NCBI RefSeq assembly: GCF_037042905.1
Contig: NC_087250.1
Coordinates: 15,812,001 to 15,876,000, forward strand
Direction: 5' to 3'
Source: Lytechinus pictus
Lineage: Eukaryota
DNA: 64,000 bases
Shown here: positions 1-64,000 of the stretch, piece after piece
Layout: every line of letters begins with the position of its first letter
Numbering within the stretch: the stretch's first letter is position 1
Position numbers and translations under genes: made by a program
The notes under the pieces: model-generated
Database searches by the model: none
Seen by the model: the letters and a program-made list of their open reading frames with translations, nothing else
What the model was told of the DNA's origin: nothing

Positions 1-167
1 AAGTTGTTCAACAATAACTCTGTAAAGCACTTGATTAATGCATCAGAAACCAAACAAGAGCTTCAAAACTTGGGGTTCATAGTGCACTCTCAGTGGAATT
101 TCCAAGCAGGCCACGAGATAGGGTGTCAAAGAAACTCTAGTACCTTGCATTTTATTCAACTTTACAA

Positions 168-2234
168 CAGTGGTGTACAGATGGGGGGCTGGGGTGTTTG
201 CCCCCCCCCCCCCAAAAAAAAAAATCACTACCAAGAAAACAGGTGGATCACTTCTAGCAGTCTCGCCTGCATTACGCGATTCGATATAGCAGCTGCAGTG
301 CCGACTTTGAAAACGACTATAAAATAATTATTCACCAAAAAACACCATTCATATAATATTATCCTACTATGTTCATTGACCCTTAATGGCATTTGACCTT
401 GATCAAGTGACCTACGACTTAGTGTGCAAGATGAGCAATGATACTGGATTATCCGTATGTCCACATTTTATTAACTATATCCATAAAATTTCAAAGTAAT
501 TATAATTATTCAACAATTACCTACAACATGGCCAAAATTCATCGACCTTAAAAGACCTTCGACCTTTGTCATGTGACCTGAAACTTGCACAGGATGTTCA
601 GTGATATTTTATTACCTTTATGTCCAAGTTTTATGAACTAGCTCCATAAACATTAAAAGTCATGATGGAAATACGATGGAAATATTAACTATATCCATAA
701 ACTTTCAAAGTAATTATGATTATAATTATTCAACAATTACCTACAACATGGCCAAAATTCATCGACCTTAAAAGACCTCCAACCTTTGTCATGTGACCTG
801 AAACTTGCACAGGATGTTCAGTGATATTTGATTACCTTTATGTCCAAGTTTTATGAACTAGCTCCATAAACATTAAAAGTCATGATGGAAATATGATGGA
901 AATATTAACTATATCCATAAACTTTCAAAGTAATTATGATTATAATTATTTAACAATTACCTACAACATGGCCAAAATTCATCGACCTTAAAAGACCTTC
1001 GACCTTTGTCATGTGACCTGAAACTTGCACAGGATGTTCAGTGATATTTGATTACCTTTATGTCCAAGTTTTATGAACTAGCTCAATAAACATTAAAAGT
1101 CATGATGGAAATATGATGGAAATATTAACTTTATCCATAAACTTTCAAAGTAATTATGATTATAATTATTCAACAATTACCTACAACATGGCCAAAATTC
1201 ATCGACCTTAAAAGACCTTCGTCCTTTGTCATGAGACCTGAAACTCGCACAGGATGTTCAGTGATATTTGATTACCTTTATGTCCAAGTTTTATGAACTA
1301 GCTCCATAAACATTAAAAGTCATGATGGAAATATGATGGAAATATTAACTATATCCATAAACTTTCAAAGTAATTATGATTATAATTATTCAACAATTAC
1401 CTACAACATGGCCAAAATTCATCGACCTTAAAAGACCTTCGACCTTTGTCATGTGACCTGAAACTCGCACAGGACGTTCAGTGATATTTGATCACCTTTA
1501 TGTCCAAGTTTTATGAACTAGCTCCATAAACATTAAAAGTCATGATGGAAATATGGTGGAAATATTAACTATATCCATAAACTTTCAAAGTAATTATGAT
1601 TATAATTATTCAACAATTACCTACAACATGGCCAAAATTCATCGACCTTAAAAGACCTTTGTCATGTGACCTAAAACAAGTACAGGATGTTCAGTGATAT
1701 TTGATTACCTTTATGTCCAAGTTTTATGAACTAGCTCCATAAACATTAAAAGTCATCATGGAAATTCAACAAATACCCCCAACATGCCCAAAGTTCATTG
1801 ACCCTAAAAATGACCTTTGACCTTGGTCATGTGACCTGAAACCAAGGAAGGATGTTCAGTAATACTTGATTTACCTTGTGTCCAAGTTTCATGAACTACG
1901 TCCATATACCTTTTTAAGTTATATCATTTAAAAAACTTAACCTTAGGTATAAGATTTGATGTTGATGACGCCATGATCACCGAAAAGCGGTGCCAATAGT
2001 CTCGCTCTGCTATGCAGGCAAGACAAAAATGAGGAATTAAGTAAAGAAAGGGAAAAAGAGAAGGGTGAAATGCGATATTATTTTCTGAATGTCAAACTCA
2101 ATCACAAATTGGATTTTTGTCATCAAAAATGTCATAATTTTTGATCGGTTGATTGCTCACTCGCAGCATTTTCTAAATTTTGGCTGATGTGCCATATATG
2201 GCCCCCTCAAAAAATTTTGCTCGATACACCACTG
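168..2234. mobile_element. hAT-like MITE carrying a nested pearl/HINE-like element
   Basis: TIRs CAGTGGTGTA / TACACCACTG with a perfect 8-bp TSD CTTTACAA (160-167, 2235-2242). Confidence 0.85.
238..2029 (+). mobile_element. pearl/Tsp-like Helentron-associated non-autonomous element, family A, with 220-bp internal tandem repeats
   Basis: Subterminal inverted repeat GTCTCGCCTGCAT / ATGCAGGCAAGAC, 3' hairpin, about 6 x 220-bp core; paralog at 26177-27356. Confidence 0.75.
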
Positions 2235-2420
2235 CTTTACAACTTCAAATATTTTAACAGCGAAGAAGAACTCTTTCAGATAAGCTCATTTTCTTATATA
2301 TTTTTTGTTTTGAAGACCAAATTACCAATTTAACTTTTTACAGAGAACCTTCCCCAAGAACTTATTTATGGGTTTGGGCTAGCAGGTGACAATTATACAT
2401 ATGCAATTTGGTATACTTAC

Positions 2421-2495
2421 AAGTTACGTGCTGTGACCGAGGAGAAGGCGAAGGAGTCTATTTGAACTATCGGGTTATTTTTAAGGTCAATATGC
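2421..2495 (-). CDS. LRR exon (HIDLKNNPIVQIDSFAFSSVTARN)
   Basis: 75 nt, phase 2-2, TAG/GTAAG. Confidence 0.9.
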
Positions 2496-5322
2496 CTAGG
2501 AGTGAATTGAAAAATATATAATGATCAACATAATAGAGGGGAAACTGTTATTCCATTTTGGTATAGCGTTTTTTAGTTTGAATAATGATCTGACATTTTA
2601 TGGTTAGATGTACTGTGTTAAAAACAAACATTAGTTTGACAAAGCAAAAATAATAAGTAAATAAACTGGAAATCGGGGGTAACTGGGTTTTAGACTTAAA
2701 GGGATGCTCGGGGATAAAAATATTTATAACTAAATAGAGTCAGATTCACAGAGCAAAATGCTAAAAATTTCATCAAAATCTGATTACAAAGAGCGGAGTT
2801 ATGAAATTTTTAAATTTAGCAATATATTGTGAAAACAGTTACTAGTGTATGCACGTTGTCATGAATATTCATTACATCAGCTGATGATGTCACATCCCCT
2901 CTTTCCTTGCTCTTATTTTATTACATTGAAATCATAATTGTTACATTTTTTCATACATGTGTGAATGATATGTCTTCTTTATTATGAAATAATTTGGAGG
3001 TAATGAATATCTAATGCATTTAATCAGATGTTATTCCAAGATTTTGGTTCTCGAAGGAAAAAACTCTGAATAAATAAACCTAATTTCATATAATAAAATA
3101 CAAAAGAACAAGAGTGAATATGACATCATCAGTTTGCTCATTGAATATTCATGAAGAAATGCCCAGAGAACTGTTGCAGCGGAATAATGCAAATCTTTAA
3201 AATGGCATAACTTTTTTATTCCTCGGCCGATTTTGATCAAATTCTCAGTGATTGAATTGTTTGTCTGATTTTTCTTAATCTGTTCAAATCATATTATTTT
3301 CAGCCTGGAGTACGATACTCATACTGGGCATTATGGCGTGCGCCTGTAATCCAAGCTGCATGACGTAGGGAATTTACAAAGTGCTGGAGACGCTTGAGGT
3401 TCAAGACCTTGTTACGTCTTTCGGATGGTGACGCTTAAGGTCGGTCCCAGACGTAAGTAATCATATCTGATTGATACACGTCTGACAAACTCAATTACAC
3501 ACACACACACACATGTGGCTTTACTACAGGTGAGACCTAGACCAATTGAATGCAGAAGATATACTGTAAACCAAACTAAATTCCCCTAACCCACTGCATT
3601 CTGAAGCTGAATAATCCCTAGCTGTACATAGCCTATGGGAATTAAAGAATTCGGTAGTAAAAAGGGTAAACAAGGCATTTATAAGCGATTTTTGTGTCTC
3701 GCCCACTTATGAAAATAACCAGATATATCGTGATTTGCGAGGGCATGCAAAAAAATTGCATCAAAACTTCATTGTGAAATACAGTGACTGGGATGGAATA
3801 ACATTTGTCATAAAAGACTCTTGCAAAATAAACTTTGACCTTACCATGTAACCTTGTGGAGCCAAGATATGTGCAAACAATGGTATATGTGCAAAATTTC
3901 TCCGGGATTTGTGCAAACGCCACGCCGGGAAGTGTGCAAATCTGTCAAAATTTATCAATGGCACATGTGCAAACGTGACGACGGGATATGTGCAAATGAA
4001 CAATTTTCACGGGAAATGTGCAAACCTCGGGATATGTGCAAATCACTGTTTTTATCAATATTAAGGCTATTTCTCATGAAATGTTTCATAATATTACTGT
4101 TAAAATGAGAAATATGCCTGCATAAGGTAGAATCTACAATGCCATCGGCAATGAAACGCTTTTCAGAGAGGCGGGGGGGCACCAGACTAAAATTTAAAGG
4201 ACACTCAATTTCGAACACTGCCTATGTTATGTACCCTTGCTTTATAACAGTCATAGTTTGGGGTCTTAATTTTGAAGGTTTTTTAATCACCGGTCTGGAG
4301 TAAAGACTACACTCTATATCCATTTTTTTTCACAGGAATGAGACTGTGGGGTCTTTTGTTTAAATAAACGGGTCTGGAGAATTGAGAATACTTTATATAC
4401 ACGTTCTTTATTACAGAGTCTTAGTAGTGGAAGATGGCGGGGCTTTAATAGTTTTGAATTTGTTTAATCACCCGGTCTGGAGTAAAAGACTACACTTTAT
4501 ACTCATCTTTTAGGAATGAGACGGTGGGGTCTTGAATTTGATTTTTTTTAATTATTATTGATATAACAGGGTCTGGGGTAATGACTACATTCTATATTCA
4601 TTTTTACAGGTTCTTAATTTGGTAGACAGTGAGGTGTTGCAGTTTTTAATTATTTTTGAAAGACTATGCTCTTTACTTATGCTTTAGTACAGGATCTTAG
4701 TTTATAAGGATCTTCAAATTGTTAAACAAGGCAAAAGCGATTTTGTGTCTCGCCCACTTATGAAAATAACCAGAAATATCGTGATTTGCGAGGGCACGCA
4801 ACAGAATTGTATTGAAACTTCATTGTGAAATGACTGGGATGGAATTACACTTGTCATAAGAGCCTTGCACGTAAACTTTAATGTTGACCTGAAAATGACC
4901 TTTGAGCTTACCATGTGACCTCCGACTGCAGCATAACATGCAGGTCCCCCAAGTCCATCTACCATCCAAGTTTGGTTGAAAAGTGACTAATGGTTGCGGA
5001 GTTAGGCGGAGTAAGAGAGTCTTGCATGTAAACTTTAACGTTGACCTGAAAATGACCTTTGACCTTACCATGTGACCTCCGACTGCAGCATAATATGCAG
5101 GTCCCTCAAGTCCATCTACCATCCAAGTTTGGTTGAAAAGCGTCTTTTGGTTGTGGAGTTATGTGTCATTAGGTTTGTGCCGGACGGACGACAAGCGGAC
5201 GACAGACGACGGACGACATTTGGATCCCTAAGTCTCGCCTTCACCTCTGGTGGGCGAGACAATAACCGAGTCTGGAGTATTAAAAGACTACACTTTATAT
5301 CCATGTTATTCCAAACGATATA

Positions 5323-5358
<36 letters not shown>

Positions 5359-8300
5359 TATATATCCATTTCACACAATGGTGGGTCTGGAGTACATCTG
5401 TGGGTAAGAGAGTTATTACATTTGACGGCGATCTTTTGTGTGTAATGTGTTATACGTTTCAGGGTGTTATTACATTGTGGGTATAACAACTCTTGCACGA
5501 ATGACCAAAAAAAAATACTCTTGTGTCCCATTTGCCTTGAAAGTGCCTCAGTCAGTGTTCGAAATTGAGTGTCCTTTAAATTTTAGTCTGGTGCCCCCCC
5601 CCCCCCCCCCGCCTCTCTGAAAAGCGTTTCATTGCCGATGGCATTGTAGCTTCTCCCTTATGCAGGCATATTTCTCATTTTAACAGTAATATTATGAAAC
5701 ATTTCATTGGTATTGGTATTGGTGGTGATTTTTTACCTGATTGCTAAGAAAGCATGAATGCTTGTAAGCAAGCAACCAGAGGACCGACGGCTTAAGGTCC
5801 TCTCCGAAGGACCTGGTACTGAGGATTAATGCCTTACCAAAGGGCACTAGCGCACCAAGTGAGAATCAAACCCGGGTCACCGGAATACGAGTCCCCCGCT
5901 CTACCGACTGAGCTATCGCGCCTCCATACAGTAATCATGAGAAATAGCCTTAATCATGAGAAATACATGTAGCCTTGATATTGATAAAAACAGAGATTTG
6001 CACATATCCGAGGTTTGCACATTTCCCGTGAAAATTGTTCATTTGCACATATCCCGTCGTCACGTTTGCACATGTGCCGTTGATAAATTTTGACAGATTT
6101 GCACATTTCCCGGCGTGGCGTTAGCACAAATCCTGGCGAAATTTTGCACATGTACATATGTACCGTTGTTTGCACGTATCTCGGCATTTGCATACAACAC
6201 GGCTCCACAGAACTCCGAACACAATAACATGCAGGTCTCCTAAGTACACCTACCACCCAGTCTAAAAGTGACTCATGGTTGCAGAGTTATGTGTCATACA
6301 TGTAACACTGACCTCAAAATGACCTTTGACCTTACCATGTGACCTCTGATTGCGCCATGACATGAAGGTCTCCTGGTACATCTACAACCCAAGTTCAGGT
6401 GAAAAATGACTTACGGTACGTTGCGGAGTTATGTGTCATAAGAGAGTCTTGCATGAAAACTTTAATGTTGACCTGAAAATGACCTTTGACCTAACCATCT
6501 GACCTCCGACTACAGCCAAACATGCAGGTCCCCTAAGTACATTAACAACCCAAGTTTGGGTGAAAAGTAACTTATGGTTGCAGAGTTATGTGTCATAATG
6601 TTTTTGACGGACGGACAGACGAACGACATTTGGATCCCCAAGTCTCGCCTTCACCTTTGGTGGGCGAGACAAAAATGAGTAATATTAATATGACATTTGA
6701 TCTTGTAACCTCAAAATCTGATCGGACCATTCCCACTCACATATGCAGATATGAGCCAAGTTCGAAAAATTATCTCTCAAACAGTCCATAGGTTATTGCA
6801 AGAAAGAGATATTTTCAGGTATGAATTGACCATTGTGACCTTTGACCTCCAGACTCCTAATTCTAATCATATCATCATGCACACATGAACCAAGTCGGAA
6901 GTTGATCCTTCAAACAGGTCTACATTCATCACAAGAGCAAGATACTTTCAGGTATATCATGACCTCTGTGAACTTTGACCTTTAGCTTTCATACCCCATA
7001 ACTAACTTATCATCGATCACTCTTATATGCATATTTGGAACAAGTTTGAAGAAAAAGGGAATAAAACAATACCCGACATTGGCTCCATGAAAGGCATTCT
7101 TCTCAATGCGGCTGATACGGTTCCCGCTCAAACCCCTAGAAATGAAATTGAAATTTGTAAATAGATAATTCACAAATTTATGAATTACATAAAAATAGAG
7201 GCTACAGAATGAATACTGAAACTAAATTATTCAAGCAATATTCATATTTTGAAAATTAATTTCTCTCATTGTTATTACTATAATGATTGCCATCATCACA
7301 AAAGTAATATCTTTGATACAAATTTAGCTACCTCATTATCACCATCATTAACGGTTCCAAAGTGTAGTAGTATAGAATTCAGTTATTTTCTGCATGGTGA
7401 TGATTAAAAAAAAAGAGGAAGAATAATAATGATGATGATGATGGTGGTGATGGTGGTGATGAAGATTTTGGTAATGGTGAGATAGTAATGGTGATGGTGG
7501 TGATGATGATGCTGAAGATGATGGAGATGATGATGATGGAGATGATGATGGCGATGATGATAATGATGATGGTGAAGATGATGACAACAACAATGATGGT
7601 GAAGATGACGATGGTGAAGAAGATGATAATGATGATGATTATGATGATTATGGTAATGACAAATATGATGATGATGATGATGAAAAAGGAGATGGAGATA
7701 ATGTCAAGCAATAAGAACAGAAAATCTCCCCCCCCCAAAAAAAAAAAAATAATAATAATAATAAAATAAAAATAAAATAAAAATAATACAAAATTAAAAA
7801 CGATGAAAAGAAAATAAACCAATACGGATCTAAAAAATATGGGTCTACTCACAAATTTTGTCCAGCATAGTTCAGAAAAGTCCAAGACCTGATAATACCG
7901 ATTCTGCTTCCTTTAAAGAGGCTGAAAATTCAACATATGAAGCACAATTTCAATGATACCGGAGACGAGAAGAAAAATCCATATTTTATTTGTAAAAGTT
8001 AAATCTGAATATAGAAATACTCTGAAATTTTTTTTTTCCCAATAAGCCTGTTCACGGTTGTAAACTGCGCACGAGCAGAAAAAGGTCATTGGAGACAACC
8101 ATGAAGGTGGCTTTCAAATTCACTGACATAGGCATTTGTGATTTGATGATTATTCATGTATTCCTTTCAAAATATTTATCACATCCAAGCTGAAGAGTAA
8201 TAAATAGAGCCTTCATAATCACTGGTATTTGACAGAAGCCTAAACAATATTCAAATGTGCCAAAGGCAGACAATAAAACAGATTTCCAAACTTTATCCCT

Positions 8301-11300
8301 AATGTACTATTCCATAGTCACCTGGTCTATACAATGCCTTTTGTTCTTAGAATTTGAATACTCTACCGGTAAAGCTTACGCAACATCTACATTTGAAAAT
8401 GATAGTGCTTATCCTAATGAAAAATCACAAAGGTCATTTGAGAAAAGTTGATCTTGAGCTAACCGTGAACTGGTTTATTGATCGTGGGCCCGGCAGCCAC
8501 TGTGCAGCCCCAGATCAACACAGCTCTATCCCTTGAATTGTCGAATGCCAATTAAGTAGGGCAGCAGCTCGGAATGCCACTTGGTGTCCTCCTAAGACCC
8601 TGAAATCTTTTTTTGCGGGCAGGGTCAGTGTCCAAGGCAGTGGTGACTCTTACCCATCCTGAGACCAGCCAGATCCCCTAGACAATCGCATTGTTTTGGT
8701 TCTTCATTTTTATTTTTGTTTGTGTGTGTGTTTTTCTAATGTGGCTTCTTACCTCGTTGTGATCAATGACTTTGAAGACAAGGTTTGAAAGACTGACGGT
8801 AGTTGTTGGGTGCTGCTTCTAGCATGCACGCCTGCTTTTCTGATGAACATCTTTTGTTACATGTTCACGCAAACACTTTTTGCCAGCTGAAGCATACTTC
8901 AGTTGCTTGTTGCACCAAATACACAAAGCAACACCTGGTAGGTTTATCTTGTGAAAATATTCTGACATAAAATCTCCATTGTTATCTTTATCCTCCATCC
9001 ATGACCAGTTCCATTTGTTCTTAATGTTTAGTTTGAATGCCATATGAATAAACTCCCTGCAGACATAGTTAACTCATTATCCTTCAAAAATAAATTAAAT
9101 ATCAATCAATACCTTGAGCCACTCAACACGTAGCATGCTCTGCAAGCATGATGTGCCAATCCTGGTATATTGCTTACTGAACCATACAGATACAGAATGA
9201 TATTGTCCGTCCTCTCTATCACTTTCGCATTCATCTTAGCTTTTTATATCCAGTGCAGTGGCAGAGAATCATAATCTAAAGACTTTGGTGATGGTGGTCA
9301 CTAGTATTTTACCACAAATATATCAAATTCAATAGAGAAGTTTGATGATAGTTCACAAAATATATCCAGTTAGAACAAGGCATAAGCTATGTTGTGTCTC
9401 GCCCACTTGTGAGAGTAACTAGAAATATTGTGATTTGCGAGGGCACGCAACAGAATGGTATCAAATGTTCATTGTAAAATAACTGGGATGGAATAACATT
9501 TGTCATATGAGTCTTACACATAAACTTTAATGTTGACCTCAAAATGACCTTTGACCTTACCATGTGACCTCTGAACACAATAACATGAAGGTACATGTAT
9601 CCTAAGTATCACTACATGTACAACCCAAGTTTGGTTCAAAAGTGACTTACGGTTGCAGAGCTATGTCATAACAATGACCTCAAAATGACCTTTGACTTAC
9701 CATGTTACCTCTGACTGCGCATTGATATGCAGGTCTCCTTAGTACATCTACAACTCAAGAGTCTTGCATGTAAACTTTAACGTTGACCTGAAAATGACCT
9801 TTGAGCTTACCATGTGACCTCCGACTGCAGCATAACATGCAGGTCCCCCTAACTTCATCTACCATCTAAGTTTGGTTGAAAAGTGACTTACGGTTGCATA
9901 GTTATGTGTCATAAGAGAGTCTTGCATGTAAACTTTAACGTTGACCTGAAAATGATTTTTGACCTTACCGTGTGACCTCCGACTGCAGCATAACATGCAG
10001 GTCCCCGAAGTCCATCTACCATCTAGGTTTGGTTGAAAAAATACTTACGGTTGGAGTTAGGTATCATAAGAGAGTCTTGCATGTAAACTTTCACGTTGAC
10101 CTGCATGGAAACTTTAATGTTGACCTGAAAATGACCTTTGACCTGACCATATGACCTTCGACTGCAGCATAAGATGCAGGTCCCCCAAGTCCATCTACCA
10201 TCCAAGTTTGGTTGAAGAGCGACTTACGGTTGTGGAGTAATGTGTCATTAGGTTTGTGACGGACGGACGACATTTGGATCCCTAAGTCTCGCCTTCACCT
10301 CTGGTGGGCGAGACAAAAATCAATTAAAATGAAAATCTAAAATTATACTTAAAATAAACAGTCCTGCAGCAAAAAGAAAGGGGAGAATTGGGAGAGATGC
10401 GGAGCACTAATGTATGATTTAAGAGATTACATGCATACAATTTGGACATGTCTTCATACTGTGCACTATATACGTAGACAAACTCTAAACAATCACAGTG
10501 CGGAACACAATGTGAACATGTCTTCACACTGTGCACTATATACAGTATGTAGACAAAGTCTGAACAATCAAAGTGTGGAACACAATGTGAACATGTCTTC
10601 ATACTGTGCACTATATACAGTATGTAGACAAAGTCTGAACAATCACATGTCTTAATACTGTACACTATATATGTAGACCAAGTCTGAACAATCAGTGTGG
10701 TACACAATGTGAACATGTCTTCATACTGTGTACTATATACAGTATGTAGACAAAGTCTGAAAAATCAAAGTGTGGAACACAATGTGAACATGCCTTCATA
10801 CTGTGGACTATATACAGTATGTAGACAAAGTCTGAAAAATAAAAAGTATGGAACACAATGTGAAAATGTCTTCATACCGAGTACTACATACGTAAACAGT
10901 CTGAACAATCAGTGTGGAACGCAAAGGCCTAAATTCACAAAGGTGGTTTTTAAAACCATTGCTTGAACCCTTTGTTTATTCAGATTTCCTGTATAAATTA
11001 CACTTATTTTACCGCGTATATTGAAAAATGTCCAATATGCTGATGCACCCTTTTGTCACAGTGCGCCAAATTGATGCCTGCATGTTGTCATGGTTAAGCA
11101 CGCTATTTTATTCATTAGTCCACTGTTTGAAGAGTGGACTCACAAAACAATGGACTCATGAATAATCACTGCAACAGGCATCTATTTGGTGCACTGTGAC
11201 GAAAGCGCGCATCAGCATTGGATGTTTTTTTATATATGCAGTAGAGAAGCCGTATTTACACAGGAAATCTGCATAAATCATGGGTTCAACTAATTTTTAA

Positions 11301-14300
11301 AAACCACCTTTGTGCACTACAGGGGTATGTAGATAGCCTGTTTAATTTGAGCACCTTGACAATGTAAATATCATACCTTCAAAATAATGTGAACAGCCAC
11401 CCGAAAAAAAAAATAATAATTAGCTCACCCCCTTCTGATCTCTCCTGCCGTTTGCGCGATCGCACCAAAATTTGGCACGCACATTTGTTACCACATAAAC
11501 TACAAGCCAGTATAACACAATTCAAAAAAATATTTATTTCTTATGAATAAAACATGCAAATTTACTTATGTAAAAAACATTATATGCATATCTAACAACC
11601 AATTTCACTTCAATATTTTTTCTTTTTATCCAGATGTCTTTTTAATCTAATTCTAAAGGTTTCCACAAAGAAAAATTGCAAAACCAATTTTTCCTTATGT
11701 ATTTACTTTTTTTTAGAATTTCTTATGTATTTGCTTTCTCATCTTCTGTTTTTCATTGTTTATTCATTGGAAACTATTACAGACCATTTAACAACTAAAT
11801 TAAACCCTAAATTAATGAAGCAAACCAATTAGAACGAAAAATAATCACCCTTTAATGAATTTCATCTCCCATAGACTTTGTACACAAAGTATAAAAATAA
11901 GCCATTTTGGGCTTCACTTAGTCTCGTAAAAAGTCATGTGGCGTCGGGATGCTATACCCGTATATTACGAATTTGGTCTCAAAAGTTGTGCGAGACTTCC
12001 CAAAAAAAAGTAATAAAATATCGCTCCGCTATCCGTATGCATTTTGGAAATATCGCGCGAAGCGTTGGGGGGCCATCATACCCCCCCCCTAGTCCTCTTA
12101 GGGTTAACTACTTGTGAGTTATTGTTGATCAATATTGAAGAGTAATATATCATTTTAAATCTTAGTTTGTGCTTTTTTACAATAAATAGAAATCTCAAAA
12201 CTTGTTTTGGGCATTCACCGTTTGTTCTGGGTGTTCACAAATATCGTATCCATTGACCAGGGGCCCGTTGCAGAAAGAGTCACGTTTAAACGCAAGCCAA
12301 AAAATCAATCGCATGTCCAAAATGCGCGCTGTTGATTGGTTGAAAATCAAGTTGCGTGTGATTTTTAGATCGAGTTGCAATTGATTGCAACTCTTTCTGC
12401 AATGGGCCCCTGGCCACGGAGGATTATCTATTATTCCGAGGATGCTTTGACAATGCTCAGCTCCCCCGGTAACAAAAGCATAAACCTCTGTGGCCAGGAC
12501 CCTGATAATATCTTAAATTTGCCCAGTGTATGTGTGTACTATCCTATGAGACACTGCATTTTTTTCAAGCATGTGTATACATACGCATAGTCCATCTTGG
12601 TTTGTTGCAGGTCTGGAAATGGGAGCTCTATCAATCGATTGTTGTACACATAGATGGTCCAATAATAATGTTTTGAAAATGTCCCTGGTTCGATGTAGGT
12701 GAGATCATTATAGCCCATGTCGGTGTAGCCCAAGACTGTGTCTCTGAAAATATCCTTTGGTAAATACGTTATATCACCTCCAAAGAGTTGGCTGTATGGT
12801 AGATCAAGCAAAGAAAATTGTTGTGCCAGTGCAAGAACACCCTTAGCAAAATATTTTCGCATTGGTGCAGAAACGCCCTTTAATACGCAATTACACGATG
12901 CTAAAGACACTTCTGCACCTATGCATAAGGGTGCAGTGTTAAGGGGGCTGACAAAGATTGAAAAGCAATATAAGACACGTCACCGCATTGGTCAAAGCAA
13001 GCACAGGGGAACCACACTCAATATTAATCAATGGGGTTACCCGTTAGGTGCATGTGTTGGTCCATTCAAGTGGGAAGCGTTTCACAATTGTCAGAAGTTT
13101 TATCTGACAAGTCCTGTTTTATCCAACAGTTACTATATATGCCTCTCAGCCAATCAGAATTAAGGAAAGTTGTCAGATCTGACTTGTCAGACAAAAATGT
13201 TGATAAAGTAAACACTTTTGCGAAATACCCCCATTAGTTGATTGTAAGAGAGAGATAGAGACAGACAGAGAAAAAGAGAGAGGGGTGAATATGGTAGAGG
13301 TAACGGCCCGTATTCTGAAGTCGGGTTTAATTTAAACTCAGGTTTAAAGTTGTGGTTTAAGTATGGGAAGCCAAAAGTATCAAAATTTTTATTAAGTTGT
13401 ATGTTTCTTATGTTTACTGTGCTCTTTCCTGATTCATCGATGGTGAAGACAATAATCTATTCATATTTCCTAGACAATTATGAATGATTTGAGAGCCAAA
13501 TGAGCTGAAGTATGATATCTCTACTGTTAGTGATTTATGTAACAATTGGCTGTCCATACTTAAACCACAACTTTAAACCCGAGTTTAAACTCATTTGGCG
13601 GAGGGGGGTATCTGAATTTCAAAAAAGAAAATCATGTCTAAAACGTTCAATATCTGCTCTTTTATTTGATAACTTAATCACAGAAAATTGTCAAGAAGTA
13701 AAAAAGTTATGTTCCCTCGAAACAATGCTTGTATTTCCATAATTTCATTAAATAAACGCGTTTTCACCGGTTTCCCACAGAAGCTATCGCACAGTTAACA
13801 AAGACTTAATGCATGACTGATCGTCAACAAAACGGGGGATCGAGTGAGCCTGAACGCTAGGCTGTAAAAGCTCTTTATTTTATGAAATGATTGAAATTTA
13901 AGTCTTATTTCAACTAACCAGAACTTTGTTACTTCTTGACCACTTTTTTTAATTGAGGTATCAAATTAAATAGCAGATATTGAACTTTTTTCAAATGTGG
14001 TTTTCTTTTTGAAACCCAGATACAGCCTGCCAAGTGACTTTTTGGTATCCCCTCTTCAAATTATTTTTGCTCACTCATGCGTGAATGAGAAATAATCAAA
14101 GTAATGTCAGATGAAAGAGGAGGTTCTAAGCTTTACAATGGTAGGTAATTTGTCTATAGTTTTTTATGATTAAGTTATGATAACTCATCACTAAATCTCA
14201 GTTTCGTTTTCTGTGGGACGCACTGTATAGGCAAATTAAGGTAAGGATAAATTCTAAACCCAAAATAACGGTTGGTAACGAACAAGGTAAACAACGTTAT

Positions 14301-17300
14301 GTTAAAAAATTGAAAGAGTGAAAAAGCTACAAAACTATTTTAACTGTCTATTGCAACGACTAAGATAAGCATCAATTTTTAATGCATTAAATGTTAAAGG
14401 AGAAGCTGAATCTACCTATAACTTAGTTTGAATTAAAGCAGTAAAATAACATAATATTACTGGTGAAGCTTCCTAAAAATATGTTATTCAATAATATTGC
14501 TATTCAGCATCCGATTTGGCACCTATTTGTGAAATTATTAATATGGGTGATGAAACAAAATACACTGAAGACTTACATTGAATCGAGCTTGAAATCCCCA
14601 AAGAACGCACTACCAGGTATGTGCTTCATTCTCATGTACTTCAAATGTATCTCTTTTAACGATGACAGATTCTGAAAAGCGCCCTCATGCGTGAACTCAA
14701 ACCTATTGTCATTCAAAAGGCTATAAAAAAAACGATATCAGGAAATTAAATGAAACAATATGAAAATGAAATATATATCATTCATTATAATTATGATAGC
14801 GGTATTACTCCTAGCTCTTTTTCATCAACTCAACAACTCCTTCAAGTACCCAGACTAAGAACTAAGACGCATGGCGAAAGGTCCTTCTCCTACAGTGCCC
14901 CAACCCTTTGGAATTCCCTCCCCAGTACTCTCTGATCACAAAATAATTCTGGACTTTTCAAATCCCAACTTAAAACATTTCTCTTCAATGAAGCATTCAA
15001 ATAGACCTTTCCCTATACTTATGCCATATGTAATTGATTAATGTTGATGTTGTTTAAATGTTTTTCTAAGTAATTCCTTACGTTGTATAATTTTATTTCT
15101 GTAAAGTGCATTGAGAGTCCTGTCAGGTCTGAAATGCGCTATATAAGAACTGCATTATTATTATATTGATATCAGATAGGGAATGTTTTGATTTGTATAT
15201 GAGCAATACCATAAAATATGTATGTCTGACCTCTGTCTGTGGGACCTACAAGGTTCTCAAAGGACTATGACTTGGTCAGTTTATGAACTGAAGGAAGACT
15301 TGAGAAAAATGGGGGTCGGCCGTACAAAAAAAAAGGTTGATAATTTAATGGAATTTTTGCTACACATATCTACAAAGCATGGTTTGGTGTTTGGGGACTC
15401 CATTGGACATAATCTCTAATCAGCTTGCAAGGGGTTACCATTCATGTTTTATGAATCACTATACTTTATGCATTTTATGTATTTCAGGGTTCCCATCTTT
15501 TCAAGAAAACAAAATTCCTTGATTGGTCCCTGATGAAGTTTAAAAATTCCCTAATAATCATTAAAACCCATTCCCAGTTTTGCATGTTTTTAAGTTGTTG
15601 CAGTGAATTACATTATTTCTCAGTATAAAAAAACTGTACTGCACTAAAAGAGGCTACACTAAAAAAACACCATTACCAGTCATTCAATGGATGTTGTTTT
15701 AATATACAACAAAATGTAACAGAGTCTGACTGACTACCATGATTTCGGCTTATGGGCCGATCAAAATTCCCTGATTTTTCCCTCATTTGAGGCTTTTCCC
15801 TGAATTGAGGTAATTGTAATCAAATTCCCTGATTTTTCCCTGACTGGAAAAAAGTTAAATAATTTTCCCTGATTTGATGGGAACCCAGCATTTGTATATA
15901 GACTTGGCAAATATATCAAATCAAATTAAAAACCAATTGAAAAATATAATTGGAGTAATTAGAAGTATAATAGCATAACAATAACAATAATCATGTTACA
16001 TGCACAGAAGATGGATGTTTCATCAAAAATTATTGGAAAAGGGATTAGAATAAATTCTAGTTTGTCATTACTGTATATAGATTCATAATACGAGTGTACT
16101 TTATTTTTTTTTTTTTTTTTTGGGGGGGGGGGTCACCTGTGCTGGGAGGCGAAAAGCGAACTGAATCACTTCGACCCGCAGGTCTCTCATCCCGATATAA
16201 CTGATTGGGGGGAGGGCAGGTGGACCACTGCACCGGGGTTTCCCCCTACTCTTATACGAATAGTGCAGTGGGTTCTTAACGTGCAAAGGTGGTGACTCTC
16301 CTCTACACGGGGCCTCCATTTAACATCCTATCCGAGGGACGGAGTGTTTTCCATTGTAACATAGCCTGCATCTATGAAACATGGCAGAGGCGTTTACACA
16401 CAACACACTGGCTTCAGTCATCCGCCCGGGGTGCACGGACTCGAACCCACGATCTTTGGCTCGACGGGCAGACACATTAACGATTGAGCCAACAACTTGA
16501 CAGTCATAGAGTGAATTTGAACATTATCTAACCAAGGACTAGTTAGAGATAGACACTCATCTATTAGTGAATGAATTCACTAACATGTGACCATCATTCT
16601 GCTCTGAATAACATTCTTTTCATATTTGTCTACTTTGATCCTAGTGTGTCCTGCCGTCAATTAGGCCATGAGTTTAAAGAAAGAGTTTGTGATTAGACAT
16701 TGATATTGCAAAAACTGTATGCGCAGATGATGATAAATCACTTCAATCTTGGAAAATCCGGCAATGTGCAGTTTTGGTTTACCTTTGTTAACCTTAGTTC
16801 CATGTGTTTAAATTGGAAAACTGTATGCATGTTTTAAGATAGAGGCAATATTTGTGATTGACTGCATCTTATTTATAATCCCATTTTTCCAATTTTCCTC
16901 CTAATATTCCAGAGATACATGGTTACATCCATGTTGAGACCGTTTATCTCTTAATGTTATTGAGGTCATTATGTGCGTGCAGAAGTATGCGGATCAAAGA
17001 ATAACATTTTATGTCACAAAATCGTCTGCTTCTCAGTTTTGCTGCTCCAAATCTCAAACATGTTGATTGAAAAGCATGTTCTCACACAGGGCATCAGCCA
17101 ACAAACCCAAAACCAGGAAAGCTGTCCCTTTGTAAATATTCAGATATGCCTTGGTATTCGCTATTGTCAAAAAGCCTGTAAGTTCTCATTAAGATGCACA
17201 TAATCACGAGGTGGCGGACCACATTCGATCTAGAAAATGATCGCGTTGAATGTCCATCTATAATAATAATAATAATAATTGGATTTATATAGCGCTTTTT

Positions 17301-20300
17301 CCAGAGGATACAAAGCGCTGTTGATGGCATATGACAAGTTAAGGTTTATGGTTATATAAGTGCGTTATAGGTCTATTATCTAACAAAATACATGTACCGG
17401 TATACAAACAAATACATGTATGTATGATTGATTTTAAAATGAATTCTTCATGTAGAATACAGTGTATACAAATGATAAACAAAAACATGGATTGTAAAAT
17501 GATGCTCTTTCTAAATGGAAAGTACATTAGATTAACATCTTACGACCTAGTTTTAAATAGTCATATATACATGTCTTCCAATATTCAAACAGAACATTTG
17601 AATTTCACGAACTATGCATACATTTTCTCTGTGGATGGTGGAAACACGTTGTTTTCAACCGTTATGATGTCGTTGTTTGAGAGATCAAACTCCCTGACAG
17701 TATCAAGTGGTGTGAATGCCCCCCTTTTCAGATACACAAGTTTATTCCCTTCAAATTGCCTGCAAAAAGAGAAAGAGATTGACAAATTAAGTAGTTTAAA
17801 AGTAATATTCATATGAAATTCTGTCTTTGCCTTAATTTATGATATACTTTAATATCAACACAATCAACATAAATGTTATTGCGAAAGAATGTAATTTCGG
17901 TATAATACTCTGACTACCATGTATGAAAAATATCAGACGTACATGTAAATCTTTCACTCACTGTTAATTAATATTCATAAGTGGACCTATGAAGAAATGA
18001 TTGGTCAGTTAGTGCTCGTGCAAATTTTCACTGTATTTTCAACAAGAATGCACAATTATGCCTCAGATAAAATAATCAACAAATGTTGGAGATGTCAGAG
18101 AGTCTCACACACACCAAACACATATGTATAAGGCATCCCTCGTGAAGTAAATTAGGCCTGTGCCATCAGGTCATCATGACTGGTAAGGCAATCGTGTAGC
18201 CTGACAATTTGAGAAAAGGGCCATTAGTTGCCAAAGGGTCGGGTTCAGTTTAACCGACCCTTGATATCTTTATAGTGGCTGATGAATTTCACAAAATATG
18301 AGTAAATTGTACCCAAATATTCAAATATTTGACTGGTAGGTACAACAAATCTTCGGGTAGAATTTGACCGGATATTTTGGGAATTTAGCGGCCCCTCTTC
18401 TTGAATGGTCAGGTTATGGGATTGCCCAACCAGAGGTGATCCCGTGCAATGATGGAACAAGCACGAGGTAAAGGGTCAAACAGCGTGCAGTGCCTGAACG
18501 AAATTGAACCACAATCAATGCACAACAATGAACAAGAACATCAAGATTTATCTTCAAACCTTAGGGATATATCTTTTTGGATTTCAACTGCTTTGGGTCG
18601 GTCTGAACAATGGACTCATTCGGGTCTATGGATTCTGTAAGCAATGGGCCAATCACGGAGCGACATTGATTGTGAAATCGACCCTTTGCAACCGCGACCT
18701 CGCAAGGCATACCGTTCCATCACTAAAAAAATGATGGACAAAACAAAATCAAAGTCATACAAATAAGATAAACGGAGCTGCATCGGGTCACATGATGCAG
18801 TTTTGACTAATCGGTTATTAGTGATAATCTTTGTAATACGAGATGTGTAAAATTTATTTCTTACACTATGTCCAGGCTTTGTAGGTGTCCTGCAACAAAG
18901 GCCTCCGGTACCAACTTAATATTGTTATATGCTAAGTTCCTGGAAAAGGTAAATAAAGAGAGAGACAACAATTCATATTTGGAAGAATGATTTAACACAG
19001 GTAACAGACTGCCAGCATCATCAAGCAAATACGAACTAGCAGAATTATACCCCTTTCATATTGCGCTTTTCACCGGCGAAGTTCGCCAGCGAAGGGGAAA
19101 GTGTCCAGTATGAAAGGTACACAGGAGAACTTCACCGGTGAAGTTCGCCGGCGAACTTCTCCACCTCTAGAGGTGTAGAACTTCGCCGGCGAAACTGTTT
19201 CACCGGCGAAGTTCGCCGATGAAAAGGCCAGTATGAAAGCAACCCGGAGAACTTCTCCTCTTTAATGACGTCAGAGGTCAATTTTTTTCTCTCCCGAACT
19301 CCCCTGTACCGAGATTCCGCGCGCGATAGTTGCAAGCTCAGCTGAATGCTATGGCCAAGTAGATACAGTACCCTCGAACATAATTTTTTTTTAATACTAA
19401 CAATATTTATCAAAAAGCACTTTTTACATGAATAAAATGCGCTAAAATATAAAAACAAAGTGATATTGTTTGTTTTTCTCATAATACTTACCAAATATTT
19501 TGTAATTAATTTTTTTATACCTTTTTGTAATAGGTAAGAAGTAATGTTTACAATTTTCTTTCGTTTGTTCTGCACGTGCCGAGCACTGACTAAATCAAGG
19601 GAATACTGACACTGTTTACTAGATCTGGCCGTCATCTTGACAACTTTACTAACAAGTTAGATCTACACAAAGGAAATAAATAATCGTGGTGCCGCGGAAA
19701 TGCAGAATGAGGCCAATCGCCCGTTGACTTTCGCCGGAGAAGAAATGTCAGTGCGAAAGGTACATTTTTTTCTTCGCCGGGGAAGTGAGGAATGCGAGGC
19801 AGAGAAGTTCGCCGGTGAAAAATGAAGAGGGCAGTATGAAAGGGGTATTAATAGCACAACTTCAAGTACTCAACTAGACAAATCTGGCAAGGTTTCTATT
19901 TACCCATAATGCAACATTCTGAGGAGTGCATTCTCGTTGTACAAGCCTATTTGAATGATAAAACACTATTTCCTTATTTATTGCCTCCATACTACAATTA
20001 TAATGTTACATGTAGCTTACAAAATAAGGACTTTTCCTCTCAAAAACATTAATTAATTTATCTTTAAGAAAAATATTACGATGACTTGCTTTAGTATCTG
20101 TATTATAGGATATAGTTTCCACAGGTGGGGAGCACTCGCAATCATTGGTGGACCCCGTCTTTCAGACCTCAAGACCCTTTCTCAAAAAAATATACAGTAC
20201 GCATGATAAAAGATTCTTTCAGACGCCACCTGGCCCCGCTCACAAGACCCCCGTTACGAAACATCTCCATTCCTCAGGCCAGCCAAAATTGTCAAGAGCG

Positions 20301-23300
20301 GACTGCAAAATCACTTGTCCCATTGCAGTTCTGGACCATAAGTCTACATGATATGACTTGCGTCTTCGCAATAAGAATATGCATGCGCATGGACTTTATC
20401 TTTACGAAATTGTGGTCGTTCACGTTGCCATTAAGGATTCAGCATCCTTAGATTACCGATACGCTTACATGTACATAGGCCTTACTTACGCTAAGATCTA
20501 TATCTAGATCCAATTCTTAAGTGTTTATCAAATTGCCATTAATGACAAGACAAAATGCTAGGCTAGGCTAGGGCTAGCCTTGGATAGGGTATTAACTTTA
20601 TCTCAAATCTGGACCTGTCTAATTCCTAATGTTGTGGTAAACTTAGAACTAGTTAATTTCAAACTTTATGTGTTTATGTTAGAACACTGAGCTTGGTAGC
20701 CTTGGTTTAATAGGTCTAGGCCGTATGTATATAAAACTAGTCCTAGATCTAAATTAATTTATTTTAGATCTAGTCTCGTCACTAGATCTTGCTAAACTCT
20801 GATCTACACTGACACTCTTATAAGCATAGAACGTGTTAGCGTCAGTGCAGGGCGCAGAAGAACATAAACAGTAAAATACATACATGTAAGAAATTAATTA
20901 TATTTTTGCATTTTTTTGTAGATATTTATTAAAAAATGTAATTATTGATACTCCCACCAAAAGTTAGCATTCTACTAGCTATACAAATTGAGTTAAAGGC
21001 AAAAACTTACACACAAAAAACAAATTTAGGGCAAATTTCATGCGCTTATTTGCATAATGAAAATATAAACAATTTTTTGAAAATTTTACTACAGTCTTGT
21101 AGTTTACATCCAGCTCTACATGTATGTGTGTTCAAATTTTTGCGGCGATCACGCAATCAGCGTCCGAGATCTGAGGGGGGGGGGTTAAATTGACCCCCCA
21201 GTATATTCTGGTCCGAAATAGCCCATTTTAGATAGGGTTAACCCTATCTAGGCCGGGGTATTTGGGAGTTATGGCCGGGGGGGCCTCCCGGGCCCCCCCT
21301 TGAGATCTCGGCCGTCGATCGCGCCAAAAATTGGCACGAAGGTCGTCTGGGATATTATCTACAAAATTGTATAGTAATTTATTTCATGCGAATTGTTATT
21401 AAGTAATTATGCTAATTTATGCGTAATTAGTATGCAAAATCATACTTTTTCCTCTAACTCCATAAATAAAGCTCCAAATGTTCTAATTTCTGGCATAGAA
21501 ACTCTTTGTGGTGTTCTTAGCAAGTTTACATAAAAAAATTGTGATATCAGATCAATTTCTTCTGTATTATATTGTTTTTTGCAATTTCTTATGTATTTCT
21601 CTGTTTTTTGGACCCTTTGTTTTTCATTGTTTTTTCAATGAAATTCTTCGGGGACTCTTCTAAGATCATAAACAGCATAAAATACATACATTTAGACCAG
21701 CAAAACTAAAAATAATCATACAATTATTATATTTGGTTGAAAACACAATTTACGTTGACTTTGTACACGAAATCACGTTTTTGAGCAATTTTTTGTCTGA
21801 CATGCACTTACATAACATTGTGTAATTTCTGAACCGCGTACCCGGGTGACGCAAAATTGGTCTCAAAAGTTGAGCAAGACTTAAAAGTAAAAAGTCAGTG
21901 AGCAGCGCGGTCAAAAAAATTTGCGCGGCGAAAATATCGCGCGACTCGTTGAGGGGGGGCCTTGGAGGCCCCCCCCCCCCGGCCTAGATAGGGTTAAGGG
22001 TGGCAGGTCAAATATGTCACCTTTTAAAACTCTGTTTTTGCAGTAGATACTTACACATGAGTTGTTAAAAATAAGCATCTGAAGGCGTCAATGTCGATCA
22101 ATTCGTCGTCCAGATCATTATAAATTAAACCAATATGTACAAGATTAGGAGCTTCGCAAAATGTGTCATTACTGATTCCATCAATCAAATTGTGTGCAAG
22201 GGACCTGAACAATGATAAAAATAATAATAGCAATGATAATGATGATAATAGTAATAATGATAATGATGAAAATAATGATAATATTAATAAAGATAACAAT
22301 AATAATAATGATAACAATGGTAATATTACATGTAGTAGTAATACTAAAAATAATTGCAAGAATAATAATAATAGTAACAATTATAATAACAGATTGCACA
22401 GCTACTATAATATACTCCATGACGCACAACAAAATACGTTGTACATTTCAGAGATTATTTCTGGGAAGATAAGTCCGAAGATGAGTTTTCAACATATTAA
22501 CTGTGGGTATAATTCCCATACAGGGAACAGTAGTGTGTCACATAATTTGAATTGGGTATAATTATTTAAACACAGACGAAAATATGATACTGATAATTAC
22601 AATAATAATAATAGACACGGATGTATATAGTCAGGGCCAGATTGATCACTTGATTTCATTTCAATGATTTAGCCCCCTTCAAATAGTCGAGATGTAGACA
22701 TGAAAGTTTATAAACATTGGATTACTACAATTAAGCATAATAAGCCAGTTCGTAGTTCCTTTCTGCACATGATCAAAAGATTCTACGCATGATCAGAGGA
22801 AGGTCATTTGTACTAAAGTGACATGGTGGTTTAAAATCTAATGAGATAAGCACCAATGTTGATGTCTTGATTATTCATATATTCTTTTGAATTGTGGTTT
22901 TCATTTACATCCACAAAAAACAACAACGCGTCCACGAACGACTGGTTTTCACAGTTTGCCAAGTACATTGTGCAACATGCTATGATATGCATTCAAAGTA
23001 GGAATGCAACAAATACCTTCATAAAGTGTTCATTGGTGTGTTATTCTAGTCCCCTGGTCTATTCAATTTCTTCATCCTGCTATGTAAGGCAAGCTTACGT
23101 AATATTTTGCTTTGAAATCTGCCTATCATAATGAAAGAAATGAAAAGTCATTTGACCGAAAATTGTCCATGAGTAACTAAGAACTGGTCTATAGCTATAT
23201 ACAATAAGCTGAACCTGAAGTACGCTCACTTATGCAATTTTAAAGGGAAAGTTGACCCTGCTAAAAAGCAGAAAAATATGAGAAAAATGTTAGTGAAGGT

Positions 23301-26300
23301 CTGACGAAAATCCATTTAAGGATAACATGGAAATGCATTTCAGAATTTGTGATTTTGTGAGGTCTCAGGTGAGCAACTCCTTGCATTACGTGACACCAAT
23401 CCCCCCAAATAAAGTGTTTTTCTTCAATATTTTGAGAATAAATTTTAATTTTTTGCAGTGGATATATCATTACATTTCTTTCTCTCCTATAAGAACAATA
23501 TTTTTATTCATCTTTTTTCATTACAAAATTGGAATTCATCATAGAATATACCTTACATGGGTGTTTTCATGAAGTTGGGACACAAATTGTGACATTTAAG
23601 CATAACTCAATACTAATTATACTATATATATTTATTGTTGTATATTTATTTTCCAGGAAGTTATTTAGCAAAACAGTGTATAATAAAAGGTACAGTGTGC
23701 ATGTAGCATCAGGATATTTAAATTCGGTCCTAAGGTTAAATTAATGCAATTAGACTGGCTAAAACTTGAAACAATACATACATTTACTTTTTAAGTCATT
23801 TAACTAAATACCTCAGATTTCCTATGTATATACAATAGTTTCAGAAGAAAATTTTAAAATTGACACGTTGTCCATGGCAGCATTGGGAAATGTCACATTT
23901 GTCACATTTGGTGGACACCGAGTAGCATTGTGAAATTTTGGAAATTTCCTTTTGAAAAAAAGCTAATTGCAAAGGAAATCTAAGGTATTAACCCTAACTA
24001 GGCCGGGCTTTTTTGGCTGTTCTGTGGCTGGGGGGGGGGGGGGGGGGGTTGATTCAACCCCCCCCCTGAGATCTCGGCCGCCGATCGCGCGAGCGCCGCA
24101 AAAATGTGCACGCTGGTAGTGTGCGATGTAATCTACAAGGCTGTATGGTAAAATTTTCCAAAATAATGAGATTTTATTTTATATGAATTAATTATGCTAA
24201 TTTATGCATAAATCATACTTTTTGCTCTAATTCACTAAATAAAGCTCCTAGAATGCTAATTTTCGGTTTAAATATTCTTTGTAGCATTCTTAACAATGAC
24301 AATTGAAAAAAACTTCGGTCTGGAAATCAATTTCTTATGTATTTCTTTGTTTTCCAACCTTTTGTTTTTCTTTGTTTTTTTCACCAGATTTATTGCACAA
24401 TCTTTTTTAAGCATAATTATGCTAAAATCAATTGCTTTCAATAATCATATTTTTATGAATAAGATGAGAAAACTCAATTTGCATTGACTTTGTACACAAA
24501 ATCACGTTTTGGAACAATTTTTGGTCTGACATGCACTTACAAAATGTTGCGTAATTTCAGAACCGCGTCCTCAGGCGTCTTAAATTTGGTCTCAAAAGAT
24601 GCGCGAGACCTAAAAGTATAAACTCTGCGAGTGGCGCGGTCAAAAAATTTCGCGCGGCGGAATGATCGCAGAAAATGTTGAGGGGGGGTTGATTCAACCC
24701 CCCCCGGCCATTTTAGGGTTAAGCTACCTGACTTAACAAGTTAATGTGCATGTTGTACAGTGTATCAATTGTTGGTCAACCTACATGTACTAATTCCCAT
24801 ACATGTAATTTGTAAATATCCCAATGGTACACAGACATTGTGTGCCTGTAACAGCATCATTCCCTGTTTTGCTCAATAACTTCATGGAAAATTAGTCTAA
24901 ATGGCCCCAAATTTCCAGTAAAACGTATGCCTTCGATACAAATATCAATCCTACAAACAATAAATATTTAGTACAATTAGTCTCAAGTTATCCTGAAATG
25001 ACAGAATTCATGCCCCAACTTCATGGAAAGACCCACATACAAAATTGTTGTTCTCTTGATATTCTGCTATTCATCAAACGTCCATCAATAATTTTCTCTC
25101 TTTTTCACTTTATTATCAGGAAGAAGTTCCCATTTATTAACCCGTTGCCTACGGGAACCGGGTGGGCCCTGTACAAAGTCTATGGGTATATCTTTATTCT
25201 CGTGGAGAATGGGTTAAAGTTAAAAACTTACAGGGTATGGAGGTTGCCAAGACCGTTGAAAGGTTTATAATTTTTCACAAGCGTACCATAGAGGGCGTCA
25301 CTCTGTCCCGGGAAATCATTCCGCGATATTTCTGATGCATTGGTTATTTCATTCCACTCCAGAAATCTAAATGAAAAATGTGTGTTCTTTAAGTTACTTA
25401 TTTCCCCTGGCCTGTAAAGACCTTGGGCCCATTACAACTGTTGTAACTTTGCCATTATGGCAACTACCATTGCAACCATGATTCTGATTGGCTGCTGAGC
25501 CCTGTTACCATGGTAGTTGCCATAATGGCAAAGTTACAACAGTTGCAAGTCCTTAATGAAACAGGCCCCTTATGCATTTAACCAATTGCACCGCCATCTT
25601 AGAGGTTGAAGCCATTGCCTTGCATGCATTGGTGATCTCCAGCAAATATTTATTATTGTTATAATAAAAATGAAAATTAGTAACATTTATCTAGGGCTTA
25701 TAAATTGTGTCTCTTAAGCGCTTTACATGTACATATGGCCCGGTCACAAGATCCTGGAAGAGCCGTAGTGAAGTGGTTCTGACTGTCGCCTTGAACACCA
25801 GACCTGCCAACCTTCTACAACAACAAAAAAAAAAATGTATTTTTTGACAAAAAAGAGGGTTTTTTTTAAATTTGTCTCATTGTAACAAGCTTGTTGTAGT
25901 GAGATCGGTGAAAAAACATGTCAAATGACTCTACTTGAAAACTTGATAATTCACCCTTTTAAACATGTGCTCGTAGGCAAGAATTTACTTGTTCTTTTCA
26001 TGCAACAAGTTACTGGCTCGACGGTGATATTTACTCGTTTGTGACTGTCGGACCGGCGCTAGTGTCACGCCCTGTGTATAATACATACTCCATGATCAGA
26101 AATTTTAATAAAAAGTAACAAATCATACAAAAAAAGTATTAGTGTATTTATAGGAAAAATAGGAACAAATACTCTAAACAAGTGGAATGCCTCTGGCAGT
26201 CTCGCCTGCATTACGCGATTCAATATAGCAGCAGTGCTAACTTTGAAAACTACTATAAAATAATCATTTACAAAAACACTATTCATATAATGACATAATA

Positions 26301-29300
26301 CCACGTTCATTGACCATAGATGACATTTGAACGGTGACTTAAGACTTGTCAACTACACCCATGTCCACATTTCATTCACTCTATCCATAAACTTTCAAAG
26401 TTATGATGGCAATTCATCAATTACCCCAACATGGCCTAAGTTTATTGACCTTAACTGACCTTTGACCTTGGTTTTGTGACCTGAAACTCACAGGGGATGT
26501 TCAGTGATACTTGATTACTGTATATCCCAAGTTTTATGAAATAGATCCATAAACTTGAGAGTTAGGATGGTAATTCAACAAATACCCCCAACACGGCCAA
26601 AGTTCATTGACCTTAAATGACCTTTGACCATGGTCATGTGACCTGAAACTCGTACAGGATGTTCAGTAATACTCGATTACTCTTATGTCCAAGTTTTATG
26701 AACTAGATCCATAAACCATCAGAGTTAGGATGGTAATTTAACAAAGACCCCCAACACGGCCAAAGTTCATTGACCTTAAATGACCATTGACCATGGTCAT
26801 GTGACCTGAAACTCGCACAGGATATTCAGTGGTACTTGATTAACCTTATGTCCAAGTTTCATGAGCTAGATCCATAAATTTTCAAAGTTATGATAGTAAT
26901 TCAACAAATACCCCCAACTTGACCAAAGTTCATTGACCCTAAATGACCTTTGACTTTGATCATGTGACCTGAAACTCAAGCAGGATGTTCACTAATACTT
27001 GATTAACCTTATGCCCAAGTTTCATGAACTAGGTCCATATCCTTTCTAAGTTATGATGTCATTTCAAAAACTTAACCTTCGGTTAAGATTTTGAAAATAA
27101 TTCTCCCAACATGGTCTAAGTTCATTGACCCTAAATGACCTTTGACCTTAGTCATGTGACCTGAAACTCAGGCATGATGTTCAATAATACTTGATTAACC
27201 TTATGTCCAAGTTTCATGAACTAGGTCCATATACTTTTTAAGTTATGATGTCATTTCAAAAACTTAACCTTAGGTTAAGATTTGATGTTGACGCCGCCGT
27301 CGCCGTCGGAAAAGCGGCGCCTATAGTCTCGCTCTGCTATGCAGGCGAGACAAAAAGGAACGGTTGGCATGTTTGGGAAACAAAGGGTCGTGTGTTCGAA
27401 TCCCACCGCAGTCTAGCACCCTTTGACCACTCTCGAGCCAGGTGCTAAATGGGTACCCAGTAGGATACTGCCCAGGGAGTGGAGAAGATGCATACATTGT
27501 ATGCGGGTATGCAAGGATCCGATGATCAGGGTAATAATATGCTGTAAAGTGCTTTGGGCCATTATGGAAAAAGTGCTATAAAAAATGGCTATTATTATTA
27601 TTACTATCCAGGCGTGCCTGCACACAATGCAGGCAGTTTCTCCACTCCCTGGGGAGCATTCCAACAAGAGTTGCAAGACTCAATTGCTATGCATACTACA
27701 TAGGCTCTCGCATCCTACCGGGTAGCCATTTAACACCCGGGTCGAGATTGGCAGTGTGTGGATTAATAATAATAATTATAATAGGCATTTATATAGCGCC
27801 ATCAATCTAGAAATATTCTATTCTAAGGCACATTGTTTATTATTATCATTACCCCGGCTTTAGCTCAAGCGTTCAGTGCATTCAAGGAATTAATCCTGCC
27901 GGGTACCCATTCACCTCACCTGGGTCAAGTGCAGCACAATGTAGATAAATTTCTTGCTGAAGGAAATAACGCCATGGCTGGAATTGACACCTTACCAAAG
28001 GACGCTAGGCCATGGTGGGATTCAGACACATGACCCTCTGATTTCAAGGCAAGAGTCAGAACCGCTACACCACACTGCTTCCACATTACTGTTATTTTGC
28101 GTTGGTTCTGCTAACAGGTATGTGGAGCGTTGTGGCCCAGTGGATTAGTCTCCGGACTTTGAAACAGAGGGTCGTGGGTTCAATCCCAGCCATGACATAA
28201 TTTCGTTCGGCAAGAAATTTATCCACATTGTGCTGCACTCGACCCGGGTGAGGTGAATGGGTACCCGGTAGGATTTATTCCTTGAATGCTTTAGCGCCTA
28301 TATGGCCGCTCAGCTACAGCCGGGGTAATAATATACCAAGTATATTTTCAGCGCCTTGAGCACATAATCAATGTGGATTTGGCGCTTTAGAAATACTCTA
28401 TATTATTATCACTATTATACATTACCACTAATACTTACAGGGTTTCCAAGTTTTTGAAATTGTCGTAGTTGAATATCCCATGTGGAACAGCTCGTAACTC
28501 GTTATCACTCAAGAACCTCAAGAGATAAAAATTGAAATATGGAATATAATAATAACAATAAGAGTACATGTAGTAGTAATAATAATGATATAAATAGCAA
28601 TAAATACATGTACAATAATAACACCTATAATGATATTATAATTACAACAAAAATAATAATAATAAATAAATGAAATAAATTGGTACTTATAAAGTGCATA
28701 ATCAATTGAAATTGCTCTATGCGGTTTGTACAAATTGTTCTCCAATATTACGGTTTTACTACAACAAAAATAGATGTTTTCAAATTTCTTTAAAAGATTC
28801 AACAGAAGTAAATGATCGAAGGTAAATTGGTAAACTATTCCATAATTTGGGACCGCAAAAATCAAAACTAGCTTCCCCCCTTTTGAAACAACTCTAGGAA
28901 TGTGTAAAATTGTAGTGTCTTCACTAGAACGAAGTCTATAATGTGACCAGTATGAGGATCTAAGTAAACTATAGAGGTATTTGGGTGCCTTTTTATGCAT
29001 ATACTTATAAACTAATGATGATGGTGATGATAATGAAGATGATAATAATAATGATAGAAATTATTTTTTAAATAACATAATTAAAACTTGCGATTTAAAC
29101 GTTTTTTTATTTACGGTTCAAATCTGCAATGAAAATTCTAAAACTAAATGCGAAGAGGTTTGAACCTCACTTTGGCATTTTAGCAGCTAGGGTATTATTT
29201 CCCTCCTAACTCTCTGACGGAGTAAGATTTTTCTTCAGTTTTGTTTTTGTCATTTCATTTAAAACACTCTAACGATTTCTAATTTTCAACATTACATTTG

Positions 29301-32300
29301 ATGCCTTTCTTCCAGGAACAAAAATCGAGAAATCAGAAATCGGTCAATGTGCGTAGGCACTTTAGAATCCAGGTGCTCACATCATTTTTTTGTTCTTTGG
29401 CTCATAACCTCATAATGGTCTTTTTTTCCCACTTACTGCTATTTAAAAAAATGGTGAGAAAATTTAAAGAAGCTTGATAAAGTCCTATCTACTGGAAGGC
29501 AAATATATACAAGTTACTTACAAGGTTCTTATCTTCTGTCCAGCATTATAGAAAGCAGAATATGAAATTGACGTCAGATCGAATCCAACCTTTTGTGAAT
29601 GAAGACGTCTAAGATTTAATAATGAACAAAAAATATACATAATTAAAGTTTTCCCCTGAATAAAAAAAATACTAGCTGGATCTACATGTATAGATTGCTT
29701 TTGCCTGTATTAAATTTATTGCCTGTATGGATGTCATCCAACAATTCAGCTACTGTTAATGGTTTTCAAGTCCTGGGTGATTCCTGCTTTTCTGTCCTAC
29801 ATATTTGCAATTTTGATTACAGCATTGGCTGCATCGGAAAAAACACCAACCAAGTTGTAAATTCCAAGACTGACAACTACAGTGGGATCTCTAAGAGCTC
29901 AGTCGTAGACTGACAACTACCGAGGGATCTCTCTGAGCTCAGTCGTAGACTGAAAACTACAGAGGGATCTCTCTGAGCTCAGTCGTAGACTGAAAACTAC
30001 CGAGGGATCTCTCAGAGCTCAGTCGTAGACTGAAAACTACCGAGGGATCTCTCTGAGCTCAGTCGTAGACTGAAAACTACCGAGGGATCTCTCAGAGCTC
30101 AGTCGTTGACTGACAACTACAGAGGGATCTCTCTGAGCTCAGTCGTAGACTGAAAACTACCGAGGGATCTCTCAGAGCTCAGTCGTAGACTGACATCTAC
30201 CGAGGGATATCTCAGAGCTCAGTCGTAGACTGAAAACTACCGAGGGACCTCTCAGAGATCAGTCGTAGACTGACAACTACCGAGGGATCTCTCAGAGCTC
30301 AGTCATAGACTGACAACAACTGAGGGATCTCTCAGAGCTCAGTCGTAGACTGAAAACTACTGAGGGATCTCTCAGAGCTCAGTCGTAGACTGAAAACTAC
30401 TGAGGGATCTCTCTGAGCTCAGTTGTAGACTGAAAACTACAGAGGGATCTCTCTGAGCTCAGTCGTAGACTGAAAACTACCGAGGGATCTCTCAGAGCTC
30501 AGTCGTAGACTGAAAACTACCGAGGGATCTCTCTGAGCTCAGTCGTAAACTGAAAACTACAGAGGGATCTCTCAGAGATCAGTCGTAGACTGACAACTAC
30601 AGAGGGATCTCTCAGAGCTCAGTCGTAGACTGACAACTACAGAGGGATCTCTCAGAGATCAGTCGTAGACTGAAAACTACTGAGGGATCTCTCTGAGCTC
30701 AGTCGTAGACTGACAACTACTGAGGGATCTCTCAGAGCTCAGTCGTAGACTGAAAACTACTGAGGGATCTCTCAGAGCTCAGTCGTAGACTGAAAACTAC
30801 TGAGGGATCTCTCTGAGCTCAGTCGTAGACTGACAACTACAGAGGGATCTCTCTGAGATCAGTCGTAGACTGACAACTACAGAGGGATCTCTCAGAGCTC
30901 AGTCGTAGACTGACAACTACAGAGGGATCTCTCAGAGATCAGTCGTAGACTGAAAACTACTGAGGGATCTCTCTGAGCTCAGTTGTAGACTGACAACTAC
31001 TGAGGGATCTCTCAGAGCTCAGTCGTAGACTGAAAACTACTGAGGGATCTCTCAGAGCTCAGTCGTAGACTGAAAACTACTGAGGGATCTCTCAGAGCTC
31101 AGTCGTAGACTGAAAACTACTGAGGGATCTCTCTGAGCTCAGTAGTAGACTGACAACTACAGAGGGATCTCTCAGAGATCAGTCGTAGACTGAAAACTAC
31201 TGAGGGATCTCTCTGAGCTCAGTCGTAGACTGACAACTACTGAGGGATCTCTCAGAGCTCAGTCGTAGACTGACAACTACTGAGGGATCTCTCAGAGCTC
31301 AGTCGTAGACTGAAAACTACTGAGGGATCTCTCAGAGCTCAGTCGTAGACTGAAAACTACTGAGGGATCTCTCAGAGCTCGGTCGTAGACTGACAACAAC
31401 TGAGGGATCTCTCAGAGCTCAGTCGTAGACTGAAAACTACTGAGGGATCTCTCAGAGCTCAGTCGTAGACTGAAAACTACTGAGGGATCTCTCTGAGCTC
31501 AGTTGTAGACTGAAAACTACAGAGGGATCTCTCTGAGCTCAGTCGTAGACTGAAAACTACCGAGGGATCTCTCAGAGCTCAGTCGTAGACTGAAAACTAC
31601 CGAGGGATCTCTCTGAGCTAAGTCGTAAACTGAAAACTACAGAGGGATCTCTCAGAGATCAGTCGTAGACTGACAACTACAGAGGGATCTCTCAGAGCTC
31701 AGTCGTAGACTGACAACTACAGAGGGATCTCTCAGAGCTCAGTCGTAGACTGAAAACTACTGAGGGATCTCTCTGAGCTCAGTAGTAGACTGACAACTAC
31801 AGAGGGATCTCTCTGAGATCAGTCGTAGACTGACAACTACAGAGGGATCTCTCAGAGCTCAGTCGTAGACTGACAACTACAGAGGGATCTCTCAGAGATC
31901 AGTCGTAGACTGAAAACTACTGAGGGATCTCTCTGAGCTCAGTTGTAGACTGACAACTACTGAGGGATCTCTCAGAGCTCAGTCGTAGACTGAAAACTAC
32001 TGAGGGATCTCTCAGAGCTCAGTCGTAGACTGAAAACTACTGAGGGATCTCTCAGAGCTCAGTCGTAGACTGAAAACTACTGAGGGATCTCTCTGAGCTC
32101 AGTAGTAGACTGACAACTACAGAGGGATCTCTCAGAGATCAGTCGTAGACTGAAAACTACTGAGGGATCTCTCTGAGCTCAGTCGTAGACTGACAACTAC
32201 TGAGGGATCTCTCAGAGCTCAGTCGTAGACTGACAACTACTGAGGGATCTCTCAGAGCTCAGTCGTAGACTGAAAACTACTGAGGGATCTCTCAGAGCTC

Positions 32301-35300
32301 AGTCGTAGACTGAAAACTACTGAGGGATCTCTCAGAGCTCAGTCGTAGACTGAAAACTACTGAGGGATCTCTCAGAGCTCAGTCGTAGACTGAAAGCTAC
32401 TGAGGGATCTCTCTGAGCTCAGTCGTAGACTGAAAGCTACTGAGGGATCTCTCAGAGCTCAGTCGTGGACTGAAAACTACTGAGGGATCTCTCTGAGCTC
32501 AGTCGTAGACTGAAAACTACTGAGGGATCTCTCAGAGCTCAGTCGTAGACTGAAAACTACTGAGGGATCTCTCTGAGCTCAGTCATAGACTGAAAACTAC
32601 TGAGGGATCTCTCTGAGCTCAGTCGTAGACTGAAAACTACTGAGGGATCTCTCTGAGCTCAGTCGTAGACTGACAACTACCGAGGGATCTCACAGAGCTC
32701 AGTCGTAGACTGACAACTACCGAGGGATCTCACAGAGCTCAGTCGTAGACTGACAACTACCGAGGGATCTCACAGAGCTCAGTCGTAGACTGACAACTAC
32801 CGAGGGATCTCTCAGAGCTCAGTCATAGACTGACAACTACTGAGGGATCTCAGAGAGCTCAGTCGTAGACTGACAACTACCGAGGGATCTCACAGAGCTC
32901 AGTCGTAGACTGACAACTACCGAGGGATCTCTCACAGCTCAGTCGTAGACTGACAACTACCGAGGGATCTCTCACAGCTCAGTCGTAGACTGACAACTAC
33001 CGAGGGATCTCTCAGAGCTCAGTTGTAGCTAAGACTTATAAAAGAATGATCGTAAACCATATCAGACCCTTCATAGATCCACTACTAAGAGACTCTCAGA
33101 ATTGCTTCCGACGGGAACGATCAACTATACTGTAGGTCAAATCCTTGCAATTAGGAGGATACTTGAAGGACTGAGGGATTAGAGCCTTTCTATAATTATC
33201 ACTTTCATTGATTTCAAGATTTCATTGATTTTACATGAAATCATGATTACATGTATTTCATATGTAAATACATGTACGTATATGACTCCCTTTTAATTAA
33301 ATAAGTTGCAGCAATGAATATCTAATGCATTAAATCAGTTGTATCAAATCTTTTTAATTCTTGGAGGACAAAATTTGAATAAACCTAATTTCACATAATA
33401 AAATACAAAAATAAACAAGTGAGAATACGACATCGTCAATTTACTCATGGAATGAAGACAAGCACAGAACTGTTTCACCAAAATCATGCAAATCTTTAAA
33501 ATGTCATAAATTTTTTTATCCATGTCCAATTTTGATCAAATTTTTCAGTGTCTTGTTTGTGTAATTTTTCTCTATCAATTCAAATCATATTATTTTCAGC
33601 CTGGAGTACCCCTTTAACAGGTTGTTATACTTACAGTGTGAGAAGATTTGGTAGATCAGTAAATGTCCTTGGTAGGAGAACACTCAGTTTATTGGTGTTC
33701 AAATCCCTGCATGCAAACATAGAAGACATAAGTTGGATAAAATGCCCTTTCCAAGCTTATGGATGCTAGAAAATTATTTAACCGTGACATTAAGAATAAT
33801 AACTACATTTATTATCATTATTATTAGTTTTATTGTAAGATTTTACCCATTGTATTTTTGTTGTCCTTTTATCGACCTAGCGCTTTGTAACTTTTGAAAA
33901 GCACTTTATAAGCAGCAAATACTGATTATTATCATCTATATAGAGCATTTTAACAAAGCATTAAAAATGCATATTTCGGTCTGTATTAATTGCCTGTGCA
34001 GTATTAGAGCGTATCCCTAAAAAGGACCAAAATCCGAGAAATTACAACGCCTACTTAGCTTGTTGCACGCGAGCAAACAGGAGGCTGAATGCCAAACATT
34101 TGTACCATTGCACAAAATACGTACCATCCAAAATGTACCGTTGCACGGCTTTAGGTGACGTCACAATATCCAAATAATGCACATAAGCGCGTGCATGCAG
34201 GGCCAAATAATGAACGATGTGCGAGAAGAGCCAATGGCTATAATACCGCACCGAGGTCCGCAGGACCGAGTGCGGTATATCCATTTGGCGTGTCGAGCAC
34301 AAGTTCATTTTTTCGGTCCTCTATGCACAAGAATGCGTGTATTGTTTGTTTTATATAACCCCTCCCCCTCACCCATGTTACTGAGTTGCCCTAAATGATA
34401 TATTTGATCTAAATTCTAGTTAATTCTAGATAATTCCAGAACTCGTACTACCCTGCACTCTGACGTCAGAGTGCAGGATAGTACTTTTGGTATGACGTCA
34501 GAGTGCAGGATAGTGCATTTTGGATGCAATAGTGCAATTCGCTGAATATCATGTGATCCGATTTGGACCAATCTGATTACAAAACATTCTTGGGAGTTGT
34601 ATAATACGATTTAATTTATTGCGCTCAGTAAAAATGAAGGTGCAATGCGCGTATAAGCCTGCTGGCTAAATGCGCAATGCTGCCCCAAGGTCATGTGCGC
34701 TTGTGGTATTTTGCTTTTCGCTTTCAATTTTTGTGCTCCCTTGTCATAGATTACTACAGGGATAAACTCTTGTTTTTTCATATTTTCGCTAAATTCCGAG
34801 GCGTTGTACAACATAAATAGCAAATATTCTTATTTGTGCGATGGTGCGAGATTTTGCATTCGGTGAAAGAAAGAAACGCTCTATTCAACTCGGCTAACGC
34901 CTCGTTGAATAGAGTATCTTTCTTTCGCCTCGTGCAAAATCTCGCACCATCGCACTCATGCCTATTTGTATACTATTGACTATGAAACCATATTCAACAG
35001 TCTAGTGCGCATGCGTGAATACGTGAAATATACAACGCATACAACAATGAAAATAATGCAATGCGCAGCATAGAGCACAATGACACTCAATGACGTCATA
35101 ATTAATTACACATATTAAAGTCGCATGTTAACAACAAAATTGATCCTAATAAAGTGATGACGCCATAAGTGATATGACTTTATCGTTCAAATTTCTCCCT
35201 CTTCGAGGGGGGGTGGGATAGATAATAATTATTATATTGGATGGCTTTATTTCATGGAATAACAGAAATATTCCAATCGTCGGGGCCAATATTCCACTCA

Positions 35301-38300
35301 TCTGCGATTCAGGAATATTTGCCCAAACTCTTGGAATATTTCTGGTATTCAATTCTGAGCCATCCAATATAATTTATAATTATTATCATTATCATAAAAT
35401 GGTTACATTTCATAAAGACTTGTTAAAATAACCATGCAACTGCACAATATCTGTAACAAATTTACTATCAACTGATCAAATTGAAGGAATTCATCAGCTT
35501 TTAACGTTTATTGCAAACTTGTTATTGTTATTATAACAAGTTTATGAGGTTGGATCCTGGTCTATGGCACAAGACTGGAATTTTGCAACATATAGGTCTC
35601 TCCATTCGAACCCCCTCCCCCCCCCCCCCCCCCCCCCCCCGCCTTCTATCTTAGAGCAAAAAGCCAGTTCGGAGTTCCATTCTGCACATGATCAGAAGAA
35701 GGTCATTTGTACTAAAGTGACATGGTGGTTTAATATTTAATGAGATAAACACCAACTTTGATGTCTTGATTATTCATGTATTCTTTTGAATTTGGTTTTT
35801 CATTAGATCCACAAAAAACAATGCGCCATTAGCGATTGGTATTTCACAGTTTGCCAAGTGTTACATTATGAATCTTATGCTATAGAGTTGTAGCAATTGC
35901 GCCCTCTTGAGTTGGAATTGACACGCCTGGAAACATGGGCTAGTTGGATTAAATGGTTGACTAAACTTTACATCCTAGACTTAGACTGTTTCTGTAGTCG
36001 TCGAGTTGGGTAACTCTACAGACAGAGGCAAACATAACACCAAGTACATTGATATAACAACATGTTAATGCATTCATAGCAGAAACGCAACAAATACCTT
36101 CATAGTGTTCAATATGTGCTATTTTAGTCACCTGGTCTACATGTATGCAATTTCTGCATCCTGCTATGTCAGGCATGATTACATACCTAATATCTCGCTT
36201 TGATATCTGCCTATCATAATGAAAGAAATGAAAGGACTCAATGGGCACTCAAATTATTTTTTGATAGGGGTGTGCCTCACAAAACCCTGAAATGGGGGTC
36301 TAAGGAACTGACCACAAGGGTAGAATACAGGGTCTTGGGAACTAAATACACACTTGGCGGTTAAAAAAACAGGGTCTACGGAACGGGATCTCAGTATCGT
36401 AAGGTACGGTGCATGTAAGCGCTGTGCATGTATACGTACCCTACCGGGCGTGGAGCTTCTAGCGGAGGAAGTTGTGAAGCCGTGCGTGCAGCTCTGGCAT
36501 GCGGTGCTCGCGCTGGACAATTTTGGCAGGGCTAGGGAATTGAGATGTTTCGTAACAGGGGTCTTGCGAGCAGGGTGGGGCTGCTTCTGAATGGAACTTT
36601 TGTCATTCAGAGTATCTAGAGTACTGAAAATTAGGTCTGAAAAAGGGGGTCATCAAAGCGACATGTCCCTGTACCCCCAATACATGTGAGTGACAGCACC
36701 CCCCCCCCTGCGCATATCATCCGGGGCCTGTAACACAAAGCTTAGCAATCATCATAGAAACACTTCTCTATGATTGATTCCATTGACTACAATACACAAT
36801 CAATCGCGAAAATCAATCGTAAGATTAATCGCTAACCTTTGTGTCACTGGACCCTGGAGATATTTAAGAGTAAACACTATTAAGTTGCAGCAAACTATTA
36901 TTTCATGAGAAAGTCTTTTAAATCATTGTCACCATATTATCATCTATCTAGATCTGGTATATTAATGTAAGCTTTTTTTTGTGAAATCATTATCTTAGCT
37001 AAAAACCAATAATTCTGATCATCACTTACAAAGAATTCTATATGTGGAACAGTGTATTAACATTTAAAAAATACCCGACTTTGGATGTATTTCCGTGCTT
37101 ATATTGCTCATTTCTCAGCAATTACAAATTTTCTTCCAAAGCTATTGGGCACATATTTTTCTTATTTATACATAGGCCTACAAATAGTTTGGTGGTAATT
37201 TCATTGGATTCTGTTCAAACTCATTTTGAGGTCGTAACCATTACTGGTATCTTTAATTTTCCCTGAAAAAATACCTGACATTTGATCAAATTCTGTGGTT
37301 ATTTTGGCACATTTTTTGTATAATACACCTTTATACAAACACTTGGGTGGTAATTTTATTGGATTCTCTTCAAACTCATTGTGACATCATTACCCCCAAC
37401 CAGTGGGCGCTTCATAATGCTGTTCGTAAGGTAAGAACGGCTGATGATCCTTTCATACACACTACATAATCACCAATGAAGATTTAATGGTGAATATCAT
37501 TTACCACAAGAAAGGTTCACCGGTTGTTCTCAAAGTCGCCCACTGGTACTGTATTCATCTCCCGGGGGGTCCACTACCATTCACGAGTGGATACCATGCG
37601 CGACCATGGGGTCTCGAAAAGCACCCTAAACACGTAATTTCCATAATCTGAAAATGCACCCCTTAACAAGTATTGGCGTGTGAAACCCTACCCTTAACAA
37701 GTATTGGAAACAAAACGATACTCATGGCAAATATTCCCTGAAATGAACCCCTAAACAAGTACAGGAATGCTTTATTGTTACGGGTCCTTCGGTCGTCGGC
37801 TTTACCTTATTTGGTTTAGTACGACCCCACCTTCTACACCTTGGGGCAAAAAGGACATCCTTTATTAAATATTTTAATTTTGTTTTATCATCCCCGCAAA
37901 TTCGACCCTAAACACGTAATTGTCCTAGCGAAATAGATACCCTTTTTTCATTATTATTGCGTTTTGACACCCTTATCACGTTACGTACGTAACGTGCCCA
38001 ATCGTGAAAAAGACATCCTTTTTACGTGTTTTTTTGGTCGCGCATGGTATCCACTCGTCAATGTAAGTGGCCCCCCCGGGATTCATCTTTCATGATAGAA
38101 AGCAAGCTGACTTACAAGTGTATTAGATTGGATATGTGATGAAATATTTGTGGTCCAAGCTTGAAGAGGTCATTATGATGGATCTCCCTACAGGTATAAA
38201 CAAAACAAAAATAAAGATGAAAATAGGATAAACATTCCTATTATATCCTATTTCTTATTTCCTATTATATCAAGAAGTAAATAATTTCAATTCATTTATT

Positions 38301-39481
38301 AACCATATAAAAATATTCAAATACAATGTAAAATAACATAATATATAAATGCATAAATGTAACAAAACATAAAACAAATAAATATACAACAAATAAATAT
38401 AATTTATACATTCATGTAAAAGAAAAATCAACATATGGTAAGAGGCAACCAAAAAGATTAAAATCTTGTTAGGCAGTTGCCCCTTTACAGGTATTCAAAT
38501 AATCATTAATAATCATAACGTAATCATTATATATTCATACATCAAACACAGAATCACCCACACCCAACACACATCCATGACCCATTGCACTCAAACAAAG
38601 GAGAGAGAGAGAGAAAGAGAGAAGAGTATTCAAATTCTAAGAACATTTGTATTTTCCATGATGCAATCGACTCAAAGACTTGTCTTTGGATCTGGGGGAG
38701 GAGGGTTCAATTCCCAGTCATGACATATTTTCCTTCAGCAAGGAATAAGCCTGTTCATGGTTGTAAACTGCGCACGGGTAGAAAAAGGTCGAGACAACCA
38801 TGAAGGTGGCTTTCAAATCCACTGACATAGGCATTTGTGATTTGATGATTATTCATGTATTCCTTTCAAGATATTTATCACATCCAAGCTGAAGAGTAAT
38901 AAATAGAGCCTTCATTAATCACTGGTATTTGACAGTAGCCTAAACAATAGTCAAATGTGCCAAAGGCAGGCAATAAAACAGATTTCCAAAATTTATCCCT
39001 GATGTACTATTCTAGTCACCTGGTCTATACAATGCCTTTTGTTCTTAGAATTTGAATACTCTACTGGTAAAGCTTCAACATCTACATTTGAAAATGATAG
39101 TGCTTATCCTAATGAAAAATCACAAAGGTCATTTGAGAAAAGTTGATCATGAGCTAACCGTGAACTGGCTTATTTACCCGCATTGTGCTGAACTCGCCCA
39201 GGACCATGCAGGGGGGTGTTTCACAAAGATTTAAGTATGACTTAGAGTCGCACTTAAAAGCCTAACTGCGTGCATTATAAAAGGCATAACCGCATTGGTC
39301 AGATCATGCAAAGAGGATGCGCACTACTGCGTACTGATCAATTAGATGGCGCGTTGTATTTCAGATACGCGTCGGCATTTAAGTGTGATTTAAGTCACAC
39401 TTAAATCTTTGTGAAACACCCCCCTGGTGTGGTAAAAGGGCACCTGGTAGGAATCAATGCCTTCATTGAAATGCATGCGCT

Positions 39482-39523
<42 letters not shown>

Positions 39524-42500
39524 CATATCACAGCTGCCAAGTTGAAGCTGGGGGGTTATATCCAAGTCCGTTGGAAGCGCAGCGAGAAGTTGTAACCATG
39601 TGATGTGCGCTGTATTAGAACTCTTTATTGTTATTATTTTTGTTCATACATGTGGAAATTCAATTTGTTTGCACAAAACAATTTAGAATGTCTCATACAC
39701 AAAAAAAGAGTACATGGTTTCATAGAATTACATACAGGGGGTACCGGTATACTATTTTAGGTATTTCAGTACACTCTCTACCATTGCTTTATTTAAAAAA
39801 GTTGCAGTATCCTTTCCTTGACATGTGCAGACCTTAGCTTCCGTAGGACGAACATTCTGCTATAAGCTTTCGGAAGCATGACCTTATATTTATTAAGGAA
39901 GTGGGCCCTTCACAGAGTGTGATGTACAGAGCATTGTAAATTGCCAATCATCTACTGCAAATCGTCCACTCACCACATGGTCTACTTCATTCAGTCTAAT
40001 AATGACATTCCGTCCATCAACATTTAATGTAACAACCAATTCGTCCTATCATAACTTCGTATAATCACAATTTTTTCTATGACCATTTCGTCTAATAACT
40101 AGTTGGTCCAATATCCATTTTATTTTCATTCATTTTGCACGATTAACACTTAGTCCAATTAGAACAAATGGTATATATGGACTAAATGGCAATTGGACTA
40201 ACTGGTTATTAGACAAAAAGGTGAGTGGATTGGTAATAAGACCATGATAGAGGATGAATAAATGCAAACCAGATGATAGTAGATGAGTTGGCAATTGGAC
40301 AAAATGGCATTAATTAGACAAGTTGGAAATGAACCCAGAGCATCTTAATGTGTAGACATAAATGAGGAGATAATGGTGTAAGACATAACTTTCAGAGATT
40401 TTACTAAGCAAGCTTTCGACAATCTGGCCTGATGAAACTACTATCAAAATTGCATGATTACATGAATTCTATATGTTCCTCTTCTAAAATTGCAATGACA
40501 CCCCCAAAGAATGATACCAGGATGATTTTCTATTAGACTCTGAGAAGAACAATATCAACTTTGTTTATATGACACCTAGATAGATCCTTGTGATTTGATT
40601 GGTTGTTTGATATCGTTCATTCAGCCCATTTAGCGATGACGTCATCAACCGTGCAATTTTGGATCTATTCATCGTGCAATTTTGGATCCATACGATTTGT
40701 CCATTGCACTCGCGCACCAAGACTGCAGCCCATGCACCATCAGTGCGCGTGTTGTAATTACGTAACAATCAACAGACCGAACTCGCACTGCATGAGCATG
40801 TTTTGCATCATGTACATTTTTAGGTGTCATATAAACCAAATTTTTTTTTTTCATTCGTGCAATGGACAGAATACTTCATTCGGTGCAAGATGAAATAATG
40901 ATCCATTCAACTCGGCTACGCCTCGTTGAATGGATCATTTCATCTTTCACCTCATGAAGTATTCTGTCCATTGCACTCATAAACATTCATTATATGTATA
41001 CTATATTACTTACAATATCTGTAGATGTTTTAGTTGTGACAGCGAGTTTTGAGCAATGCTTCTGATTCTATTGTTACTCAGGTTCCTGTGTACATACAAA
41101 ACAATGAGAAAAACAAAAGACTAAACATCTGGGTGAAAAATAATTTATTATCACTCTAAAAATGTACATGTACTCTGAAATTAGAAATCATTTACTTTAT
41201 TATTGTTACACTCTTAGTAGTAGTGATATAATTACTATTATCATTATTATTACTTTTATCATATAAGATCTACTATTATTAATATTATTATCAGCCTTAT
41301 CCTGAAATAAGTCACCTCTCTTCTCGTGTGTGTGCGCTCGTTGTGTACAAAGTCAATGGGTGAGCAAAGAAGTCACCGCCGGTAACGAAATAAACGGCAG
41401 TTAATAGAACTTAGAAGGTGACTAAAACCAGGAAATGCCTTATTATCTTTATTACTATAATTATTATTAACAATATTATTACTATAATCATTATCATCAT
41501 TATTGTCATCATCACTGGCGTAAATCCTTGCGTTCAAGGGAGATGATCTATTGTTCCACCCCACTCACACGTATTGCAAGGTTAGTATTAGTATACTAAC
41601 CTCGCACCATGAACCGCGTTCGGCAGTGGATTTCTAACTAGTGGGTCGCGCGTGCTGGGATCCCACTTCTGGTGTCCACAACCCACGACTTCTATGGCTT
41701 GATTTTTCTGTGCGCAGCGGCATGTAATGAACCCTTGGGTGGTTCCATCCCCGCCCATCCACTTGAACAGCTTCACGTCACAGATTTACGCCCATGATTA
41801 CTAAAAATATTAACTGTAATTCAGTTGGATACCTACAAGAATCTCACATGACTCTGGGCAAGTATTTTACAACTTCGTTTAGAGACCGCCTCGATCTGAT
41901 TCATATCAAGTCCAATGTAAACCAGTTCAACCATGTTCTCCAGTGCATCGCCTGGTATAGACCTAAAGCTGTTGTTACTGAGACTCCTATGAAACAAACC
42001 AAAAATGAAAAAAATGCATAGCAACAATCAGCAGCTGATCAAAAAGAGGTCAGAAGGGGAAAGGGCCTAGCTTGCCTATTTGTGTTGAACACTCTATACT
42101 TTTACTTATAATTATGGAATGAAAAGCACATAAAAGTTGTCGTTACTGAGACTCCTATGAAACAAACAAAAAGAAACAAGAGTGTCGCTAAGGCGAGCAC
42201 ATAATACGCCCGTCTGTAACGTGGAAAATAAAGCTATTGGTCAAGCAAGAAAAGTGGAGGATGGCGACTTCACCTTTGACCTTCTGACCTCAAAATCAAT
42301 AGAATTACTAGGATCTACGCTAGTATCATACACACCAAACTATATGAGCCTAGGTTATGTTCAACTAAAGTTATCGCGTTAACAAGGACTTCAGAAGGGT
42401 AAGATGAAAACATGTCACTGTGATCTTGACCTTTTGACCTCAAAATCAATAGGCTTGCTGGGATCCATGCTAGTATCATACACACCAAATTATAAGAGCC

Positions 42501-45500
42501 TAGGTTAAGTTAAACTGAAGTTATCACGTTTACAAGGACTGCAGAAGGGTAAGATGAAAACATGTCACTGTGACCTTGACCTTTGACCTTTTGACCTCAA
42601 AATCAAGAGGCTTCCTGGGATCCATGATAGTATCCTACATACAAAATTATATGAGCCTAGGTTAACTTAAATTGATGTTATCTCGTTTACAAGGAAAAGT
42701 TAACGGACGGACGGACACCGAGCGTGATACCATAATACGTCCCGTCGAGATGGGCGTATAAAAAGTAGGAGCTGATCAAAGGAGCGCAGAAGGGGAGGGC
42801 CATGCATGCCCATAGCATACAAACCTCGTTGTTAGCGTGAGAGGGCCATGCTTAGCTTACCTATTTTTCTATACTCTTATACGTTTAATTATGGAGTGAC
42901 AAGGACAAAAGAGTTGTTACTGAGACTCCTATGAAACAAACAAAAATGAAAAAACCAGGAGCTCAAGAAATGAGCGCAGAAGGGGAGGGGGCCAGGCTTG
43001 CCCTATTTTTTTAAAAACATTTTATACTTTTACTTATAATTATGGAATGAAAAGCACCTAAAAGTTGTCGTTACTCTGACTCCTATATACATAAAATGGG
43101 GGGAAAATATCAGCAAATGAGCAGAAAATAACTGAAATTAGCAAACTTGACCGTCTATATCGATTGAATGTTCTATGATTTTAACAAGCACCAAAAGTTG
43201 TTTCTGAGACTCCTATGAAACAAAAAAAAAACCTAAAAACAGAGCAAAAGAAAACAATGGCTGGATTGAAAGAGTGTAGAATTAGAGGAGGGGCTTGGCC
43301 TATTTTTTTTTCAAACGTATCGTACTTTTAAATTATGGAATAACAAGCACCAAAAAGCTGTTTTATGACAATAAGCCTGTTCACGGTTGTAAACTGCGCA
43401 CAAGCAGAAAAAGGTCATTTGAGATAAACCATGAAGGTGGCTTTCAAATTCACTGACATAGGCATTTGTGATTTAATGATTATTCATGTATTCCTTTCAG
43501 AATATTCATTTTATCACATCCAAGCTGAAGAGTAATAAATAGAGCCTTCATAATCACTGGTATTTGACAGTAGCCTAAACAATAGTCAAATGTGCCAAAG
43601 GCAGACAATAGAACAGATTTCCAAACTTTATCCCTGATGTACTATTCTAGTCACCTGGTCTATACAATGCCTTTTGTTTTTAGAATTTGAATACTCTACC
43701 GGTAAAGCTTACGCAACATCTACATTTGAAAATGATAGTGCTTATCCTAATGAAAAATCACAAAGGTCATTTGAGAAAAGTTGATCATGAGCTAACCGTG
43801 AACTGGCTTATTATTCACTGCGTATCTCCAACCCCCTACCCCACCTCTCATCAATTTAAAGGACAAGCCCACCCCCACAAAAAGTTGATTTGAAAAAACA
43901 AGCATAATGCTGACAATTTCATCAAAAACGGATGTAAAATAAGAAAGTTATGACATTCTTTAAGTTCACTCAATTTCTCAAAACAGTTATATGCACATCC
44001 TGATTGGTATGCAAATGAGGGGACAGATGATATCACTCACACACAATTTCTTTTGTATTTCATTATATGAAATATGACTTTTTTTTTCTCCCCATGGTCA
44101 TGTGAAAGTTTTATTCCTCCCTGAACATGTAAAAGTACTATATGGTTCAGTCAAGTTGGTCATTATTGTCAAATCTGTAAAAATTGAAGTAATATTGCAT
44201 AATTCAAAAAATAAAAAACAAAATAAATGAGTAATGGACATCATCAATTGCCTCATTTGCATGTCACTGAGTTGTGCATATCACTGTTTTGTGAAAAATA
44301 GGCGAAAATTTAAAATATCATAACTTTCTTATTTTACATCAGATTTTGATGAAATTTTCAGCATTAAGCTAGTTTGATTTTTCTCTATTGATTCATATCA
44401 ACATTTTTCTGGGGTGGATTTGACCTTAAAGAATTCCTAGTCCCGGTGAGACAACAACAAAAATTAATTGATGGTGACAATTTTGTAATGACAGTGATCA
44501 ATAATTATTTCAGTGATGAGGAATGATAAATAGCTATAAGCTACAAAATGGTTTGGTGAATTCCCCTTATAATCAAATTTATCAATATTCTAATGTTAAG
44601 GGTGGGAAGAGCAAATTAATATTGGCTTTACTGTTCCTTGATGTATAGGTGGCAATAACATGTGGGAAATATAAATGTTTCCCTTTATGCCTGTATTTTC
44701 ATTTGCACTGCACTGGAAATAAATAATAACAATAATAATATTCAACAACCATTGCTGGATAATTCCAAGTAACAATTATTACCATTTAATCCTTGCATAG
44801 CGCATATCTCACGCGACAGAATATAAGAAAGAAAGGTAGAGATTGATAAATCAAGAAATAAATTGTTTAGAATTAGAATAATTGAATAAATAAACAGAGA
44901 AAATTGTCAAAGAAGTTGGACAGAGGGGTGGAATCTACACGTGACATGAATTAACATCAAAATATAAATGAATTGGGCTGTCATGAGGAATAGCGGAAAG
45001 AGAATACTCACAAAAGCTCAATCGATGTTCCCCAGAAAAACTTTCTCGGTAAGATGGTCAATGAATTGCTATTTAGGTTTCTAGAATTTAAAAAAAATAC
45101 AAAATTTGGGGCATTTAATATCATTCTTATTTATCAGTATAGTCAAGGCATTAGAGTAAAGCAATATGACATTTGGGAACAGGTTTCAATTTGCGATGTT
45201 AGTAACATTGAAGGCACCCCATATTTTCACAATGTAAATGCAAGAGCAAGCAGCACAAAAACCACATGCTTGTCGCACATTGTGAATACCAGGCCCGGTT
45301 GCCATTTTTCATTGTCCATTACAAGCTAAATTACGCTCCCATAAATAATTAATAAACTTGGCTAATATTTTACATGTCTTTGATTAACACCTTGAGGGTG
45401 CTGCTTTGCCCTTATTACAGTCACTCCTGTGCATACTTTGTGACAGTGGCAGATCGGGGGGGGGGGGGGCAAATCTGGACTACCCTTGGCCCTCCCCCCC

Positions 45501-48500
45501 CCCCTTGAGAGGCACAAAACATATCTTTTAGTGAAATATGCAGGGATGCCACTAGGTGTCCTCCAAAAATACTGAAACTTATCGCGGGCCGGGATGCGGG
45601 GATAGTGTCCAAGAATTTTTTTTTTTGGGGGGGTCCACCTTTAATTTTGGGATGGACACATGTCACAGGTAAAAAATTGGACAAGCAAAAAAAAAAAAAA
45701 AAAAAAAAAAAATGGAGGTGGGGGGTCCGCCCCCACCTTAAATTTAGGGGAGGGGGGAGGACCAAGTGGCTTCTTACCTTGTTGTGATCGATGACTTTGA
45801 AGTCAATTAGGTTTGAAAAACTGACGGTAGTTAGTTGTGTGTTTCTCATAGAACGCTAGACCAAAAGCTTCAGTCTCTGTATTTTGGTTGTTCAGCTGAA
45901 CCGAGTTAGCTCCACTCACCAATACATAGACTGAAGAGTTGTTGGCCCGTACATAAAGACAACGTATCAGCTCACCCAGGGCTAGCTGATACGTAACCCA
46001 AGGAGCTCCGGCCCGCTTTCCGGGCCGGAGCTCCCTGGGTTCCGTATCAGCATGCAGCAGTAACGTTAGATCTAACATTCGGCGGAAACCCGATTTTCGG
46101 ATCGTTTTTGGTACATAAAATGTCACATTATAAAAAAATAATCACATCCAAACTTACGAAAAAATATATAAAATTCAGAAACATCGTACCTTACACCGTA
46201 GTTACCGCTAATTCCTTTCAAATGATGATCAAAACTTAGTCATCCTCGAATCCTTCGTTGGACATCGTAAGTTGCCATCTTGGATGACGTCATCATATTT
46301 ACAGACGTATTTACCAGTCGCTATTATACCGCGATTCGTGCCGCTACTTTGCGCTTGTGTATGTGCGTGCGTTCGGAACTTGTCGCTCGCATTGATTGGC
46401 CAGGATATCGATAATTCTAATCAGAAAGCCTTGATAAAAGCATAACTCAATGAACGTAGTAGGCAGTGCGCGCGTTTATAAATTATGTACTGTATAAAAG
46501 CAAATATCTCGGGGAAACATCTCTCACTCGGTCGATCGACATGCATCGCAATCGGGAGAGATAGGGGGGAAAAAGGAGGACTTTCCCGTTTTTTTAATAC
46601 ACAGAAAACAGGAAAAGTCGGAAATACGGAAATAAGACAGATAGCAGGAAAAAAGCCGGAATTCCGTATAAATACGGAAAAGTGGCATCCCTGAATATGT
46701 CATGCATGGGCAAGTGAGGACCTTTTTTTTCCTTGTCAAATTGTTCATGGATCAAAATGACATCGATTTGGATCCACCCATAATTTGTAATATGTACCAT
46801 TCAAGAAATCAATTGAGCAATGGCCTTTAAATGTTCAAAAACGAATCCAGCCCATGCCATGGTAGTTTGAATACAAAGCTTTAAAAAAAGTGAGCTTCAG
46901 TTGATGTAATGCCATTCATTAACAATAATGCACTCATCAACTACTTGTGCAATACAATTCATGCAAATGGACATAACTCGGGAATATATCTCCAGTATCC
47001 CGTGACACAATAATTACTCACAGATTTTTCAGACTCGGAGGGAAAGCTGCAAATGGTTCTGTTGGAGTGTACACAAGGTGATTTCTTGAAAAGTCACTGA
47101 AATAAAAGCAAAATTATTTAGAGTAATCTTTGATGAGCTTTAAATCCTCAAATTGGCATCATTGATATATTATGTCTTATGTGGAGGAACAGTGGCCGAG
47201 AGGTCCAAGGCCCCTGACTAGACACATGGAAGTCTGGGTTCCGATCCCTGGCCACACCACCTATGCCTGTGAGCAAGGTATTTAAAGGTCAAGTCCAGCC
47301 CAGAAAAATGTTGGTTTGAATAAACAGAGACATTTTAAAGTTTTGCTTATTTTCTCAAAACAGTTATATGCACTAATCAGTGACATGCAAATGAGAGAGT
47401 CAATGATGTCCATCACTCACTATTTCTTTTGTTTTTTATTGCTTGAATTATACAATATTTCAATTTTTACAGATTTGGCAATAAGGACCAACTTGACTGA
47501 ACCATAACATGTTAAAACAATGGTAATACCACATGTTCAGGGAGGAATAAAACTTTGTTTCACAGGACAACAGGGAGAAAATTGGAATATTCCATATTTC
47601 ATATAATAAACTACAAAATAAATAGTGAGTGATTGATGTCATCAGTCCCCTCATTTGCATACTGACCAGGATGTGAATATAACTGTTTTGTGAAATTCAG
47701 CGAAACTTTAAAATTTCATAACTTTCTTATTTTATATCCAATTTTGATGAAATTTTCAGTGCTATGCTTGTTAGATTTTTCTCTTTTTGTTGAGGTGGAC
47801 TTGTCCTTTAATAATGCATTACTGTAAAGCTCTTAGAGACTACTGATGAAGTGTTATTACCCAACAGTGCTCTTTTATCCAACATTAAAATAAATGGAAA
47901 TGCATTCTTGGTAAATATGTGTGCCCTTGTTTAAAAAGGATCGTCTCTATCGTTAGGCAAAAGAACAGAGTCAAGAATAGGTGGAGATTTATTTCGATAA
48001 ATGCGAACAAGATTAAAACTTGACAATTCTAGTAATAACAGAAGTTTTGGTATTTCCAAAAAATATCAACTTTTTTACCTACACCCCTTTTTAATGAGAG
48101 TGCCCCACCCCTTTTTATTACACCTCTTTGTAATGACAGTGACTACAAAGGTTATACAAAAATTATTTCTTTTACTTTAAGCCTACATGTAATGACAGTG
48201 CCCCTGCCTTCCCCCCCCCCCCCCACACACACACAAATAATACAAATATTATTACTTTTACTTTGTACACTGCCTTGTTACAGTGCCTTCCCCCTTTGGA
48301 CTTATGCCTCCTTGTAATGAAAATGCCCCCCCCCCCCCGGATCAAACAGTGATAACATTCACTTACGCCTCTATCAGTTCAGTGCAGGCAGTTACTGGTG
48401 GAATCTTGGTTATGTCACTATTGTGTATGATTCTATGCAATGAAAAACGGGGAAATAGAATACATGTAAGCATTCTGATATTTATATAAGTGCAATTATG

Positions 48501-51500
48501 TTTTTACAAAAAAATAGACGGCACAAACTATATATATAAAAAAACACCAGTCACTTTACACCATTAAAATTGGTGGGTTATTCTCACAAAACCTGAAAGT
48601 ACCTTTGGTGTTATCAACTCTATGGTGTAATTCTAACACCTTATAATGTGATCCTATAGGGAAAACAAATGGTGTCAGTTTTATAACACCCCATTTTTGC
48701 ACATTTTAACACATGGATAAACACTCCAATATTACCTTTGGAACACCTCTAACGGTGCAAAACATTTTTACTTTTTCAGAAAGAACATTGCCAAGCGAAG
48801 TTGCACCATTAAGTGCACTTTTCTATAATTGCAATATTACTAAAAACTGAAAATGAGGTAACAAGAAATTGGCGAAACAGCTGGGCCATTATTCTAAAAA
48901 TGTGCTAATAGGCTAATTCTGTGATTTTGTAGGAAAATTAATTTGGTACAGTATTTGTTATTTTTTCTTTGCAAGAGTATAACAGGATAAAAAAGCCTTT
49001 CAAATATTACAGCGAATAACTACGTAAAGGTTTTCCTTTTTACTTGAAACAAATAGACCTTAAGCATAAGACGTCATAATCTCATAACACTCTCCCTCAG
49101 AGGATAGGAATACGCATGAAGAGAGCTATCATATATGCGCCAACTGCAGTTCACCAATGCATGCACGGCAATGGCTTAAGCCTCTAAGAAGGCTGTCCGA
49201 TGATGTAAATGCATAAGGTATCGATTAAGCCTCTAAGAGGACTGCCCGATGATGTAAATGCATAAGGTATGGCATAGGTCTATGAGATGGCGGCCTGATG
49301 ACGTAAATGCATAAGGTATGGCTTAAGCCTCTAAGAAGGCTGCCCGATGATGTAAATGCATAATGTATCGCTTAAGCCTCTAAGAAGGCTGCCCGATGAT
49401 GTAAATGCATAAGGTATTGCTTAAGCCTCTAAGAGGACTGCCTGAAGATGTAGTATGGCTTAAGCCTATAAGATGGAGACTGATGATGTAAATGCATAAG
49501 GTATGGCTTAAGCCTATAAGATGGCTGCCAGATGATGTAAATGCATAAGGTATGACATACATGTAGGTCTATAAGATGGCGGCCTGATGACGTAAATGCA
49601 TAACGTATGGCTTAAGCCTATGAGATGGCGGCCTGATGATGTAAATTCATAAGGAATTGCTTAAGACTGTAAGAAAGCAGCCTGATGACGTAAATGCATA
49701 AAGTATGGCATAAGCCTATAAGATGGCGGCCTGATGACGTAAATGCATAAAGTATGGCTCGAGCCTATAAGGTGGCGGCCTGATGGCGTAAATGCATAAC
49801 ATATGGCTTAAGCCTATAAGATGGAATCTGATGATGTAAATGCATAAGGTATGGCTTAAGCCTATAAGATGGCTGCCAGATGATGTAAATGCATAATGTA
49901 TCGCCTAAGCCTCTATAAGTGGACTGCCCGATGATGTAAATGCATAAGGTATTGCTTAAGCCTCCCAGGCCCCCCCCCCCTTGAGATCTCGGCTGATGAA
50001 TGTAAATGCATAAGGTATCGCTTAAGCCTCTAAAGAGGACTGCCCGATGATGTAAATTCATAAGGTATTGCTTAAGCCTCCCAGGCCCCCCCCCCCCTTG
50101 AGATCTCGGCTGATGAATGTAAATGCATAAGGTATCGCTTAAGCCTCTAAAGAGGACTGCCCGATGATGTAAATTCATAAGGAATGGCGTAGGCCTATTA
50201 ACGATGGCTGCCTGATGAAGTAAATACATAAGGTATGGCTTAAGCCTATAAGATGGAGTCTGATGATGCTAATGCATAAGGTATAGCTTAGGCCTATAAG
50301 ATGGCTGCCCGATGACGTTAATGCATAAGGTATGGCTTAAGCCTATAAAATCACTGCCTGATGACATAAATGCATAAGGTATGGTTTAGGCCTATTAACG
50401 ATGGCGGCCTGGTGGCGTAAACACATAATGTATGCTGCCCAACTTTGGCAAAGGGAAGCAAGTGACACATCAGTCAAATTTGAGTTATCGTTGTTTCTGA
50501 AACACCCTTTACATATGTTGCATGTTCTGGCAAAATTTGGGGAAGAAATGATCGTTCTATGGAAAGATATTAAAGAAAATATGCTGTTAAATTGCATTGA
50601 TTCCTATGTAAATGATGAACACACATTGCTCATTTACAACAAATACTTTTGTAAATTGCTTAATTCCTTTTGCCAAAGTACGGCAGTATGGCTTTTAAGC
50701 CTATAAGATGGCAGCTTGACGTATATGCATAAGGTATATCTTCAGCCTCCAAGAAGGCTGCCCAATGGTGTAAATGCATAAGGTATGGCTTAAGCCTATA
50801 AGATGGCAGCCTGAAGTAAATGCATAAGGTATATCTTCAGCCTCCAAGAGGGCTGCCCGATGGTGTAAATGCATAAGGTATGGCTTAAGCCTATAAGATG
50901 GCAGCCTGACGTAAATGCATTTATAAGGTATATCTTCAGCCTCCAAGAGGGCTGCCCGATGGTGTAAATGCATAAGGTATGGCTTAAGCCTATAAGATGG
51001 CAGCCTGACGTAAATGCATAAGGTATATCTTCAGCCTCCAAGAGGGCTGCCCGATGGTGTAAATGCATAAGGTATGGCTTAAGCCTATAAGATGGCAGCC
51101 TGACGTAAATGCATAAGGTATGGCTTAAGCCTAGAAGATGGCGGACAATTAACGTAAAAGAACAAGGTCCACAGATGAAATTTCCATACTTACAATCGTT
51201 CTAAGGACCCACATGACTTAAACGTGTCCGGATCAATAGGTTCCAATGGGGATGAATATATTTCTCTAGATAAAACAGAAAGCAAATTATTACATTAATG
51301 GCCACCATGATCAGTCTACAAGTACAACCAGACGCGTGCACTCGTTAAGGGTATCAAAACCACTAATTAAAAAAAGATGGTTTTAAATATGACTGGTAAA
51401 TCGCAGGGTCAAATACAAATAGGTTATGTTTTTTTCCAAAGCTTTTTTTTTTAAGACTTATAGCCAAACGTGTTTAGGGTACCGTATGTTTTTTCCCTCT

Positions 51501-54368
51501 GGGCTTTTTAAATTATTACCTGATAAATTTTGGATGAGACTTATTTACAGTGTTTAGATTGTATTTCTTATTGATATATTAACTCTTACTGTATGGGGGG
51601 GGGAGGGGCATGCAGGACCCATGAATGTAGTTTTGTTAGCAAGTAGACGAAACTTGTTTAAGGGTCATATTCTGGTGACAACTTGTTTAGGGGGTCATTT
51701 TGCTCACAGAGAAAACTCGTGTAGGGGGTGTTTTGAAATAAGTTGGTCACTCATGTATACAGCAATACATTTGACTGCCACCCCCTCTCGAACCCCCCCA
51801 TGATTTTTTATGACAATCAGATCGTTAGATTGCTGTTTGTTCAATGTTTTACTCCTCTCATCAATTGAAAGGTTTTATTCCAAACTCTGGGGAGCGTTTC
51901 ATCAACATTATAATTAGTGGTTTTGATACCCTTAACGAGTGCACGCGTCCAAAATTGAAAAAAAAACTTTAAACCCGTTTTGTGTCATGCATGTGTACAG
52001 CAACAGGGGCCGCAGAAGCGGGGGGGGGGGCTGGGGGCTTCAGCCCCCCCCCCCCCACTTTTTTCCAAAACCATGTACAAAAAAAGGTAAAAATTACCAT
52101 ATGATTGTGATTTTTTGCATGTTCAGCCCCCCCCCCCCCCCCCACTTTTGGCTTAGCCTGGCCCCCACTTTGAAAACCATTCCGCGGCCCCCGAGCAATA
52201 TATTTGTCCCCGCCTGGTAAGTAATATCCTTGAGCATGATGACTCATAGGTATAAAAGTGAATTAAATTTGGAAATGGAATTTCCTTGAGAACTATTGGC
52301 TTGCAATCATTTAATAGATTTAGAATAAAAAGTGCAGTACCATAGTTCATAAGTTTAATAAAACACTAAAAAATATTTCAAATTAAATGAAAGATTATTT
52401 CAGTTTTTTGTACATGTATATAATTTCAAAGTTATTAAAATTAGATTTTGATTGTTTGTCTGTTCACCTTTTGAAATTGCATTTATTTATGCAATTTCAT
52501 GCTTAAAATATTCTATGTTTAATGAATTTCTCTTCCCCATACTTATAAATGATCGAATCAATTGCAACTCCGAGTCTTAGTAAGACGGGCCAAAGTCTAG
52601 TTTATTTCATTTTTGTATACTTTTGTTGCTTTACATACACTGTAAATTTTGTAGTATTAAAAGAATAGTCTATATGCAATCAATCGTTAATACGTACATT
52701 TCAGAGCTGTTAGCTGGAAATGAATCAGAAGAAATCATGTTGAAGTTCTTTCTGACGATATTCCTGTTAAAAAATGAACATGTTAGAAAGAAAAAAAATA
52801 AGAATTCTACCCCTACTTTTACAATTTTGAAAAAGCAAAATAAACATTTAATCATTCGATCGTAAATGGCAAGCATAAATAATTATATATTGCACATTTG
52901 ACTTGTGTGTCAAAGATTATTGTTGCACCCTGACACAGAACAAGCTTCATGATATTACAAAATAATAGGCGAAAACGATTCAATTCCACGATCCACTTCC
53001 AGCAACAGCCGGTAGACGAGGGGGCCGATTGCACGAAAGGGTCTTTGCAAGAACCGTCTTTCGTTTCGCCCATTTATTATGATGCGCCATGTGAAACGCA
53101 TTTTAAATAAATTACCTGCAAACATTTGTTATTCATCCGTTAAAGTAAACAAAATCTTTGTTTATAAAATGATATGATATATCACGAAATGTATACAAAT
53201 TGATTTAATGCTAGTTAACAAATTTTTTTGGTTTATCATACATTTCATATCCTGCATAGTGCATACAGCGCATCATAAAAGATGGACGACACTGTGCGAA
53301 AGACGGTCCTTGGAAAGACCCTTTCGTGCAATCGGCGCGCCCATGGTAGATTCTATATTTGCCTACCGCCTTTACCGGTCATGCCGGTCATCCGGTAATT
53401 GCTAAATGCTGGGATGTTATATTATAACCTCGTTCGTAGGATGAGTGGGGATTTCCTACTCGTCCTATACTTAATCCTTCCACGTGCCGATACGTTTTGT
53501 TTACACCTGACATCTCTCAAGCTGTCGAAGGGTTTTGCAGGTGAGAAACCCATTTGCCCACGACTCTTCATACTAGGATTCGAATGCTGAAACTACCCTG
53601 TGACCTCACTACTCGTCGACCTTCCATCCGATCACCATATGCAGCACCACCATGTCTTTGACTGACCGCCAGGAATTTTTAAAAGGCCGCGGCGGGTCCA
53701 AGCATTTAAATTGCCCCTACTACCAACACTCCGGCCGCCTACCCTAAAACCACTGAGCTATATCAGTGCCTAAAACCAATTGTTCGCGCACGGCGCAAGC
53801 TACGTAGCGTAGGCCCATGGCCTGGGTGTCGATTCGGGGGGAGGGGGTAGGGGCGGGTATATGACCCGCCGGCAAAAAAATTAATGTAGGGCCTATGTCA
53901 ACTAGAGCCATGCAGCCATAGGATAGTGAATCTAGTCTCATCAATTCACACTCTGCATAATGCACTATATGCGAATTGCGAAAACCAATGCATGCAGATC
54001 ATGAGAAATAGATCATTTTAATGTTTCTGCTTTTTATATAGATGACTTTTTTTTTCTTCCCCGCCAAGCGACCGAGTGCATGGGGTGCACCCCCTTTTCA
54101 AGTATTTACCACCCTCTTGAATATCACTTAATTTTCGTTCGTTTTTTTAATTCTGGTTTATGATGTAAAATTTAAGTGGAGCAGAATAAAGGTTTTAAAA
54201 AAAATGGCTCATATACTTACACGATAGTTTTGGTACACTCTGTGACGTTCTCACGAATGCATTTGCAACCAATGCAAGTACTTCCAGTGTATTTATCATT
54301 GTCTAGCCAATAACCACCCTCCTCTGGTCTGGCTTCTCGATGGGTCCAGAACCCCTCCCACTCCTCGT
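2421..54368 (-). CDS. Multi-exon leucine-rich-repeat protein gene (Cys-rich LRRNT-like cap plus about 21 LRRs), partial; 3' part continues beyond position 1
   Basis: 17 exons with GT/AG boundaries splice into one open frame (1729 nt, about 576 aa) with repeated LxLxxNxL/I...F motifs; every intron after the cap exon is phase 2. Confidence 0.9.
2697..3313. mobile_element. TTAA-AG MITE (Kolobok-like), right end cut by a SINE
   Basis: Starts TTAAAGGG; 3' part is homologous to 33230-33616, which ends GGAGTACCCCTTTAA. Confidence 0.6.
3323..3513 (+). mobile_element. SINE with a 7SL(SRP)-like head, Meta/Nin-like body and (CA)n tail
   Basis: CTGGGC..TGGCGTGCGCCTGTAATCCAAGCT and GCTGGAGACGCTTGAG resemble the 7SL Alu domain; B-box GGTTCAAGACC; body TCTTTCGGATGGTGACG..GGTCGGTCCC. 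Confidence 0.7.
4724..5265 (+). mobile_element. pearl/HINE-like family B, inner copy
   Basis: Same termini and core as 3668-6675 and 9374-10319. Confidence 0.8.
5708..5925 (-). mobile_element. tRNA-derived SINE with a MetaSINE-like domain
   Basis: A-box TAGCTCAGTCGG, B-box GGTTTGATTCTC, body GTCCTTCGGAGAGGACCTTAAGCCGTCGGTCC, (ACCAAT)n tail; present in only one arm of the foldback element. Confidence 0.8.
7073..7135 (-). CDS. LRR exon (GLSGNRISRIEKNAFHGANV)
   Basis: 63 nt, phase 2-2, TAG/GTATT. Confidence 0.88.
7425..7700. repeat. (GAT/GGT)n compound microsatellite
   Basis: Seen directly. Confidence 0.95.
8041..8479. mobile_element. About 430-bp MITE, copy 1 of 3
   Basis: TIR TAAGCCTGTTCACGGTT / AACCGTGAACTGG(C/T)TTA; near-identical to 38744-39174 and 43370-43812. 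Confidence 0.9.
8752..9056 (-). pseudogene. Decayed DNA-transposase N-terminal zinc-finger exon (hAT-like)
   Basis: NKWNWSW...GVALCIWCNKQLKYASAGKKCLREH...H (CxxC...H...H), in-frame stop, AG/GT bounded; flank homologous to element 45541-46693. Confidence 0.6.
9374..10319 (+). mobile_element. pearl/HINE-like family B copy
   Basis: Same subTIRs, ACGG repeat and tandem core of about 150-160 bp. Confidence 0.8.
10445..10920. repeat. About 74-bp minisatellite, about 6 copies
   Basis: CATGTCTTCATACTGTGCACTATATACAGTATGTAGACAAAGTCTG recurs. Confidence 0.9.
12585..12791 (-). CDS. Triple-LRR exon (QLFGGDITYLPKDIFRDTVLGYTDMGYNDLTYIEPGTFSKHYYWTIYVYNNRLIELPFPDLQQTKMDY)
   Basis: 207 nt, phase 2-2, CAG/GTATG; an alternative in-frame acceptor lies at 12947. 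Confidence 0.88.
14800..15165 (+). mobile_element. 3' end of a CR1/L2-group LINE
   Basis: LQVPRLRTKTHGERSFSYSAPTLWNSLP..FKSQLKTFLF followed by an (ATT)n tail. Confidence 0.8.
15486..15888. mobile_element. MITE
   Basis: TIR CAGGGTTCCCATC / GATGGGAACCCAG with subterminal TTCCCTGA repeats. Confidence 0.7.
16101..16493 (-). mobile_element. tRNA-derived SINE with a Deu/Nin-like domain and poly(A) tail
   Basis: A-box TGGCTCAATCG, B-box GGTTCGAGTCC; body CCGTCCCTCGGATAGGATGTTAAA...CACGTTAAGAACCCACTGCACTATTCG..AAGAGTAGGGG..CCCCGGTG. Confidence 0.8.
17622..17759 (-). CDS. Double-LRR exon (QFEGNKLVYLKRGAFTPLDTVREFDLSNNDIITVENNVFPPSTEK)
   Basis: 138 nt, phase 2-2, CAG/GTATG. Confidence 0.92.
19048..19847. 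mobile_element. PIF/Harbinger-like MITE
   Basis: TIR TACCCCTTTCATA / TATGAAAGGGGTA, TTA on both flanks, repeated TTCGCCGGCGAA palindromes. Confidence 0.8.
21242..21993. mobile_element. piggyBac-like MITE
   Basis: TTAA TSD, TIR CCCTATCTAGGCCGGGG; relatives at 23992-24718, about 11430-12105 and about 20880-21237. Confidence 0.85.
22055..22204 (-). CDS. Double-LRR exon (SLAHNLIDGISNDTFCEAPNLVHIGLIYNDLDDELIDIDAFRCLFLTTH)
   Basis: 150 nt, phase 2-2, CAG/GTAAG; matches the end of ORF 22051..22380. Confidence 0.9.
23992..24718. mobile_element. piggyBac-like MITE
   Basis: TTAA-CCCT...AGGG-TTAA; internally similar to 21242-21993. Confidence 0.85.
25232..25366 (-). CDS. Long LRR exon with insert (FLEWNEITNASEISRNDFPGQSDALYGTLVKNYKPFNGLGNLHT)
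   Basis: 135 nt, phase 2-2, TAG/GTAAG. Confidence 0.88.
26177..27356 (+). mobile_element. pearl/HINE-like family A copy with an about 160-bp tandem core
   Basis: AACAAG start, subTIR GTCTCGCCTGCAT / ATGCAGGCGAGAC, 3' hairpin. Confidence 0.8.
27360..28410. mobile_element. Cluster of tRNA-derived SINEs on both strands; fullest copy 28124-28410 (+)
   Basis: A/B boxes (TGGCCCAGTGG; GGTTCAATCCC or GTTCGAATCCC), shared GACCC(A/G)GGTG..AATGGGTACC core, (ATT)n tails. Confidence 0.75.
28439..28516 (-). CDS. LRR exon (FLSDNELRAVPHGIFNYDNFKNLET)
   Basis: 78 nt, phase 2-2, uncommon GAG acceptor, GTAAG donor. Confidence 0.88.
28660..29015 (-). mobile_element. Decayed 3' end of a CR1/L2-group LINE
   Basis: HKKAPKYLYSLL...YRLRSS...LHIPR then a frameshifted LWNSLP motif. 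Confidence 0.7.
29522..29608 (-). CDS. LRR exon (RLHSQKVGFDLTSISYSAFYNAGQKIRT)
   Basis: 87 nt, phase 2-2, TAG/GTAAG. Confidence 0.85.
29800..33220 (+). pseudogene. Decayed RTE-like LINE reverse-transcriptase fragment hosting the satellite
   Basis: Flanks translate SKTDNY.GIS.SSVV | AKTYKRMIVNHIRPFIDPLLRDSQNCFRRERST..GQILAIRRILEG...ITFIDFK. Confidence 0.85.
29867..33028 (+). repeat. 40-bp tandem satellite, about 79 copies
   Basis: Unit AGACTGA(C/A)AACTAC(C/T/A)GAGGGATCTCTC(T/A)GAGCTCAGTCGT with constant 40-bp phase. Confidence 0.98.
33635..33706 (-). CDS. LRR exon (DLNTNKLSVLLPRTFTDLPNLLT)
   Basis: 72 nt, phase 2-2, CAG/GTAAG. Confidence 0.92.
37561..38080. mobile_element. MITE with CCCGGG termini
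   Basis: About 45-bp TIRs and a perfect 8-bp TSD ATTCATCT. Confidence 0.9.
38116..38187 (-). CDS. LRR exon (EIHHNDLFKLGPQIFHHISNLIH)
   Basis: 72 nt, phase 2-2, TAG/GTAAG. Confidence 0.9.
38744..39174. mobile_element. About 430-bp MITE, copy 2, inserted into a tRNA-SINE
   Basis: TIRs as in copy 1; flanks rejoin into a SINE like 28170-28270. Confidence 0.9.
39208..39426. mobile_element. Palindromic MITE
   Basis: TIR GGGGGTGTTTCACAAAGATTTAAG / CTTAAATCTTTGTGAAACACCCCC. Confidence 0.85.
41014..41085 (-). CDS. LRR exon (NLSNNRIRSIAQNSLSQLKHLQI)
   Basis: 72 nt, phase 2-2, CAG/GTAAG. Confidence 0.92.
41837..41986 (-). CDS. Double-LRR exon (SLSNNSFRSIPGDALENMVELVYIGLDMNQIEAVSKRSCKILAQSHVRF)
   Basis: 150 nt, phase 2-2, TAG/GTAGG; matches ORF 41833..42027. 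Confidence 0.9.
42175..42764 (+). mobile_element. pearl/HINE-like family C
   Basis: AACAAG start, subTIR ATACGCCCGTCT / AGATGGGCGTAT, about 3 core repeats, ACGG microsatellite. Confidence 0.75.
43370..43812. mobile_element. About 430-bp MITE, copy 3
   Basis: TIRs and body as in copies 1 and 2. Confidence 0.9.
43860..44426. mobile_element. Kolobok-like MITE
   Basis: TTAA-AGGACAAG...TTGACCT-TAAA; related copy at 47286-47807. Confidence 0.65.
45012..45080 (-). CDS. LRR exon (NLNSNSLTILPRKFFWGTSIEL)
   Basis: 69 nt, phase 2-2, TAG/GTGAG. Confidence 0.88.
45541..46693. mobile_element. Non-autonomous hAT-like element with a 6-bp TSD
   Basis: 13-bp TIR CAGGGATGCCACT / AGTGGCATCCCTG with AATATG on both sides. 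Confidence 0.8.
47022..47096 (-). CDS. LRR exon (DFSRNHLVYTPTEPFAAFPPSLKN)
   Basis: 75 nt, phase 2-2, CAG/GTGAG. Confidence 0.85.
47286..47807. mobile_element. Kolobok-like MITE
   Basis: TTAA-AGGTCAAGTCCA...TGGACTTGTCCT-TTAA. Confidence 0.7.
48367..48432 (-). CDS. LRR exon (IIHNSDITKIPPVTACTELIE)
   Basis: 66 nt, phase 2-2, AG/GTAAG. Confidence 0.85.
49170..51140. repeat. About 49-bp minisatellite interrupted by a MITE (about 50436-50686)
   Basis: Unit GATGATGTAAATGCATAAGGTATGGCTTAAGCCTATAAGATGGCTGCCT; right block forms about 95-bp dimers. Confidence 0.95.
51194..51265 (-). CDS. LRR exon (EIYSSPLEPIDPDTFKSCGSLER)
   Basis: 72 nt, phase 2-2, AG/GTAAG. Confidence 0.85.
53021..53338. mobile_element. 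MITE
   Basis: TIR GCCGATTGCACGAAAGGGTCTTT / AAAGACCCTTTCGTGCAATCGGC. Confidence 0.85.
54221..54368 (-). CDS. LRR gene exon, Trp/Cys-rich cap (EEWEGFWTHREARPEEGGYWLDNDKYTGSTCIGCKCIRENVTECTKTI)
   Basis: AG...GTAAG; only one of three frames is open; CxxCxC...C cap motif. Confidence 0.8.
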
Positions 54369-55149
54369 CTACAATAAAGACGATTTATTGACATAAACAC
54401 AAAATTAATTCAATATTTTATGTCATGCCAATCATTTCAATAATTTTACACAATAGAGTTAGCATATGTACATGAAATCGGAGAATTAAAGGTAAGGAGA
54501 CAAGAGTGCACTGTGTCCACACCAGACAACATCAGTTTCGTTTTGTTCTAACACCAGATAGGTGTTTATACAACACCAATTAGTATCAAAACAGCATCGG
54601 TTTGATTCCAAACTGGTATTACTTCTCTGGTGTGGACATATATAGATTCCGTGCTGGTGTTAATCAACACCAGAGTTTTTGCAGTGTGGTGCTTAAAAGT
54701 TAGCGGAACACACCATAAAAATAATGCACTCCTTCATTCTGTGTGTATGTAAATAACAACAACTCTACAATATCCGGCGAGCCTTGAGAAACAGTCATTG
54801 AATGTAATAATTTATCACCTGCTGACTTCACAATCAAATACAGAAAAGATGGCAGAACTTGAAGACTTTTAAATGTGTTCATTTTCTGATGGGGTTCGCT
54901 AACTTCTTATTAGCACACTGTAATCATGGGAATTGCATAGGGACCATAACAGAGCTAAAAAAAGGAAGGAAAATACATTGCACTAATTACAAAATGAAAA
55001 AGTCAACAAATATACAAGAAAAAATTAGAGGAGAAACAGTGACGTGTAAACAATATATTTTAAAAGGCAGTTATTCAATCAAAATCATGAAAATTCAAAA
55101 GATGAGGCTCGAATTGCTTTTTATCATTTTTTTTAAACAGAGATGTTCC

Positions 55150-55303
55150 TTAGCAGTAGTAGTAGTAGTAGCAGTAGTAGAAGAAGAAAAAGAAGAAGAA
55201 GAAAGGGAGGAGAAGGAGAAGAAGTTTTAGTAGTAGTAGCAGCAGAAGTAGTTAGTAGTAGTACATGTAGTAGAAGTAGTAGAAGCTTGTAGTTGTAGTA
55301 CAA

Positions 55304-55365
<62 letters not shown>

Positions 55366-55377
55366 GTAGTAGTAGTC

Positions 55378-55425
<48 letters not shown>

Positions 55426-55443
55426 TATAGTAGTAGTAGTAGC

Positions 55444-55494
<51 letters not shown>

Positions 55495-55495
55495 T
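55150..55495. repeat. (AGT)n microsatellite
   Basis: Seen directly. Confidence 0.97.
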
Positions 55496-56727
55496 CCTTA
55501 GATATGTTATTAATCACTCCAAACAGTGGGGTCTATAAAATAATGTGAAATATTTCCAAAGTATGTTCTTATCTTGAGTAAATGAAATTTTGTGGCACTG
55601 ATGTTATATTCATGAGATAATAGCTTTCGTTTATTGGATTTCTACTCCATCATCTAAAATTGCTGCTGTTTTTTTTTAAGAGTGTGTTACAATATGCAGC
55701 ATATGTCCGATGTATTTTTTTTCTGACACCTTATTTTCAGTTTCCCCATTACTTAATTTTTCTTCATTCTTCTCATAATAATACTTATAATTATAGTTAT
55801 CATTATTATCATTATTATTATTATTATCATCATCATTATCATTACTATTATCATTATTATTGTTTTTTTAATTATTATTATTATTAATACAATCACGATA
55901 ATAATAATATGCTGAAGCATCCTCCAAAAAGATTGCTTGGGGTGCTACGTGTATAATTCTCCATAGGCAGTCCCCCCCCCCCCCTGTATTTTGGAAGATG
56001 TGTAAGAATCGAAAAATGTTACCAAAATGGTCTTCGTTTGTAGTGAAATCTTCTTTTTTTTCTTCCTTTTTTTTTCAGTGCTTTTCAAGTTTCTTGGGAC
56101 CAATATAATCTCCATTTTGTAATTAGTGAAAACCCCAAATTTTTCTCTTTTTTTGCTTTACATATCAGCACCCCCCGTAAAAAAAAATCATTCACAGGGC
56201 CCTGCTGTGTTATGGGGAGAGCAGGGCGAGTGATTCTCCCCTTTGTTGTGACTGGATGGAAGATTTGTCTATGACGTAGGCCTAATGACAACCTACCCGA
56301 AGGTACGTAGCAACGTACCTTGGCGAGAGGCCATGTGTGCGGAATCCCAGCGCCAGTATGTTGTTTTCGTATTATAATGATAATTCGATGTTGCAATTGC
56401 AAAGTGTAAGCGCGCCACCTTGTGTTGGTCTCTTGGCCATGGTTATTAAAGACAGTTACACGTAACCTCAAAGTTGTCTAGTATATTTACTTCTTTTATA
56501 TTAAGTTGTGCCTTATTAACCCATGGCGCAGAATATTTTCTATTTCGAGGCCGCTTTGTAAAAAAAAAATATTTCAAATTTCTTGTGTTTCTCTATAGAC
56601 ACTAATGAATGCAGTTATAATACGTTTTGTTGTTAGAAAGGTGTGATATTTGCTTACTGAAATATGTCTTTTCTACTTCAACATAAGTTTGCACTTTGCA
56701 AAGAACAAGAGAAAATAAATGGCTTAC

Positions 56728-56830
56728 CGTACGTAGGGCAAGTTCGCTCATTTTGCGACGGGGTAGGTCTAGTCTGCAGGCACAGACCATCATTGGAACT
56801 TTGATCAACAAGTGTGCCTCCACGCAAAGA
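56728..56830 (-). CDS. Candidate upstream exon of the LRR gene (SLRGGTLVDQSSNDGLCLQTRPTPSQNERTCPTY)
   Basis: Strong GTAAGC donor; phase-1 end matches exon 54221-54368; acceptor ttttgtatgtgctAG; no start codon or signal peptide found in this frame. Confidence 0.4.
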
Positions 56831-57988
56831 CTAGCACATACAAAACTTGCTGTTCCAATACGCGAGAGAGCCTTCAGTACACAAGGCATGAGTAGGCTGC
56901 ACATTCAGACCCTTAACTCGAGCGAAGGGTTTGCCCAGCAGACTAGGGTAGGTCCGCCATAATAATAAACCTATAAGTGTCCTTGTATACATATGCTTGA
57001 TATGTCAGTATATTGATGCTAAATCTGATAACTTTTCATAGATCATTAAAAAGAGTAGTAGTAGTTGTACCAACATAAAAAAGAATGTTTTGTGCCTGAG
57101 AACCCATCGTTCGTTTTTTTTTTCGATATCACTGTTTTTCCTAGTATATGGACGAACTCGTCCCGCCTAACGGGCGAACTGTCTCGGGTTGGCGGATTTT
57201 TTTTTTCTGTGCCTGTTTATGTAATAACCGTGTGCATGTTCTCTGTGAAAATAGGATAACAGTACTTGTAGATATTACCTATAGACATTTATTGTGATAA
57301 AGCACGACATTCCTACCAAAAAAAAATTACGGCTCTAAAAGAGCGGAAAAAAACGAACTCGCCCCGCTATCCCCTATCACGTATCATTTTCCAATTTTGT
57401 ATTATCTTTAGGCTTACATGTGAATGATCTCTCAGATTTATCAAATTGTCTATTACATGCATAATCAATATATTATTTGCTATATGCAATCCACTCTCTG
57501 CAAGCAGTGTGTACTTTTTAGGGATCCCTCATTTTCAAACACATTTGATTGGATATTATTTTGTACAATCTTTTACTATCATCCTATTGTATATACATGA
57601 TTTGTATTATATTTGAATTCTATTTGTATTTTATTTATATTTGTGATGGAAATAACGGTAAACAACCATTAATCTTGTATTTTCGTTTGGTTTTTTACTT
57701 CACTTCTTGACTCTGATGCCGATGATAATGACGATAATGGTGATGACGATAATAATGAGGATGGTGACGACGAAGATAATGGAGATGATGACTACGGATG
57801 ATGATTATGATGATGATGTTGAAAATGAAGATTATGGTAATGGTGATCAGGATTGATGATGATGACGGGATTGACGGCGACAACGATGAAATGAAAATTT
57901 TGCCAATTTTTTTTTTGTATAATAGGATAATAAAAAAAACGGAATGGAAAATGATAGACATCTTGAAAGACAGGGTGTTGTTCTGTTT

Positions 57989-58543
57989 CGCATACATTCG
58001 TTATTCCGAAGCTTCGTTATTCCGAAGGTTCGTTATTCCGAAGGTTCATATTTCCGAAGGTTCGTAATTCCGAAGGTTCGTTAGTCCGAAAACGAAGTGA
58101 GGTTCGTAATTCCGAAGGTTCGTTAATCCGAAAACGAAATGAGGTTCGAAATTCCGAAGGTTCGTTAGTCCGAAAACGAAATGATTAACGAACCTTATTT
58201 CGTTTTCGGACTAACGAACCTTCGGAACAACGAACCTTATTTTGTTTCTGGATTAACGAACCTTCGGAACAACGAACCTTATTTCGTTTTCGGATTATCG
58301 AACCTTCGGAATATCCGTACCTTCGGAATAACGAAGCTTCGGAATTACGAATGTATGCGAAACAGAACAACCCCCTGTCTTTCAAGATGTCTTTCATTTT
58401 CCATTCCGTTTTTTTATTATAACGAACCTTCGGAATAACGCCACAAATGTTCGGATTAACAAACCCTTTTACGTTTTCTGATTAACGAACATCGAGGTAT
58501 ATGCAATTTACGTGTTTCGGAATTACGAAGTACAGTGTAACCG
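57989..58543. mobile_element. Palindromic MITE built from TTCCGAAGGTTCG repeats
   Basis: 8-bp TSD TTCTGTTT; second copy at 61821-62361. Confidence 0.85.
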
Positions 58544-58867
58544 TTCTGTTTATAGGAGGGGGTGGGGTGGGTTAGAGAATTATTCGAAACTGTGTGTAAT
58601 CAGTTATATTAAAATAATTATGAAGCATTCTCATCGCATACCACCAAATGGAAAGCCACTTAGCTCAGATGAGTATCTCTCATTCCAGTATTCCTCAGCG
58701 GTCCAACTATGAGATGCTTCGGGTAGGTAGCCGGCTAGAAGGGCGGCAAAAATGAACAGGGACGTTTTCATGATGCTGAAACGCTCTCAATCTGAAAGAT
58801 AGTAGAACATACAAGATTATATAAGGCCAACAGCCTTGTCAATAGGTCCACCTAATCTCCTCAACTG

Positions 58868-59055
58868 CACTGTAAAAAATGAAGTGCTAATTTAATTAGC
58901 ACTTACAGTGCTTGCATAGTGACTGCACTATATACGAGTGCTGATTTTTTAGTTCAAATTTATTCAAATCAATTCAAACTAGAAAATCAGCACTCGTAGT
59001 GCAATCACTTTACAAGCATTGTAAGTGCTAAATTAGCACTTCATTTTTTACAGTG
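58868..59055. mobile_element. Near-perfect palindromic MITE (CACTG...CAGTG)
   Basis: The two halves are reverse complements over about 85 bp. Confidence 0.85.
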
Positions 59056-59319
59056 TACTGGAATGTGGTCATTTACCTACCCCATAAGTCCATATTCTCT
59101 GAGCAGCGTCATCTTGTGATAAAGGCCAACTTGAATTATAAAACACTAATCAATACATTCGTACCGCAATAACTATACTGCAAGTATCTAAACAAGCTAG
59201 AAATTTTAGTTTATCTATTGATCATGTCTATACAAATATAATTATAGGCTAGTTTATTCTCTTTATAAATAATAGTTATCTCCATGTGTAAAAATAGGTC
59301 TATTGATTTTAAACACACC

Positions 59320-59628
59320 GGCCCGTATTCTGAAGTCATGTTTAAGTTAAACTCAGGTTTAAAGTTGTGGTTTAAGTATGGACAGCCAAAAGTATCAATT
59401 TTTTTATTAAGTTGTACGTTTCTTATGTTTGCTGTGCTCTTTCCTGATTCATCGATGGTGAAGATAATCATCTATTTATACTTCCTAGACAATTATGAAT
59501 GGTTTGAGAGCTCAATGAGCTGAAACATGATTTCTCTACCGTTAGTGATTTATGTTACAATTGGCTATCCATATTTAAACCACAACTTTAAACCTGAGTT
59601 TAAGTTAAACCCGACTTCAGCATACGGG
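59320..59628. mobile_element. MITE (truncated copy at 13306-13592)
   Basis: TIR CCCGTATTCTGAAGTC / GACTTCAGCATACGGG. Confidence 0.85.
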
Positions 59629-60499
59629 ACACAGCCTATAATAAGCGACAATACACAGTGCATTGCTTGTCACTTTTCTCCTGCTTTTATTTATGTATTT
59701 ATTTATTCAGGTTTATTTAAAAGCGGGGTACTCCTTTTTGTGCCCAGGTGCCTACATTACAAAAGGTCCCTGTATATACATAGATTTATTTATACAAATG
59801 AATGAATTACAATTATATTAAGAAAAATACAATACACAAACAAAATTACATAACATATTCCATGCTATCACATCGAATGAATTGATAAGAAATTAACAAC
59901 CTAGATTAAAAGCAAATGACAATTCAAAAGACAATGACTATTATTGAAATAAAGTAAAATTACTTCAAAAACAAAAAGTTGGTTGAAATCAAACGACATA
60001 AAATTAATATAGTTGTAAAACTTACAATTTAAAAGACAATTAATATTATTAATATTAGATGGCATAATGCACATAACAATAAAATAATGAGGAGAAATAA
60101 AAATATATAAAATGAAACAAACAAAATAATAAGTTGCTTCTGACGAAAAATAAGCGTTCCCCTGGGCCTACACTGTTAAAAAAAAACCCTGATTTTACAG
60201 GGGAAAAGGGATTTTGCAGAATGCAATAACATAATCATTCTGTTAATTCATAAAACATGAATTTTCTGCAATTTAACAGAACAGGTCTGTTTAAAAAGGG
60301 GAAAATGGTGTTTTATTTAAGGAAATTTATAAGGTTCCATACACCATATACCAATATCCTGTAATTTTACATGATATAATGTAAGATTACCGATCTGGTA
60401 AGATTACAGGTGTTCTCGAGACTCTGCTGCAGGAACTTCTTTTTATTTTAATGACACAGTGTGTGACACAGTGTGTCATTATCTACACTGTTGTAAGAG

Positions 60500-61410
60500 T
60501 GTGAATCGTTCTTCACATTGTCCAGTATGTGAACACGCTGTACGACACTCACATTGTAGAGATGTTCACACTGTTATATTTTGGCATTTTAACATTCTGT
60601 GTAAATGACATTTTCACATTGTCCACTCAGTAATCACGCTTAGAGGTGTAGCGGTGTATAGTGATCTTCACACTGTTGAATTGGAACATTTTAATAGTGT
60701 AAATCGTTCTTCACAGTGTCCAGTATGTGAACACGCTGTACGACATTCACATTGTAGAGATGTTCACACTGTTATATTTTGGCATTTTAACATTCTGTGT
60801 AAATGACATTTTCACATTGTCCACTCAGTAATCACGCTTAGAGGTGTAGCGGTGTATAGTGATCTTCACACTGTTAAATTGGAAATTTTTAATAGTGTCA
60901 TAATTCTTCACAGTGTCCAGTATGTGAACACGCTATACGACACACACATTGTAGAGATGTTCACACTGTTATATTTTGGCATTTTAACATTCTGTGTAAA
61001 TGACATTTTCACATTGTCCACTCAGTAATCACGCTTAGAGGTGTAGCGGTGTATAGTGATCTTCACACTGTTGAATTGGAACATTTTAATAGTGTAAATC
61101 GTTCTTCACAGTGTCCAGTATGTGAACACGCTGTACGACATTCACATTGTAGAGATGTTCACACTGTTATATTTTGGCATTTTAACATTCTGTGTAAATG
61201 ACATTTTCACATTGTCCACTCAGTAATCACGCTTAGAGGTGTAGCGGTGTATAGTGATCTTCACACTGTTGAATTGGAACATTTTAATAGTGTAAATCGT
61301 TCTTCACAGTGTCCAGTATGTGAACACGCTGTACGACATTCACATTGTAGAGATGTTCACACTGTTATATTTTGACAATTTAACAATCTGTGTAAATGAC
61401 ATTGACAAAT
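60500..61410. repeat. 198-bp tandem repeat, about 4.5 copies
   Basis: TCCAGTATGTGAACACGCT at 60521, 60719, 60916, 61114 and 61312. Confidence 0.95.
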
Positions 61411-61820
61411 TGTCCGTTTTTTTGACACACTGTGGGCATTGAGAGCTGTTAATAGTGTACAAGGAGTTCCTTATACTGTAAATTTTTAGCTTTTTGAAAG
61501 TTTAGAAATCATTCCTCACATTGCCCACAATGTGAACACAGCTTTAACACAATGTTGGCAATGTGCCGAGAAATCACTGCCTTTGGACAATGGACAACAT
61601 CTGCAAGAAGGGGGTCAATTCACGAATTCATGAATTACACTATGATTAAAAAGCAAATCACACAATTACAGTATTGTATCAAAACTTCAGTATACTTGCA
61701 AGATATATCTCATGATTTTTTTTTCAAATGAAATATGAAATAATTTGATCATTTCATTTCATTAAAAACGTAACTGGAGCAGAGTAGATTCGGGACCAAA
61801 AAGTATATGTAAACCAAATC

Positions 61821-62361
61821 CGCATGCATTCGTAATTCCTAAGGTTCGTTATTCCGAAGGTTCGGATATTCCGAAGGTTCGTTATTCCGAAGGTTCGTAT
61901 TTCCGAAGGTTCGTTAGTCCGAAAACGAAATAAGGGTCGTAATCCCGAAGGTTCGTTAGTCCGAAAACGAAGTGAGGTTCGTATTAATTCCGAAGGTTCG
62001 TTAGTCCGAAAACGAAATGATTAACGAACCTTATTTCGTTTTCGGATTAACGAACCTTCGGAACAACGAACCTTATTTCGTTTTCGGATTAACGAACCTT
62101 CAGAATTACGAACCTCACTTCGTTTTCGGACTAACGAACCTTCGGAATTACGAACCTTCGGAAATATGAACCTTCGGAATAACGAACCTTCGGAATAACG
62201 AACCTTCGGAATAACACCACAAATGTTCGGATTAACGAACCCTTTTACGTTTTCGGATTAACGAACATCGAGGTATAGGCAATTTACGGGTTTAGGAATT
62301 ACGAACCTTCGGAATAAAGAACCTTCGGAATTACGAACCTTCGGAATTACGAAGTGTAACC
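61821..62361. mobile_element. Palindromic TTCCGAAGGTTCG MITE, copy 2
   Basis: Homologous to 57989-58543. Confidence 0.85.
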
Positions 62362-62379
62362 ATAAAAATCAAAGGTAAA

Positions 62380-64000
62380 TTGGGATAATTTAAAACAAGA
62401 GCTCGAAGAAATCAACTGGGATAATGTATTATTGTCCACTGATTGTCAAATTGCTTGTGATAACTTTTATCAAACCATTTTGAAATTAATAGACAAATAT
62501 GCACCAGCTAAGAAACATCGAATCAAGAATAAAGTATCCCCCTGGATGACACCTGAATTGTTGAATTTAATAAGAGACAGAAATGAATTAAAACTAAAAG
62601 CAAGGAAATCTCGGAATCATGAAGATTGGTCTGCGTATAAAGCACTCAGGAACAAAATAACAATGCATATTCGTCAACGCAAACGCGAATATATTGCATC
62701 ATCCATTGATGAAAATAAGGGAGATCAGAGTTCAATGTGGGCTTCCCTTAAGTTTCTATTACCAAGTAAACACACAAACACTATTATAAACTCAGTTAAA
62801 GTAAATAATAGTAATTATATAACAAATCCTAAAGAAATTGTAAACGCGTTTAATAATCAACGCAGGTAAGGAAGTACAGCATGAGATACCACATACTGAG
62901 AAGTCTGCATTAGATTATTTGACAGGAATAAACACTTCTTTTGAATTTCATGAAGTAACAACCCAGAAGGTAAAAGATCTATTTAAAAAATTGCCGAAGG
63001 GAAAGGGATGTGGACCAGATAACATTACTGCTGAATTTATTCATGAAGTACTTCCTTACATAGTCTCACCAATGCACCATGTTGTAAATCTTTCTTTAAA
63101 AACTGGAAATGTGCCACAGCAATGGAAAGTTTCAAAAGTGACGCCTATCTTTAAAAAGGGAAATAAGGAAGAGATGGCAAATTATAGACCGATTTCTCTT
63201 ATGTCTGTGTTAGCAAAGGTTATCGAAAAAATAGCTTTTGAACAAATGTATAAATATGTAACTAGTAATAATATCTTAGTTGAGAATCAATCGGGTTTTC
63301 GGCCCCAAAATTCTACCCACACGACAGTCTTAAACCTCACAGAAGATGTTTTAAAGAATATTGATGAGGGATTACTTACTGGATTGATTATGTTAGACTT
63401 GAAAAAGGCGTTTGACAGTATTGTGCATAAGATTCTCCTTGATAAATTACACTATATTGGTATACGAGGTGTCAACCTCAATTGGTTTAAGTCATATTTA
63501 TCCTCCCGATCTCAATACGTTTATATGAATGGTGTCAACTCAGATTATGCTACCGTTGAATGTGGCATACCCCAAGGTTCAGTGCTTGGACCATTGCTAT
63601 TCTCTCTCTACATAAATGACATTGGTAAAGTAATTAAAAATTCTAAATTATCTCTTTATGCTGATGATACATGCAATTATTTCAGTTCCAAAAATGCTAC
63701 TGATATAAAATCTGAATTGGAGAGTGATCTCCAAGCAGTATCAGAGTGGCTTGCATGTAACAAATTAAAGTTGAATATAGCTAAATGCGAATTTGTTCTT
63801 ATTGGTACCCGAAATCGTATACACAAAGTTGATAATGATATAACTGTATCCTTGAATGGCGAATTGCTAAAAAGAGTTACTAAAACAAAATATCTTGGAG
63901 TTGTAATAGATGAATTCCTAGATTGGGGAGCTCATATCAGTCATATGAAATCCAAGATAGCTAAATGTATGTATCTTTTGAAAAGAATTAGACCTTATAT
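62380..64000 (+). mobile_element. CR1/L2-group LINE ORF2 (reverse transcriptase), one frameshift near 62857, running off the window
   Basis: SPWMT, GPDNI, NYRPISL, QSGFRP, DLKKAFD, GIPQGSVLGPLLF and YADD (about 63657-63668) motifs. Confidence 0.95.

What the first reader, a model, noticed from the sequence alone, without database searches (positions are those of the whole stretch)
3323..3513. Alu-like 7SL-headed chimeric SINE in an apparently echinoderm genome
Seen: the first 37 nt (ACTGGGCATTATGGCGTGCGCCTGTAATCCAAGCTGC) match the human 7SL 5' end, as I recall it, at about 26 of 37 positions. They are followed by GCTGGAGACGCTTGAG (7SL GCTGGAGGATCGCTTGAG) and a B-box GGTTCAAGACC as in Alu/FLAM. 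Next comes a non-7SL body, GTCTTTCGGATGGTGACGCTTAAGGTCGGTCCC, which resembles the core of the tRNA-SINE at 5708-5925 (GTCCTTCGGAGAGGACCTTAAGCCGTCGGTCC), and a (CA)n tail. Known: 7SL-derived SINEs are rare; I know them from Euarchontoglires (Alu/B1) and hagfish. Inference: an independent origin, by swapping a 7SL head onto a Meta/Nin-type SINE body.
Basis: partly seen in the sequence, partly recalled or inferred. Interest (0 to 1): 0.8.

Follow-up and report, generated by a model that had tools for sequence, protein, structure and literature searches.

The report
Sea urchin SINE with 7SL head
This is a decayed copy of a repeated short mobile element in a sea urchin whose first ~44 bases resemble the start of the signal-recognition-particle (7SL) RNA and were likely grafted onto an ordinary tRNA-type element, an origin like that of human Alu, which the papers read here report only from a few vertebrates.

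Summary
The element is real and repeated. Window 3323-3366 aligns to positions 1-44 of Rfam's metazoan SRP model (28 of 36 identities; Rfam score weak, E 0.6-2.4). In public runs of three organisms, head and body occur joined, and 47 contigs of one run break into unrelated flanks exactly at 3323, which is 7SL position 1. The majority letters are closer to 7SL than this copy. Three marine contigs carry the same body, hairpin and tail behind tRNA-type heads, with the B box at the same offset. So the B box and linker likely came from a tRNA-SINE. Likely anatomy: 5' Alu-domain module only (about the 46-nt unit sufficient for SRP9/14 binding in human cells), tRNA-derived B box, start of the Nin/Deu core (not Meta), 3' hairpin, (AC)n tail. 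A window exon is near-identical to a Lytechinus variegatus protein. Not tested: host 7SL gene, copy number, Repbase/Dfam, partner LINE; no target-site duplication found. The scan already noted this family on other DNA of the same genome (45 notes fit the look-up; 10 seen).

The parts
3323..3366 (+). 7SL-like head: 5' Alu-domain module (SRP model positions 1-44), decayed in this copy
   Evidence: Rfam alignment; family 5' boundary at 3323 (47 contigs of run X10 with unrelated flanks, table 7); majority letters G at 3330 and 3333 match the model (table 3)
3328..3337 (+). position of the 7SL A box (7SL nt 6-15)
   Evidence: position from PMC7245038 mapped through the alignment; function inferred
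3345..3349 (+). conserved single-stranded motif between the two Alu-domain hairpins (model 23-27), identical to the model
   Evidence: its role in SRP9/14 binding is recalled, not tested
   Evidence: 7 majority substitutions and several short deletions in 3359-3397; TACAAA at 3375-3380 recurs at a similar distance from the B box in L003, and ACAAA in L002
3398..3408 (+). Pol III B box, likely tRNA-derived
   Evidence: starts 18 nt before the core in the window and in L001, L002, L003 (box consensus recalled)
3409..3447 (+). short core like the 5' start of the Nin/Deu domain
   Evidence: by-eye match to published Nin SINE sequences; 27 of 34 columns with window 5781-5812 (-)
3448..3484 (+). predicted 3' stem-loop, candidate recognition signal for a partner LINE
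   Evidence: z -3.9, 0 of 200 shuffles; 50 of 52 cells paired in 4 sequences but no covariation
3485..3513 (+). 3' end and (AC)n tail (3497-3513)
   Evidence: L001 has the same tail type, L002 and L003 an (ACCA)n tail
2696..3313 (.). flanking MITE-like repeat whose last 8 bases are missing beside the SINE head
   Evidence: loose ends behind 3313 in 4 of 4 runs continue with the missing end (table 7)
5700..5929 (-). separate tRNA-headed SINE sharing only the short core motif
   Evidence: Rfam tRNA 5851-5921, 19.1 bits, E 2

Best explanation
Window 3323-3513 is one diverged copy of a repeated short element found in three organisms, in which a ~44-base head resembling the 5' end of 7SL RNA is joined to a B box, core, hairpin and tail that other elements carry behind tRNA-type heads; it likely arose when 7SL sequence replaced the front of a tRNA-derived SINE. 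Inferred working: RNA polymerase III reads a hybrid promoter (7SL A box, tRNA B box). The 5' module folds like the Alu domain, binds SRP9/14 and brings the RNA to ribosomes. A partner LINE's reverse transcriptase recognises the 3' hairpin and primes at the (AC)n tail. Shown: anatomy, repetition, 5' boundary, shared body with other heads. Inferred: descent from the host's 7SL, transcription, SRP9/14 binding, LINE partner. This copy is probably dead or weakened.
For: Head aligns to SRP model 1-44, 28 of 36 identical. The family's 5' edge equals model position 1: 47 contigs of X10 end at 3323 in unrelated flanks, agreement 0.38 (table 7). Majority letters at 3330 and 3333 (47 and 53 contigs in X2, 53 and 65 in X10, 11 and 13 in X16) and at 3358 (X2, X10, X16) restore model letters, giving 31 of 36 and 6 of 8 pairs in the first hairpin against 5 of 8 in this copy (by hand). 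Head and body are joined: one X16 contig spans 3325-3481, about 140 raw reads of X21 cross 3359-3368, and 13 of 15 listed joints link head to body. 3 of 3 metagenome loci found with a body motif match the body at 83-91% but have heads unrelated to this one (500-760 of 1000 shuffles score as well), two with a perfect tRNA-type A box, all with the B box at -18. A 46-nt 5' Alu domain binds SRP9/14 and suffices for one round of retrotransposition but lacks a B box (PMC11760393). Host is a sea urchin: window exon 85% identical over 78 aa to a Lytechinus variegatus protein, the only hit among 136 candidates.
Against: Rfam score is far below threshold and the hit drops out in the whole-window scan. 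The head of this copy does not fold into Alu-domain hairpins on its own (z +0.7). No host 7SL gene could be compared: no genome held, head motif absent from viral, genome and metagenome collections. No target-site duplication of 5 or more bases. No partner LINE found. The tRNA nature of the L001-L003 heads rests on box motifs; Rfam gave them no tRNA hit, and their hosts are unknown, so no tRNA-headed sister is shown in the same genome. Most X21 reads have a 2-base deletion at 3359 that shortens the second loop. Depth over the head is about a tenth of that over the body in X21, so many body copies may lack this head (or head reads fail the 80% limit). The B box starts at element position 76, close to its place in human 7SL (76-86), which also fits the rival reading.
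Confidence: 0.78

Rival explanations
1. FLAM-like origin: 7SL supplied about the first 86 bases, including the B box, and only the core and tail came from another SINE.
Against: Rfam aligns nothing beyond model 44 well. The majority differs at six positions of the block and reads as a tandem repeat of the B-box start (tables 3, 7). By subtracting depths, the X2 contig that shares this locus's left flank (record 17) also differs from the window at 3384 and 3391, so part of the likeness arose in this copy (indirect). B box offset and linker motif are shared with tRNA-headed L002 and L003.
Confidence: 0.1
2. The head is a drifted tRNA head or another Pol III RNA and resembles 7SL by chance.
For: Weak Rfam E-values; poor folding of this copy; the rest of the element is tRNA-SINE-like.
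Against: 28 of 36 identities beginning at the family's first base; no tRNA call by ARAGORN or Rfam on the head; best tRNA-type A box has 2 mismatches; majority letters move towards 7SL.
Confidence: 0.06
3. The 7SL piece is a passenger: a one-off template switch put it on an active SINE, and it spread only because it supplies an A box, with no role for SRP9/14.
For: Any Pol III A box could serve; a 5S head on a related core is known (HaSE3); the commonest form in X21 has a shortened second loop (table 4); no binding data.
Against: The retained length matches the minimal SRP9/14-binding domain rather than the 15 bases needed for an A box; the inter-hairpin motif and loop bases stay identical to the model.
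Confidence: 0.3
4. Single-copy accident or primate Alu contamination.
For: No second copy in the 64-kb window.
Against: Joined head and body in 4 of 4 runs of three organisms; no 3' part of 7SL, no poly(A); embedded among repeats that the same runs hold.
Confidence: 0.01

Closest known systems
SINE1-1_EBu (Ebu1-1) of the hagfish Eptatretus burgeri (Kojima 2020, PMC7245038; parts 1-3 of 4 of the text read)
   Same: 7SL-derived head put on the 3' part of an older tRNA-derived SINE; microsatellite tail; outside Euarchontoglires
   Different: Ebu1-1 keeps both the 5' 96 nt and the 3' end of 7SL (whole Alu domain, own B box) and has a bipartite RTE tail with ~17-bp target duplications; here only ~44 nt of the 5' end, a likely tRNA-derived B box, a Nin/Deu-like core, no duplication seen, and an invertebrate host
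Alu/FLAM/B1/Tu and shrew-mole Urop (PMC13023118; abstract, Background, start of Results and passages read)
   Same: 5' Alu-domain sequence at the first base of a Pol III-type retroposon
   Different: these are 7SL with a central deletion, poly(A)-tailed and L1-driven; this element has no 3' 7SL part and no poly(A). The paper mentions a tree-shrew Tu unit of possible dual 7SL and tRNA origin, the nearest precedent for a hybrid head (original paper not seen)
HaSE3 and HaSE1 of Helicoverpa armigera (PMC3272025, abstract only; sequences seen in the supplement of PMC5786205)
   Same: non-tRNA Pol III head (5S) swapped onto a tRNA-SINE body that holds a similar core motif
   Different: 5S rather than 7SL head; RTE-derived tail; insect
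Nin/Deu/Inv-domain SINEs, e.g. Lottia and Littorina Nin SINEs, BivaMD-SINE1, sea-urchin SINE2-3_SP (PMC4758252, PMC4824008, PMC5804259; passages and supplements)
   Same: first ~32 nt of the core motif
   Different: the rest of the Nin domain is absent; the members seen have tRNA heads. SINE2-3_SP and most other Repbase sea-urchin families were not available for comparison
SA46/AY46 minimal Alu domain (Moldovan et al., PMC11760393; abstract and Discussion read)
   Same: same 5' module and length
   Different: an engineered construct driven by an outside promoter in human cells; here a natural family that would get its B box from a tRNA-SINE

Membership tests
SINE (SINEBase definition, PMC3531059) | short (<1 kb), interspersed, non-tandem repeat | tested here: met
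   191 bp; 47 unrelated flanks at the 5' edge in one run
SINE (SINEBase definition, PMC3531059) | [quoted passage not shown] | tested here: inconclusive
SINE (SINEBase definition, PMC3531059) | 60% or more identity to tRNA, 5S or 7SL over at least 60 nt | tested here: not met
   7SL likeness covers only ~44 nt, so the formal length rule fails for 7SL alone; the definition allows exceptions where Pol III transcription is shown
SINE (general) | Pol III transcription as its own unit | not testable with these tools
   RNA reads of X21 lie on both strands about equally and show no shared start or end (tables 2, 6)
SINE (general) | target-site duplication or LINE-derived 3' end | tested here: inconclusive
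   no duplication of 5 or more bases at this one old copy; no matching LINE in the window; hairpin and microsatellite tail present
SINE1, broad sense (7SL-derived head; PMC7245038) | 5' end derived from 7SL RNA | tested here: met
   met against the Rfam metazoan model only; weak Rfam E-value; host gene not compared
SINE1, broad sense (7SL-derived head; PMC7245038) | head closest to the host's own 7SL gene | not testable with these tools
   no genome; searches found no echinoderm 7SL
Alu/FLAM/B1/Urop/Ebu1-1 type | 5' and 3' parts of 7SL joined across a central deletion (whole Alu domain) | tested here: not met
   no 3' 7SL part: Rfam's 3' alignment has many broken pairs and falls on core sequence shared with tRNA-headed loci
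Alu/FLAM/B1/Urop type | poly(A) tail | tested here: not met
   (AC)n tail
Nin/Deu SINE superfamily | full Nin/Deu domain | tested here: not met
   only the first ~32 nt resemble published Nin sequences, by eye
MetaSINE | 66-bp Meta domain after a tRNA head | tested here: not met
   the shared motif lies after the Meta part in BivaMD-SINE1 and is absent from BivaMeta-SINE1, by eye

The most novel reading that the evidence does not exclude
The first invertebrate 7SL-derived SINE lineage and a new architecture: evolution cut out just the minimal SRP9/14-binding 5' Alu module and used it as a plug-in ribosome-targeting head on a tRNA-SINE chassis with a hybrid Pol III promoter and a stringent (non-L1) LINE tail. 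It would be a natural version of the engineered 46-nt Alu domain, shared by several sea-urchin species and undescribed in print or in repeat databases.
Probability: 0.45. Interest if true: 0.75.

Novelty: new variant of a known kind. Interest (0 to 1): 0.62.

Why it matters
Papers up to 2026 call 7SL-derived SINEs exceptional and list only supraprimates, shrew moles and hagfish, all keeping both ends of 7SL (PMC13023118, PMC7245038, PMC10886601). A sea-urchin family with only the 5' module would be a fourth origin, the first outside vertebrates in the papers searched, and would show that the central-deletion route is not the only one. It makes an open question testable: whether SRP9/14-mediated ribosome targeting helps a SINE that relies on a LINE-type 3' signal instead of poly(A), by comparing it with tRNA-headed elements that have the same body.

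Tried and rejected
No genome was held, so no copy count, consensus or host 7SL. Pattern scans: head motif 0 hits in viral, genome and metagenome contigs; body motifs 0 in viral and genome contigs, 3 in metagenome contigs. A 16-base head motif gave 31 viral loci; none extended beyond 20 bases, treated as chance. Run search: 20 of 24 listed runs hold small shares (0.07-0.13), none half; no RNA holder listed; only 4 of 24 were laid. The right flank 3525-3599 had no depth in any of the 4 runs, so this locus itself was not recovered and no empty site was seen (3486-3522 is skipped as repeat). ARAGORN: 0 genes in the window. Rfam on L001-L003: no tRNA or SRP hit. Whole-element fold z -1.7, core fold z -1.4, not informative. 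Pair count one search used a misregistered structure and is void; one search replaces it. The first protein search at near length found nothing. Pfam on 129 of 161 listed frames gave one strong hit, the RT at 62844-63998. SINEBase supplements could not be read, and file 1 of two other supplements was not searched; sea-urchin SINE consensus sequences there may bear on novelty. Ten literature searches listed no paper on an invertebrate 7SL-headed SINE; subscription journals and Repbase Reports are not covered.

Full report
Observation. Rfam's metazoan SRP model aligns its positions 1-44 to 3323-3366. The score is low (10.2-13.4 bits, E 0.6-2.4 over 4227 families), and the hit is not listed when the whole window is scanned. 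On the printed alignment I count 28 of the first 36 model positions identical with one inserted base. No tRNA was called on the head. The window holds no second copy and no genome was available.

It is a repeated family. I laid 3240-3660 on 4 of 24 listed runs: X2 (contigs) and X21 (raw RNA reads) of organism A, X10 of B, X16 of C, at 80% likeness. All four hold head and body. In X10, 47 contigs leave the element just before 3323 into unrelated sequence (agreement 0.38), so the family starts where the SRP model starts. Head and body are joined: X16 record 9 spans 3325-3481, about 140 X21 reads cross 3359-3368, and 13 of the 15 joints shown link the head to the body. Summed contig depths are not copy numbers and I do not use them as such. 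This copy differs from the X21 majority at 16 listed positions of 163, plus short deletions (13 further rows were not shown), so it is an old or divergent member. At 3330 and 3333 nearly all reads and contigs have G, and at 3358 the contigs of X2, X10 and X16 mostly have A. All three are the model's letters, raising the match to 31 of 36 and the first hairpin from 5 to 6 of 8 pairs (by hand). Against this, most X21 reads keep G at 3358 and lack two bases at 3359, and this copy's head does not fold as an Alu domain by energy alone (z +0.7). None of the four runs covers the unique right flank, so the window's own locus or species was not recovered.

At 3381, 3384, 3387, 3391, 3393 and 3395 most reads carry other letters, and the majority there reads as a tandem repeat of the start of the B box (tables 3 and 7). 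X2 record 17 shares this locus's left flank and may be the orthologous copy. Subtracting depths suggests that it too differs from the window at 3384 and 3391 (indirect). Rfam aligns this part poorly.

Where the rest comes from. A body motif found 3 loci in marine metagenome contigs. They match the body and tail at 83-91% (alignment) but have different heads: local scores against the window head are reached by 500-760 of 1000 shuffles. L002 and L003 have a perfect tRNA-type A box and L001 an imperfect one. In all three and in the window the B box starts 18 nt before the core (box consensus recalled). The linker motif TACAAA at 3375-3380 recurs in L003 at a similar distance from the B box, followed by letters that also agree with the family majority. 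Rfam did not call these heads tRNA and their hosts are unknown. The simplest reading is a junction near element position 45-50: 7SL in front, a tRNA-headed SINE behind. One fact favours the rival: the B box starts at position 76, about where human 7SL has its B box (PMC7245038). The tRNA-headed relatives L002 and L003 have a similar A-to-B spacing (67-69 nt), so this may only reflect promoter geometry.

Body and tail. 3416-3447 resembles the core of the tRNA-SINE at 5781-5812 (-) (27 of 34 columns, 2 of 2000 shuffles). By eye the motif is the start of the Nin/Deu domain in published sequences (Lottia and Littorina Nin SINEs; BivaMD-SINE1 after its Meta part; HaSE1 and the 5S-headed HaSE3), not the Meta domain. 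3448-3484 folds into a stem-loop (z -3.9; L001 -4.3, L002 -2.0, L003 -2.2) with 50 of 52 cells paired but no covariation among four close sequences. No target-site duplication was found, and the neighbouring MITE-like repeat lacks its last 8 bases next to the head. The LINE at 62366-63998 (RT domain) runs out of the window and shows no match to the element.

Host. An exon at about 12540-12800 (-) is 85% identical over 78 residues, nearly identical in its second part, to an LRR protein named from Lytechinus variegatus. The window is from a sea urchin.

Mechanism. Inferred: a template switch or recombination replaced the front of a tRNA-SINE by the 5' end of 7SL. The product has a 7SL A box and a tRNA B box. 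Moldovan et al. (PMC11760393; abstract and Discussion) show that a 46-nt 5' Alu domain binds SRP9/14 and promotes one round of retrotransposition but cannot go on without a B box. This family would be that module with a borrowed B box. I put anatomy and 7SL origin at about 0.78, and a real role for SRP9/14 at about two in three given that. RNA reads lie on both strands with no common ends, which says nothing about a Pol III transcript.

Comparison and novelty. Known 7SL-derived SINEs are Alu/B1/Tu, hagfish Ebu1-1 and shrew-mole Urop, all with both ends of 7SL (PMC7245038, three of four parts read; PMC13023118, first part and passages; PMC10886601, passages). This element fails that membership test and also SINEBase's 60-nt overlap rule (PMC3531059, passages), so I file it as a 7SL-headed chimeric SINE, a new variant, and not as an Alu-type element. 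Ten searches listed no invertebrate case. Repbase, Dfam and the SINEBase supplements were not seen, so the family may exist there under another label. PMC9734144, PMC5786205, PMC5804259, PMC4758252 and PMC4824008 were read as passages (three with supplement parts), PMC3272025 as abstract.

Earlier notes. The scan has noted this family before in the same genome (45 notes fit, 10 seen). They report about 1,400 copies and a match of 45-47 bases to the host's own 7SL. I had reached my reading before seeing them (note) and could not check those two claims, so they are not counted as evidence. This copy was not found by the sequence look-ups, which fits its divergence.

Verdict. Real, repeated, likely 7SL-headed; architecture differs from all described 7SL SINEs in the papers read; mechanism untested. 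Interest 0.62.

Noticed in passing
L001:615-775, L002:565-775, L003:170-372: tRNA-headed SINEs from marine metagenome contigs with the same core, hairpin and tail as the finding; two head types and two tail types; L002 has a 20-base internal duplication, L003 a 9-base one in the hairpin loop. Hosts unknown.
   Followed up: partly
window 5700-5929 (-): tRNA-headed SINE with about 40 extra bases between B box and the Nin/Deu-like motif (CORE-like by recall), inserted in another repeat (flanks match 4060-4093).
   Followed up: partly
window 2696-3313, 33231-33617, 43856-44319, 47329-47811: MITE-like repeats ending in TTAA plus purine-rich termini, very abundant in all four laid runs.
   Followed up: partly
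window 62366-63998 (+): LINE ORF2 fragment with an RT domain (Pfam RVT_1, E 4e-40) and a frame change near 62850; runs off the window end.
   Followed up: partly
window 12542-12979 (-) and 17615-17836 (-): Exons of a leucine-rich-repeat gene; the first is close to a Lytechinus variegatus LRRC15-like protein.
   Followed up: partly
window 29867-33028, 469-1765, 49171-51168, 60491-61415: Long minisatellite arrays (periods about 40, 220, 49-98 and 198 bases).
   Followed up: no
window 34446-34515 (+): Weak Rfam match to mir-2013 (26.9 bits, E 0.27, gathering 70); by recall a sea-urchin microRNA family; probably chance.
   Followed up: no
window 8822-9073 (-): BED zinc-finger-like stretch (Pfam E 6e-4) near repeats that recur at 38744 and 43361; possibly a DNA-transposon remnant.
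   Followed up: no

Follow-up and report, generated by a model that had tools for sequence, protein, structure and literature searches.

A 40-bp minisatellite of LINE reverse transcriptase codons in a probable LRR-gene intron of the sea urchin Lytechinus pictus

In the 64-kb window of Lytechinus pictus contig NC_087250.1 analyzed here, 79 tandem units of 40 bp occupy positions 29869–33028 of the plus strand, in 30 unit types and without indels, each unit comprising 13 reverse transcriptase (RT) codons plus 1 nt. We consider it likely (probability roughly 0.8) that this array is a functionless, transposon-derived minisatellite that grew locally in the intron of an LRR gene and expanded by multi-unit exchange. 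TRF reported a period of 40, 79.1 copies, 94% matches and 0% indels over 29867–33028, and the roughly 79-fold amplification named in a preliminary description of this DNA was recovered as 79 gap-free whole units. That description spoke of a satellite; however, a 40-bp unit is of minisatellite size, and strict satellite DNA has units above 100 bp (Ahmed and Liang, 2012; PMC3389668, here and throughout as excerpted). By the definitions of the same source, the array is a head-to-tail repeat (units of 10–100 bp, filtered at ≥20 bp, GC ≥40% and ≥2 copies; GC is 0.48 at 30001–32000) and is transposon-associated, a status assigned there by overlap of at least one period or ≥70% likeness to a transposon consensus and here through the in-register RT remnant (13/13 residues). 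It falls short of that study's filter of ≥95% unit identity, a cut-off rather than a biological criterion, with 94% in TRF and a mean pairwise difference of 6.6%.

The origin of the unit from LINE RT codons, proposed earlier, is borne out by unit 2 (29909–29948, plus strand), the unit closest to the parent, whose translation, TDNYRGISLSSVV, is identical to the homologues P0019 and P0004 at 13/13 residues. The unit as quoted in the preliminary description is indeed 40 bp of RT codons, although that exact version occurs in only 1/79 units; NYRGISL is encoded in 10/79 and the same frame holds a stop in 41/79. On the left, two plus-strand codons (SK, 29863–29868) read in register into the first unit, as had been noted, their last 2 nt equaling the unit end (microhomology; chance of Ser plus A, 0.028). 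On the right, the last unit continues in frame into 190 bp of decayed RT codons with one stop (33029–33218, plus strand), where a 5-nt insertion near 33127–33131 shifts the frame before homology resumes to FIDFK at 33218, again as first described. The LINE piece is thus a 236-bp internal fragment, cut at both ends. When the array is collapsed to one unit, the check set by the preliminary description, it aligns contiguously to LINE RTs, with 62/77 codons matching the best relative; against P0023 the collapsed locus is 83.7% identical over 49 aa and 69.7% over 33 aa. The statement that parent sequence persists on both sides was too generous, because, in the 12 codons preceding SK, 11 match ≤1% of 122 homologues, leaving only about 6 nt of left parent DNA, 2 of them common to the unit end. 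Judged from the sequence, amplification at the present site is nevertheless supported: the array passes unbroken into RT at 33029, and its start is in register after SK.

RTE-clade LINEs encode an ORF of about 1,000 aa with an apurinic endonuclease and an RT. P0023, a relative of the remnant, has 1,042 aa with Exo_endo_phos and RVT_1 domains and so has the RTE layout, a property assessed on P0023 and not on the remnant itself. The named matches were "uncharacterized" proteins of Diadema antillarum (86% to P0023) and Branchiostoma, and clade-labeled references were absent among them; the parent is termed RTE-like. Other parts of the parent LINE were not found in the 64-kb window, and the remnant had no match in PDB. 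Among 80 of 432 confirmed loci there was no locus of the parent family close in DNA sequence, the best metagenome loci being 57–65% identical over the remnant, and none of the 80 showed a tandem of the array segment among TRF rows of period ≥10. The NYRPISL motif pointed out near 63180 does lie within an RT ORF (62844–63998; RVT_1 E 3.7e-40), but the element concerned shares just 31% identity with the parent family.

The intronic location given in the preliminary description agrees with minus-strand exon candidates on either side of the array, and an intron of an LRR gene is its most likely setting. Upstream of the intron, a 72-nt candidate exon (33635–33706) encodes one LRR (its LRR_8 match, at E 0.0033, falls short of the Pfam cut-off) between a CAG acceptor and a GTAAGT donor; downstream, a 78-nt LRR-like candidate (28439–28516) has a less usual GAG acceptor and a GTAAGT donor. 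The predicted minus-strand intron between them (28517–33634) would measure 5,118 bp, or 1,998 bp minus the 78 extra units, the array taking up 62% of it, with the LINE piece antisense to the gene. Exon peptides of the predicted host gene matched LRR_8 in 4/6 cases, with 1/6 passing the Pfam cut-off, and for a putative signal-peptide exon at 58643–58771 there was no homologue among 6 candidates. Nothing suggests an effect of the array on the host gene. The longest open stretch in the array's six frames is 39 codons; the array is read as non-coding and probably has no function of its own.

Variation among the units is informative on how the array grew. Since protein conservation reveals the founder sequence, most variants can be polarized as derived (silent sites excepted, e.g., C vs. 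A at position 13). The 200 differences from unit 2 represent 23 distinct variants, 10 of them singletons, of which 7 lie within the 20 end units, and no variant is fixed across all 79 units. T13 is present in 1/20 end units and 39/59 middle units (p 1e-6, the ends having been delimited post hoc), and CpG transitions are prominent (3/4 possible ones seen vs. 5/36 other transitions). A recent block duplication of about 1 kb spans 30309–32388 (plus strand), where units 12–38 pair with units 39–63 (24 paired units, 4 differences in 960 bp) and units 25–37 are identical to units 49–61. At lag 24 there is a run of 13 consecutive identical units, where 500 shuffles of unit order gave at most 4, and identical pairs make up 14% of adjacent units vs. 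25% at lag 24. All four gametes are present at 8/9 site pairs, a pattern that could instead reflect repeated mutation. Together, the 30 unit types, the recent block duplication, the recombined variants and the parent-like ends flanking a derived middle point to a small initial duplication, with unequal exchange and conversion coming afterwards. The array had been presented as a snapshot of satellite birth, a reading unsupported because its units are already 6.6% apart pairwise; it is not a fresh slippage product.

Slippage at dyads had been put forward as a driver of growth, each unit being said to hold three of them. The junction dyad is present at 63/78 junctions, but the two internal dyads (TGAG-ggatct-CTCA and CTGAGCTCAG, each in 23/79 units) never share a unit (0/79), and neither is present in 33/79. 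Predicted folding of the parent-like monomer (−2.3/−3.1 kcal/mol) is no better than shuffle means of about −3.7 (p 0.84/0.62); the trimer gave p 0.30/0.29, the rank among 197 remnant windows was 41, and the commonest derived unit alone was somewhat more stable than shuffles (p 0.02–0.20). Dyad-driven slippage is unsupported as the growth mechanism, because the founder unit has no more structure than its shuffled versions and growth proceeded by multi-unit blocks. Slipped-strand origin at non-contiguous repeats needs an incomplete terminal unit (PMC3389668), whereas the array consists of 79 whole units sharing 0 nt with the right flank and 2 nt with the left. The Haber–Louis origin needs in-register direct repeats of 5–10 bp (PMC3389668; PMC6947457, likewise in excerpt), whereas only the 2-nt microhomology is in register; there is a 6-nt direct repeat on either side of the unit, but its spacing is 45, not 40.

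A three-step history would account for the locus. It begins with the decayed 236-bp internal RTE-like LINE piece, cut at both ends and antisense in the LRR-gene intron, which may have lost its 3′ part through capture at a break or through a later deletion fusing it to a MITE. In the second step, a single slip or template switch on the 2-nt AG microhomology would have doubled 40 bp, a route that we favor slightly over others within this model; a 6-bp stem with its arms at the two unit ends, noticed post hoc and with a background of 874/39,764 windows (2.2%), may have aided. The first duplication is poorly explained: the microhomology is a mere 2 nt, and microhomology of ≥2 nt is expected in about 18% of random 40-nt offsets. 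The third step, which is well supported, is growth and continuing change through multi-unit unequal exchange and conversion-like shuffling, by which a few early mutations, some at CpG, spread across the middle while the ends were kept parent-like. The model predicts that the array is length-polymorphic.

At the right junction, positions 33220–33231 (plus strand) are a 12-nt direct copy of 33203–33214, followed by short inverted, filler-like snippets and by a dispersed MITE-like repeat (33231–33617, unstranded; 75% identical to window positions 2921–3313), the left side of which appears clipped and the right terminus of which, at 33617, is followed by heterogeneous loose ends in 4/4 sequencing runs. 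No repeat of ≥8 nt is common to both LINE-piece junctions, those found (29808/33527 and 29814/33244) sitting off the junctions. Two cut ends, filler DNA and no target-site duplication are the signature of endonuclease-independent insertion, and L1 insertions of that kind look similar (Sen et al., 2007; PMC1920257, in excerpt). The first duplication may then have been made while the LINE piece inserted, although we regard this as unlikely. The array starts 6 nt from the piece's left end, in window 7 when the 197 possible 40-nt windows are counted along the piece (a post hoc observation), the absence of any variant common to all units fits an early first duplication, and retrotransposition has been proposed as a trigger of tandem repetition (PMC3389668). 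However, variants common to blocks mean that such an event cannot account for most copies, the left end is equally explicable as a later deletion breakpoint, and duplications at R1/R2 5′ junctions are of target DNA, not element DNA (PMC2718515, in excerpt).

A bolder version, in which the first tandem copies were written at the 5′ junction during integration and later mutation proceeded by template switching at quasi-palindromes, is improbable in our view; if true, the locus would preserve a record of a minisatellite whose birth was coupled to retrotransposition and whose evolution was hairpin-templated. One dyad is made perfect by C30A and T26A, C13A and C13T are each complementary to one allele at position 26, and in unit 75 a 3-nt loop is exactly inverted. 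Variants perfecting quasi-palindromes gave p 0.002–0.011 in a first test of the 7 commonest variants; once CpG changes were taken out and classes were matched, p was 0.01–0.23 for the top 5 and 0.09–0.39 for all 20, over 12 settings, the low values depending on T24A, found on the wrong background. The association is a lead only. Membership of the unit in a multi-locus satellite family is also improbable, with this locus its birthplace or a moved copy carrying its RT flank. Satellites tied to LINE ORF2 are on record (PMC9659126, in excerpt), but the LINE codons in register at either end of the array fit an origin on site, human transposon-derived repeat clusters are single-locus in 5,747/5,932 cases (PMC3389668), and a 23-nt unit probe found 79 matches in the 64-kb window, every one inside the array (mean 0.00 in 100 shuffles), the unit thus being absent from the rest of it. 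A unit-junction pattern had 0 matches in metagenome_contigs and 0 in viral_contigs, a result of little weight because neither collection is of animal genomes. Least credible is an assembly artefact in the array or its block duplication, such as two haplotypes stitched together. It would explain 520 bp duplicated without any difference (units 25–37 and 49–61), and no array-spanning read or contig was seen; however, the duplicated block differs by 4 substitutions plus unit gains and losses, and 30 unit types, zero indels, graded end-to-middle polarity and private variants mainly at the ends are atypical of collapse or expansion errors. The 8 sequencing runs listed for the locus all had shares of 0.06–0.07 and included no RNA data set, which has no bearing on expression. 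Contigs from 4/8 of these runs fell on 32709–34500, with depth 0 over 32709–32948 in 3/4 and slight cover in X5. These runs cover the RT remnant with diverged contigs only and resemble relatives rather than the present genotype; their zero cover is uninformative on absence.

The local, exchange-driven minisatellite that we prefer has clear relatives. Human transposon-derived tandem repeats number 7,276, or 23% of the minisatellites and satellites examined, with 601 associated with L1 (PMC3389668). Mostly at a single locus in that set, a transposon segment is repeated in place and grows by local duplication, as here, and 94% have, like the present array, neither flanking direct repeats nor a clipped last unit. 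However, they mostly have 2–3 units (Alu means 2.3–2.4) rather than 79, and in the present case the parent is a marine invertebrate's RTE-like LINE, the unit a conserved RT motif. PROsat of Phodopus roborovskii (L1 ORF2) and chicken HinfI/SCR1 (CR1 partial ORF2) are likewise LINE ORF2-related tandem DNA, but there ORF2 is part of the repeat, whereas the present 40-bp unit consists entirely of RT codons, with the parent adjoining (PMC9659126; PMC6947457). Mouse Ms6-hm and Hm-2 (MaLR-derived) and Alu-derived human minisatellites also expanded within a retroelement copy, though in non-coding LTR or SINE DNA rather than RT coding DNA (PMC9659126; PMC6947457). Endonuclease-independent L1 insertions share the short LINE piece, the lack of a tail and target-site duplication, the filler DNA and an often intronic position (7/21), but were proven by empty orthologous sites (PMC1920257), whereas the present remnant is read from one sequence and a later deletion explains it equally well. 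A literature search, with most subscription journals outside its coverage, returned no title dealing with this locus or with a sea-urchin minisatellite of RTE origin.

With transposon-derived tandem repeats and LINE ORF2 satellites already known (PMC3389668; PMC9659126), the array is a tidy but ordinary transposon-derived minisatellite and reveals no new kind of element. It is among the 94% of transposon-derived tandem repeats without an accepted initiation mechanism in the excerpted account (PMC3389668). Polarizable variants are rare among minisatellites, and they make this array a clean teaching and test case, where long reads from a population could date the block duplications and distinguish conversion from slippage.

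Tandem Repeats Finder places the array at 29867–33028 (period 40, 79.1 copies, 94% matches, no indels); cutting from 29869 yields 79 whole units, the last one ending at 33028. A 23-nt unit probe matched 79 times in the window, always within the array (chance expectation 0.00). The units comprise 30 types, the most frequent occurring 12 times, and the sequence quoted as the repeat in the preliminary description is unit 2 (29909–29948) alone. The reverse transcriptase (RT) motif NYRGISL is intact in 10 of 79 units, a stop interrupts its frame in 41 of 79, and the longest open stretch in any array frame is 39 codons.

The array is real and had been traced correctly to a LINE RT. The translation of unit 2 is identical at 13/13 residues to two RT homologues (P0019 and P0004). 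A search with the last unit and its in-frame continuation (P0001) returned three proteins out of four candidates, 79–83% identical and all carrying RVT_1; P0001 itself matched RVT_1 in Pfam at positions 7–50 (E 0.00049, below the Pfam cut-off). With the array collapsed by script, the locus aligns to residues 611–659 (83.7%) and 658–690 (69.7%) of P0023, a 1,042-aa protein with endonuclease and RT, and 62 of 77 codons of the collapsed locus match through FIDFK. Because of this alignment, the RT derivation holds against the objection that the collapsed locus might not align contiguously to an RT. The named relatives of the P0023 RT region, all of them uncharacterised proteins, come from Diadema antillarum (86%), Branchiostoma, and Acropora. 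From the endonuclease and RT architecture of P0023 and general features of the clade, we take the parent LINE to be RTE-like. At 63.2 kb, NYRPISL belongs to a separate LINE, 31% identical to the parent family: a frameshifted element of another family (62366–64000, plus strand, RVT_1 E 3.7e-40) that runs off the window end. A two-copy tandem duplication of ~200 bp (90%) on a metagenome contig (L040:567–971) seems to fall within a related LINE's RT region and is possibly an independent small duplication in RT DNA.

Parent sequence had been described on both sides of the array, which overstates the left flank, where SK (29863–29868) is the only part fitting the parent RT. The comparison covered 122 of 124 homologues, namely those that retain the motif and sufficient flanking sequence; at 11 of the 12 codons preceding SK, ≤1% of them agree. 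Two of the six SK bases are common to the unit end; for the remaining four, the probability of a chance fit is 0.028. On the right, an RT remnant of 190 bp extends to 33218. It is decayed: invariant columns are altered (N to K, R to H, G to C), a stop interrupts it, and 5 nt have been inserted. The frameshift (33127–33131) looks like a micro-duplication of 5 nt carrying one mismatch, which would be a further small slip inside the same 236 bp. Beyond the remnant lie a 12-nt direct copy of 33203–33214 and a MITE-like repeat from 33231, at whose right terminus (33617) 97–214 contigs per sequencing run diverge into unrelated sequence. One contig of run X1 (477 nt), apparently from a relative, aligns at 33617–33782, including the upstream exon candidate, with 14 differences; its unaligned remainder towards the MITE, 53 letters long, may, judging from the alignment table only, represent an empty MITE site.

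No further part of the parent LINE was found elsewhere in the window; the LINE piece is therefore 236 bp, cut at both ends. No repeat of at least 8 nt marking both of its junctions was found. The piece fits both capture at a break (PMC1920257) and a 5′-truncated copy with a later 3′ deletion.

As to the first duplication, our best guess is that it would have arisen in a single event on AG, either a slip or a template switch, perhaps assisted by a stem. Microhomology at the array junction is 2 nt, and random offsets give at least 2 nt in about 18%; a 6-bp inverted repeat, noticed before testing, has its arms at both ends of the founder unit, and such a stem occurs in 874/39,764 control windows (2.2%). 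Duplication during LINE insertion is kept as a rival because the array begins 6 nt from the left end of the LINE piece. A Haber-Louis route does not fit: the direct repeat of 6 nt found on either side of the unit has a spacing of 45 and would therefore yield a 45-bp unit rather than one of 40. Folding of the founder unit as a driver of slippage was rejected, the founder folding no better than shuffles. The three dyads earlier proposed to favor slippage fare no better, as one spans junctions only and the other two never occur in the same unit.

Subsequent growth left a block structure. Units 25–37 equal units 49–61 exactly (unit-order shuffles, n = 500, give runs of ≤4), and when units 12–38 are set against 39–63, 24 units pair up, differing at 4 positions over 960 bp, with four unit-sized gaps. 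Because this lies far below the mean pairwise unit difference of 6.6%, about one third of the array appears to have been added recently in one step. With that divergence, the earlier phrase "snapshot of birth" was too strong. The share of identical pairs is lower among adjacent units (14%) than at lag 24 (25%), evidence against slippage one unit at a time as the main mode of growth; for longer repeats, a human survey describes change as considered to be driven by gene conversion, not slippage (PMC3389668). The 200 differences from unit 2 derive from 23 variants, and all four gametes are present for 8 of the 9 common-site pairs, pointing to within-unit exchange or repeated mutation. With ends defined post hoc, T13 occurs in 1/20 end units against 39/59 in the middle, and the end units hold 7 of the 10 private variants. 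Of the four possible CpG transitions three occur, compared with 5/36 other transitions.

Several common variants make quasi-palindromes perfect, and in unit 75 the three loop bases 24–26 are replaced by their reverse complement. A first test gave p 0.002–0.011; class-matched tests with CpG changes removed gave p 0.01–0.23 (top five) and 0.09–0.39 (all 20). The hypothesis that variants arise by perfecting quasi-palindromes is thus a lead not firmly upheld.

The array most likely lies in an intron, as previously proposed, of a predicted minus-strand leucine-rich repeat (LRR) gene. This candidate gene (2421–58790) consists of a chain of short phase-matched exon candidates with LRR-like peptides, many of them 69–78 nt long, for example 51194–51265, 47022–47096, 45012–45080, 38116–38187, 33635–33706, 28439–28516, 22055–22204, 18865–18939, 17622–17759, 14577–14720, and 2421–2495, with a putative signal-peptide exon at 58642–58790, and seems to extend beyond the window start. 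Four of six exon peptides scanned matched LRR_8, one passing the cut-off. The inferred host intron (28517–33634) measures 5,118 bp, or 1,998 bp minus the extra units, and the LINE piece is antisense to the gene. Inside another intron, an LRR-like minus-strand reading frame with stops and frame changes (12000–12979; atlas matches all LRR clusters, 0.94, low recognition) is possibly a decayed LRR pseudogene. Other repeats in the window include a 49-bp tandem array at 49171–51132 (26 copies, 72% matches, 87–194-bp higher-order units), tandem arrays of 198 bp (4.7 copies) at 60494–61415 and 75/197 bp at 10437–10891, and two foldback-like elements (57997–58345 and 61829–62353) in which repeats of 16 and 42 bp face opposite ways.

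Repeats of this kind are known elsewhere. The human survey reports 7,276 TE-derived tandem repeats, 601 associated with L1, with 5,747/5,932 clusters at a single locus and 94% of the repeats lacking an accepted initiation mechanism (PMC3389668). Two further sources (PMC9659126, PMC6947457) list satellites of a hamster and of chicken that are linked to LINE ORF2, along with retroelement-derived minisatellites of mouse and human. Nothing shows that conservation of the RT motif favored expansion; the origin is easy to see because that motif is conserved. Compared with known TE-derived repeats, what is uncommon in this L. pictus array is its copy number, together with a unit composed entirely of a conserved RT motif that has stayed attached to its parent.
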